DNA from: Escherichia coli | GTDB taxonomy: Bacteria > Pseudomonadota > Gammaproteobacteria > Enterobacterales > Enterobacteriaceae | Direction: 5' to 3' (one strand) | Assembly: GCF_003334335.1 (NCBI RefSeq) | Contig: NZ_QOWQ01000027.1 | Length of the DNA: 64,000 nt | Shown: positions 1-64,000 of the stretch, piece after piece | How positions within the stretch are numbered: the first letter of the stretch is position 1 | How the letters are laid out: every line of letters begins with the position of its first letter | Made by a program: the position numbers and the translations under genes | The notes under the pieces: generated by a model | Database searches by the model: none | Told to the model about the DNA's origin: nothing | Seen by the model: the letters and a program-made list of their open reading frames with translations, nothing else

Positions 1-11493: not shown

Positions 11494-11623
11494 GTAAAGA
11501 AAAATACAAGCGGAATGTTTATAAAATGATGTTGAAATGTAAACAAAGAGAGGTAATGCCAGGGGATATAAACGATTATTCCAGGTACAAAGATGGGATT
11601 GTTTACAACGAGCCATGTGTTCT

Positions 11624-11657
11624 TGCCGGATGCCGCGTAAACGCCGTATCCAGCCGA
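11624..11657. repeat. REP element
   Basis: tgccggatgccgcgtaaacgccgtatccagccgac matches the REP palindromic unit family. Confidence 0.65.
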
Positions 11658-11956
11658 CAAAACCGTCCTGACTCAATACATCAAAACTTCCATGTAAAAC
11701 TGATAAGCGGGTGTATCAAGCAATTTCGTCCATCCTCGATTATCAAATCTAACTTTTTGCCCGGAACATAATAACAGCTCGGGTGTTGGTGGCGTCAAAA
11801 TCGCTGAAGCGTTCCCCGAAGGCCGGGACAGCAGGGGGCGGCGGCGATTGGCCGCCCCCTGCGCGCTCCCTGCACCATTCAATTTATATGGCGAGGCACA
11901 TTAAGGGAGCGCAACCCGCTGCTGAAGCCAAACAAAACCGCCGCAGGCTAAGTCCC

Positions 11957-13465
<1,509 letters not shown>

Positions 13466-13653
13466 CTAAAGTCTCCAAAAAATTATTATCGGCAATGTCG
13501 AAACTTGCCGTTATATCTGCCACCGGAACGGGGTAACAGAGTTTATGTTTTACCAGGGCGACCGTATCCTGCCGGAAGCGCTGGTTATTCACAATCGATT
13601 TAACACACCATTTACATTAAATTTTAGTGCTCAGCGACACTATTTTTCATCAG

Positions 13654-13861
13654 GTTGCACTCTCTCACATTTTTTGCGGTTGCACCTTTCAAAAATGTTA
13701 ACTGCCGCAGAGAAAAAGTCTGAGTTATTTTTTTAATCCCTGTCATATCGATTTCTTTTATTAACATTTCATTCATTTTTAAGCTTGCTACGCATGTCAC
13801 ATTTAACATGGTTGCACAAAGTTGCAACATCATGGATATTTCACGATAACGTTAAGTTGCA
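13654..13861. promoter_or_regulatory. put control region with five GTTGCA PutA operator motifs (13654, 13679, 13811, 13821, 13856)
   Basis: GTTGCA hexamers read directly in the putP-putA divergent intergenic region; PutA autorepression via GTTGCA sites is established. Confidence 0.8.
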
Positions 13862-13887
13862 CCTTTCAGAACAACAGGAGTAATGGC

Positions 13888-16800
13888 ATGGGAACCACCA
13901 CCATGGGGGTTAAGCTGGACGACGCGACGCGTGAGCGTATTAAGTCTGCCGCGACACGTATCGATCGCACGCCACACTGGTTAATTAAGCAGGCGATTTT
14001 TTCTTATCTCGAACAACTGGAAAACAGCGATACTCTGCCGGAGCTACCTGCGCTGCTTTCTGGCGCTGCCAATGAGAGCGATGAAGCACCGACTCCGGCA
14101 GAGGAACCACACCAACCATTCCTCGACTTTGCCGAGCAAATTTTGCCCCAGTCGGTTTCCCGCGCCGCGATCACAGCGGCCTATCGCCGCCCGGAAACCG
14201 AAGCGGTTTCTATGCTGCTGGAACAAGCCCGCCTGCCGCAGCCAGTTGCTGAACAGGCGCACAAACTGGCGTATCAGCTGGCCGATAAACTGCGTAATCA
14301 AAAAAATGCCAGTGGTCGCGCAGGTATGGTCCAGGGGTTATTGCAGGAGTTTTCGCTGTCATCGCAGGAAGGCGTGGCGCTGATGTGTCTGGCGGAAGCG
14401 TTGTTGCGTATTCCCGACAAAGCCACCCGCGACGCGTTAATTCGCGACAAAATCAGCAACGGTAACTGGCAGTCACACATTGGTCGTAGCCCGTCACTGT
14501 TTGTTAATGCCGCCACCTGGGGGCTGCTGTTTACTGGCAAACTGGTTTCCACCCATAACGAAGCCAGCCTCTCCCGCTCGCTGAACCGCATTATCGGTAA
14601 AAGCGGTGAACCGCTGATCCGCAAAGGTGTGGATATGGCGATGCGCCTGATGGGTGAGCAGTTCGTCACTGGCGAAACCATCGCGGAAGCGTTAGCCAAT
14701 GCCCGCAAGCTGGAAGAGAAAGGTTTCCGTTACTCTTACGATATGCTGGGCGAAGCCGCGCTGACCGCCGCAGATGCACAGGCGTATATGGTTTCCTATC
14801 AGCAGGCGATTCACGCCATCGGTAAAGCGTCTAACGGTCGTGGCATCTATGAAGGGCCGGGCATTTCAATCAAACTGTCGGCGCTGCATCCGCGTTATAG
14901 CCGCGCCCAGTATGACCGGGTAATGGAAGAGCTTTACCCGCGTCTGAAATCACTCACCCTGCTGGCGCGTCAGTACGATATTGGTATCAACATTGACGCC
15001 GAAGAGGCCGATCGTCTGGAGATCTCCCTCGATCTGCTGGAAAAACTCTGTTTCGAGCCGGAACTGGCAGGCTGGAACGGCATCGGTTTTGTTATTCAGG
15101 CTTATCAAAAACGCTGCCCGTTGGTGATCGATTACCTGATTGATCTCGCCACCCGCAGCCGTCGCCGTCTGATGATTCGCCTGGTGAAAGGCGCGTACTG
15201 GGATAGTGAAATTAAGCGTGCGCAGATGGACGGCCTTGAAGGTTATCCGGTTTATACCCGCAAGGTGTATACCGACGTTTCTTATCTCGCCTGTGCGAAA
15301 AAGCTGCTGGCGGTGCCGAATCTAATCTACCCGCAGTTCGCGACGCACAACGCCCATACGCTGGCGGCGATTTATCAACTGGCGGGGCAGAACTACTACC
15401 CGGGTCAGTACGAGTTCCAGTGCCTGCATGGTATGGGCGAGCCACTGTATGAGCAGGTCACCGGGAAAGTTGCCGACGGCAAACTTAACCGTCCGTGTCG
15501 TATTTATGCTCCGGTTGGCACACATGAAACGCTGTTGGCGTATCTGGTGCGTCGCCTGCTGGAAAACGGTGCTAACACCTCGTTTGTTAACCGTATTGCC
15601 GACACCTCTTTGCCACTGGATGAACTGGTCGCCGATCCGGTCACTGCTGTAGAAAAACTGGCGCAACAGGAAGGGCAAACTGGATTACCGCATCCGAAAA
15701 TTCCCCTGCCGCGCGATCTTTACGGTCACGGGCGCGACAACTCGGCAGGGCTGGATCTCGCTAACGAACACCGCCTGGCCTCGCTCTCCTCTGCCCTGCT
15801 CAATAGTGCACTGCAAAAATGGCAGGCCTTGCCAATGCTGGAACAACCGGTAGCGGCAGGTGAGATGTCGCCCGTTATTAACCCTGCGGAACCGAAAGAT
15901 ATTGTGGGCTATGTGCGTGAAGCCACGCCGCGTGAAGTAGAACAGGCGCTGGAAAGTGCGGTTAATAACGCGCCAATCTGGTTTGCCACGCCTCCGGCTG
16001 AACGCGCAGCGATTTTGCACCGCGCTGCCGTGCTGATGGAAAGCCAGATGCAGCAACTGATTGGTATTCTGGTGCGTGAGGCCGGAAAAACCTTCAGTAA
16101 CGCCATTGCCGAAGTGCGCGAAGCGGTCGATTTTCTCCACTACTACGCCGGACAGGTGCGGGATGATTTCGCTAACGAAACCCACCGTCCATTAGGGCCT
16201 GTGGTGTGTATCAGTCCGTGGAACTTCCCGCTGGCTATTTTCACCGGGCAGATCGCCGCCGCACTGGCGGCAGGTAACAGCGTGCTGGCAAAACCGGCAG
16301 AACAAACGCCGCTGATTGCCGCGCAAGGGATCGCCATTTTGCTGGAAGCGGGTGTACCGCCAGGCGTGGTGCAATTGCTGCCAGGTCGGGGTGAAACCGT
16401 GGGCGCGCAACTGACGGGTGATGATCGCGTGCGCGGGGTGATGTTTACCGGTTCAACCGAAGTCGCTACGTTACTGCAGCGCAATATCGCCAGCCGCCTG
16501 GACGCTCAGGGTCGCCCTATTCCGCTCATCGCTGAAACCGGCGGCATGAACGCGATGATTGTCGATTCTTCAGCACTGACCGAACAGGTCGTCGTGGATG
16601 TACTGGCCTCGGCGTTCGACAGTGCGGGTCAGCGTTGTTCGGCGCTGCGCGTGCTGTGCCTGCAAGATGAGATTGCCGACCACACGTTGAAAATGCTGCG
16701 CGGCGCAATGGCCGAATGCCGGATGGGTAATCCGGGTCGCCTGACCACCGATATCGGTCCAGTGATTGATAGCGAAGCGAAAGCCAATATTGAGCGCCAT

Positions 16801-17850
16801 ATTCAGACCATGCGTAGCAAAGGCCGTCCGGTGTTCCAGGCGGTGCGGGAAAACAGCGAAGATGCCCGTGAATGGCAAAGCGGCACCTTTGTCGCCCCGA
16901 CGCTGATCGAACTGGATGACTTTGCCGAATTGCAAAAAGAGGTCTTTGGTCCGGTGCTGCATGTGGTGCGTTACAACCGTAACCAGCTACCAGAGCTGAT
17001 CGAGCAGATTAACGCTTCCGGTTATGGTCTGACGCTTGGCGTCCATACGCGCATTGATGAAACCATCGCCCAGGTCACTGGCTCGGCCCATGTTGGTAAC
17101 CTGTATGTTAACCGTAATATGGTGGGCGCAGTGGTTGGTGTGCAGCCGTTCGGCGGCGAAGGGTTGTCCGGTACCGGGCCGAAAGCAGGCGGTCCGCTCT
17201 ATCTCTACCGTCTGCTGGCGAATCGCCCGGAAAGTGCGCTGGCAGTGACGCTCGCGCGTCAGGATGCAAAGTATCCGGTCGATGCGCAGTTGAAAGCCGC
17301 ATTGACTCAGCCGCTAAATGCACTGCGGGAATGGGCAGCAAATCGTCCAGAATTGCAGGCGTTATGTACGCAATATGGCGAGCTGGCGCAGGCAGGAACA
17401 CAACGATTGCTGCCGGGGCCGACGGGTGAACGCAACACCTGGACGCTGCTGCCGCGTGAGCGCGTGTTGTGTATTGCCGATGATGAGCAGGATGCGCTGA
17501 CTCAGCTCGCCGCCGTGCTGGCGGTGGGCAGCCAGGTACTGTGGCCGGATGACGCGCTGCATCGTCAGTTAGTGAAGGCATTGCCATCGGCAGTCAGCGA
17601 ACGTATTCAACTGGCGAAAGCGGAAAATATAACCGCTCAACCGTTTGATGCGGTGATCTTCCACGGTGATTCGGATCAGCTTCGCGCATTGTGTGAAGCA
17701 GTTGCCGCGCGGGATGGCACAATTGTTTCGGTGCAGGGTTTTGCCCGTGGCGAAAGCAATATCCTTCTGGAACGGCTGTATATCGAGCGTTCGCTGAGTG
17801 TGAATACCGCTGCCGCTGGCGGTAACGCCAGCTTAATGACTATAGGTTAA
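13888..17850 (+). CDS. putA: PutA, bifunctional proline dehydrogenase / P5C dehydrogenase and transcriptional repressor
   Basis: Track ORF 13822-17850; start refined to ATG 13888 (MGTTTMGVKLDDATRERIK) with aggag SD; 1320 aa. Confidence 0.95.
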   Translation: MGTTTMGVKLDDATRERIKSAATRIDRTPHWLIKQAIFSYLEQLENSDTLPELPALLSGAANESDEAPTPAEEPHQPFLDFAEQILPQSVSRAAITAAYRRPETEAVSMLLEQARLPQPVAEQAHKLAYQLADKLRNQKNASGRAGMVQGLLQEFSLSSQEGVALMCLAEALLRIPDKATRDALIRDKISNGNWQSHIGRSPSLFVNAATWGLLFTGKLVSTHNEASLSRSLNRIIGKSGEPLIRKGVDMAMRLMGEQFVTGETIAEALANARKLEEKGFRYSYDMLGEAALTAADAQAYMVSYQQAIHAIGKASNGRGIYEGPGISIKLSALHPRYSRAQYDRVMEELYPRLKSLTLLARQYDIGINIDAEEADRLEISLDLLEKLCFEPELAGWNGIGFVIQAYQKRCPLVIDYLIDLATRSRRRLMIRLVKGAYWDSEIKRAQMDGLEGYPVYTRKVYTDVSYLACAKKLLAVPNLIYPQFATHNAHTLAAIYQLAGQNYYPGQYEFQCLHGMGEPLYEQVTGKVADGKLNRPCRIYAPVGTHETLLAYLVRRLLENGANTSFVNRIADTSLPLDELVADPVTAVEKLAQQEGQTGLPHPKIPLPRDLYGHGRDNSAGLDLANEHRLASLSSALLNSALQKWQALPMLEQPVAAGEMSPVINPAEPKDIVGYVREATPREVEQALESAVNNAPIWFATPPAERAAILHRAAVLMESQMQQLIGILVREAGKTFSNAIAEVREAVDFLHYYAGQVRDDFANETHRPLGPVVCISPWNFPLAIFTGQIAAALAAGNSVLAKPAEQTPLIAAQGIAILLEAGVPPGVVQLLPGRGETVGAQLTGDDRVRGVMFTGSTEVATLLQRNIASRLDAQGRPIPLIAETGGMNAMIVDSSALTEQVVVDVLASAFDSAGQRCSALRVLCLQDEIADHTLKMLRGAMAECRMGNPGRLTTDIGPVIDSEAKANIERHIQTMRSKGRPVFQAVRENSEDAREWQSGTFVAPTLIELDDFAELQKEVFGPVLHVVRYNRNQLPELIEQINASGYGLTLGVHTRIDETIAQVTGSAHVGNLYVNRNMVGAVVGVQPFGGEGLSGTGPKAGGPLYLYRLLANRPESALAVTLARQDAKYPVDAQLKAALTQPLNALREWAANRPELQALCTQYGELAQAGTQRLLPGPTGERNTWTLLPRERVLCIADDEQDALTQLAAVLAVGSQVLWPDDALHRQLVKALPSAVSERIQLAKAENITAQPFDAVIFHGDSDQLRALCEAVAARDGTIVSVQGFARGESNILLERLYIERSLSVNTAAAGGNASLMTIG

Positions 17851-17857
17851 ACAGGTA

Positions 17858-17885
17858 GCCGGAGGATGTTACAACCTCCTCCGGC
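17858..17885. terminator. Hairpin between convergent putA and rutR (gccggagg...cctccggc)
   Basis: 8-bp GC-rich inverted repeat read directly; flanking U-richness is weak. Confidence 0.35.
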
Positions 17886-17889
17886 ATCT

Positions 17890-18528
17890 TTAACGTGGTC
17901 GAATCCCCTCAATAATAATCCGCTGCACGTTTTCAACCGTTTGATTGAAAAATACCTCATCGCGCAACGTCGCGCCTGTCACCGCCTCCACCTGAGGGGC
18001 GAAATCGGCGTAATGTTGAGTGGAAGCCCAAATCATAAAAATCAAATGCTGCGGATCAATCGGCGCGAGTTTGCCGCTTTTGACCCAACCGGCAATCAGC
18101 GCCGATTTCTCATCAATTAATGCCTTCAAATCGCCCGTCAGTTCATCCATTAACAGCGGCGCGCCTGCCAGCATCTCCATACAGAACAGGCGCGAAGCCT
18201 GCGGATAATCGCGTGAGACTTCCAGCTTCAGACGGATGTACTCTTTGATCGCCGCCAGCGGGGCGAAATCTTCACGAAACGCTTTTAACGGTGCCAGCCA
18301 GATATCGAGAATCTGCCGCAGCACGGCAATATACAGCGCCTCTTTTGACGGAAAGTAATACAGCAGATTGGTTTTTGAAACACCCGCCAACTCTGCGATC
18401 TGCTCCAGCCTTGTGCCGTGAAAACCGAATTGTGAAAAAGTGTCCAGTGCTGCGCTAAGAATCGCTTTTTTCTTCGCGCTTACTGCGCGCGAACGTTTAC
18501 CCGTTGTTTTCACTGCGCCTTGCGTCAT
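17890..18528 (-). CDS. rutR: RutR, TetR-family repressor of the rut operon
   Basis: Track ORF to 18555; start refined to ATG 18526-18528 (MTQGAVKTTGKRSR); 212 aa. Confidence 0.9.
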   Translation of the reverse strand: MTQGAVKTTGKRSRAVSAKKKAILSAALDTFSQFGFHGTRLEQIAELAGVSKTNLLYYFPSKEALYIAVLRQILDIWLAPLKAFREDFAPLAAIKEYIRLKLEVSRDYPQASRLFCMEMLAGAPLLMDELTGDLKALIDEKSALIAGWVKSGKLAPIDPQHLIFMIWASTQHYADFAPQVEAVTGATLRDEVFFNQTVENVQRIIIEGIRPR

Positions 18529-18634
18529 GCGCTCTCCCCTCTTGTAGATTGGCAACAGGATAGCAAAACCCCCGCCCGGCCTCGACCTTCTGCACTCTCA
18601 TCGCGCACAGATGCATGTTTTATGTGCAACTGTT

Positions 18635-18650
18635 TTGACCGTTTAGTCCA
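18635..18650. promoter_or_regulatory. RutR operator-like site TTGACCGTTTAGTCCA
   Basis: Close match to the RutR box consensus TTGACCAnnTGGTCAA, located in the rutR-rutA intergenic region. Confidence 0.6.
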
Positions 18651-18714
18651 CTTTTTACCAGATATTTTAGATAACGTAATGTTAACAGATTAATAACATT
18701 AACTTTTTAAAAAC

Positions 18715-18730
18715 TGGCATCCGCTTTGCA
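18715..18730 (+). promoter_or_regulatory. Sigma-54 promoter of rutA (TGGCAT-N5-TTTGCA, -24 GG / -12 GC)
   Basis: TGGCATCCGCTTTGCA read directly with correct GG/GC spacing, about 30 nt upstream of the rutA ATG. Confidence 0.7.
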
Positions 18731-18758
18731 AACAAGCCAATACGCGGCTGAAAAGGAT

Positions 18759-20599
<1,841 letters not shown>

Positions 20600-20610
20600 G
20601 GAGTTTAACG

Positions 20611-20997
20611 ATGCCAAAATCCGTAATTATTCCCGCTGGCAGCAGCGCACCGCTGGCCCCCTTCGTTCCCGGCACGCTGGCTGATGGCGTGGTGTATGTC
20701 TCCGGTACGCTGGCTTTTGATCAACATAATAACGTGCTGTTTGCCGATGACCCAAAGGCGCAAACCCGCCACGTTCTGGAAACTATCCGCAAGGTGATCG
20801 AGACGGCGGGTGGCACGATGGCGGATGTGACCTTCAACAGCATCTTTATTACCGACTGGAAAAATTACGCCGCGATTAACGAAATCTACGCCGAGTTTTT
20901 TCCGGGTGATAAACCGGCGCGATTCTGCATTCAGTGCGGACTGGTAAAACCTGACGCGCTGGTGGAAATCGCCACAATTGCGCATATCGCCAAGTGA
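20611..20997 (+). CDS. rutC: RutC, RidA-family aminoacrylate peracid reductase
   Basis: 128 aa ORF recognised as RutC. Confidence 0.9.
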
Positions 20998-21004
20998 GGC
21001 CGCG

Positions 21005-21805
21005 ATGAAACTTTCACTCTCACCTCCCCCTTATGCTGATGCGCCCGTAGTGGTGTTGATTTCGGGTCTTGGGGGTAGCGGCAGTTACTGGTTACCGCAA
21101 CTGGCGGTGCTGGAGCAGGAGTATCAGGTAGTCTGTTACGACCAGCGCGGCACCGGCAATAATCCCGACACGCTGGCAGAAGATTACAGTATCGCCCAGA
21201 TGGCAGCGGAACTGCATCAGGCGCTGGTAGCCGCAGGGATTGAGCATTACGCAGTGGTCGGCCATGCGCTCGGTGCGCTGGTGGGAATGCAGCTGGCGCT
21301 GGATTATCCCGCGTCGGTAACTGTGCTGATCAGCGTTAACGGCTGGCTACGAATAAACGCCCATACGCGCCGCTGTTTTCAGGTTCGCGAACGATTACTG
21401 TATAGCGGCGGCGCGCAGGCATGGGTGGAAGCGCAGCCGTTGTTCCTCTATCCCGCCGACTGGATGGCGGCCCGCGCACCTCGCCTGGAGGCAGAAGACG
21501 CGCTGGCACTGGCGCATTTTCAGGGCAAAAATAATTTACTGCGTCGACTTAACGCCCTCAAACGCGCTGACTTTAGTCACCATGCGGATCGCATCCGCTG
21601 CCCGGTGCAAATCATCTGCGCCAGTGATGATCTGCTGGTGCCAACAGCATGTTCCAGTGAACTTCATGCCGCCCTGCCCGATAGCCAGAAAATGGTGATG
21701 CCCTATGGCGGACACGCCTGCAACGTGACCGATCCCGAAACGTTTAATGCTCTGTTACTCAACGGGCTTGCCAGCCTGTTACATCACCGTGAAGCCGCCC
21801 TGTAA
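21005..21805 (+). CDS. rutD: RutD, alpha/beta hydrolase (aminoacrylate hydrolase)
   Basis: Start refined to ATG 21005 ([29 protein letters not shown]); 266 aa. Confidence 0.9.
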
Positions 21806-21814
21806 GGAATTGCT

Positions 21815-22405
21815 ATGAACGAAGCCGTTAGCCCAGGTGCGCTTAGCACCCTGTTCACCGATGCCCGCACTCACAACGGCTGGCGGGAGACCCCCGTCAG
21901 CGATGAGACGTTACGGGAGATTTATGCCCTGATGAAATGGGGGCCGACATCAGCTAACTGTTCTCCGGCACGGATCGTGTTTACCCGCACGGCAGAAGGA
22001 AAAGAACGTCTGCGCCCGGCACTTTCCAGCGGCAATCTGCAAAAAACCCTGACCGCGCCCGTCACCGCTATCGTCGCCTGGGACAGTGAATTTTATGAAC
22101 GGTTACCACTACTGTTTCCCCACGGTGATGCCCGCAGTTGGTTTACCTCCAGCCCACAACTTGCCGAAGAAACAGCGTTTCGCAACAGTTCCATGCAGGC
22201 GGCCTATCTGATCGTCGCCTGCCGGGCGCTGGGACTGGATACCGGCCCGATGTCGGGCTTTGACCGTCAACACGTGGACGACGCCTTTTTTACGGGCAGC
22301 ACGCTGAAGAGCAATCTGCTGATTAATATCGGCTATGGCGATAGCAGCAAGCTTTATGCGCGCCTGCCACGTCTGTCCTTTGAAGAAGCCTGCGGGCTGT
22401 TGTAA
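21815..22405 (+). CDS. rutE: RutE, nitroreductase-like malonic semialdehyde reductase
   Basis: 196 aa ORF recognised as RutE. Confidence 0.9.
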
Positions 22406-22415
22406 GGAGCAAACT

Positions 22416-22910
22416 ATGAACATTGTCGATCAACAAACTTTTCGCGATGCGATGTCCTGCATGGGCGCGGCGGTCAATATTATCACCACGGACGGTCCAG
22501 CCGGGCGCGCCGGGTTCACCGCCAGCGCCGTCTGCAGTGTGACCGATACGCCGCCCACATTACTGGTGTGCCTGAATCGTGGGGCGTCCGTCTGGCCGGC
22601 ATTCAATGAAAATCGAACGCTGTGTGTAAATACACTTAGCGCCGGGCAGGAGCCGCTTTCAAACCTTTTTGGCGGCAAAACGCCCATGGAACACCGCTTT
22701 GCCGCCGCCCGCTGGCAGACGGGGGTGACCGGATGCCCGCAACTGGAAGAGGCTCTGGTTTCGTTTGACTGCCGTATCAGCCAGGTGGTGAGCGTCGGCA
22801 CCCACGACATTCTGTTTTGCGCCATCGAAGCGATTCATCGTCACACCACACCCTACGGGCTGGTGTGGTTCGATCGCAGTTATCACGCGCTGATGCGCCC
22901 TGCTTGTTAA
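22416..22910 (+). CDS. rutF: RutF, flavin reductase
   Basis: Start refined to ATG 22416 ([14 protein letters not shown]); 164 aa. Confidence 0.9.
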
Positions 22911-22930
22911 CCTCCTTAAGGAGACAGCTG

Positions 22931-24259
22931 ATGGCAATGTTCGGTTTTCCTCACTGGCAGTTAAAATCGACCTCTACAGAGAGCGGCGTGGTCGCGCCGG
23001 ATGAACGATTGCCGTTTGCTCAGACGGCAGTAATGGGCGTTCAACACGCGGTGGCGATGTTTGGCGCGACGGTGTTAATGCCGATTCTGATGGGGCTGGA
23101 TCCCAATCTTTCCATTTTAATGTCGGGGATCGGCACGTTACTGTTTTTCTTTATTACCGGCGGGCGCGTCCCCAGTTATCTCGGCTCCAGCGCGGCTTTT
23201 GTCGGCGTGGTGATCGCCGCGACGGGCTTTAACGGTCAGGGCATTAACCCGAATATCAGCATTGCGCTGGGCGGGATTATCGCCTGTGGGCTGGTTTATA
23301 CCGTCATTGGCCTGGTGGTGATGAAAATCGGTACGCGCTGGATTGAACGACTGATGCCGCCGGTGGTGACGGGTGCGGTGGTGATGGCGATTGGCCTGAA
23401 CTTAGCGCCTATCGCAGTGAAAAGTGTATCGGCTTCGGCCTTTGATAGCTGGATGGCGGTAATGACGGTGCTGTGTATTGGGCTGGTGGCGGTGTTTACC
23501 CGTGGCATGATCCAGCGGTTATTGATTCTCGTAGGATTAATTGTCGCCTGTCTGCTGTATGGCGTGATGACCAACGTTTTAGGGCTGGGAAAAGCCGTCG
23601 ATTTTACTCTCGTCAGCCATGCTGCCTGGTTCGGTCTGCCACATTTTTCCACTCCTGCTTTTAATGGTCAGGCAATGATGCTGATTGCGCCCGTGGCGGT
23701 GATTCTGGTGGCGGAAAACTTAGGTCATCTCAAGGCAGTCGCCGGGATGACCGGACGCAATATGGACCCGTATATGGGGCGGGCATTCGTAGGCGATGGT
23801 CTGGCAACGATGCTTTCCGGCTCTGTCGGCGGTAGCGGCGTGACCACCTATGCTGAAAATATCGGTGTGATGGCCGTGACCAAAGTCTACTCGACGCTGG
23901 TGTTTGTTGCTGCTGCCGTCATCGCCATGCTGTTGGGCTTTTCACCGAAATTTGGTGCGCTGATTCATACCATTCCGGCCGCGGTTATTGGTGGTGCATC
24001 AATTGTTGTGTTCGGGCTGATTGCCGTCGCAGGCGCAAGGATATGGGTACAAAACCGTGTCGATTTAAGCCAGAACGGTAATTTGATTATGGTCGCAGTA
24101 ACCTTAGTGCTGGGCGCGGGTGATTTTGCTCTCACGCTGGGCGGTTTTACGTTGGGAGGGATTGGTACAGCAACCTTTGGCGCGATTTTACTCAATGCGT
24201 TGTTAAGCAGAAAGTTGGTTGACGTTCCACCGCCAGAAGTTGTTCATCAGGAGCCATAA
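22931..24259 (+). CDS. rutG: RutG, pyrimidine permease (NCS2 family)
   Basis: Start refined to ATG 22931 (MAMFGFPHWQ) with aaggag SD; 442 aa multi-TM. Confidence 0.9.
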   Translation: MAMFGFPHWQLKSTSTESGVVAPDERLPFAQTAVMGVQHAVAMFGATVLMPILMGLDPNLSILMSGIGTLLFFFITGGRVPSYLGSSAAFVGVVIAATGFNGQGINPNISIALGGIIACGLVYTVIGLVVMKIGTRWIERLMPPVVTGAVVMAIGLNLAPIAVKSVSASAFDSWMAVMTVLCIGLVAVFTRGMIQRLLILVGLIVACLLYGVMTNVLGLGKAVDFTLVSHAAWFGLPHFSTPAFNGQAMMLIAPVAVILVAENLGHLKAVAGMTGRNMDPYMGRAFVGDGLATMLSGSVGGSGVTTYAENIGVMAVTKVYSTLVFVAAAVIAMLLGFSPKFGALIHTIPAAVIGGASIVVFGLIAVAGARIWVQNRVDLSQNGNLIMVAVTLVLGAGDFALTLGGFTLGGIGTATFGAILLNALLSRKLVDVPPPEVVHQEP

Positions 24260-24317
24260 ACAGAAAACCGCCGGGGTTACCGGCGGTGCAGATTGTTGAC
24301 AACGTACGCATTGTTCA

Positions 24318-24417
<100 letters not shown>

Positions 24418-24515
24418 AGCTTACATTTGTCATCAGTATCAACCACCGGGTAACCGGCGGTGATGGCTTTTTGACGAGCTACAGACAAAAATGCATTCGT
24501 CATTGATTAGCCCGG

Positions 24516-24689
24516 CTAGTTGTCGCTTTTGCCGTGACTGCTCTTACCACCTTTTTTACCTGCTTCAGATGCGCGCTGCGGGTCATTCTTGAAATTACCC
24601 CCGCTGTGCTGTCCACCTTTTTTACCTGCTTCTGATGCTCTTTCGCGGTCTTCTGCAAAATTGCCGGAACCGCCTCGATGGTTTGCCAT
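24516..24689 (-). CDS. ymdF: YmdF, small KGG-repeat stress-induced protein
   Basis: Start refined to ATG 24687-24689 (MANHRGGSGNFAEDRERASEAGKKGG...); 57 aa with repeated EAGKKGG motifs. Confidence 0.75.
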   Translation of the reverse strand: MANHRGGSGNFAEDRERASEAGKKGGQHSGGNFKNDPQRASEAGKKGGKSSHGKSDN

Positions 24690-25043
24690 TACTGACCTCC
24701 GTCTGGGTATAGACATCATATTGCATAGAATTAACGCGGCGTATGGCGGCTGCCATATTTTCGCTACGTGGGACTAAGCTTAGTGAACTGACGCGGGCAG
24801 ACCCGCGTTTGGTAATATCCTGCAACAGCTTCTTAGCGAGAATAGATATCATCTCCAATAATTATCCATAAGCCGCTCTTATGATTAAAAAAACGCGATG
24901 AGATAAAAATGTGTCATTTTGCGACAAAATTACGTGCTTGTGAAAGTTGTTATAAATCAAATAAGTGGTTGTGAAATTTGCACTCTGAAAAGGACGTCTT
25001 ATCTTTAAATAAGTGGTAGCGAATCGCTACGGAATAGAGATAA

Positions 25044-25658
<615 letters not shown>

Positions 25659-25678
25659 TCTTCAACAGGAGGATACGC

Positions 25679-25906
25679 ATGCCAACTCAAGAAGCGAAAG
25701 CTCATCACGTCGGTGAATGGGCATCTCTGCGCAATACGTCGCCGGAAATAGCCGAGGCCATTTTCGAAGTCGCCGGGTACGACGAAAAAATGGCGGAAAA
25801 GATTTGGGAAGAAGGTAGTGATGAAGTGTTAGTCAAAGCCTTTGCTAAGACCGATAAAGATTCGCTTTTTTGGGGCGAACAGACCATCGAACGTAAAAAC
25901 GTTTAA
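25679..25906 (+). CDS. yccJ: YccJ, small protein of unknown function
   Basis: 75 aa ORF immediately downstream of wrbA, recognised as YccJ. Confidence 0.85.
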
Positions 25907-25942
25907 CCAGCGACTCCCCGCTTCTCGCGGGGGAGTTTTCTG

Positions 25943-36590: not shown

Positions 36591-39335
36591 GTGAATTTAA
36601 CCCTGACCCGAAGACTCTGGATGGGCTTTGCCCTGATGGCGCTGTTAACCCTGACCAGTACCCTGGTGGGATGGTACAACCTGCGCTTTATCAGCCAGGT
36701 GGAAAAAGACAACACTCAGGCATTGATTCCTACCATGAATATGGCGCGCCAGTTGAGCGAAGCCAGCGCCTGGGAACTTTTCGCCGCGCAGAACCTGACC
36801 AGTGCCGATAACGAAAAGATGTGGCAGGCGCAGGGGCGAATGCTCACCGCACAAAGCCTGAAGATTAATGCGTTGCTGCAAGCGTTACGGGAACAAGGTT
36901 TTGATACCACCGCTATTGAACAACAGGAGCAGGAGATCTCCCGTTCGTTACGTCAGCAAGGGGAACTGGTGGGGCAGCGTTTGCAACTGCGCCAGCAACA
37001 ACAGCAACTCAGTCAGCAGATAGTCGCTGCCGCCGATGAGATCGCACGCCTGGCGCAAGGTCAGGCGAATAATGCGGCAACCTCCGCCGGAGCGACCCAG
37101 GCCGGGATTTACGATTTGATCGAACAACATCAGCGTCAGGCTGCTGAAAGTGCACTCGATCGGCTGATTGATATCGATCTTGAGTATGTTAACCAGATGA
37201 ATGAACTGCGCCTTAGCGCCCTGCGGGTGCAGCAAATGGTGATGAATCTGGGGCTGGAGCAGATCCAGAAAAATGCGCCAACGCTGGAAAAGCAGCTCAA
37301 TAATGCGGTGAAAATTCTGCAACGTCGGCAAATACGCATTGAAGATCCGGGTGTTCGTGCGCAGGTCGCAACAACGTTAACTACCGTTAGCCAATATAGC
37401 GATTTGCTGGCGCTGTATCAGCAGGACAGTGAAATCAGCAATCGCCTGCAAACTCTCGCCCAAAATAACATCGCCCAGTTCGCGCAGTTTAGTAGCGAAG
37501 TCAGTCAGCTGGTCGACACCATTGAGCTGCGTAATCAGCACGGACTGGCGCATCTGGAAAAAGCCAGTGCACGCGGGCAATACAGCCTGTTATTGCTGGG
37601 GATGGTTTCACTTTGCGCACTGATTCTGATCCTCTGGCGCGTGGTTTATCGCTCAGTCACGCGTCCACTTGCCGAACAAACGCAGGCGCTGCAACGGCTG
37701 CTGGATGGTGATATTGACTCCCCTTTCCCGGAAACCGCTGGCGTACGGGAGCTGGATACCATCGGGCGGCTGATGGATGCGTTTCGCAGCAGTGTTCATG
37801 CACTGAATCGCCACCGCGAACAGCTGGCGGCGCAGGTCAAAGCGCGTACAGCTGAATTGCAGGAACTGGTGATAGAACACCGACAGGCACGGGCGGAAGC
37901 AGAAAAAGCCAGCCAGGCAAAATCGGCGTTTCTGGCGGCGATGAGCCATGAGATCCGCACACCGCTGTACGGTATTCTCGGCACCGCACAGCTACTGGCA
38001 GATAACCCCGCACTTAACGCCCAGAATGATGATTTGCGGGCAATTACTGATTCTGGTGAATCGTTGCTGACCATCCTCAACGATATTCTCGATTATTCGG
38101 CTATCGAAGCAGGCGGCAAGAATGTTTCGGTCAGCGATGAACCCTTTGAACCGCGCCCGCTGCTGGAAAGTACCCTGCAATTAATGAGCGGACGGGTGAA
38201 AGGTCGCCCGATTCGCCTGGCAACGGCAATTGCCGATGATGTACCGTGCGCGTTAATGGGCGATCCACGACGTATTCGTCAGGTTATAACCAACCTGTTG
38301 AGCAACGCCCTGCGTTTTACTGACGAAGGGTACATTATCCTGCGTAGCCGCACTGATGGCGAGCAATGGCTGGTCGAAGTGGAAGACAGCGGCTGCGGTA
38401 TTGATCCCGCGAAACTGGCAGAAATCTTCCAGCCATTTGTGCAGGTAAGCGGCAAACGCGGCGGCACCGGGCTGGGGCTGACTATCAGTAGCCGTCTGGC
38501 CCAGGCGATGGGCGGCGAACTGAGCGCCACCAGCACGCCGGAGGTTGGAAGCTGTTTTTGTTTACGCTTGCCGTTACGTGTTGCCACGGCACCCGTGCCA
38601 AAAACAGCCAATCAGGCGGTGCGTCTGGACGGTTTACGTTTGCTGTTAATTGAAGATAACCCGCTAACCCAGCGAATTACCGTTGAGATGCTGAACACCA
38701 GTGGTGCGCAGATTGTTGCTGTTGGCAATGCCGCGCAGGCTTTAGAGACACTGCAAAATAGCGAACCGTTTGCTGCCGCACTGGTGGATTTTGATCTGCC
38801 GGATGTCGACGGCATTACGCTTGCCCGACAACTGGCACAGCAATATCCGTCGCTGGTTTTGATTGGCTTTAGCGCCCATGTCATTGACGAAACGCTGCGC
38901 CAGCGTACCAGTTCATTATTCCGCGGGATTATCCCTAAACCGGTGCCGCGTGAAGTGCTCGGTCAGTTACTGGCGCACTATCTCCAACTGCAAGACAATA
39001 CCGATCAATCGCTGGATGTATCGCAACTCAATGAAGATGCTCAGTTAATGGGGACGGAGAAGATCCACGAATGGCTGGTATTATTTACACAACATGCCCT
39101 GCCGCTTCTCGATGAAATCGACATTGCCCGCGCCAGTCAGGATAGCGAGAAAATAAAGCGTGCCGCGCATCAGCTAAAAAGCAGTTGCTCGAGTCTGGGA
39201 ATGCGTATCGCCAGCCAGCTATGCGCACAACTGGAGCAGCAGCCATTATCTGCCCCCCTTCCACACGAAGAAATTACACGCAGTGTTGCCGCTCTTGAAG
39301 CATGGTTGCATAAGAAAGACCTGAACGCGATTTGA
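36591..39335 (+). CDS. torS: TorS, hybrid sensor histidine kinase
   Basis: 914 aa ORF with HAMP, HisKA/HATPase, receiver and HPt regions; GTG start at 36591. Confidence 0.93.
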
Positions 39336-39406
39336 ATCAATATCAGCCAGTTAAGAACAACTAGAATAGTGGTATTTGGTATGCAACTTAACGGACTGGC
39401 AAAATC

Positions 39407-40480
39407 ATGGCAAAGAAAAAAAGAACCCGCTGGCAGCGGCGGCCAGGCACGACGGGCGGCAAATTACCGTGGAATGACTGGCGCAATGCCACGACCTGGC
39501 GTAAAGCGACGCAATTATTACTGTTGGCAATGAATATTTATATTGCCATCACGTTCTGGTATTGGGTGCGCTATTACGAAACGGCAAGTAGCACGACATT
39601 TGTCGCCAGACCGGGAGGTATCGAAGGCTGGCTACCGATTGCCGGTCTGATGAATCTGAAATATAGCCTTGCAACAGGTCAGTTACCGTCCGTCCACGCC
39701 GCCGCGATGCTGTTATTGGTCGCTTTTATCGTCATCAGTCTATTACTCAAAAAGGCCTTTTGCTCATGGTTATGCCCGGTTGGTACGCTTTCTGAATTAA
39801 TCGGCGCTCTCGGTAACAAACTATTTGGTCGGCAATGTGTCCTTCCCCGCTGGCTGGATATTCCTCTGCGCGGCGTAAAGTATTTGCTGTTGAGTTTTTT
39901 TCTCTATATCGCGTTATTGATGCCCGCTCAGGCGATTCACTATTTTATGTTGTCGCCCTACAGCGTGGTGATGGACGTTAAAATGCTCGATTTCTTTCGT
40001 CATATGGGGACCGCGACATTAATCAGCGTGACCGTTTTGCTGATTGCCAGCCTGTTTATTCGCCATGCCTGGTGTCGTTATCTTTGCCCATATGGCGCGC
40101 TGATGGGCGTGGTTTCGCTATTATCGCCGTTTAAGATTCGTCGCAATGCCGAAAGTTGTATCGACTGTGGCAAATGCGCAAAAAATTGCCCATCACGGAT
40201 CCCGGTCGATAAATTAATTCAGGTACGAACAGTGGAATGTACCGGCTGTATGACTTGCGTAGAGTCATGTCCGGTAGCCTCAACATTGACCTTTTCACTG
40301 CAAAAACCTGCGGCAAATAAAAAAGCCTTTGCGTTGTCTGGCTGGTTAATGACGCTACTGGTTCTGGGGATTATGTTTGCGGTGATTGGTTACGCAATGT
40401 ATGCGGGAGTATGGCAAAGCCCGGTGCCGGAGGAATTGTACCGACGCTTAATTCCACAAGCGCCAATGATTGGTCACTAA
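39407..40480 (+). CDS. yccM: YccM, predicted membrane 4Fe-4S ferredoxin-type protein
   Basis: 357 aa ORF with CxxCxxCxxxCP motifs and TM helices, recognised as YccM. Confidence 0.88.
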   Translation: MAKKKRTRWQRRPGTTGGKLPWNDWRNATTWRKATQLLLLAMNIYIAITFWYWVRYYETASSTTFVARPGGIEGWLPIAGLMNLKYSLATGQLPSVHAAAMLLLVAFIVISLLLKKAFCSWLCPVGTLSELIGALGNKLFGRQCVLPRWLDIPLRGVKYLLLSFFLYIALLMPAQAIHYFMLSPYSVVMDVKMLDFFRHMGTATLISVTVLLIASLFIRHAWCRYLCPYGALMGVVSLLSPFKIRRNAESCIDCGKCAKNCPSRIPVDKLIQVRTVECTGCMTCVESCPVASTLTFSLQKPAANKKAFALSGWLMTLLVLGIMFAVIGYAMYAGVWQSPVPEELYRRLIPQAPMIGH

Positions 40481-40528
40481 ATTAGCAACAAGCGGAACAT
40501 CACCTCGCACGGGGTGATGTTCACAAAA

Positions 40529-40702
40529 TCACATTATTTTGATTTTGACATCATAACTTTCAAGCCCGGTCATTTTTTCTCGTGCGGTGAAGCGAATTTC
40601 AGAGACTTCTTTCCCTGTATTCTTGTTCAGCTCGGCGATTTTTTGCGCGATAAAGTCGGCGATTTCCGTTTCGGCTTGTTTTTTTAACTCTTCAATATTC
40701 AC
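40529..40702 (-). CDS. gnsA: GnsA, small protein (57 aa), GTG start; absent from the ORF track
   Basis: Translated by hand from the reverse complement: VNIEELKKQAETEIADFIAQKIAELNKNTGKEVSEIRFTAREKMTGLESYDVKIKIM, stop TGA at 40529-40531. Confidence 0.8.
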   Translation of the reverse strand: MNIEELKKQAETEIADFIAQKIAELNKNTGKEVSEIRFTAREKMTGLESYDVKIKIM

Positions 40703-40922
40703 TGTTAACCTCTTCTGGTCTTAAAAGACAGCAACACGCCAGTAAGGTGTTGGTTCCCGGTACCCTGGTCAGGTAAGAAATGTTATAAGCCATCTCCCCG
40801 AAAGATTCAATAATCAACAGGTTATCGCTTACTATACATACAGCGTTGAAGAAAAATAAGGCAGATATAAAAAAGGCTCCACGAGGGAGCCTGATATTAT
40901 TTTGTGAAATCCAGCGGCGCAT
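40692..40922 (-). CDS. ymcE: YmcE-like small membrane protein, overlapping the gnsA start
   Basis: Track ORF 40692-40955; start tentatively at MRRWISQNNIRLPRGAFFISALFFF; identity from position and memory only. Confidence 0.5.
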   Translation of the reverse strand: MRRWISQNNIRLPRGAFFISALFFFNAVCIVSDNLLIIESFGEMAYNISYLTRVPGTNTLLACCCLLRPEEVNSEY

Positions 40923-41095
40923 GGTCAGTGCGTATTTGCAGCACGACGTTATCAAAGGTGATCATCGTCGATTTACAAAAAATACACTTAGCGCCCAAAG
41001 GGTTTCGCTCCGTCACATCGAATGCCGATGTGCGGTACTGTGAACCATGACAACATGGACAGCGGAAATGGAGATGTTGAGTAATAATGGCAACC

Positions 41096-41308
41096 TTAGA
41101 GCGTAACAACGTTCGCTGCCGCGGGGCCACGTTGCCCCTGCTCAATAGAAAATTCAACTTTCTGATTTTCGTTCAGCGTGCGGAATTCATTGCTCTGGAT
41201 GGCGGTGAAATGGACGAAAACGTCTTTGCTGCCATCATCAGGAGTGATAAAGCCAAAACCTTTATCTGCGTTAAACCATTTTACTAAACCAGTCATTTTA
41301 TTAGACAT
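41096..41308 (-). CDS. cspG: CspG, cold-shock protein
   Basis: 70 aa [24 protein letters not shown] recognised as CspG. Confidence 0.95.
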
Positions 41309-41593
41309 ATTTTACTTCCTTCATTTTGGGCCTTTCGGCAAACAGGGCTTTAATACAGAAACTACTTAGTGTTCAGGAGAGAGACTCAAAAGAAGGGGAT
41401 AATGCCTGATAATGAGAACTGCTTTAGTAAACTACTTTGTATGCTGTCTGTCTTTCAAACCGACGCAGCTATTAACGCATGATAATTGAGATTAAGCAAA
41501 TTTTATTTTAGCCGTCCGGCGGTCTTAAATATCGCTGGCTTTATTTTATTAACCCCGTATAGTGCAGCGCAGTATTTTCAGTAAGGAATTTGT

Positions 41594-41806
41594 TTGTCCC
41601 GTAAAATGACAGGAATTGTCAAAACCTTTGATCGCAAAAGCGGCAAAGGATTCATTATCCCCTCCGACGGTCGTAAAGAAGTTCAGGTCCATATTTCCGC
41701 ATTCACTCCCCGCGACGCAGAAGTGCTTATACCAGGATTACGTGTGGAATTTTGCCGCGTAAATGGCCTGCGAGGACCAACAGCGGCAAATGTTTATCTC
41801 TCTTAA
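41594..41806 (+). CDS. cspH: CspH, cold-shock-like protein
   Basis: 70 aa [24 protein letters not shown] recognised as CspH. Confidence 0.93.
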
Positions 41807-42247
41807 TATGACGCTGCTTGTTTAAAGCTGACTGGTTTTATTGGAATAGTGCAATAGTCAACATCATACATTATAACATCAGTTACTTTTCCACAAAGAA
41901 ACTAATCCATTTAAGCGAATATCTCTGCACCTAATAGTTACAAATGCCATTTAACAGCCAGTTATAGTACCACTTGAAACTATATTACCAACAATAATTA
42001 ATAGCTTTCGTAACAATTTCCTTATCTTTAATTTGTATTTTGCTAAGATTTATCTTATGCTCACAAGTCGTATTTCCAGAGGGGGATAGTTAACAATCTT
42101 ATATTTCCCTCTGCGCGCCTTTCCTACCCGCAGTATATAGTGCAAGCGGTATGAGGAAAGGGAGATTTCACAAGGATGTTATACTCAAAGTAGACAATCC
42201 TGATCTCAAGCGTACGTATTGTCCATGCGATGAATAAAGGAAAAGTT

Positions 42248-42553
42248 ATGAAACACAAGCTTTCTGCAATCCTTATGGCCTTCATGTTGACGACGCCAGC
42301 TGCGTTTGCTGCCCCTGAAGCAACAAACGGGACCGAGGCAACGACGGGTACTACTGGCACCACAACGACCACTACCGGCGCAACCACGACTGCTACTACC
42401 ACTGGTGGCGTGGCTGCTGGCGCTGTCGGCACGGCGACAGTTGTCGGTGTGGCAACGGCTGTTGGTGTGGCGACGTTGGCAGTTGTTGCAGCAAATGACA
42501 GTGGCGATGGCGGTTCTCATAACACCTCAACCACCACGTCCACTACACGCTAA
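42248..42553 (+). CDS. gfcA: GfcA, Thr-rich small protein, first gene of the group 4 capsule operon
   Basis: Start refined to ATG 42248 (MKHKLSAILMAF) with aagga SD; signal peptide plus Thr/Gly/Ala low-complexity region; 101 aa. Confidence 0.88.
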   Translation: MKHKLSAILMAFMLTTPAAFAAPEATNGTEATTGTTGTTTTTTGATTTATTTGGVAAGAVGTATVVGVATAVGVATLAVVAANDSGDGGSHNTSTTTSTTR

Positions 42554-42659
42554 TACCGCTTTAACGCGTCGAAATTAAAGTTAAATGATACCCGGTTGCG
42601 ATATTCGTACCGGGCTTTAGAGATTTGCATTTTTTTAATTAACCTTTCAAGGATTAAAG

Positions 42660-43304
42660 GTGCGCCCTCTTATTTTATCGATTTTCGCACTATTTCTTGC
42701 GGGATGTACGCACAGCCAGCAAAGTATGGTCGATACATTTCGCGCCAGCCTTTTCGATAATCAGGATATCACCGTAGCGGATCAGCAGATCCAGGCGTTG
42801 CCTTATTCCACTATGTATTTACGCCTTAATGAAGGGCAACGAATCTTTGTGGTACTGGGATATATAGAACAAGAACAAAGCAAATGGTTATCCCAGGATA
42901 ACGCCATGCTGGTTACCCACAATGGACGTCTTTTAAAAACCGTCAAACTTAATAATAATCTGCTGGAAGTGACAAATTCCGGGCAGGACCCTCTGCGTAA
43001 CGCGCTGGCAATAAAAGATGGCAGCCGCTGGACGCGCGATATTCTCTGGAGTGAAGACAACCATTTTCGCTCTGCGACCCTGAGTTCTACTTTTTCCTTT
43101 GCTGGATTAGAGACGCTGAATATTGCGGGTCGCAATGTGCTGTGTAATGTCTGGCAGGAAGAGGTGACTTCCACGCGGCCAGAAAAACAGTGGCAAAACA
43201 CATTCTGGGTCGATTCGGCTACTGGCCAGGTTCGTCAAAGTCGGCAAATGTTAGGCGCAGGGGTTATTCCCGTAGAAATGACGTTTCTTAAACCCGCACC
43301 ATGA
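42660..43304 (+). CDS. gfcB: GfcB lipoprotein
   Basis: 214 aa ORF with lipobox (LAGC), recognised as GfcB. Confidence 0.9.
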   Translation: MRPLILSIFALFLAGCTHSQQSMVDTFRASLFDNQDITVADQQIQALPYSTMYLRLNEGQRIFVVLGYIEQEQSKWLSQDNAMLVTHNGRLLKTVKLNNNLLEVTNSGQDPLRNALAIKDGSRWTRDILWSEDNHFRSATLSSTFSFAGLETLNIAGRNVLCNVWQEEVTSTRPEKQWQNTFWVDSATGQVRQSRQMLGAGVIPVEMTFLKPAP

Positions 43305-44047
43305 ATAAATTACAGTCGTATTTCATTGCCAGCGTACTTTACGTAATGACACCCCATGCCTTTGCGCAAGGAACGGTGACTATTTATCTGCCTGGCGAAC
43401 AACAGACACTTTCCGTTGGCCCCGTGGAAAATGTTGTCCAGTTGGTGACACAACCGCAACTGCGCGATCGCCTCTGGTGGCCTGGTGCCTTGCTGACCGA
43501 CTCTGCGGCGAAAGCTAAAGCGCTTAAAGACTACCAACATGTCATGGCACAGCTTGCTTCCTGGGAAGCAGAAGCTGACGACGATGTGGCGGCAACGATT
43601 AAATCCGTGCGCCAGCAGTTACTCAATCTCAATATCACTGGTCGCTTACCGGTCAAACTGGACCCTGATTTTGTACGAGTGGATGAGAACAGCAATCCCC
43701 CGTTGGTCGGGGACTATACGCTCTATACCGTACAGCGTCCGGTGACTATTACTCTGCTGGGTGCGGTTTCTGGGGCCGGGCAATTGCCCTGGCAGGCAGG
43801 CCGTAGCGTTACCGATTATCTGCAAGATCACCCCCGCCTTGCAGGCGCGGACAAGAATAACGTTATGGTGATTACGCCTGAGGGTGAGACTGTCGTCGCC
43901 CCTGTTGCCCTGTGGAATAAAAGACATGTGGAACCACCGCCTGGCAGCCAGCTTTGGTTGGGCTTTTCTGCGCATGTACTGCCCGAAAAATATGCTGATT
44001 TAAATGACCAGATTGTGTCTGTTTTAACGCAACGTGTTCCTGACTGA
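43301..44047 (+). CDS. gfcC: GfcC, periplasmic capsule-assembly protein
   Basis: 248 aa ORF overlapping the gfcB stop, recognised as GfcC. Confidence 0.9.
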
Positions 44048-46143
44048 TGAAGAAGAATTCTTATCTTTTAAGCTGCCTGGCCATTGCCGTCTCCAGTGCC
44101 TGTCATGCTGAAGTATTAACCTACCCGGATCCGCTGGGTTCGTCGCAATCAGACTTTGGCGGCACAGGATTGTTGCAGATGCCAAATGCGCGCATCGCAC
44201 CGGAAGGTGAATTCAGCGTCAACTACCGGGATAACGATCAATACCGGTTCTACTCCACCTCCGTGGCGCTGTTCCCATGGCTGGAAGGCACCATTCGTTA
44301 TACGGATGTGCGCACACGCAAATATAGCCAGTGGGAAGATTTCAGCGGCGATCAGTCATACAAAGACAAATCATTCGATTTTAAACTTCGCCTGTGGGAA
44401 GAAGGTTACTGGCTACCGCAAGTGGCGTTTGGTAAACGTGATATTGCTGGTACGGGTCTGTTTGACGGTGAGTATCTGGTGGCCAGCAAGCAAGCGGGGC
44501 CATTTGATTTCACCCTCGGGATGGCATGGGGCTACGCCGGTAATGCGGGCAATATTACCAACCCGTTTTGCCGGGTGAGCGATAAATATTGTCATCGCGC
44601 AGAGTCTCACGATGCGGGCGATATCAGCTTTAGCGATATCTTTCGTGGCCCGGCTTCCATCTTTGGCGGCATTGAGTATCAAACGCCGTGGAATCCCCTG
44701 CGTCTGAAACTCGAATACGATGGAAACAATTACCAGAATGATTTCGCTGGCAAACTGCCTCAGGCAAGCCATTTCAACGTCGGCGCAGTTTATCGCGCTG
44801 CCAGCTGGGCAGATCTCAACCTGAGTTATGAACGCGGTAACACGTTGATGTTTGGCTTCACGTTACGGACCAATTTCAACGATCTGCGCCCTGCCCTGCG
44901 CGATACGCCAAAACCGGCATATCAACCTGCGCCTGAATCTGAAGGATTGCAGTACACCACGGTAGCAAACCAACTTACCGCCCTGAAGTATAACGCGGGC
45001 TTTGACGCGCCAGAAATTCAGCTACGCGATAAGACACTGTATATGTCTGGTCAGCAATACAAATACCGTGACTCTCGTGAAGCGGTCGATCGTGCCAACC
45101 GGATTCTGGTGAATAACCTGCCGCAAGGCGTTGAGAAGATTAGCGTGACGCAAAAGCGCGAGCATATGGCGATGGTGACTACCGAAACCGACGTAGCCAG
45201 CCTGCGCAAACAGCTGGCAGGTACAGCGCCTGGTCAATCAGAGCCACTGCAACAACAACGTGTTGAAGCTGAAGATCTTTCTGCCTTTGGTCGGGGCTAC
45301 CGTATTCGTGAAGATCGCTTTAGCTACTCTTTCAACCCAACACTTTCACAGTCGCTGGGCGGCCCGGAAGATTTCTATATGTTCCAGCTGGGGCTGATGT
45401 CCAGTGCCCGCTACTGGTTTACCGACCACCTGCTGCTTGATGGCGGTATTTTCACCAATATTTACAACAACTACGACAAGTTTAAGTCTTCGCTGTTGCC
45501 CGCGGACTCTACCCTGCCCCGCGTGCGCACGCATATCCGTGACTACGTTCGCAATGACGTTTATCTCAACAACTTGCAGGCGAACTATTTTGCTGACTTA
45601 GGCAATGGTTTCTATGGCCAGGTGTATGGCGGTTATCTGGAAACGATGTACGCCGGTGTCGGTTCCGAGCTGCTTTATCGCCCGCTAGATGCCTGCTGGG
45701 CGCTGGGTGTGGACGTTAACTACGTGAAGCAACGTGACTGGGACAACATGATGCGTTTCACCGATTATTCCACGCCAACAGGTTTCGTGACGGCTTACTG
45801 GAACCCGCCGACGCTCAATGGCGTACTGATGAAACTTAGCGTTGGGCAATATCTGGCAAAAGATAAAGGCGCAACGATCGACGTCGCCAAACGCTTTGAC
45901 AGCGGCGTGGCGGTAGGGGTATGGGCGGCAATCAGTAACGTATCTAAAGATGACTACGGCGAAGGCGGCTTTAGTAAAGGTTTTTATATCTCGATTCCAT
46001 TCGACTTGATGACCATTGGACCTAACCGCAACCGCGCGGTGGTTTCGTGGACACCATTGACGCGTGATGGTGGACAAATGCTGTCACGCAAATACCAGCT
46101 CTATCCAATGACGGCAGAGCGAGAAGTACCGGTTGGACAATAA
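44047..46143 (+). CDS. gfcD: GfcD, outer-membrane beta-barrel lipoprotein
   Basis: 698 aa ORF with signal peptide, recognised as GfcD. Confidence 0.9.
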
Positions 46144-46188
46144 CCTGACGTAATTCATAACATTACATTGACTGATAAATATAAACCA

Positions 46189-47328
46189 ATGAAAAAGAAC
46201 ATTTTTAAGTTTTCGGTACTGACATTGGCTGTTCTGTCTTTGACAGCATGTACCCTTGTTCCTGGTCAGAATTTATCGACCAGTAACAAGGATGTCATTG
46301 AACTACCTGACAATCAGTATGACCTGGACAAAATGGTCAATATCTATCCCGTCACGCCAGGATTGATTGATCAGTTGCGCGCCAAACCGATTATGTCGCA
46401 GGCTAACCCGGAGCTGGAGCAGCAAATCGCAAACTATGAATATCGTATCGGGATTGGTGATGTGTTGATGGTTACGGTCTGGGATCACCCGGAACTAACC
46501 ACCCCCGCAGGGCAATACCGTAGCGCCAGTGATACCGGCAACTGGGTTAACGCCGATGGTGCGATTTTCTACCCCTATATTGGTCGCCTGAAAGTGGCCG
46601 GGAAAACACTTACCCAGGTACGCAACGAGATTACAGCGCGTCTCGATTCAGTCATTGAAAGCCCGCAAGTCGATGTCAGCGTCGCGGCGTTCCGATCGCA
46701 AAAAGCGTACGTCACCGGCGAAGTCAGCAAATCGGGTCAGCAGCCGATTACCAATATTCCTCTGACCATCATGGATGCGATTAACGCCGCGGGCGGTCTG
46801 ACCGCAGATGCAGACTGGCGCAACGTGGTGCTCACCCAGAATGGCGTAAAGACCAAAGTGAACCTCTATGCGCTGATGCAGCGTGGCGACTTGCGCCAGA
46901 ACAAACTGCTGCACCCGGGCGATATTTTATTTATTCCGCGCAACGATGATCTGAAAGTCTTCGTGATGGGTGAAGTGGGTAAACAGAGCACGCTGAAAAT
47001 GGACCGCAGCGGTATGACCCTGGCGGAAGCGCTGGGTAACGCTGAGGGTATGAATCAGGATGTCGCTGATGCGACGGGGATTTTTGTTATTCGTGCAACG
47101 CAAAACAAGCAGAATGGCAAAATCGCCAATATTTATCAGCTGAATGCGAAGGACGCATCGGCAATGATACTCGGAACGGAATTCCAGCTTGAACCTTACG
47201 ACATTGTTTATGTCACTACCGCGCCGCTGGCTCGTTGGAACCGTGTGATTTCTCTGCTGGTACCGACGATTTCCGGGGTGCATGACCTGACAGAGACTTC
47301 ACGGTGGATTCAAACATGGCCCAACTAA
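46189..47328 (+). CDS. gfcE: GfcE, Wza-like outer-membrane polysaccharide export protein
   Basis: Start refined to ATG 46189 ([21 protein letters not shown] lipoprotein signal); 379 aa. Confidence 0.9.
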
Positions 47329-47762
47329 AATTTAACTCAATCCTGGTGGTTTGTACCGGCAACATTTGCCGTTCGCCCATTGGCGAGCGCTTGCTGCGTA
47401 AACGTCTGCCGGGCGTAAAAGTCAAATCGGCAGGTGTTCATGGTCTGGTAAAACACCCTGCAGATGCGACAGCGGCAGATGTTGCCGCTAATCATGGCGT
47501 ATCTCTTGAAGGACATGCCGGACGTAAGCTCACTGCTGAGATGGCACGAAATTACGATCTGATTCTGGCAATGGAGTCGGAACATATTGCTCAGGTTACC
47601 GCAATTGCTCCCGAGGTCCGCGGGAAGACAATGCTGTTTGGGCAATGGCTGGAACAGAAAGAGATCCCGGATCCCTATCGTAAAAGTCAGGACGCATTTG
47701 AACATGTCTACGGTATGTTGGAGCGCGCCAGTCAGGAATGGGCGAAGCGCCTCAGCCGGTAA
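47316..47762 (+). CDS. etp: Etp, low-molecular-weight protein-tyrosine phosphatase
   Basis: Start refined to ATG 47316 ([23 protein letters not shown]5R active site); 148 aa. Confidence 0.92.
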
Positions 47763-47781
47763 TTTGAGTTTATAAAATACG

Positions 47782-49962
47782 ATGACAACTAAAAATATGA
47801 ATACGCCACCAGGCAGCACTCAGGAAAATGAGATCGATCTGCTTCGTCTGGTCGGCGAGTTATGGGATCACCGTAAGTTTATTATCAGCGTGACCGCGTT
47901 ATTCACGCTGATCGCTGTCGCTTACTCGCTGTTAAGCACACCAATTTATCAGGCAGATACTCTGGTCCAGGTTGAGCAAAAACAGGGCAACGCCATTCTC
48001 AGCGGCCTGAGCGATATGATCCCTAACTCATCGCCCGAGTCTGCACCGGAGATCCAACTGCTGCAATCGCGCATGATTCTCGGTAAAACCATTGCTGAAC
48101 TGAATCTGCGCGACATAGTTGAGCAGAAGTATTTTCCGATTGTGGGTCGCGGCTGGGCGAGATTAACCAAAGAAAAACCAGGTGAGCTGGCGATCAGCTG
48201 GATGCATATTCCACAACTGAATGGTCAGGATCAGCAACTGACACTCACGGTTGGGGAAAACGGCCACTATACACTGGAAGGTGAAGAGTTCACCGTCAAT
48301 GGTATGGTCGGCCAGCGTCTGGAAAAAGATGGCGTTGCGCTGACTATCGCGGACATTAAGGCCAAACCAGGAACACAGTTTGTCCTGAGCCAGCGTACCG
48401 AACTGGAAGCGATTAACGCATTGCAGGAAACCTTTACCGTTAGCGAACGCAGTAAAGAAAGCGGGATGCTGGAACTTACCATGACTGGTGATGATCCCCA
48501 GTTGATTACTCGTATTCTGAACAGCATCGCTAACAACTATTTGCAACAGAATATCGCTCGCCAGGCGGCGCAGGATTCACAAAGCCTTGAATTCTTACAG
48601 CGCCAGTTACCTGAAGTGCGCAGCGAGCTGGACCAAGCGGAAGAAAAACTCAACGTTTATCGCCAGCAGCGCGATTCGGTTGACCTTAACCTGGAAGCCA
48701 AAGCCGTTCTTGAGCAGATTGTGAACGTTGATAATCAACTCAATGAGCTGACCTTCCGCGAGGCAGAGATCTCCCAGCTGTATAAGAAAGATCACCCAAC
48801 TTATCGTGCGCTGCTGGAAAAACGCCAGACGCTGGAGCAAGAACGCAAACGCCTGAATAAGCGGGTATCGGCAATGCCTTCCACCCAACAGGAAGTGTTG
48901 CGTTTAAGTCGTGACGTAGAAGCGGGCCGTGCGGTATATCTGCAATTACTTAACCGCCAGCAGGAGTTGAGTATTTCGAAATCCAGTGCCATTGGTAACG
49001 TGCGGATTATCGACCCGGCAGTCACTCAGCCGCAGCCAGTGAAACCGAAAAAAGCGTTGAACGTGGTGCTTGGTTTTATTCTTGGCCTGTTTATTTCTGT
49101 GGGTGCCGTGCTGGCGCGTGCGATGTTGCGTCGTGGTGTAGAAGCCCCGGAACAACTGGAAGAGCACGGCATCAGCGTTTATGCCACTATCCCAATGTCC
49201 GAGTGGCTGGATAAACGCACCCGTCTGCGTAAGAAAAATTTATTTTCTAATCAGCAGCGCCATCGTACTAAAAATATCCCCTTCCTGGCGGTGGATAACC
49301 CGGCGGATTCTGCTGTGGAAGCCGTACGTGCGCTACGAACCAGTCTGCATTTCGCTATGATGGAGACGGAGAATAACATTCTAATGATCACCGGTGCGAC
49401 GCCAGACAGTGGTAAAACGTTTGTCAGTTCAACTCTGGCAGCGGTGATCGCCCAGTCCGATCAAAAAGTGTTATTTATTGATGCCGACTTACGCCGTGGT
49501 TATTCGCATAACCTGTTTACCGTGAGTAATGAACATGGCTTGTCGGAATATCTGGCAGGTAAAGATGAGCTCAACAAAGTGATCCAGCATTTTGGCAAAG
49601 GAGGCTTTGATGTGATTACTCGCGGTCAGGTGCCACCTAACCCGTCTGAACTGCTGATGCGCGATCGGATGCGTCAATTACTGGAATGGGCGAACGACCA
49701 TTACGATCTGGTGATTGTCGATACGCCGCCGATGCTGGCGGTGAGTGATGCCGCGGTCGTGGGGCGTTCTGTTGGCACCAGCCTGCTGGTTGCGCGTTTT
49801 GGCTTGAACACCGCCAAAGAGGTGAGTTTGTCAATGCAGCGTCTGGAACAGGCAGGCGTCAATATTAAAGGCGCTATCCTCAATGGTGTGATTAAACGCG
49901 CCAGCACCGCTTACAGTTACGGCTATAACTATTACGGTTATAGTTACTCCGAGAAAGAGTAA
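47782..49962 (+). CDS. etk: Etk, BY-kinase (Wzc-like protein-tyrosine kinase)
   Basis: 726 aa ORF with Walker A (GATPDSGKT) and a C-terminal Tyr cluster (YSYGYNYYGYSY). Confidence 0.93.
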   Translation: MTTKNMNTPPGSTQENEIDLLRLVGELWDHRKFIISVTALFTLIAVAYSLLSTPIYQADTLVQVEQKQGNAILSGLSDMIPNSSPESAPEIQLLQSRMILGKTIAELNLRDIVEQKYFPIVGRGWARLTKEKPGELAISWMHIPQLNGQDQQLTLTVGENGHYTLEGEEFTVNGMVGQRLEKDGVALTIADIKAKPGTQFVLSQRTELEAINALQETFTVSERSKESGMLELTMTGDDPQLITRILNSIANNYLQQNIARQAAQDSQSLEFLQRQLPEVRSELDQAEEKLNVYRQQRDSVDLNLEAKAVLEQIVNVDNQLNELTFREAEISQLYKKDHPTYRALLEKRQTLEQERKRLNKRVSAMPSTQQEVLRLSRDVEAGRAVYLQLLNRQQELSISKSSAIGNVRIIDPAVTQPQPVKPKKALNVVLGFILGLFISVGAVLARAMLRRGVEAPEQLEEHGISVYATIPMSEWLDKRTRLRKKNLFSNQQRHRTKNIPFLAVDNPADSAVEAVRALRTSLHFAMMETENNILMITGATPDSGKTFVSSTLAAVIAQSDQKVLFIDADLRRGYSHNLFTVSNEHGLSEYLAGKDELNKVIQHFGKGGFDVITRGQVPPNPSELLMRDRMRQLLEWANDHYDLVIVDTPPMLAVSDAAVVGRSVGTSLLVARFGLNTAKEVSLSMQRLEQAGVNIKGAILNGVIKRASTAYSYGYNYYGYSYSEKE

Positions 49963-49972
49963 AACTGAAAGT

Positions 49973-50007
49973 GGCCGGATGCGGCGTGAACGCCTTTTCC
50001 GGTCTAC
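49973..50007. repeat. REP element between etk and appA
   Basis: ggccggatgcggcgtgaacgccttttccggtctac. Confidence 0.7.
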
Positions 50008-50041
50008 GCATTAGACAGTTCTTCGTTTGTCATCAGCCTCA

Positions 50042-50071
50042 GAGCATTCAGGTAACTGAATGCTCTTTTTT
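50042..50071 (+). terminator. Rho-independent terminator (gagcattcag-gtaa-ctgaatgctc followed by T6), probably ending the gfc-etp-etk transcript
   Basis: Perfect 10-bp inverted repeat followed by tttttt on the plus strand. Confidence 0.7.
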
Positions 50072-50076
50072 ATGCA

Positions 50077-51375
50077 TTACAAACTGCACGCCGGTATGCG
50101 TGCTTCATTCACGATTTGCGTAAAACCTGCCAACGAACACATGCCCTGCGCATTTCGCTCTTCACATCCTGCCAGGGTCAGTTTCACCTCTCCGGGCGGC
50201 GTATTTAATGACAGCGGCGTTTTATCACGCATCTGCTGTAAAGTCTGGAAGACCAGCGAAACCTGAATCCACTGGCTGTTATCGCTTAGCCGACGCCAGC
50301 GTTCAAACACCAGTTCACCACCTGGCGGCGTGTTATCCGGCTGACCGGGAAGCGTCCAGTTGAGCTCCAGTGCGCCGCCGAGATTTGCCAGATTAGTATC
50401 GTGTCCGGCGATAAACAGCACTGAAGTGGGTAATGTCACACCATACGCCTGTTTTTGCGGTGGATGGGGCGTCAACGCTGTCTTGATCAAATCTAATAAC
50501 GGGGTGGCGCGGCTGCGGGCAACCTCTGGCGTGCGTTGTAGCAAATAAAATTGCGCGTTATGCAAACTTAGCAAGGTGTTCCACTGGTGTGAATCGGTGA
50601 TCCTTCCCCACCCCGGCTCCGGCATTCCCTGTGCTTGTTGCAGGAGAAATATCTCCGTCAGCATTGATGCGAGGCTTACCGCACCGGTTAATGAGACATT
50701 GTCGGCGCTCACCTTGAGTTCCGATGGTAATGCCTGCGTTAATGAACAGCTTTCGTCCTGTTTCTCACGTTTAAGGCACAAGTTTGATTGCGGAAAATTA
50801 AGCACCCGTTCCAGTTCGCGAAACGCCGTTTGCCGATGCCCGGTAAAGTCAGCAATTGACCCTCCTGCCCTGCTGAGGATCGCGTCAGTCACGTTCGCGT
50901 TATCCAGTTGGCAAACGCCAGTTTTTAGAGGATTAAATAACGGATCGGGACTGGACGTATCTGCCTGGGTATGTACGGTTATTGCACAGTCAGGTGCCAG
51001 CCCGGCGGCGAAGGCTTCGCCTGTTTTACGGGTACGCTCGTCGACATCAGCAATAATCGCGACCTGACCAGACTGCGGGCAGCCCTTTTTCGCCAGCAAT
51101 CCGTCGGCTACCAGACGCTGGCGTTGGTAATGTCCGAGATAGGCGATTAGCTCACCACCGCGCGGTGTCAGCCAACCCAGTTTTACCGGCCAGGTTGGCC
51201 ATGCGTCTGGGGTGACATCCTGCATCAGTTGCGTGGCCTTGGTTGGAGCACGCACACCATGACGACTGACAATCACCACACTTTCCAGCTTCAGCTCCGG
51301 CTCACTCTGAGCGAATGCAGATTGCGGGGTTAACGGAATCAGAAGAGATAAAAATGGGATTAAGATCGCTTTCAT
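50077..51375 (-). CDS. appA: AppA, periplasmic phytase / acid phosphatase (histidine acid phosphatase)
   Basis: Start refined to ATG 51373-51375 (MKAILIPFLSLLIPLTPQSAFA); RHGVRAP motif; 432 aa. Confidence 0.95.
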   Translation of the reverse strand: MKAILIPFLSLLIPLTPQSAFAQSEPELKLESVVIVSRHGVRAPTKATQLMQDVTPDAWPTWPVKLGWLTPRGGELIAYLGHYQRQRLVADGLLAKKGCPQSGQVAIIADVDERTRKTGEAFAAGLAPDCAITVHTQADTSSPDPLFNPLKTGVCQLDNANVTDAILSRAGGSIADFTGHRQTAFRELERVLNFPQSNLCLKREKQDESCSLTQALPSELKVSADNVSLTGAVSLASMLTEIFLLQQAQGMPEPGWGRITDSHQWNTLLSLHNAQFYLLQRTPEVARSRATPLLDLIKTALTPHPPQKQAYGVTLPTSVLFIAGHDTNLANLGGALELNWTLPGQPDNTPPGGELVFERWRRLSDNSQWIQVSLVFQTLQQMRDKTPLSLNTPPGEVKLTLAGCEERNAQGMCSLAGFTQIVNEARIPACSL

Positions 51376-51413
51376 CGATATGTTTCCGCTTTTCATATCT
51401 GACATTATTGATT

Positions 51414-51449
51414 GCCTGATGCGATGCTAATGCGCCGCATCAGGCCTAC
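51414..51449. repeat. REP element between appA and appX
   Basis: gcctgatgcgatgctaatgcgccgcatcaggcctac. Confidence 0.7.
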
Positions 51450-51454
51450 GTTCG

Positions 51455-51547
51455 TTAACTTTTCAGACGCGGGTCCAGCCATACCAACACAAGGGTGGAG
51501 AGCGAACACATCAACAAAATGCCGACGAACCAAAGTAAATACCACAT
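51455..51547 (-). CDS. appX: AppX, 30-aa small membrane protein of the cytochrome bd-II operon; absent from the ORF track
   Basis: Translated by hand from the reverse complement: MWYLLWFVGILLMCSLSTLVLVWLDPRLKS, between appB and appA. Confidence 0.8.
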   Translation of the reverse strand: MWYLLWFVGILLMCSLSTLVLVWLDPRLKS

Positions 51548-51559
51548 TGTTTCTGCTCC

Positions 51560-52696
51560 TTAGTACAACTCGTTTTCGTTACGGCGGAGAGTTTCTGTTG
51601 TCATGCGCCCCCACATTTTGTAGTAGCTCCAGAGAGTGTAGAGCAACACAATGGGCAAAAATATCAGCACGATTACCAACATAATGCTCAGCGTCAGCTG
51701 ACTGGAAGTACTGTCCCACAACGTCAGGCTGGAGATCGGACTCACGCTTGACGGCATGACAAAGGGGAACAGCGTGATGCCTGCCGTGAAAATCACGCCA
51801 AATTGCATCAATGATGCCATCAAAAATCCCCAACCCGGGCGACCACGATAAATCGCCATCACCGTCAGCAATGGGCAGAAGAATCCCAGCAGCGGGAAGA
51901 TCCACAAAACGGGCGACTCGACAAAATTATTCATCCAGGCACCAGGTAGCACTGCCACCAGTTTCATTAACGGATTGGAAGGACCGTTAGCATCCTGGGC
52001 GAGCAGTACAAAGCCATCAATACCGACCCACAGCCAGTAACCCGCCAGCAAAAAGCACAGCATCACCAACAGTGCAGCGCGTTTGGTCGCCAGCTGTGAA
52101 CGCAGATGAATCACACCAACAGTTTTCAGTTGTAACCAGACGCCACCTTGCAAAATCACCATCCCAAGGCTGAGCAATCCGCACAATAAAGGGAATGGCG
52201 TCAGCAGTTGCCAGAAGCTGCCGAGATACTCCACGCGTAATTGCGGTGTGAAGGCAAACGGCACGCCGAGCAACAAGTTGCCGAAGGCGATACCGAAGAC
52301 TACCGGCGGCACCAGACTGCCGATGACCAGACCGGCGTCCCACATTTTACGCCAGCGTGCATCGGCGATTTTTCCGCGATAATCAAAGGCCAGCGGGCGG
52401 AAGAACAGTGAGCACAGCACCAGGATCATCGCCACATAAAAGCCGGAAAACGCCGCTGCATACACTCTGGGCCAGGCGGCAAATAATGCCCCACCAGCGA
52501 GGATCAACCAGACCTGGTTGCCTTCCCAGTGTGCACCAACGCTGTTTATCACTATCCGGCGTTCATCATCATTACGCGCCACCAGCGGCAGCAGACAGCC
52601 GATCCCCATGTCAAATCCGTCGGAGATCATAAAGACCACCAGGATCACGCCAATCAGCAGCCACCAGATGAAGCGCAATGTTTCATAATCAAACAT
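51560..52696 (-). CDS. appB: AppB, cytochrome bd-II oxidase subunit II
   Basis: 378 aa multi-TM ORF recognised as AppB. Confidence 0.95.
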
Positions 52697-52707
52697 GATT
52701 TTCTCCT

Positions 52708-54252
52708 TTACCCCTGTTGCTGCGTCGGTTGTTCACTCTGCATCGCGCTCGGCCCCAGACGGGCATATTTCTGCATCAGGTAGACTTCGGCGATTAAGAA
52801 CAGGGTGTAAAGCCCTACGATCATGATCAGTGAGAAAGCCAGTTGTCCTGTGGTTAAAGCGGAGTGCGCGGAGTATGTCGGTAAGATGTCCTGTATCGCC
52901 CACGGCTGACGACCAAACTCGGTCATAAACCACCCGGCTTCAATCGCAATCCACGGCAACGGCAAACTCCAGAGCGCCATTTTCAGCACCCAGCGATGCT
53001 GGTCGATTTTGCCACGCAGCGTCTGGACAAGCGCAATCAGCATCACCAGTAGCAGCAGGGAACCACAGCCCACCATGATGCGGAAACTCCAGAATACCGG
53101 CGCAACCTGAGGTATCGCGCCACGCATCGCCGCCTGGTACTGTGCGGCTGTGACATGATTCATATCCGGCGCATAGCGGGAGAGCAACATGCCGTAGCCC
53201 AGGTCACCTTCCAGTCCCCGGAATGCCTGCAACACATGCGGCTCACGATTGCCTTGCGATATTTCCTGCATTAACAGCCAGGCCATACGTCCGCGTTGCA
53301 AGCGTGGGTAGGTTTCAGCCATCAAATTCTTCAGACCCGGCACGGGTTTATCTAATGAGTGAGTGGCGAGGATCCCTAGCAGCGCGGGAATTTTGAGGGC
53401 AAAGGCGTTACGCTCTTGATCCTGTTCCGGCCAGGCAACCACATGGAACGGTGCAGGTGCAGGTTCCGTTTGCCACTCCCCTTCCATCGCCGCCAGTTTT
53501 ACCGGTTGTACTTGCGCGACTTCATACGCAGAACTGTCTCCGAGTTGCAGGGTACCGATAATCGCCAGAGTACCGAAGACGGAACCGATGGCAAACGAGC
53601 GTAATGCGACATCGCGCTCCCGTCCGCGCAGTAAATACCAGGCGCTGATCGCCATAATAAACATGGCCCCGGTCACGTAGCCCGCCATTACGGTGTGCAC
53701 AAATTTCACCTGGCTGACCGGATTAAAGACCAGCTCGCTGAAGCTGGTCATCTCCATACGCAGGGTGTCGATATCAAAATGCGCACCGGTCGGGTATTGC
53801 ATCCAACCGTTGGCATTCAATATCCACAACGCAGAGAGATTTGAACCGAACGCCACCAGCCACGTCACCAGCAGGTGCTGGTATTTATTCAGCCGTTGCC
53901 AGCCGAAGAAGAACAGCCCGACAAAGGTGGATTCGAGGAAGAAGGCCATTAATGCTTCCATCGCCAGCGGTGCGCCAAAAATATCGCCCACATAGTTGGA
54001 ATAGAATGACCAGTTAGTACCAAACTGAAACTCCATGGTCAGGCCGGTAGCCACGCCAAGAGCAAAATTGATACCGAAGAGCTTACCCCAGAAGCGCGTC
54101 ATATCGCGGTAGATTGTTTTGCCGGTGACCACGTAAATGGTTTCCATAATAGCCAGCAAAAAAATCAGCCCCAGGGTAAGGGGTACAAATAAAAAGTGAT
54201 ACAGCGCGGTCAGAGCAAACTGCCAGCGCGATAAATCAATGACATCCCACAT
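52708..54252 (-). CDS. appC: AppC, cytochrome bd-II oxidase subunit I
   Basis: Start refined to ATG 54250-54252 ([20 protein letters not shown]); 514 aa. Confidence 0.95.
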
Positions 54253-54385
54253 GCGCACTCCTGTAGGCGAAGAGAGAAAAATAACCCGATAATGGTAGAT
54301 CTCCCTCTTTATCCTGAAACTCTACGACCAGAGGTATTCGCCGATTGCGATATTCATAAGACTGAAAGCGATACTTACCGTCTTT

Positions 54386-55243
54386 TTACGTCGGTGCAGC
54401 TTCCGCCAGCCACTGACATACCTCGCTAAGCCGCTGCGCAGAGTCGACCAAATCTTCTGGCGCTGCCAGCACCACTTCCGGTATTGGGCAGATTTCATAA
54501 CTTTCCAGTAACGGGCCTTTTAAGGTGTCCGTACAGCGTAAATGCCAGACATGGCGTAACCCCGTGGCGTTGATATAGCTCTCGCCATAGCCAATGGTAC
54601 GAATCTGAATATTTCCCGGCCCACAGAGACGTGAGAGAAAAAGCCGATCAGCCTCGCTGATGGGTAATTGCGTCAGATTAATGCTGTGCGGCTGCGCGTC
54701 GGGGTTACGTACATGTGCCAGTAACTCATGCGCCAACGGTAGGCCATTCATCAGGCCATCAATGGGCGGCGGTAACAGCGAATCTGTCGGCAAGAGATTT
54801 TGCGTTGCCGCCTGCCACAACGCCAGCGGCGCGCAGCCAGCCTCCAGTTTGTCCTCCAGCAACTTTTCGCCGCGACGTCTGCGCACCCGCCATAATCCGC
54901 AGAAGATCGCCTCCTGTATTTCACTTTCACTGTCGTCAGCCTGCTGAATGCGCACTGACACTTCCCCTTCCCCGAGAAGCGTATTGATAAAGTGACGATC
55001 GTCGGCGTTGAGATTTAACAGATCGACTGCCAGCACCTCGCCCAACGGCGGTTGGCGTTCGCTTAGTTGATGTTGTAACTCGTTTAACAGCGCAATCACC
55101 TGCGGGCTGTGAGCACATTGCTCCAGGGCCGCCATACTCGGTTCATCATTCACCTGACAGGTGATCGGCAGTGGATTCATGCTGAAACTGTCATCGTTCG
55201 GTTGCGTTCCTGGCCCCAGCAGATGGAAAAAAGTTTCGCTCAT
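54386..55243 (-). CDS. hyaF: HyaF, hydrogenase-1 operon protein
   Basis: Start refined to ATG 55241-55243 ([18 protein letters not shown]); 285 aa. Confidence 0.9.
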
Positions 55244-55638
55244 GAGGCACGCTCCTGCTGCGGTTCGACAAGCCCGCGCATCAGGTTTATCAGTTCCGCC
55301 CACGGGTGAATACCATTCAGCACGCCGCGATAGTTTCCGCCGGTAAACACTAAAGTGGCAGGAAAGCGAAAGACGCCAAAGCGATCGCCGATGGCTTCGC
55401 TCTGCTCAAGGTCAGCAATCGCCACCTGCCATGTATAGTCGGGAAACTCGCGCAGTAATTCGCCAATCATTACCGGATTATCGCTGACCTCTGGCGTGCG
55501 TTTCGGGTCACTGCTTAATAACACCACGCCGTCTGGCGCTTGCGTAAGCCAGTCGTCAAGACGGGATTCACTGACTGGCGTCCAGCCGCGCGCCAGCATT
55601 CGTTGCCACAACGCATCAAATGGCGTGTCGTTGCTCAT
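55240..55638 (-). CDS. hyaE: HyaE, hydrogenase-1 operon protein (chaperone-like)
   Basis: 132 aa ORF overlapping neighbours by 4 nt, recognised as HyaE. Confidence 0.9.
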
Positions 55639-56222
55639 CCCTGCTCCTCCTGTGTCATCCGGTACTGGCGCAAGCGAACGCCTTCGTAATTTTCCATCGA
55701 CAGACAGTCATAATTGAGACAGCGCGATTCATTAGCCGGTTGCGGCACAATTCCCCACGCAGCAAGCTGCGCCAGCGCCGCCTGTTCCGCAGCGGGCAGT
55801 TGCTCCCGTGCCAGTTCGCTCAGGCTACCGCCGTAGTCGTCGAGCATTGCGGGTTGCAGACCGACGAGGGCAATATGTGCTGGCAGATGTCCGCGGATAT
55901 CCGCCAGCGCCAACACTTCGGAGAAACTGTTCTGATGCAGGCTCATTTTCTTCGCGCTGAGATAAGCCGGAATGCGTTCTCCGGCATAGGTTCGCAGCGT
56001 TCCAGGTTCCAGCCCGTAGTCAATGGCATCGAGAATCAACAGATGGCTGGCGCTTTCGACATACCCCAGCAAGTTCAGTCCCTGAGTACCGCCATCGACA
56101 ATCTCCACATACTCGGGCCAGTGGTAATGGGCATACAGCCGTTCCGCCACCCGCACGCCGAAGCCTTCATCGGCCCACAGCAGGTTGCCCAGCCCCATGA
56201 CCACCACGCGTTGCTCGCTCAT
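55635..56222 (-). CDS. hyaD: HyaD, hydrogenase-1 maturation endopeptidase
   Basis: 195 aa ORF recognised as HyaD. Confidence 0.92.
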
Positions 56223-56926
56223 GAACGCTCCTTGTTACTTATTTTGCCAAATTTGTGGCTACGGTAGCCGTTGACCATGGTGGAGATCACCGTGTCGTCG
56301 GACATGATGTCTTCACGCAGCGCCATGTAGACATGACCGATCACAAACGCGCCAATCAGCCACATCCCCAGCCGATGCCAGCTGTGAATGTCCATTGAGT
56401 TGCCACCCGTCCAGTAGAAAAATTCCACCACATAACGGAACGGCGCAAAAATAGCGTACTGGCTGTGTTCGCTGTACAGCGCAAAACCAGTGATGATCAT
56501 AAAGACCGACATCAGGAAATAGCCGAACATCGCCGCCTGGGCGATGGGATTATGGCCTATATCGGCACTCGGACGTTTTGCCAGAAACAGATACCAGCGG
56601 ATTTCATACCACACGCCCTGCCACCAGCTTTTACGCCATACCGGCACGATAAACAGCTCGCGGGAGTATCGATTGCCAACAAAAGCCCAGTAGATCCGCA
56701 TCAGCAAAACCACGGTAAAAACCATCCCGGCGCTGAAGTGAATTAACCTGATGTAGCCCATATAGAACAGATACGTCGCCTCGCCGCTGACGGAAGGTAG
56801 CGGCTTGCCGATAAAGTATCCGGTGACCATCAACACCGCCATGCATAACACCGTCAACCAGTGCCAGATGCGCACTGGCGCTTCAAAGACATAGTGGCTG
56901 ACAACGTTGTCGCTTTTCTGTTGCAT
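56219..56926 (-). CDS. hyaC: HyaC, hydrogenase-1 b-type cytochrome subunit
   Basis: 235 aa multi-TM ORF recognised as HyaC. Confidence 0.92.
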
Positions 56927-56944
56927 GATGATTCTCCTTCGCTG

Positions 56945-58738
56945 TTAACGCACCTGCACGGAGATCAGCTCGCTACCGTCGTCGCCCAGCACGTGTGTTG
57001 AACAGGCGAGGCACGGGTCAAAGCTGTGCAGAGTACGCAGGATCTCCAGCGGTTGCTCGGGGATCGCCATTTTGGTGTTCATCAGCGCCGCTTCATAAGC
57101 GCCAATCTGCCCTTTGGGATCGCGCGGGCTGGCGTTCCAGGTGGTCGGCACCACGCACTGGTAGAGATCAATCTTGCCATCGCGAATGGCGGCCCAGTGG
57201 CCTAACGCCCCGCGCGGCGCTTCGGTAAAACCGACACCACGGCACTCTGTCGGCCAGGTTGCAGGTTCCCATTTTTCCGTGGAAGCAGTGGCGAGATTGC
57301 CGTTTTTCAGGTTGGTCATCAGCTTGTCGAAGAAATACTGCAACTTACCTGCGGCCCACTGCGCTTCGTGCGCGCGGCACAAAATGCGGCCTAACGTTGA
57401 CTGGATACCGGAAAGCGGCAGGTTCAACGCCGACATCATGCGATCGACCGACTCAACGGTCGCAGCATCGCCTTTGTGATAAGCGATTAACGTGCGCGCC
57501 AGCGGCCCCACTTCCATCGCGTTACCGCGCCAGCGTGGCGCTTTGATCCACGAGTAGCGTTCCTGTTCATTCAGCTGCTGAATGTTGGTATCGCTGCCTT
57601 TGACATCGCCGGGGTTGTACCACGGGTCGGTGATGCCATCGAACGGATGACGCCCGACCTGATCGTTGGGATATCGATACCAGGCGTGGTCGACAAACTC
57701 CTGCACCTGCTGCGGATCAACCAAATCCACTGGCAGCACATTGTTGAAGTCGCCGTTAATCACCGCGCCGCCAGGCATCAGCAGACTTTTCTCGCCAAAG
57801 TCGTTGGCAATATCCGGGAATGCGCCGTAGCTGAGAACGCATTTATCAGAAAGACCAGTGCCGATTTCGCTCCACGGTTTGTTGAACTGACCGATGGCTA
57901 AGGCGTCGGGGATCATCACGTTGTTAATGAAGTCCGCCGTGCGGGTGATAATTGACTGCACCAGGTTCAGGCGTTCCATATTGACTGCCCCGACCGCGCC
58001 GCTTTCGTCAATGTTGATGGCGCAAGGCATCCCGCCGACAATCCAGTTTGGATGCGGGTTTTTACCGCCAAAGACCGCGTGGATTTTGACAATTTCACGC
58101 TGGAAATCGAGAGCTTCGAGATAGTGGGCAAAGCCCATCAGGTTAGCTTCTGGCGGCAGTTTGTACTGCGGGTGCCCCCAGTAGCCATTGCGGAAGATCC
58201 CCAACTGCCCGCCTTCAACAAATTTTTTCAGGCGGTTTTGTACGTCGAAGAAATAGCCAGGGGATGATTTCGGCCAAGAGGAGAGACTTTGCGCCAGTTC
58301 GGAGGTTTTCCGCGGGTCGGCTTTCAGCGCATCTAACACATCGATCCAGTCCATCCCGGCAAGCTGATAGAAGTGCACCAGATGATCGTGGCACCAGAGC
58401 GTTGCCAGCATAATGTTGCGGATGATATTGGCGTTGTCCGGCACTTTAATACCGATAGCATCTTCGATGGCGTAAACCGAAGCCAGGGCGTGTACGCCAG
58501 TACAGACGCCGCAGATACGTTCAACGAACGCCCACGCATCGCGCGGGTCGCGCCCTTGTAGGATGATCTCCAGCCCGCGAAACATGGTGCCGCAGGAGAC
58601 GGCATTGGTGATCACATTCTGATCGTTAATATTCACTTCGCAGCGCATGTGGCCTTCGATGCGCGTAATCGGGTCGACCACCAGGCGGCGTCCGGCATTA
58701 TTGATGGTGTATCCCTGAGTTTCGTACTGAGTGCTCAT
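56945..58738 (-). CDS. hyaB: HyaB, [NiFe] hydrogenase-1 large subunit
   Basis: 597 aa ORF with N-terminal RICGVC and C-terminal DPCLAC nickel-binding motifs. Confidence 0.95.
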
Positions 58739-59853
58739 GCCTGTTTATCCTCATTGCCTGGCTGATGTTCGGTTTCTGTAGGTTGCTGGTTATGACGTCT
58801 GCGCTGGTCAACGGCGCTGGCGACTGCGTGCACACCAACAGCCGCTGCCACCACGCCAAGCGCGGTTAAACCGACGGTATCGGCGGTGGAATGAGTACCC
58901 ATTTGCGGAATATCGACCACGCGGCTGTAGAACGAACCGCGATCCCAGAAACCATTTTCCGCACAGCCCAGGCAGCCGTGACCAGACTGGATTGGGAAAG
59001 AAACGCCATCATTCCAGCGTGTGGAGGAACAGGCGTTATAGGTGGTAGGCCCTTTGCAGCCCATTTTGTACAGGCAGTAACCTTTGCGGGCAGCGTCATC
59101 ATCCCAACTCTGGACGAACTCTCCGGCGTCGAAGTGGGCGCGGCGATAGCATTTATCGTGGATTCGCTGACCATAGAACATCAGCGGACGGCCCATTCTG
59201 TCGACATCTGGCAAGCGATCAAAGGTCACCATGTAAGTAATGATGGCGCTCATCACATCCGGGATCGGCGGGCAGCCAGGTACTTTGATAATGGGTTTGT
59301 CGGTGATGACTTTGTCGATAGGCGTTGCCTGCGTCGGATTGGGTCGCGCGGCCTGCACGCAGCCCCAGGACGCGCAGGTTCCCCAGGCGATAATCGCGCT
59401 GGCTCCGGCAGCGGCACGTTTGAGTTTCTCAATAAACGGTCGACCGCTGCTGATACAGAACATCCCCTGCTCGCCCAGCGGCGGATTACCTTCTACTGCG
59501 AGGATATATTTGCCATTGTATTGCGTGATGATGTCTTCAAAGACTTCTTCCGCCTGGGTTCCGGCGGCAGCCATCAAAGTATCGTCGTAATCGAGGGAAA
59601 TCAGGGAAAGGATGACGTCCTTCGCCAGTGGGTGAGCGGAGCGGATAAAAGATTCGGTACAGCAGGTGCATTCCAGACCGTGGATCCATACCACCGGAAT
59701 GCGCGGTTTGTTCTCCAGCGCCCAGGCAATCTTTGGTGCCATTCCCGCGCCTAATCCCAGCGACGTGGCAGCCAGACTACAATATTTGAGAAAGCTGCGC
59801 CGGGTAACGCCCTGACGCCGCATGGCCTGGTAAAATGTTTCCTCGTTATTCAT
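58735..59853 (-). CDS. hyaA: HyaA, [NiFe] hydrogenase-1 small subunit (Tat signal)
   Basis: Start refined to ATG 59851-59853 ([24 protein letters not shown]); 372 aa. Confidence 0.93.
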
Positions 59854-60238
59854 ATCGCACGTCTCTCCTCCTTGCGACACCGGCAGGACACCGGGCGCTT
59901 ATGGTCGGCAAGCGACGTCCCTGTAGCAAGGCAAACCATCGCTTCACGTGAGATGCTGAAAACGAAAGCTCATCCTTCTGCACTGGCGCACGTCGCCAGA
60001 AAGTATTGTTAATAAAGCGTAGTGAAACTTTTGCACAAAACAATACAAACTGTGTGGATTTATCTTTTAGCGATAAAAATGGACCTATTTTTCTTTTGGC
60101 CGGGCGGTGGGGATGTTTAGCCGGTTGCTAAACGAGTAAAAGAGAAGGAATTCATGGTGATGAAATGATCAATCTGCTGTTATTTCACGCTATCAATGCA
60201 CTTTTGGCTGTTTTTCAGGCAAACAAACAAATTAGGGG

Positions 60239-60267
60239 TTTACACGCCGCATCGGGATGTTTATAGT
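60239..60267 (+). promoter_or_regulatory. serT promoter (-35 tttaca, 17-bp spacer, -10 tatagt, GC-rich discriminator gcgcg)
   Basis: Hexamers with 17-bp spacing read directly, about 13 nt upstream of the mature tRNA 5' end. Confidence 0.55.
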
Positions 60268-60279
60268 GCGCGTCATTCC

Positions 60280-60367
60280 GGAAGTGTGGCCGAGCGGTTG
60301 AAGGCACCGGTCTTGAAAACCGGCGACCCGAAAGGGTTCCAGAGTTCGAATCTCTGCGCTTCCGCCA
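60280..60367 (+). tRNA. serT: tRNA-Ser (anticodon UGA), 88 nt with long variable arm and CCA end
   Basis: GGAAGTGTGGCCGAGCGGTTGAAGGCACCGGTCTTGAAAACCGG...GCTTCCGCCA; cloverleaf readable, anticodon loop cTTGAAa. Confidence 0.95.
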
Positions 60368-60375
60368 AATAATCA

Positions 60376-60409
60376 AGGGGTTACCAAATGGTAGCCCCTT
60401 TCTTTTTTG
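60376..60409 (+). terminator. serT rho-independent terminator (aggggttacc-aaat-ggtagcccct followed by a T-run)
   Basis: Near-perfect inverted repeat followed by tcttttttgc directly after the tRNA. Confidence 0.7.

Positions 60410-64000: not shown

Follow-up and report, generated by a model that had tools for sequence, protein, structure and literature searches.

The GC-rich inverted repeat between putP and efeU of Escherichia coli is a stem-loop of TRIP1b, a truncated copy of the TRIP1/RRS intergenic repeat

The TRIP1 family of intergenic repeats goes back to a 1999 screen for intergenic repeats in K-12 and was treated by Li et al. 2024 (Genes 15:236, PMC10888264), who place TRIP1a in aqpZ-ybjE (lysO), TRIP1c in yohI (dusC)-yohG, TRIP1d in alx-sstT and TRIP1e in copA-ybaP, and who describe TRIP1b as a partial TRIP1a of 146 bp with a 125-bp internal deletion, located 41 bp downstream of putP and always in the 'reverse' orientation. 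Two of these repeats are also known as 'replication risk sequences' (RRS; Pham et al. 2024, NAR 52:6392, PMC11194060), RRS-lysO being TRIP1a and RRS-dusC being TRIP1c. In that work, the G-quadruplex (G4)-forming motif GGGGGTGCAGGGGGCGGCGG stalls polymerases when it lies on the lagging-strand template, and the stalling results in post-replication gaps, up to 2 kb long, to which RecA and SSB bind. Elevated RecA/SSB deposition was detected by ssGap-seq at two sites only in wild-type E. coli, lysO and dusC, and no RecA or SSB peak appeared when an intact RRS was inverted experimentally; Pol II was also blocked in vitro by the RRS-C strand, elsewhere in the RRS (PMC11194060). The same paper names 'a third partial repeat' in passing only, and the words 'hairpin', 'stem' and 'cruciform' are absent from its main text. 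With the exception of TRIP1e, the published TRIP1 loci were found independently in the present analysis.

The locus considered here belongs to a stretch of 64,000 nucleotides of an E. coli genome (contig NZ_QOWQ01000027.1 of assembly GCF_003334335.1), called the window below, in which an earlier note had pointed out a hairpin in the spacer separating efeU and putP. The features of the region are the following:

10585-11424, minus strand: efeU (from the list of open reading frames)
11425-11956: putP-efeU spacer
11773-11915, plus strand, which is the G-rich 'sense' strand: TRIP1b, an internally deleted TRIP1/RRS repeat (BLAST of full-length copies)
11773-11830, plus strand: orphaned 5' part of the repeat, made up of the 5' sides of the closing stem (P1) and the junction helices, and including 11815-11828
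11831-11842, plus strand: left (5') arm of the hairpin, GCAGGGGGCGGC, 12 nt (inverted-repeat search)
11832, no strand: deletion junction (one-base overlap of two BLAST segments; alignments with full-length copies)
11843-11850, plus strand: loop of the hairpin, GGCGATTG, 8 nt
11851-11862, plus strand: right (3') arm of the hairpin, GCCGCCCCCTGC, 12 nt (inverted-repeat search)
11863-11912, plus strand: last stem-loop of the repeat, GCGCTCCCT / AGGGAGCGC, with 9-bp arms and a 32-nt loop
11957-13465, minus strand: putP, 502 aa (from the list of open reading frames and the putP annotation in matching E. coli records)

The perfect inverted repeat first described, AGGGGGCGGC-ggcgattg-GCCGCCCCCT at 11833-11860, is present, and its real arms are one pair longer on each side, closed by G-C. 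Using fixed arms, a free loop and up to three mismatches, we found this site as the sole match in the 64-kb window, and the arms with a free loop had no match in 100 dinucleotide-preserving shuffles. The 42-nt hairpin segment folds as RNA with -31.6 kcal/mol on the plus strand and -31.3 kcal/mol on the minus strand, and as DNA with -18.3 and -17.5 kcal/mol respectively (folding Z-scores of -3.7 to -4.6), which agrees with the former description of a very stable hairpin, on either strand. The distance to putP, previously put at about 100 nt, is 95 nt between the end of the right arm and the putP stop codon. No T or U run follows the stem on its 3' side on either strand, as already remarked, and the terminator scan made no call on it; an intrinsic (Rho-independent) terminator is therefore ruled out. 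An Rfam match to a miRNA over the hairpin was discarded as spurious.

The hairpin had been taken for an isolated element, but about 60 bp on its left and about 53 bp on its right belong to one and the same repeat. Using the full-length putP-efeU copy of another strain (L004) as BLAST query, we obtained two collinear segments, 11749-11832 and 11832-11958, both 100% identical, bases 85-209 of the query (125 bp) being missing from the window. The boundaries of the repeat were given by the aqpZ-lysO copy as query (11773-11832 and 11811-11915, 83-95% identity), and the alignment of the copies shows that the full repeat is about 270 bp long, from ...CGCACGGGTGTTGGTGGCG to ...AAGGAGCGCAAC. The K-12 MG1655 copy at putP-efeU (L001) has the same deletion and is 100% identical to the window over the repeat. 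Since the two segments overlap by 1 nt at the junction, an 'ACAG' microhomology at the deletion is ruled out. The inverted repeat is thus the 3'-proximal stem-loop of TRIP1b, a truncated copy of an enterobacterial intergenic repeat. The window copy shows no sequence-level difference from the published TRIP1b: locus (41 bp after the putP stop), length (143-146 bp), 125-bp deletion and orientation are the same. The hairpin is an ordinary part of this already catalogued object, and there is no new element to name.

The first G5 run, two hairpins with GGA loops and the 3' side of the long closing stem disappeared with the 125 bp. In the 11-copy consensus fold described below, the orphaned 5' part of the repeat corresponds to alignment columns 20-61, which pair with columns 122-186, the latter deleted in the window. 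This accounts for the second, shorter palindrome that the earlier note had seen next to the hairpin (ccccgaaggccggg, 11815-11828): the sequence exists, yet it forms no hairpin by itself, as it represents the 5' halves of two long-range helices (columns 48-61) whose partners (columns 122-138) are deleted in the window. The last stem-loop of the repeat has survived, being found as an inverted repeat, predicted in single-strand folds of both strands and present in the consensus of the family, where columns 227-237 pair with 255-276. A small ORF after an SD-like AAGGAG at the 3' end of the repeat was considered and rejected; some copies have an ATG but the frames are not conserved, the one in K-12 TRIP1c being of 3 codons.

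The repeat is antisense to putP and ends at 11915, the putP ORF including its stop codon having its boundary at 11957; any 3' UTR of putP would include it as antisense sequence. The promoter scan of 11300-12100 gave no promoter-like site. The whole spacer is 100% identical in one complete E. coli genome, that of strain BE2-5. The hairpin had been said not to resemble REP, and indeed the only REP-like sequence in the spacer, a palindrome gccggatgccgcgtaaacgccgtatccagccgaca at 11619-11655, is away from it; this palindrome is also a weak Rfam match to the REP-derived naRNA4 (28 bits for a threshold of 59.5, E = 0.0076) and is missing from the short spacer of the UTI89 type. In UTI89, the putP-efeU spacer has 219 bp and no repeat, and a canonical terminator with a stem and a U-run comes after putP, GCAGAGGGCAAT-CAGTT-ATTGCCCTCTGC and then a T-run on the putP strand (L010, about 1600-1650). 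The counterpart of this terminator in the window (about 11555-11600) has degenerated; it is found about 360 nt away from the stop of putP, past TRIP1b and the REP-like palindrome.

Other copies of the sequence, for which a genome search had been suggested, were looked for by searching 161 bases around the hairpin against 5,426 complete genomes of E. coli. All 5,426 gave matches, at 1-8 places each (median 3), many of them split in two pieces about 125 bp apart, so that the refuting condition of the earlier note, a unique and unconserved sequence, does not apply. Within E. coli, the homologous copies occupy four spacers, putP-efeU, yohP-dusC, alx-sstT and aqpZ-lysO, with 87-94% identity between paralogues, and the repeat also occurs in E. 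albertii, Pseudescherichia and Klebsiella. A scan of genome contigs with the 16-mer ACCGCGCAGCGGCGAT gave chance matches in high-GC genomes, this pattern being too unspecific and the cross-genus sample small, with at least three true copies among the matches listed (E. albertii, P. vulneris and one MAG); GGGATAAGNNGANGGNACCGCGCAGCGGCGAT is a longer and more specific pattern for TRIP1 copies.

At putP-efeU itself, 3,563 of the 5,426 genomes have a window-like spacer and 946 carry the full-length repeat (for example strain 2014C-3011, L004 1501-1787), which therefore leaves about 2,617 with the deleted allele (identity bands mostly 95-100%), and about 1,863 have neither, these counts being based on coverage thresholds of BLAST places and not on an inspection genome by genome. 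As the full-length allele is found at the same locus, the deletion arose in place, and the progenitor allele of the TRIP1b deletion still segregates, which adds to the published description of TRIP1b in its 146-bp form. The deleted form has been kept with little change, a situation compatible with recent common descent or with mild constraint. In one full-length allele, that of strain O169:H41, another 11 bp are deleted, across the right arm of the hairpin, and the left arm has a C-to-T change, and this damage, like the genomes devoid of a copy, indicates ongoing decay at the putP-efeU locus.

Among the origins proposed at first (RNA stability element, protein binding site or remnant of a small mobile element), the last comes closest, in that the element is a truncated TRIP1/RRS copy; a MITE-like transposition, by contrast, is not shown. 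Neither a target-site duplication nor a terminal inverted repeat could be defined by comparing filled and empty alx-sstT and putP-efeU spacers and both aqpZ-lysO orientations, because the flanks differ too much to leave a clean empty site or duplication. The phage collection contained no match to the repeat and thus gives no phage link. Most matches in the plasmid collection came from chromosomes labelled wrongly or from large fragments; all were typed as non-mobilizable, and they hold no evidence of plasmid carriage.

Several further observations were made on the other members of the family. The K. pneumoniae record CP125156.1, which is chromosome-sized (5.37 Mb) although held in the plasmid collection, has 13 places (for example L011 1501-1728), compared with 1-8 in E. 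coli, and the TRIP1 family appears to be expanded in Klebsiella. The aqpZ-lysO copy has opposite orientations in K-12 (L013 4010-4284) and DFL.5 (L009 2001-2268), with different flanking spacer sequence, which agrees with the forward and reverse counts of TRIP1a given by Li et al. (PMC10888264) and points to an independent insertion or a local inversion. The alx-sstT spacer contains TRIP1d in some strains, and in K-12 (L012, about 3570-3740) another GC-rich repeat, CCCTCTCCC...GGGAGAGGG / GGGGTGAGGG...CCCTCACCC, which we take to resemble the box C-type repeats; this one spacer therefore houses different repeat families in different strains. In the aqpZ-lysO copy of E. coli MSB1_8B, a 1,387-bp insertion sequence interrupts the second GGA hairpin of TRIP1a within its loop (L007 547-1933), with the junction ...CTTACAGGGA^CGTTACC, a transposase of the IS110 family and subterminal inverted repeats GGACGCTCC/GGAGCGTCC. 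The same junction is found in 174 of the 5,426 complete E. coli genomes and suggests that this IS110-family element targets the TRIP1 repeat; other members of IS110/IS1111 target REP.

We computed a consensus fold of 11 copies, comprising E. coli TRIP1a-d and copies of E. albertii, K. pneumoniae, P. vulneris and one MAG. It has 77 pairs, 17 of them with changes on both sides. Two C-G pairs of the hairpin are both A-U in TRIP1c of strain Nissle (GGGGGAGGA / TCCTCCCCC, the latter being the right arm), and in P. vulneris, where the right arm carries CCACCC, they read U-A and U-G; the 8-nt length of the loop is kept in the E. coli, Klebsiella and Pseudescherichia copies. These compensatory substitutions mark the hairpin as a module conserved in the TRIP1 family, and as such it is not intrinsically 'junk'. 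Such changes could come from selection for pairing, as RNA or as single-stranded DNA, or from template-switch 'correction' of quasi-palindromes. Several U-G pairs of the consensus exist on the G-rich strand only.

The first GGA hairpin of the full-length core also covaries (CCCA/UGGG, CGCG/CGCG, CCCG/CGGG), and the two GGA loops, CAUGGAUG and ACAGGGAC, presumably resemble high-affinity sites of the CsrA type (SELEX consensus). With its long closing stem and these two hairpins, full-length TRIP1 is reminiscent of the TwoAYGGAY RNA (RF01731), but Rfam gives its core only 28.4-33.1 bits, below the gathering score of 43, on the G-rich strand, at the following places:

L002 2523-2662, G-rich strand: sub-threshold TwoAYGGAY match (Rfam)
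L006 2011-2176, G-rich strand: sub-threshold TwoAYGGAY match (Rfam)
L005 3230-3381, minus strand, G-rich strand: sub-threshold TwoAYGGAY match (Rfam)
L013 4037-4176, G-rich strand: sub-threshold TwoAYGGAY match (Rfam)

The hairpin lies outside this motif, the region of the motif is lost in the window copy, and Rfam found no TwoAYGGAY match over the spacer. The element of the window consequently belongs neither to REP nor to the intrinsic terminators nor to TwoAYGGAY.

The window copy and the RRS are homologous and have the hairpin and the last stem-loop in common, the 5' arm of the hairpin coinciding with the second (3') half of the G4 motif of the RRS, GGGGGTGCAGGGGGCGGCGG. The window copy differs in having neither the first G5 run nor the 125-bp core: the complete motif was not found in the window, where only the half-motif GCAGGGGGCGGCGG is present, at 11831, and the G4Hunter maximum is 1.36, versus 1.84 for intact copies, with a two-tetrad pattern of G-runs, GGCCGGGACAGCAGGGGGCGG, remaining. 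It differs as well in orientation, as the G-rich strand of TRIP1b is the minus strand of MG1655 at 1.08 Mb in the right replichore and is therefore the leading-strand template, a placement with which the GC skew of the window plus strand (-0.023, z = -4.1) is consistent. TRIP1b thus has neither the complete G4 motif nor the G-rich strand on the lagging-strand template, two sequence-level features of a functional RRS; the pair of gap-forming sites reported does not include it, and the published maps give no sign of RRS activity there. As DNA, the two strands of the full RRS fold with -83.6 and -79.9 kcal/mol, and because these values are nearly equal, hairpin energetics alone do not explain the published strand asymmetry; the idea that the hairpin rather than the G4 is behind the strand-specific stalling of polymerases is accordingly not supported.

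Considering the loss of the G5 run and core, the leading-strand orientation and the restriction of the K-12 ssDNA maps to two intact sites, we therefore infer that the hairpin is most likely, with a probability of about 0.7, the surviving stem-loop of a truncated and wrongly oriented TRIP1/RRS copy, a decaying relic having no RRS activity and no dedicated function. A TRIP1/RRS copy of about 270 bp at putP-efeU lost its central 125 bp in place. In correctly oriented intact copies (RRS-lysO and RRS-dusC), the G-rich strand, which comprises the 5' arm of the hairpin as well as the G5 run immediately before it, stalls DNA polymerases on the lagging-strand template and so leads to post-replication gaps. 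With this upstream G5 run and the whole core gone, and the G-rich strand serving as leading-strand template, the window copy would have no RRS activity, and its sole likely residual effect would be a passive one, that of a very stable stem-loop in the putP 3' UTR. The hairpin itself would have survived since it forms a module that is complete in itself and was left intact, in a repeat truncated only recently.

This passive effect might have been put to use: REP stem-loops stabilise mRNA, and the hairpin is similarly a GC-rich intergenic palindrome downstream of a gene, with no U-run and with a potential to protect mRNA 3' ends. It has no similarity in sequence to REP and is present in 1-8 copies per genome instead of the hundreds known for REP. 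In K-12-like strains, the scan predicts no intrinsic terminator from the putP stop to the hairpin, which could therefore have been co-opted for 3'-end formation or stability of putP: transcription would read through, and the stem-loop would block 3'-to-5' exonucleases or set a processed 3' end, thereby stabilising the putP mRNA. The equal folding of the hairpin on the putP-sense strand, the folding of the 201-nt region 3' of putP as a whole (z = -2.4) and the degeneration, in the lineage of the window, of the putP terminator known from UTI89 are in favour of such an RNA element. We nevertheless consider this main rival unlikely, as the missing U-run leaves no intrinsic terminator, as the accessible part of the Term-seq supplements of PMC7815308 gives an end in the putP 5' UTR only and none in the putP 3' UTR, and as there are strains whose copy is full-length, others whose hairpin is damaged (O169:H41) and others lacking a copy, these alleles arguing against a required role of the hairpin.

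A weak RRS-like activity at the DNA level, with the hairpin or cruciform and the leftover G-runs slowing replication or constraining supercoiling locally, is far less probable than the decaying relic. A perfect GC-rich palindrome of 12 bp reaching -18 kcal/mol as single-stranded DNA, the remaining two-tetrad pattern and the in vitro block of Pol II on the RRS-C strand at another RRS position (PMC11194060) would suit it, but only part of the G4 motif is left, the G-rich strand serves as leading-strand template, the intact RRS lost its RecA/SSB peak on inversion and elevated RecA/SSB was reported at the two known sites only (PMC11194060). That the repeat encodes a structured non-coding RNA, transcribed from the plus strand convergently with putP, is hardly credible here: the family-wide covariation (17 of 77 pairs), the U-G pairs confined to the G-rich strand and the recurrent sub-threshold TwoAYGGAY matches of full-length copies speak for it, but transcription of TRIP1 is a speculation in the literature, the region has no promoter-like site and the window copy, with the core of two hairpins missing and one side of the closing stem gone, cannot fold into such an RNA.

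The hairpin is explained by a catalogued truncated repeat, with little import for the window itself. For the family, the pairing of a segment that overlaps the proposed G4 is maintained across genera, a point absent from the RRS paper (PMC11194060). It is conceivable, though rather improbable in our opinion, that the conserved hairpin, whose 5' arm is shared with the RRS G4, is, in addition to that G4, a selected and functional determinant of TRIP1/RRS, for instance as a switch between hairpin and G4 in single-stranded DNA, or that the whole repeat is a transcribed TwoAYGGAY-like RNA; if so, TRIP1b would be a natural 'core-less' control allele and not a functional unit. The putP-efeU locus offers a natural allele series, with full-length (946), core-deleted (about 2,617), hairpin-damaged (some) and empty (about 1,863) genomes, which can be used to test which parts of RRS/TRIP1 cause replication gaps or affect neighbouring transcripts.

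Follow-up and report, generated by a model that had tools for sequence, protein, structure and literature searches.

Two questions are raised by this locus: whether the short frames gnsA and appX are genuine genes, and whether the frame that gnsA overlaps, ymcE, encodes its functional partner. We addressed them in a window of 64,000 nucleotides of Escherichia coli DNA, which is the whole stretch that was analysed. The original prediction had read GnsA (57 aa, GTG start) and AppX (30 aa, 51455-51547) by hand translation, and had described an 11-nt overlap, in a different frame, between the gnsA start and the 3' end of ymcE. Identities, start, lengths, positions and overlap were all confirmed by the ORF list, by identity with proteins of known structure (PDB 4XO1/4XO2 for GnsA, 7OSE/7OY2 for AppX) and by the coordinates and frames of the two overlapping ORFs. 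Both proteins are shorter than the 60-aa default of the ORF lister, which explains why they were missing from its track, as had been stated. We consider it very probable that gnsA and appX are catalogued small genes, that the overlap with ymcE is incidental and that YmcE is not a conserved partner of GnsA.

Small genes of the cspG cluster and appX

The cluster lies on the minus strand and is read in the order cspG, ymcF, ymcE and gnsA. Its frames, and those around appX, are listed here with the evidence for each in brackets.

41096-41308, minus strand: cspG, coding sequence of 70 aa that heads the cluster (ORF list, RefSeq, codon-position variation)
40897-41085, minus strand: ymcF, coding sequence of 62 aa with an ATT start and a CxxC...CxxC motif (RefSeq CDS, PF23641)
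40692-40922, minus strand: ymcE, ORF of 76 aa with an ATG start, overlapping gnsA by 11 nt and ymcF by 26 nt (ORF list, NF007379, PF15939, RefSeq CDS)
40709-40714, minus strand: Shine-Dalgarno sequence of gnsA, AAGAGG, 6 nt before the GTG and within the last ymcE codons (sequence)
40529-40702, minus strand: gnsA, coding sequence of 57 aa with a GTG start (ORF list, PDB identity, PF08178, RefSeq CDS)
51556-51561, minus strand: Shine-Dalgarno sequence of appX, AAGGAG, 8 nt before the ATG and overlapping the appB stop codon at 51560-51562 (sequence)
51455-51547, minus strand: appX (cbdX), coding sequence of 30 aa with an ATG start, a single hydrophobic helix (ORF list, structures, NF011333, RefSeq)

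Positions 40300-41400 are 99.9% identical to more than 5,300 complete genomes, K-12 included. Here gnsA, ymcE and cbdX are CDS features of RefSeq, in more than 5,390 of 5,426 complete E. coli genomes; the CDS coordinates of gnsA and ymcE in the K-12 RefSeq record match exactly, the appX stretch carries a cbdX CDS in RefSeq records among the matches listed, and the exact protein sequences of these small genes are already named in public protein databases. Thus gnsA, ymcE, appX and ymcF are all known and annotated. At the head of the cluster, the Rfam cspA thermoregulator (RF01766) is matched over its full length at 41042-41464 on the minus strand (159 bits), a match that spans the 5' UTR and coding sequence of cspG and extends into ymcF.

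The strain itself is not K-12, since the IS1D copy that K-12 carries between cspH and gfcA is missing from the window (∼42200-42250). Many sites of yccM also differ from K-12. Within 40300-41400 the sole difference is at position 40943, where Ala48 of YmcF becomes Val (NVALQ to NVVLQ); residue 48 is Ala in most other lineages.

The GnsA translation, MNIEELKKQAETEIADFIAQKIAELNKNTGKEVSEIRFTAREKMTGLESYDVKIKIM (MNIEELKK...KIKIM), is identical at 57 of 57 residues to 'Protein GnsA' of PDB entries 4XO1 and 4XO2. It matches the Pfam family GnsAB_toxin (PF08178) over residues 1-54 of 54 (E 8.4e-36) and PHROG 2301 (E 1e-33). The window gene thus belongs to the GnsA/GnsB family, as a protein identical to, and of the same length as, E. 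coli GnsA; given its identity with the crystallised protein, it is a soluble helical hairpin of 57 aa. Its GTG (40702-40700) and the TGA of ymcE (40694-40692) delimit the 11-nt overlap, GTGAATATTGA, and the two frames differ because their start coordinates differ modulo 3.

The gene that follows cspG is ymcF, which starts 10 nt past the cspG stop and runs into the other end of ymcE. Its product matches the Pfam family YmcF-like (PF23641) over its full length (E 2.3e-49). Members of this family are cold-shock small proteins, and the window ymcF likewise lies directly after a cspA-family gene; we found no difference from the family, its invariant ATT start (see below) being the point of note. 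The original prediction had warned that other small proteins might have been overlooked and might be unannotated; ymcF was indeed overlooked, and is present in RefSeq.

AppX, MWYLLWFVGILLMCSLSTLVLVWLDPRLKS, is identical to chains of the cytochrome bd-II structures 7OSE (chain C) and 7OY2 (chain X), and because the identical chain sits in both it is a physical subunit of the oxidase complex. It scores 80.8 bits against the NCBIfam equivalog NF011333 (CbdX), for a cutoff of 57, and its Kyte-Doolittle maximum is 2.49, over residues 4-22. The gene order is appB (ending at 51560), appX (starting at 51547) and appA, which corresponds to appB / cbdX / appA in RefSeq. In length, in its one hydrophobic helix and in its place directly after subunit II, appX resembles the other CydX/AppX (CbdX) subunits. 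The bd-I paralogue CydX is matched only weakly (6RKO chain X, E 0.009; TIGR02106 below cutoff), as expected of a paralogue. AppX, visible in the cryo-EM complexes, is an accessory subunit of cytochrome bd-II oxidase, and is translated from its AAGGAG site right after appB.

Many ORFs of 20-60 codons arise by chance in the region, and the short frames could in principle be such ORFs that merely resemble known proteins. This reading can be dismissed almost entirely: GnsA and AppX are 100% identical to crystallised or cryo-EM proteins, their family matches are full-length and above curated cutoffs, and gnsA is under purifying selection.

Coding signatures and gene order in relatives

A scan for GnsA in one genome per species returned 13 loci, from six other Escherichia lineages, six Citrobacter species and one Margulisiibacteriota MAG, the last being a weak match (43% identity). 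We aligned the window with the six other Escherichia lineages (seven sequences in all) and compared the variation of the four frames. Firstly, cspG, ymcF and gnsA contain no indel across the seven lineages. Secondly, their variation is concentrated at the third codon position: the variable sites at first, second and third positions number 5/3/23 in cspG (pN/pS 0.06), 3/3/20 in ymcF (0.08) and 7/1/18 in gnsA (0.06). Thirdly, ymcE displays no third-position bias (12/6/10) and its pN/pS is 0.84, so that it fails the test for purifying selection as a protein.

The ymcE frame itself decays between lineages. The ATG is lost in four of the six other Escherichia lineages, being AGG in L003, L004 and L006 and ATA in L005 (L numbers are our labels for loci). 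The AGG allele, natural to E. albertii among others, turns His57 of YmcF into Gln. The frame is broken by 1-nt deletions in L006 and L008 and by deletions of 2 and 1 nt in L007, and it is truncated in L003 by a 6-nt deletion with an internal stop, which makes a frameshift or premature stop in four of the six. An ATG together with an unbroken 76-codon frame is found in none of the six other lineages (0/6). In the original prediction ymcE figured as a normal gene next to gnsA. Although annotated, it is, as the comparative data suggest, the least secure ORF of the cluster and not a conserved coding sequence. As a proxy for relaxed constraint we also considered the sizes of the 90%-identity protein clusters (287, 205, 408, 578 and 155 members), which proved uninformative.

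The same comparison bears on the start of ymcF. Its ATT is invariant in 14 of 14 Escherichia, Citrobacter and phage loci, and at two of them, L011 and that of phage PhiR42_1 (L002), an in-frame stop lies 7-8 codons upstream and no ATG, GTG or TTG intervenes. Initiation at AUU is thus supported comparatively. The ribosome-binding site of ymcF is formed by the csp stop codon and a following GG (TAAGG or TGAGG), 8 nt upstream.

Outside Escherichia, the gene order is informative about ymcE. GnsB is found in the Qin prophage and in lambdoid phages, seven of which were recovered with their gnsB by our tblastn search of phages. In phage PhiR42_1 gnsB shares the csp-linked context, in a module csp - ymcF-like - ynfN-like - gnsB that follows the lysis genes and precedes the terminase genes. 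The ymcF homologue of this phage (PV340562.1; L002 1838-2026), directly after the csp gene, is 66% identical, starts with ATT and is unannotated in the record. The YnfN-like gene (MKKVIVFFNSEPAVVV...) encodes 76 aa, is well conserved and lies, in Citrobacter and in PhiR42_1, between the ymcF-like gene and a DNA block upstream of gns described below. It is absent at the Escherichia cspG locus and at one Citrobacter locus. Thus ymcE is missing from the csp-ymcF-(ynfN-like)-gns arrangement of Citrobacter and PhiR42_1, which shares with the window the block and the Shine-Dalgarno sequence upstream of gns. At the chromosomal cspG locus there is no ynfN-like gene of the kind seen in the phage and in most Citrobacter loci, and the ymcE ORF fills the gap. 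The idea that YmcE is a diverged YnfN was rejected, as blastp shows no similarity between them.

The family of YmcE is narrow. Its matches to the NCBIfam equivalog NF007379 (187 bits, cutoff 163) and, over the full length, to PF15939 (E 1.7e-56) are strong, but the family consists of Escherichia/Shigella-type sequences only, so that a full-length match is trivial. Among 5.8 billion proteins, homologues occur only in 28 Escherichia/Shigella-type clusters, and no relatives were found in phages or PHROGs. In several of these clusters the N-terminus has been replaced or the gene caller has fused the ORF with gnsA.

Two further variants of these frames deserve mention. The Shigella 'YmcE' (P0013, 135 contigs) has another N-terminus, MPHSPEKEPVSCLTDWHY..., joined to the rest at the stretch PRGAFF encoded by a terminator (see below), which suggests a rearrangement or an insertion upstream of that terminator. 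In O157:H7 strain Show KS 470-1 (L018), gnsA has lost 1 nt from its run of seven A residues (window 40679-40685) and is marked as frameshifted by RefSeq; the loss may be genuine or an artefact of sequencing a homopolymer.

Putative regulatory DNA inside the ymcE frame

Two elements were located within the ymcE ORF, in addition to the gnsA Shine-Dalgarno sequence.

40866-40892, minus strand: intrinsic terminator-like hairpin, AGGCTCC-CTCGT-GGAGCCT followed by a T-run, in ymcE codons 11-19 (terminator scan)
40782-40817, minus strand: promoter-like block TTGATTATTGAAT-N17-TATAAC, within the ymcE ORF and upstream of gnsA (alignment of 14 gns upstream regions)

The hairpin begins 5 nt past the ymcF stop. 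Its stems are invariant and variation is confined to the loop. In the same place, the Rfam family STnc220, a Salmonella sRNA candidate, gives a sub-threshold match at 40859-40939 on the minus strand (34 bits, where the gathering score is 60; E 1e-4 for a search of 201 nt), which covers the last ymcF codons and the terminator. This suggests that Salmonella has a stable fragment from the 3' end of the csp-ymcF mRNA.

The promoter-like block emerged from an alignment of the 200 nt that precede each of 14 gns genes. Common to these regions is TTGATTATTGAA ... TTTATAA, of which the window version is TTGAAT (40810-40805), a spacer of 17 nt and TATAAC (40787-40782); in 12 of the 14 loci, the distance from the 8-mer GATTATTG to the gns start codon downstream is 97-116 nt. 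The conserved block escaped a simple sigma-70 promoter scan, as its -10 hexamer has C in place of the final T. For this reason we keep the term 'promoter-like', and the register of the -10 element is ambiguous. The core of the gnsA Shine-Dalgarno sequence, AGAGG, is invariant at 14 of 14 gns loci, including those devoid of ymcE. Moreover, the 127 nt before the gnsA start form the least variable stretch of the cluster, with 7.9% variable columns against ∼15% in the coding sequences. Judged from these alignments, the DNA before gnsA is constrained, though not as a reading frame.

We also looked for RNA structure or a thermosensor in the presumed gnsA leader (40778-40688). Its minimum free energy is -16.4 kcal/mol, with a z-score of +1.03 relative to shuffled sequences, so that no claim is made, and no Rfam family was found in this leader.

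In the organization that we propose, the cold-shock cluster would read cspG, ymcF, terminator, gnsA. The ymcE ORF would span the terminator of cspG-ymcF, the promoter-like block of gnsA and the ribosome-binding site of gnsA; it is intact essentially in E. coli proper only, and evolves like non-coding regulatory DNA rather than like a protein gene. Transcription of gnsA would most likely start from a promoter ∼80-115 nt upstream, possibly supplemented by read-through from cspG-ymcF; its translation begins at its own GTG through the strong AAGAGG sequence 6 nt upstream. Equipped with this Shine-Dalgarno sequence, gnsA looks like a gene independent of its neighbours.

What has been published on gnsA is compatible with such a place in a cold-shock cluster. 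GnsA overexpression is reported to raise the unsaturated fatty acid content and to suppress fabA6 or secG-null mutations (bioRxiv 10.1101/2024.03.27.586906). Plasmids carrying gnsA or gnsB rescue cold-sensitive fadR (p)ppGpp-deficient strains and restore 16:1 and 18:1 fatty acids (bioRxiv 10.1101/2024.03.27.586906). A higher gnsA dosage gives membrane lipids richer in unsaturated fatty acids, in keeping with its position in a cold-shock gene cluster, and this linkage fits a role of GnsA in the upkeep of membrane fluidity under temperature change.

Status of ymcE and of its pairing with gnsA

The catalogued view is that ymcE and gnsA are a toxin-antitoxin (TA) pair. The Pfam families are named GnsAB_toxin and YmcE_antitoxin, the RefSeq product name of gnsA is 'addiction module toxin', and the two genes have been listed as a toxin-antitoxin pair (PMC8484670). 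The arrangement does recall type II TA modules, in which two small adjacent ORFs on one strand overlap slightly and the first of them is called the antitoxin; ymcE and gnsA stand in this order with a small out-of-frame overlap (11 nt). In a genuine type II operon, YmcE would be made first, the overlap would couple GnsA translation to it and the antitoxin would be in excess.

Several observations run against this scheme. Firstly, in type II modules the antitoxin is conserved with its toxin and is under purifying selection, unlike ymcE. Indeed, gnsA remains intact, and strongly constrained by purifying selection, where ymcE is missing, truncated, frameshifted or devoid of its ATG: an intact gns gene without an intact ymcE occurs in the six other Escherichia lineages and the six Citrobacter species (L003-L014), in the phage, and in five RefSeq E. 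coli genomes. The last group corresponds to an allele of strain CUVET18-1475, annotated by RefSeq as a ymcE pseudogene ('internal stop') beside an intact gnsA and present in 5 of 5,415 complete genomes. Secondly, the high pN/pS of ymcE speaks against an antitoxin role. Thirdly, a conserved Shine-Dalgarno sequence and a conserved promoter-like block belong to gnsA itself, and an intrinsic terminator within ymcE precedes that block, both of which argue against a TA operon; again unlike type II modules, ymcE harbours the terminator and the promoter-like block of the gene downstream. Lastly, YmcE has a hydrophobic character (Kyte-Doolittle value of 1.88 for residues 20-38) and no DNA-binding domain was recognised in it, its only Pfam match being the YmcE family. 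We regard a type II operon at this locus as improbable. From the comparative data, we infer that GnsA has no conserved functional partner, or antitoxin, in YmcE; the 11-nt overlap is probably incidental, and the label 'YmcE antitoxin / GnsA toxin' lacks comparative support. An effect formerly ascribed to ymcE, the suppressor activity of 'sfa', was reportedly reassigned to gnsA by Sugai et al. in 2001.

A second alternative is that ymcE arose de novo as a young protein gene specific to E. coli, whose product would be a small membrane peptide made during cold shock through read-through of the cspG-ymcF terminator. In ∼99.9% of complete E. coli genomes the ORF is annotated and unbroken, and it encodes a hydrophobic segment; this intactness is however expected from shared ancestry alone, as divergence within E. 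coli is at most ∼1.5%. An overexpression phenotype exists, the ASKA ymcE clone conferring a mild butanol tolerance (PMC3050900). A precedent is provided by YnfR, a protein of 21 aa encoded between cspI and ynfN of the paralogous Qin locus, whose tagged form was detected following cold shock (PMC6001520). The beginning of YnfR, MKAPSGAFLL... (PSGAF), resembles the stretch LPRGAFF that the terminator encodes in YmcE, and we infer that the YnfR ORF spans the analogous terminator of the cspI-gnsB locus; on that premise, the detection of YnfR after cold shock implies that translation across such terminators occurs. Against a young protein gene stand the lack of detectable purifying selection on ymcE between lineages and the lack of an obvious Shine-Dalgarno sequence before its ATG (the upstream DNA reads ...CAAATACGCACTGACC ATG). 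Evidence of ymcE expression was not found in the accessible literature, and neither the Onc112/retapamulin small-protein preprint nor 'The Cryptic Bacterial Microproteome' names any of these genes in its main text. A young functional peptide is therefore, in our view, unlikely, though less so than the toxin-antitoxin pair.

On balance, we lean towards a third reading, in which ymcE is no functional protein gene but an E. coli-specific ORF that arose over the cspG-ymcF terminator and the promoter and leader of gnsA, after the loss of the ynfN-like gene found at this place in the phage and Citrobacter modules.

For gnsA and appX themselves, nothing new is added to the biology. The locus illustrates how length thresholds hide real small proteins (GnsA of 57 aa, AppX of 30 aa, YmcF of 62 aa), and the ATT start of ymcF would be missed by any standard ORF finder. 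What our analysis adds is a fourth small gene with a conserved ATT start and comparative evidence against ymcE as a conserved coding gene or an antitoxin, a modest correction of annotation that affects the toxin-antitoxin catalogues and models in which ymcE-gnsA is included. If ymcE is non-functional, the 'YmcE_antitoxin / GnsAB_toxin' labels of Pfam and RefSeq would need revision, and gnsA would be a stand-alone gene for adaptation to cold that derives from a phage.

Follow-up and report, generated by a model that had tools for sequence, protein, structure and literature searches.

An IS-free cspH-gfcA spacer upstream of a complete gfc operon in Escherichia coli, compared with the IS1D allele of K-12

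Does an uninterrupted region upstream of the group 4 capsule operon, gfcABCDE-etp-etk, indicate that an Escherichia coli strain uses this operon? Peleg and co-workers reportedly found in 2005 that K-12 possesses the operon, with no expression owing to an IS1 element at the promoter region. The DNA analyzed here, called the window, is a stretch of 64,000 nucleotides from an E. coli genome (assembly GCF_003334335.1, contig NZ_QOWQ01000027.1). A sequence-only reading of the window had claimed that no IS1 lies between cspH and gfcA, that all seven genes of the operon are intact, and that the strain may consequently express the capsule export machinery. It placed the IS1 of K-12 in this spacer and proposed an alignment with K-12 as a check.

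The spacer and the operon in the window

The spacer between cspH and gfcA has a GC content of 35%, compared to 51% for the whole window (Table 1). The stop codon of cspH ends at position 41806 and the ATG codon of gfcA is at 42248. A second in-frame ATG at 42230 lengthens the mechanical gfcA open reading frame (ORF); position 42248 is the start annotated in K-12 and in other genomes. A repeat scan, blastn, and alignments with K-12 and EPEC all showed that the gfc upstream region of the window is uninterrupted and contains no mobile DNA. The terminal repeat of IS1 has 0 matches in the whole window with up to three mismatches allowed, and blastn of the window with the complete K-12 IS1D gave chance matches of 12-22 nt only. 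There is no ORF of more than 38 codons in the spacer. The description of a spacer of about 440 bp with neither a transposase ORF nor IS terminal repeats is therefore accurate, and no IS1 was found in the spacer by either the repeat scan or blastn. The notion of 'more than chance' is hardly applicable to an absence, for which the relevant base rate is the IS-free majority of the species.

The genes gfcA, gfcB, gfcC, gfcD, gfcE, etp and etk are all on the plus strand, occupy positions 42248-49962, and are flanked by cspH and appA. This layout matches the annotations of K-12, STEC388 and EPEC. None of the seven ORFs has an internal stop, their lengths are those of K-12 and EPEC E2348/69, and the encoded proteins are 96.0-100% identical to those of EPEC. 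The genes are thus intact, as had been claimed. GfcE, Etp and Etk, which constitute the module of an outer membrane polysaccharide export protein (OPX), a phosphatase and a BY-kinase, score above the curated NCBIfam cut-offs. GfcA to GfcD have no NCBIfam model and were identified by their identity to the annotated K-12 proteins.

Table 1. Features of the cspH-gfcA spacer, the gfc operon and the end of the window, with the positions of insertions found in other genomes given in window coordinates
Feature	Position	Strand	Remarks
cspH, 70 aa, co-directional upstream neighbor	41594-41806	+	Identical to K-12 CspH; NCBIfam CspH equivalog 176 bits, cut-off 141
cspH-gfcA spacer	41807-42247	+	441 bp, IS-free; ancestral regulatory region of the gfc operon; same length in EPEC E2348/69 and O157:H7
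Variable AT-rich distal (cspH-proximal) part	41807-42042	.	49-nt bins 76-96% identical in E. coli lineages, 51-71% in E. albertii; GC 31-32%
Conserved gfcA-proximal part	42043-42247	+	All IS events mapped in other genomes lie between 42043 and 42273
Inverted repeat, 12-pair stem, 13-nt loop, no T-tract after it	42077-42113	+	-16.4 kcal/mol, z = -2.2; nearly invariant in alignments
Candidate extended -10, TGtTATACT (TGTTATACT)	42177-42185	+	63 nt upstream of gfcA ATG; predicted from sequence
Invariant 74-nt leader with ribosome-binding site and first 7 gfcA codons	42196-42269	+	Longest invariant run in the six-way alignment
Empty K-12 IS1D target, CGTATTGTC	42215-42223	.	Single copy in window; K-12 and Br_178_kylling carry identical IS1D with 9-bp duplication
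gfcA, 101 aa, Thr-rich inner membrane protein	42248-42553	+	Intact; identical to K-12; 96% to EPEC
gfcB, 214 aa, lipoprotein	42660-43304	+	Intact; identical to K-12; 99.1% to EPEC
gfcC, 248 aa	43301-44047	+	Intact; identical to K-12; 98.4% to EPEC
gfcD, 698 aa, YjbH-domain outer membrane protein	44047-46143	+	Intact; identical to K-12; 99.3% to EPEC
gfcE, 379 aa, OPX protein	46189-47328	+	Identical to K-12 and EPEC; PRK15078 703 bits, cut-off 333
etp, 148 aa, low-molecular-weight phosphotyrosine phosphatase	47316-47762	+	Identical to K-12 and EPEC; PRK11391 334 bits, cut-off 247
etk, 726 aa, BY-kinase	47782-49962	+	Identical to K-12; 99.7% to EPEC; PRK09841 1596 bits, cut-off 1248
appA, downstream neighbor	50077-51405	-	
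YkgJ-family ORF	60506-60856	+	
YadA-like trimeric autotransporter ORF, 487 aa	61774-63237	-	Looks Eib-like
DUF4376 ORF	63596-63916	-	
Insertion in PK6: IS5-like ISKpn26	42043-42047		
Insertion in E2386: IS1	42046-42054		
Insertion in 23713: IS1A	42049		With deletion to 42534
Insertion in 33-6: IS3 family	42083-42087		
Insertion in H9Ecoli: IS1	42084-42091		
Insertion in YZ_2_2: IS3	42141-42143		
Insertion in 1EC213: divergent IS1	42193-42200		
Insertion in K-12 and Br_178_kylling (Brazil): IS1D	42215-42223		100% identical in both; same duplication, hence same event
Insertion in 23CRST009: IS1A	42216		With deletion to 49712, into etk
Insertion in GDSC2BY4G: IS1A	42221-42229		Opposite orientation to IS1D
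Insertion in EEC_W5: IS1A	42264-42273		Inside gfcA

Apart from an island at its end, the window corresponds to positions 1031580-1092771 of K-12 MG1655, with which it is colinear in the reverse orientation (1092771-1031580) at 99.5-99.9% identity. The MG1655 record contains IS1D, an element of 768 bp with the genes insA4/insB4, at 1049778-1050545, between gfcA (b0987) and cspH (b0989). The position given for the K-12 element was therefore right, and the proposed alignment maps it to a nine-base target in the window. The two K-12 alignment blocks overlap by these nine bases, 42215-42223 (CGTATTGTC), which are duplicated around IS1D in K-12 and occur once in the window. Neither the 768-bp IS1 with its terminal inverted repeats nor the 9-bp duplication that characterize the K-12 allele is present in the window.

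The element and its duplication are the only structural difference between the window and K-12 at the gfc locus (b0981-b0989); CspH and the flanking genes are the same in both. From 42215 to 51992 (9778 bases) there is a single mismatch to K-12, at the intergenic position 42557, and the seven proteins consequently equal those of K-12. The 2.5 kb upstream of the IS1D site contain 8 mismatches. In K-12, the distance from IS1D to the gfcA ATG downstream of it is 24 nt plus the duplication. The insertion leaves gfcA with 24 nt of leader, including the ribosome-binding site, and cuts it from its native upstream DNA.

Divergence from K-12 over positions 1-60410 is mosaic. The 2-kb bins of 8000-15999 contain 135 mismatches and those of 36000-39999 contain 47, compared to 7 mismatches in 16000-35999 and 2 in 42000-59999. 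The pattern suggests recombination tracts in a backbone like that of K-12. Two genes elsewhere in the window differ from their K-12 counterparts in reading frame. The efeU gene (10585-11424, minus strand) is an uninterrupted frame of 279 codons. It contains a T at 11310 that is missing from K-12, in which efeU is annotated as a frameshifted pseudogene; the EfeUOB iron transporter is probably intact in the source strain. At 7712, in the 5' region of phoH, the window lacks a base that K-12 has at position 1085059, 67 nt into its annotated phoH. The longest phoH ORF, 6716-7693 on the minus strand, has 325 codons compared to 354 in K-12, and the N-terminal extension annotated in K-12 is out of frame here. 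The window ceases to be colinear with K-12 at 43 bp beyond serT, the gene of tRNA-Ser(UGA) at 60280-60367. The remaining stretch, 60411-64000, is an island or a prophage end; among 5426 complete E. coli genomes, just 11 contain at least 80% of it.

Conservation of the spacer and insertions in other genomes

The spacer was examined in a six-way alignment of the window, three other E. coli lineages, a cryptic Escherichia clade and E. albertii. It consists of a variable part next to cspH and a conserved part next to gfcA. Across the bins covering 42003-42247, the other E. coli lineages are 92-100% identical to the window, the cryptic clade is 82-100% identical and E. albertii 76-100%. The leader at 42196-42269 is invariant even though the identity of E. 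albertii over the whole locus is no more than about 80%. The K-12 IS1D target lies inside this leader.

A strict consensus scan of the plus strand of the spacer revealed no strong sigma-70 promoter. The sequence TGTTATACT at 42177-42185 contains the sole -10-like hexamer in the conserved part that has 5/6 matches and an upstream TG. Its -35 is poor, and it is invariant in all six sequences, including that of E. albertii. It is plausible as an extended -10 and is the strongest of the promoter candidates, in which case the 5' untranslated region would be about 55 nt long. A native promoter and the strongly conserved leader would then both be accommodated in the gfcA-proximal ~200 bp. All promoter candidates are upstream of 42215, so that IS1D uncouples every one of them from gfcA in K-12.

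Few other elements can be recognized in the spacer. The inverted repeat at 42077-42113 was not called by the terminator scan, which detected no intrinsic terminator between cspH and gfcA. The leader region (42192-42260, z ~0) and the beginning of the spacer (41800-41870) fold no better than shuffled sequences. A search against Rfam found no family in the spacer; the only matches were a sub-threshold one upstream of cspG, resembling the cspA thermoregulator, and a chance match to a miRNA. A candidate RfaH ops/JUMPStart element at 42143-42154 (AGCGGTATGAGG) was rejected, as it has only 6/8 matches to the ops core GGCGGTAG and varies between lineages.

An ORF of 28 codons, 42151-42237, ends 10 nt before gfcA and was rejected as a gene. 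Both substitutions in it among five E. coli lineages are synonymous, and E. albertii has 4 synonymous changes versus 1 non-synonymous. The ORF has no Shine-Dalgarno sequence, and in Escherichia sp. MOD1-EC7003 it has lost its start codon and has a stop at codon 5. Since the ORF is broken in the cryptic clade and the downstream 74 nt are invariant at every codon position, the constraint on this region appears to be at the nucleotide level.

The conserved part of the spacer is a recurrent target of mobile elements in other genomes. At least 11 independent events, involving IS1 and elements of the IS3 and IS5 families, were mapped to 42043-42273 (~230 bp) in wild isolates, whereas the site is empty in the window. 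An extra insertion was seen in 5 of the best 25 matches to a 25-kb stretch of the window, and all four that were checked fall in the 231 bp of 42043-42273. Operon decay was observed in IS-bearing strains, in the form of gfcD frameshifts, a deletion from gfcB to gfcD, deleted or disrupted gfcA, and a deletion running into etk. The decay in several of these strains fits inactivation of the operon.

STEC388 carries IS1A in the AT-rich spacer between cspG and cspH (equivalent to about 41310-41590 of the window; STEC388 locus 11167-11864), and IS insertions thus occur on both sides of cspH. In the cspH-gfcA spacer of E. coli B REL606, 23 bp of the conserved proximal region are deleted, corresponding to 42046-42068. 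The deletion overlaps three of the mapped IS targets (42043-42047, 42046-42054 and 42049).

A similar IS hot spot is found upstream of bglGFB (PMC11043490, PMC5493358). The likeness consists in recurrent independent insertion of IS1, IS3-family and IS5-family elements in a short AT-rich upstream region. However, the insertions at bgl activate a silent operon, whereas the K-12 gfc insertion is reported to be silencing and several gfc insertions are accompanied by decay. The comparison concerns the other genomes and not the window.

The 74-nt leader might be an undescribed cis-regulatory element, for instance a protein or small-RNA site, and the recurrent IS1, IS3 and IS5 hits in it and in the ~150 bp next to it might result from selection to switch off or rewire the capsule machinery. 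This idea is tentative and we regard it as rather doubtful. If it were true, IS1D of K-12 would exemplify a phase-like polymorphism of the population at large, a property of the species-wide locus and not of the window.

Expression of the operon

Transcription from a promoter in the spacer would proceed through all seven genes, which makes the locus structurally competent for expression. Expression and capsule formation would depend on regulation and on the O-antigen cluster elsewhere in the genome. This (rfb) cluster, the source of the capsule polymer, lies outside the window.

The gfc locus of EPEC O127:H6 E2348/69 (ymcDCBA-yccZ-etp-etk; Peleg et al. 2005; Thomassin et al. 2013, PMC3853201) provides a direct comparison. 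It has the same arrangement of cspH, a 441-bp spacer, gfcABCDE-etp-etk and appA, it contains no IS, and its proximal spacer and leader are almost identical to those of the window. The two spacers differ by about 20 substitutions, most of which are in the cspH-proximal half and 6 of which are in the proximal 180 bp. In E2348/69 the capsule has been demonstrated to require the operon, and a fragment consisting of the EPEC spacer and gfcA restored the capsule to a gfcA deletion mutant (PMC3853201). Primer gfcA5 of that study matches positions 41807-41830 of the window with 1 mismatch; the complementing fragment was therefore the EPEC counterpart of exactly this spacer, together with gfcA. The complementation supports the presence of a promoter within the 441 bp, although read-through from the vector is not formally excluded (PMC3853201). 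Expression and capsule have been demonstrated in E2348/69; the O127 antigen and the LEE regulators of that strain are beyond what the window can show.

EHEC O157:H7 (sampled in strain YB14-1) also has an IS-free 441-bp spacer and an intact beginning of gfcA and gfcB. Its sequence is 100% identical to the window over the 101 bp around the K-12 target and about 94% identical over the larger region 41780-42280 (a 501-nt query). In EHEC EDL933 the gfcA transcript is ~30-fold less abundant than in EPEC, and no capsule is formed in N-minimal medium (PMC3853201). An IS-free spacer thus does not mean an expressed operon. An O26 EHEC was likewise capsule-negative (PMC10932389).

It is consequently a serious possibility, to which we give somewhat less than even odds, that the operon of the source strain is IS-free and nevertheless silent or capsule-negative under ordinary conditions, so that the absence of IS1 has no phenotype. 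Repression of the AT-rich DNA, a missing EPEC activator or the lack of a suitable O-antigen could each be responsible. The EHEC precedent speaks for this explanation, as do the low GC content of the spacer (31-35%), its weak sigma-70 matches, the substitutions relative to EPEC and the location of the O-antigen cluster outside the window. On the other hand, the proximal promoter and leader region is nearly identical to that of EPEC. Furthermore, the leader and the intact genes are under strong purifying selection throughout the genus, which points to use of the operon under some conditions. The sequence-only reading was thus correct in that the IS1 is missing from the K-12 site and the genes are intact, but expression of the capsule machinery is not implied by the sequence, as the equally intact, IS-free EHEC locus demonstrates. 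The gfc locus of the window is structurally competent, and its expression would be conditional.

The effect of IS1D in K-12 is itself less simple than it seems. Passages in two papers (PMC2516531, citing Peleg et al. 2005; PMC12428005) state that IS1 is present in the operon promoter of K-12 but missing from that of pathogenic strains, and consider the operon unexpressed in K-12. The claim that the K-12 element is thought to silence the operon therefore reflects the literature. However, etk mutants of K-12 have polymyxin and heat-shock phenotypes despite the IS1, for which the authors suggested a cryptic promoter or a positive effect of IS1 (PMC2516531). These phenotypes require some expression, and IS1 is therefore not a clean on/off switch.

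An extension of this argument is that IS1 does not silence the operon but rewires it, by an outward promoter of IS1D or by internal promoters for the distal genes, in which case the window and K-12 would differ in regulation and not in an on/off state. An RpoD promoter, TGGAGA-18-TACACT, was listed for gfcA of K-12 by genomic SELEX (PMC3946193). This sequence is located inside the end of IS1D, 25 nt from the tip, and faces gfcA. Such an outward promoter might explain why some etk expression is reported in K-12. In addition, 80 bp of DNA upstream of etp, described as its native promoter, have served for the expression of Etp (PMC3366997). These data and the etk phenotypes agree with rewiring. 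Nevertheless, the conclusion given in the passage of PMC2516531 that cites Peleg 2005 is that the K-12 operon is not expressed in LB. Furthermore, insertions in wild isolates are often accompanied by operon decay, which fits loss of function better than activation. We therefore consider rewiring unlikely.

Age and frequency of the empty site

The state of the locus was surveyed in 5426 complete E. coli genomes. The region from cspH to gfcA was found as one place in 3536 of them, with insertions of up to ~1 kb tolerated. The gfcA end of the spacer is missing in ~1700 of the 5426 genomes, roughly a third; in those sampled, cspH abuts appA and the operon is thus absent. This absence is consistent with reports that UPEC and EAEC lack the capsule. 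In 3195 of 3611 genomes, nothing interrupts the 101 bp around the K-12 target. The larger region 42031-42269 is uninterrupted in 3076 of 3698 genomes (83%) and interrupted in 622 (~17%). The K-12-type junction between IS1 and gfcA occurs in 466 genomes, and many of the sampled entries are evidently laboratory derivatives of K-12.

The empty, single-copy target is common to EPEC of phylogroup B2, O157:H7, strain B REL606, the divergent WL297, Escherichia sp. MOD1-EC7003 of the cryptic clade, and E. albertii. This distribution shows that the empty state is ancestral. The K-12 state, with IS1D inserted at 42215-42223, is derived and restricted to its lineage. GfcB relatives are also encoded in the more distant Cedecea, Citrobacter and a metagenome-assembled genome (MAG), where no similarity to the spacer is detectable.

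The window is most closely related to ordinary phylogroup-A-like isolates of animal, food and human origin. Positions 41807-42247 are best described, with a probability of about 0.9, as the ancestral, uninterrupted cspH-gfcA region of an ordinary phylogroup-A-like E. coli with a locus closely resembling that of K-12, upstream of a complete gfc operon. That a K-12-like ancestor carried IS1D and later lost it by precise excision, restoring the promoter, would accord with the nearly K-12 sequence downstream of the site (1 mismatch in 9778 bp) and with the occurrence of the same IS1D allele in a wild isolate (Br_178_kylling, 100% identical element, same duplication), but it is highly improbable: precise excision of IS1 is very rare relative to insertion, the target is present in exactly one copy of 9 bp with no scar, as in every other lineage and E. 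albertii, and the spacer is IS-free in many close relatives of the window too. Parsimony therefore favors a site that was never occupied, and the source strain never acquired the IS1D insertion.

The IS-free promoter region described here is the common wild-type state, and its contrast with K-12 restates what has been published about K-12 and other E. coli. Being ancestral and in the majority, it does not distinguish the source strain, for which the default allele of the species is of little consequence. For annotation, the locus means that the strain could have a group 4 capsule, provided that it produces an O-antigen and that the operon is induced. What the present comparison adds is the recurrent targeting of the gfcA-proximal 230 bp by IS elements and the location of the K-12 target inside an invariant leader of 74 nt. 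The hot spot and the conserved leader together may be of interest for the regulation of the capsule and for the choice of targets by IS elements.

Follow-up and report, generated by a model that had tools for sequence, protein, structure and literature searches.

The threonine-rich tract of Escherichia coli GfcA: low complexity in the protein and a gene length essentially fixed at 306 nt

The gfcA gene of Escherichia coli, which encodes a small threonine-rich protein, is essentially fixed in length at 306 nt in this species and does not behave as a contingency locus; the low complexity of its product probably reflects selection on amino-acid composition, not a DNA repeat array. We studied the gene in a 64 000-nucleotide stretch of an E. 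coli genome (the window, from contig NZ_QOWQ01000027.1), in which a sequence-only reading had singled out the core of GfcA as a low-complexity tract prone to slippage and length variation. The gene, the Thr-richness of its product (30% Thr was noted in PMC8592465) and the idea that the protein is glycosylated are already known, and the feature is an ordinary one. Added here are a population estimate of the length variation with two rare indel alleles, and the placement of the Thr tract as a probable lineage-specific expansion of a variable linker, and not as the conserved core of the protein family.

The gfcA coding sequence lies between 42248 and 42553 of the window on the + strand (306 nt, 101 a.a., from the ORF call and its translation, MKHKLSAILMAFMLTTPAAFAAPEATNGTEATTGTTGTTTTTTGATTTATTTGGVAAGAVGTATVVGVATAVGVATLAVVAANDSGDGGSHNTSTTTSTTR), within an enclosing ORF that spans 42230–42553 (+). 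The ATG at 42248 is favoured over the in-frame upstream ATG at 42230, because a Shine-Dalgarno-like AAGGA can be read from the sequence at 42238–42242 (+), 5 nt before the former; the ATG at 42248 is also the start of the RefSeq gfcA CDS in strain E2865. The gene shares 100% identity over 305 nt with annotated gfcA genes in many RefSeq E. coli genomes (e.g. E2865), and the product of the identical gene is named 'threonine-rich inner membrane protein GfcA' (WP_001295358.1) by RefSeq; the gene in the window itself shows no difference from that of E. coli GfcA (formerly YmcD). At the identical locus of E2865 the gene order is cspG-cspH-gfcABCDE-etp-etk-appA, with gfcA as the first gene of the operon, and in the window the ORFs of gfcB (42660–43304, +; by ORF and annotation a YjbF-family lipoprotein gene, whose homologues carry Pfam PF11102) and gfcC are found directly 3' of gfcA. 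Based on the sequence identity and this canonical neighbourhood, the name GfcA is correct, as the sequence-only reading had it. Scanning GfcA against Pfam gave no match at E ≤ 0.001 (only DUF4781, E = 4.5), and scanning it against NCBIfam gave nothing significant (the best family, WGxxGxxG, had E = 0.04 and 14.5 bits as compared with a cutoff of 35). Exact look-up of the 101-a.a. GfcA and of the 107-a.a. variant described below in large protein collections found no entry.

The protein can be divided into a putative leader and three further segments. The leader is a predicted Sec-type signal peptide (a.a. 1–21, MKHKLSAILMAFMLTTPAAFA; 42248–42310, +) with a K-rich N-terminus, a hydrophobic core and an A-x-A motif, which would be cleaved at AFA/AP (the slash marks the putative site); an equivalent MKK...AFA/AP leader is found in the small upstream ORFs of 55 homologous loci. 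It is followed by a Thr-rich polar spacer (a.a. 22–52; 42311–42403, +) composed of 18 T, 5 A, 4 G, 2 E, 1 P and 1 N (58% Thr, 18/31), by a hydrophobic Gly/Ala/Val segment (a.a. 53–82, GGVAAGAVGTATVVGVATAVGVATLAVVAA; 42404–42493, +) with a Kyte–Doolittle (KD) 19-residue maximum of 2.16, and by a polar C-terminal tail (a.a. 83–101, NDSGDGGSHNTSTTTSTTR; 42494–42550, +) that contains an Asp-Gly motif, an oligo-Thr run and a terminal basic residue. The tail aligns with the GGGDGxNTGTTTTTTTSTTR tail of YjbE-type homologues found across the Enterobacterales. The single 'core' of the sequence-only reading merges two of these segments, the polar Thr spacer and the hydrophobic Gly/Ala/Val segment. The segments also differ in how they vary between E. 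coli alleles: non-synonymous changes, T<->A for the most part, are found above all in the Thr spacer, allele differences in the hydrophobic segment are mostly synonymous, and the variation of the tail within Escherichia is limited to its last residues.

Judging from the signal peptide, the Thr spacer would be extracytoplasmic. An AlphaFold2 model built with a 28-sequence family alignment was of low confidence (mean pLDDT 47.7), with no predicted structure for the Thr tract (pLDDT 36–42) and a low-confidence helix at residues 61–83 (pLDDT 50–64). The segment at a.a. 53–82 probably forms a helix that spans a membrane or associates with one: in 44 out of 48 family members a comparable segment has a KD of at least 1.6, the usual threshold for transmembrane segments. 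On the Hessa scale this Gly/Ala-rich segment is borderline (an unweighted sum of +0.98 kcal/mol); it is rich in small-xxx-small motifs, and the net charge of the tail that follows it (−1) misfits the positive-inside rule for an N-out/C-in topology. A transmembrane helix common to the whole family is uncertain, because the paralogous YjbE of K-12 reaches a KD of only 1.24.

The 52-a.a. string quoted by the sequence-only reading is found exactly at a.a. 32–83 (nt 42341–42496), inside the interval 42300–42550 where it had been placed, and its description as almost entirely T, G, A and V is confirmed. The string consists of T20 A12 G9 V9 L1 N1 (96% T/G/A/V), and the whole protein has T30 A20 G13 V9 out of 101 residues. 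The Shannon entropy of the tract is 2.11 bits, as compared with a minimum of 3.05 bits among 1981 background windows of 52 a.a. that were collected from all ORFs of at least 150 a.a. in the 64-kb window; as the tract falls below every one of the background windows, its low complexity is far beyond chance.

At the DNA level the picture is different. Codon position 1 of the core is A or G in 51 out of 52 codons and position 2 is C in 32 out of 52, which fits ACN/GCN/GGN/GTN codons, and all four Thr codons are used (ACG 10, ACC 9, ACT 7 and ACA 4). Neither TRF nor an exact-repeat search found perfect tandem repeats in gfcA. The earlier statement that the tract is encoded by imperfect short repeats holds weakly: TRF reports a single array (21 nt × 2, with 80% identity) and there are 11 6-mer pairs as compared with 4.7 ± 3.4 in the background (top 6%), but the longest exact direct repeat is 8 nt, a length reached by 22% of background windows of the same size. 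We also considered whether synonymous codon choice avoids DNA repeats, and rejected this idea: the longest repeat was 9.4 ± 1.4 nt in synonymous-codon shuffles, and in 29% of the shuffles it did not exceed 8 nt, so that the observed 8 nt is no different from the shuffles. Since there is no DNA repeat array and the wobble positions are scrambled, the regularity resides in codon positions 1 and 2, i.e. in the amino-acid composition. It is likely that positions 1 and 2 are constrained while the wobble positions are free, and a locus whose low complexity is driven by composition in this way, with no array of DNA repeats, would not be hypermutable.

The length of gfcA was compared across 5426 complete E. 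coli genomes. The whole-gene search found gfcA in 3608 of them (about two thirds); in genomes without gfcA the entire operon is absent and cspH abuts appA. A query with the tract only (42300–42440) matched 3604 genomes, 2528 of them with at least 99% identity, 1001 with 95–99%, 68 with 90–95% and seven with 80–90%. The standard span was observed in all evenly sampled full-coverage matches, both for the tract query (59 out of 59) and for the whole-gene search (39 out of 39), and all intact gfcA copies among the matches listed are 306 nt long except for seven variants. These seven genomes (two with a deletion and five with a duplication), which were found by querying with the variant alleles, make up 0.2% of the ∼3600 gfcA carriers. 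The 80–90% identity band, in which alleles with 15 nt missing or 18 nt added are expected, holds exactly these seven genomes, and indels of 3–9 nt were excluded only by sampling ∼100 matches spread over the results and ∼120 best matches. The 90–95% band contains SNP-rich alleles of normal length (e.g. SY3626 with 12 SNPs and SC455 with eight SNPs in the queried stretch), alleles with 6–9% nucleotide divergence keep 306 nt, and an allele from a cryptic clade with 29 SNPs is still 306 nt long. The hits of protein homology searches were mainly frameshifted or fused fragments, which are useless for a length census; the searches led, however, to the 15-nt deletion allele and to E. albertii.

The two variant alleles are both in frame, both affect the Thr spacer and both are found on an O157-type haplotype. 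In one of them, encoding 96 a.a., 15 nt (ACCACTACCGGCGCA; 42368–42382, +) flanked by the direct repeat ACCAC are missing according to the alignments. This allele is found in complete genomes CAVP773 and OY754834, where it sits in degraded-looking loci (CAVP773 has an IS5 remnant just upstream), and in draft genomes it is fused via a gfcBCD deletion. In the other, encoding 107 a.a., the alignment shows a perfect tandem duplication of 18 nt (TACTACTGGCACCACAAC; 42349–42366, +). All five complete genomes with this allele are from ETEC: four belong to one strain series (CP0242xx, two of them labelled O169:H41) and the fifth is L7_E1373, and one identical protein (WP_001717979.1) was found where checked. 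The seven variants are apparently the result of two events, each in one allele background. Far more common than a change of tract length are insertions of IS elements in or next to gfcA (e.g. IS1 upstream of the gene in K-12, IS5, IS3 inside the gene and IS1 at its 3' end) or the loss of the whole operon.

These observations bear on the claim that the tract is prone to slippage and length variation, for which a comparison of gfcA lengths across E. coli had been suggested as a check, with no length variation among strains as the outcome that would speak against it. One part of the claim stands, as length variants do exist and the two indel alleles fall in the Thr tract; the expected proneness is weakly supported, given a variant frequency of 0.2%, a standard length in the rest of the sampled copies and no perfect repeats. 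In this view the Thr tract would be a simple-sequence locus prone to slippage, at which frequent changes in length between strains tune or vary a surface structure. The two in-frame indels, one a deletion between ACCAC repeats and the other a perfect 18-nt duplication, would be in line with it, and so would the differences in tract length among Escherichia species and within E. albertii (285 versus 291 nt) and a +9 bp insertion that arose in the paralogue yjbE during experimental evolution (PMC8540638). However, apparently only two events account for the variants in ∼3600 genomes, the longest exact repeat is no longer than in the background, the 306-nt length is kept across alleles up to 29 SNPs apart and the locus is lost far more often by IS insertion or operon deletion. 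We regard this explanation as highly improbable, and for complete genomes it is already largely refuted. Like contingency loci, gfcA has a low-complexity coding sequence in a gene for a surface structure, and its rare indels occur at short direct repeats; but contingency loci have homopolymers or short tandem repeats, whereas gfcA has no perfect tandem repeats and its variants are rare. In addition, the indels of gfcA are multiples of three, so that they do not cause the on/off frameshifting of contingency loci. Under the explanation that we prefer, in which composition is what is selected, in-frame indels would be rare events, mediated by short direct repeats within the spacer. The Thr tract therefore need no longer be counted among the candidates for phase- or length-variable surface loci.

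Over longer time scales the length of the protein does vary, again in the spacer. The E. albertii genes are 285 and 291 nt long, and the differences lie in the Thr spacer. With GfcB serving as the anchor for synteny, we collected 61 gfcB/yjbF loci from GTDB species representatives of the Enterobacterales (genera Escherichia, Cedecea, Superficieibacter, Citrobacter, Klebsiella, Mixta, Erwinia, Pantoea and Winslowiella). In 55 out of the 61 loci there is an ORF of 76–101 a.a. with the same plan, ending 100–290 nt upstream of gfcB/yjbF (76–97 a.a. in the genera other than Escherichia); three of the six loci without such an ORF have less than 250 nt of upstream sequence. The plan starts with a signal peptide ending in A-x-A/AP, followed by a low-complexity linker that is variable; then come a conserved aG-AAG motif, a hydrophobic segment of small residues and a (G)GGDGxNT motif, and the protein ends with five to seven Thr residues and usually a terminal Arg. 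Almost all of the length differences are found in the linker after the signal peptide. In most homologues this linker is Ala/Gly/Glu-rich and 0–15 a.a. long (e.g. the short Ala/Gly linker of the Pantoea type, AEEAGAAAGAQAG), and Thr-rich inserts at this position are found only in Escherichia and in a few Erwinia and Pantoea (loci L026, L028 and L072), the latter being independent of the Escherichia tract. As the length differences of the family are confined to the position of the spacer, the Thr tract of Escherichia is best explained as a lineage-specific expansion of the variable linker, and the conserved parts, the hydrophobic segment and the C-terminal tail, are presumably the functional ones.

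The Pfam family YjbE (PF11106) is matched by 21 out of 28 aligned members of the collection (best E-value 5.5e-33), and GfcA itself falls below the threshold. Comparison of the GfcA-type and YjbE-type alignments by hhalign gave a probability of 98.4% (E = 6.6e-15 over 77 columns), values that are somewhat inflated by compositional bias and shared signal peptides. Together with the common plan, the alignments identify GfcA as a divergent member of a GfcA/YjbE family. E. coli YjbE, annotated as 'exopolysaccharide production protein YjbE', is encoded by the first gene of yjbEFGH, upstream of the gene for the lipoprotein YjbF (the GfcB homologue), as GfcA is in its own operon; the two proteins have in common a signal peptide, a low-complexity linker, a small-residue hydrophobic segment, an Asp-Gly motif and a C-terminal oligo-Thr run, and the K-12 YjbE fits the family alignment. 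YjbE differs in its length (80 a.a.), in a linker that is Ser-rich rather than Thr-rich and lacks the 31-a.a. Thr expansion, and in a hydrophobic segment that in K-12 is weaker than that of GfcA (KD 1.24 versus 2.16). The genes differ in distribution as well: yjbE is present in 5421 of the 5426 genomes, as compared with about two thirds for gfcA. All 5421 copies of yjbE are at least 95% identical, and 39 out of 39 sampled full-length copies are 243 nt long, so that yjbE is at least as length-stable as gfcA.

In EPEC, gfcA deletion mutants lose the capsule and have an altered O-antigen ladder, and both defects are corrected by a plasmid carrying only gfcA (PMC3853201); GfcA is otherwise described as uncharacterised (PMC11494523). 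Our literature search for later work on GfcA, YjbE and GfcD found no experiments that characterise GfcA, its location and the cleavage of its signal peptide included. We propose that GfcA is a small envelope protein, exported by the Sec pathway and needed for the group 4 (O-antigen) capsule. After cleavage of the signal peptide (a.a. 1–21) a mature protein of ∼80 a.a. in three parts would be left: the 31-a.a. Thr spacer may be a disordered, hydrophilic stretch on the periplasmic side; the Gly/Ala/Val segment of ∼30 a.a. would most likely anchor GfcA in, or insert it into, a membrane, a step that is uncertain; and the conserved tail, with its oligo-Thr run and basic residue, would be the likeliest site of interaction or modification. 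The Thr spacer itself is probably an Escherichia-specific expansion of the family's variable linker. Taken as a whole, this explanation (an exported protein with a Thr spacer, a membrane anchor and a conserved tail, encoded by a locus of stable length) seems to us a fairly likely one. The O-antigen (group 4) capsule of EPEC, EHEC and Shigella depends on GfcA. Its hydrophobic segment and Asp-Gly/oligo-Thr tail, which the family conserves, would be the first parts for experimenters to mutate.

Two other explanations have GfcA, or something attached to it, leave the periplasm through GfcD. Larson et al. (2021) speculated that Ser/Thr residues of GfcA might be modified by O-antigens, with subsequent export through GfcD (PMC8592465), and the sequence-only reading had likewise suggested that the tract may be O-glycosylation-like or mucin-like. 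In such a scheme GfcA would be a mucin-like carrier, whose Thr residues are O-glycosylated with O-antigen units in the periplasm and which is exported via the two-barrel outer-membrane protein GfcD to anchor or nucleate the capsule. The spacer is 58% Thr and probably extracytoplasmic, the oligo-Thr run is kept at the C-terminus throughout the family, gfcA always adjoins homologues of gfcBCD/yjbFGH, the EPEC deletion both shifts the lengths of the O-antigen ladder and abolishes the capsule (PMC3853201), and the N-terminal barrel of GfcD is similar to FapF, a peptide/amyloid exporter (PMC9603273), all of which would suit a carrier. However, the operon was not found to encode a dedicated O-oligosaccharyltransferase, most family members lack the N-terminal Thr tract and are Ala/Gly-rich at its position, and in a competing model GfcD exports a lipid-anchored polysaccharide and not a protein (PMC11494523); we consider the carrier explanation unlikely. 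Its published form is weakened for the Thr tract in particular, because the tract is not conserved in the family, and if glycosylation matters at all it is therefore more likely to take place at the conserved C-terminal tail. The resemblance of GfcA to a mucin is one of composition and of published speculation. The tract may share with the O-glycosylated Ser/Thr-rich segments of other bacterial proteins (PglL/PilO-type substrates) an extracytoplasmic location, disorder and richness in Thr, Ala and Gly, but it differs from them in having a single Pro, in its lack of conservation among homologues and in an operon without a transferase. The FapF-like barrel of GfcD (PMC9603273) would also suit the export of GfcA to the cell surface as a glycine-zipper or amyloid-like peptide and not a membrane protein, with self-association of the Gly/Ala/Val segment. 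The small-xxx-small motifs, the borderline Hessa value, the charge of the tail and the K-12 YjbE, which has no convincing transmembrane segment, point in this direction; the 44 out of 48 family members above KD 1.6 point away from it, as does the AlphaFold2 model, which (with low confidence) has a helix and not strands. On balance a secreted peptide of this kind appears quite improbable. A bolder idea is that peptides of the GfcA/YjbE family are secreted carriers or anchors, whose conserved oligo-Thr tail (and, in Escherichia, the expanded Thr tract) is O-linked to polysaccharide, with the peptide threading through the FapF-like barrel of GfcD/YjbH. This is a long shot; if it were true, the group 4 capsule and the Yjb exopolysaccharide would be bacterial proteoglycans, and the 15-nt deletion and 18-nt duplication alleles would alter the number of attachment sites.

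That the gfcA ORF is a mere leader or regulatory element for gfcBCDE, encoding a peptide without a function of its own, might be suspected from its small size and position as first ORF of the operon, from its transcript level (gfcA was reported to have the highest transcription of all surface-structure genes in EPEC; PMC3853201) and from a hairpin on its 3' side. We give this idea almost no credence: it is already contradicted by the restoration of the capsule with gfcA in trans, proteins from different genera conserve the signal peptide, the hydrophobic segment and the C-terminal tail, and most changes in the hydrophobic segment are synonymous. The hairpin, between gfcA and gfcB, is weak and not significant (z = −1.37), and scans around gfcA found no promoter and no terminator-like site. 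On its 5' side, gfcA in the window is separated from cspH by an interval of 441 nt with no IS1; in K-12, by contrast, an IS1 element lies between cspH and gfcA, and in K-12-type records the stretch from cspH to gfcB is 777 nt longer than in the window.

Insertion sequences have entered gfcA and its surroundings recurrently, as is seen in five of the loci retrieved from other genomes (L002, L009, L012, L013 and L079). The elements and their outcomes vary: IS5 has replaced most of gfcA, an IS5 remnant lies upstream of the gene, IS1 has inserted at its last codons and altered the C-terminus, and IS3 has split it. In our spread sample, 9 out of 41 locus-bearing genomes carry an IS element in the cspH–gfcB interval, a count inflated by K-12 laboratory derivatives. 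K-12-type genomes have an IS1 between cspH and gfcA, and their cspH–gfcB interval is longer by 777 nt (comparison rows H43–H46 of the genome matches). No IS element is found in the cspH–gfcA intergenic region of the window (41806–42248), and the promoter region of the operon is therefore present here in its uninterrupted, non-K-12 form. The whole operon can also be missing: gfcABCDE-etp-etk is entirely absent in about one third of the complete E. coli genomes (roughly 1800 out of 5426), and in these genomes cspH adjoins or overlaps appA directly (e.g. locus L080 of strain JJ2434; genome match rows H82–H99).

Thr-rich inserts (e.g. DVATTTTASTTTG) are also found outside Escherichia, at loci from an Erwinia sp. 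(L026), Pantoea coffeiphila (L028) and Erwinia sp. JUb26 (L072). These inserts are independent and occupy the same position after the signal peptide as the Thr tract of Escherichia; Thr-rich expansion seems to recur at this post-signal-peptide linker within the GfcA/YjbE family. At the other end of GfcA, the last residue (codon 42548–42550) differs between alleles, the rest of the tail being otherwise invariant: it is Arg in the window allele and in most family members; the cryptic-clade allele and that of strain BE2-5 end in Pro. E. albertii GfcA ends in His, or in a shortened form (...STR).

For the paralogue yjbE (2907–3149 of locus L075), a 9-bp insertion has been published for a mucoid E. 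coli clone from an evolution experiment (PMC8540638). In one complete genome, EC25 (CM169476, match row H325), yjbE is matched only from nt 60 onward and in two places, which suggests an insertion or a rearrangement.

ORFs of 90–104 a.a. overlap gfcA, both antisense (42124–42520, minus strand) and in the +1 frame (42306–42578, plus strand). Rich in Pro, Val, Arg and Leu, they seem to arise as a side effect of the biased codon composition. Among the GfcA-related database 'proteins', many result from a frameshift that takes the reading into the +1 frame (e.g. entries P0008, P0011 and P0025).

The gfcA–gfcB intergenic region contains a hairpin (ACCCGGU...ACCGGGC, 42591–42614), in principle a conceivable attenuator of read-through from gfcA, which is highly expressed. 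The fold does not reach significance, however (z = −1.37), and no site resembling a terminator was called. Elsewhere in the window, the Rfam matches above the gathering threshold are a cspA-type thermoregulator 5′ UTR on cspG (41042–41464, minus strand) and, all on the plus strand, Ysr251 (6721–6914), ES036 (CssrF; 24353–24395), naRNA4 (CssrE; 30281–30359) and a tRNA (60280–60364).
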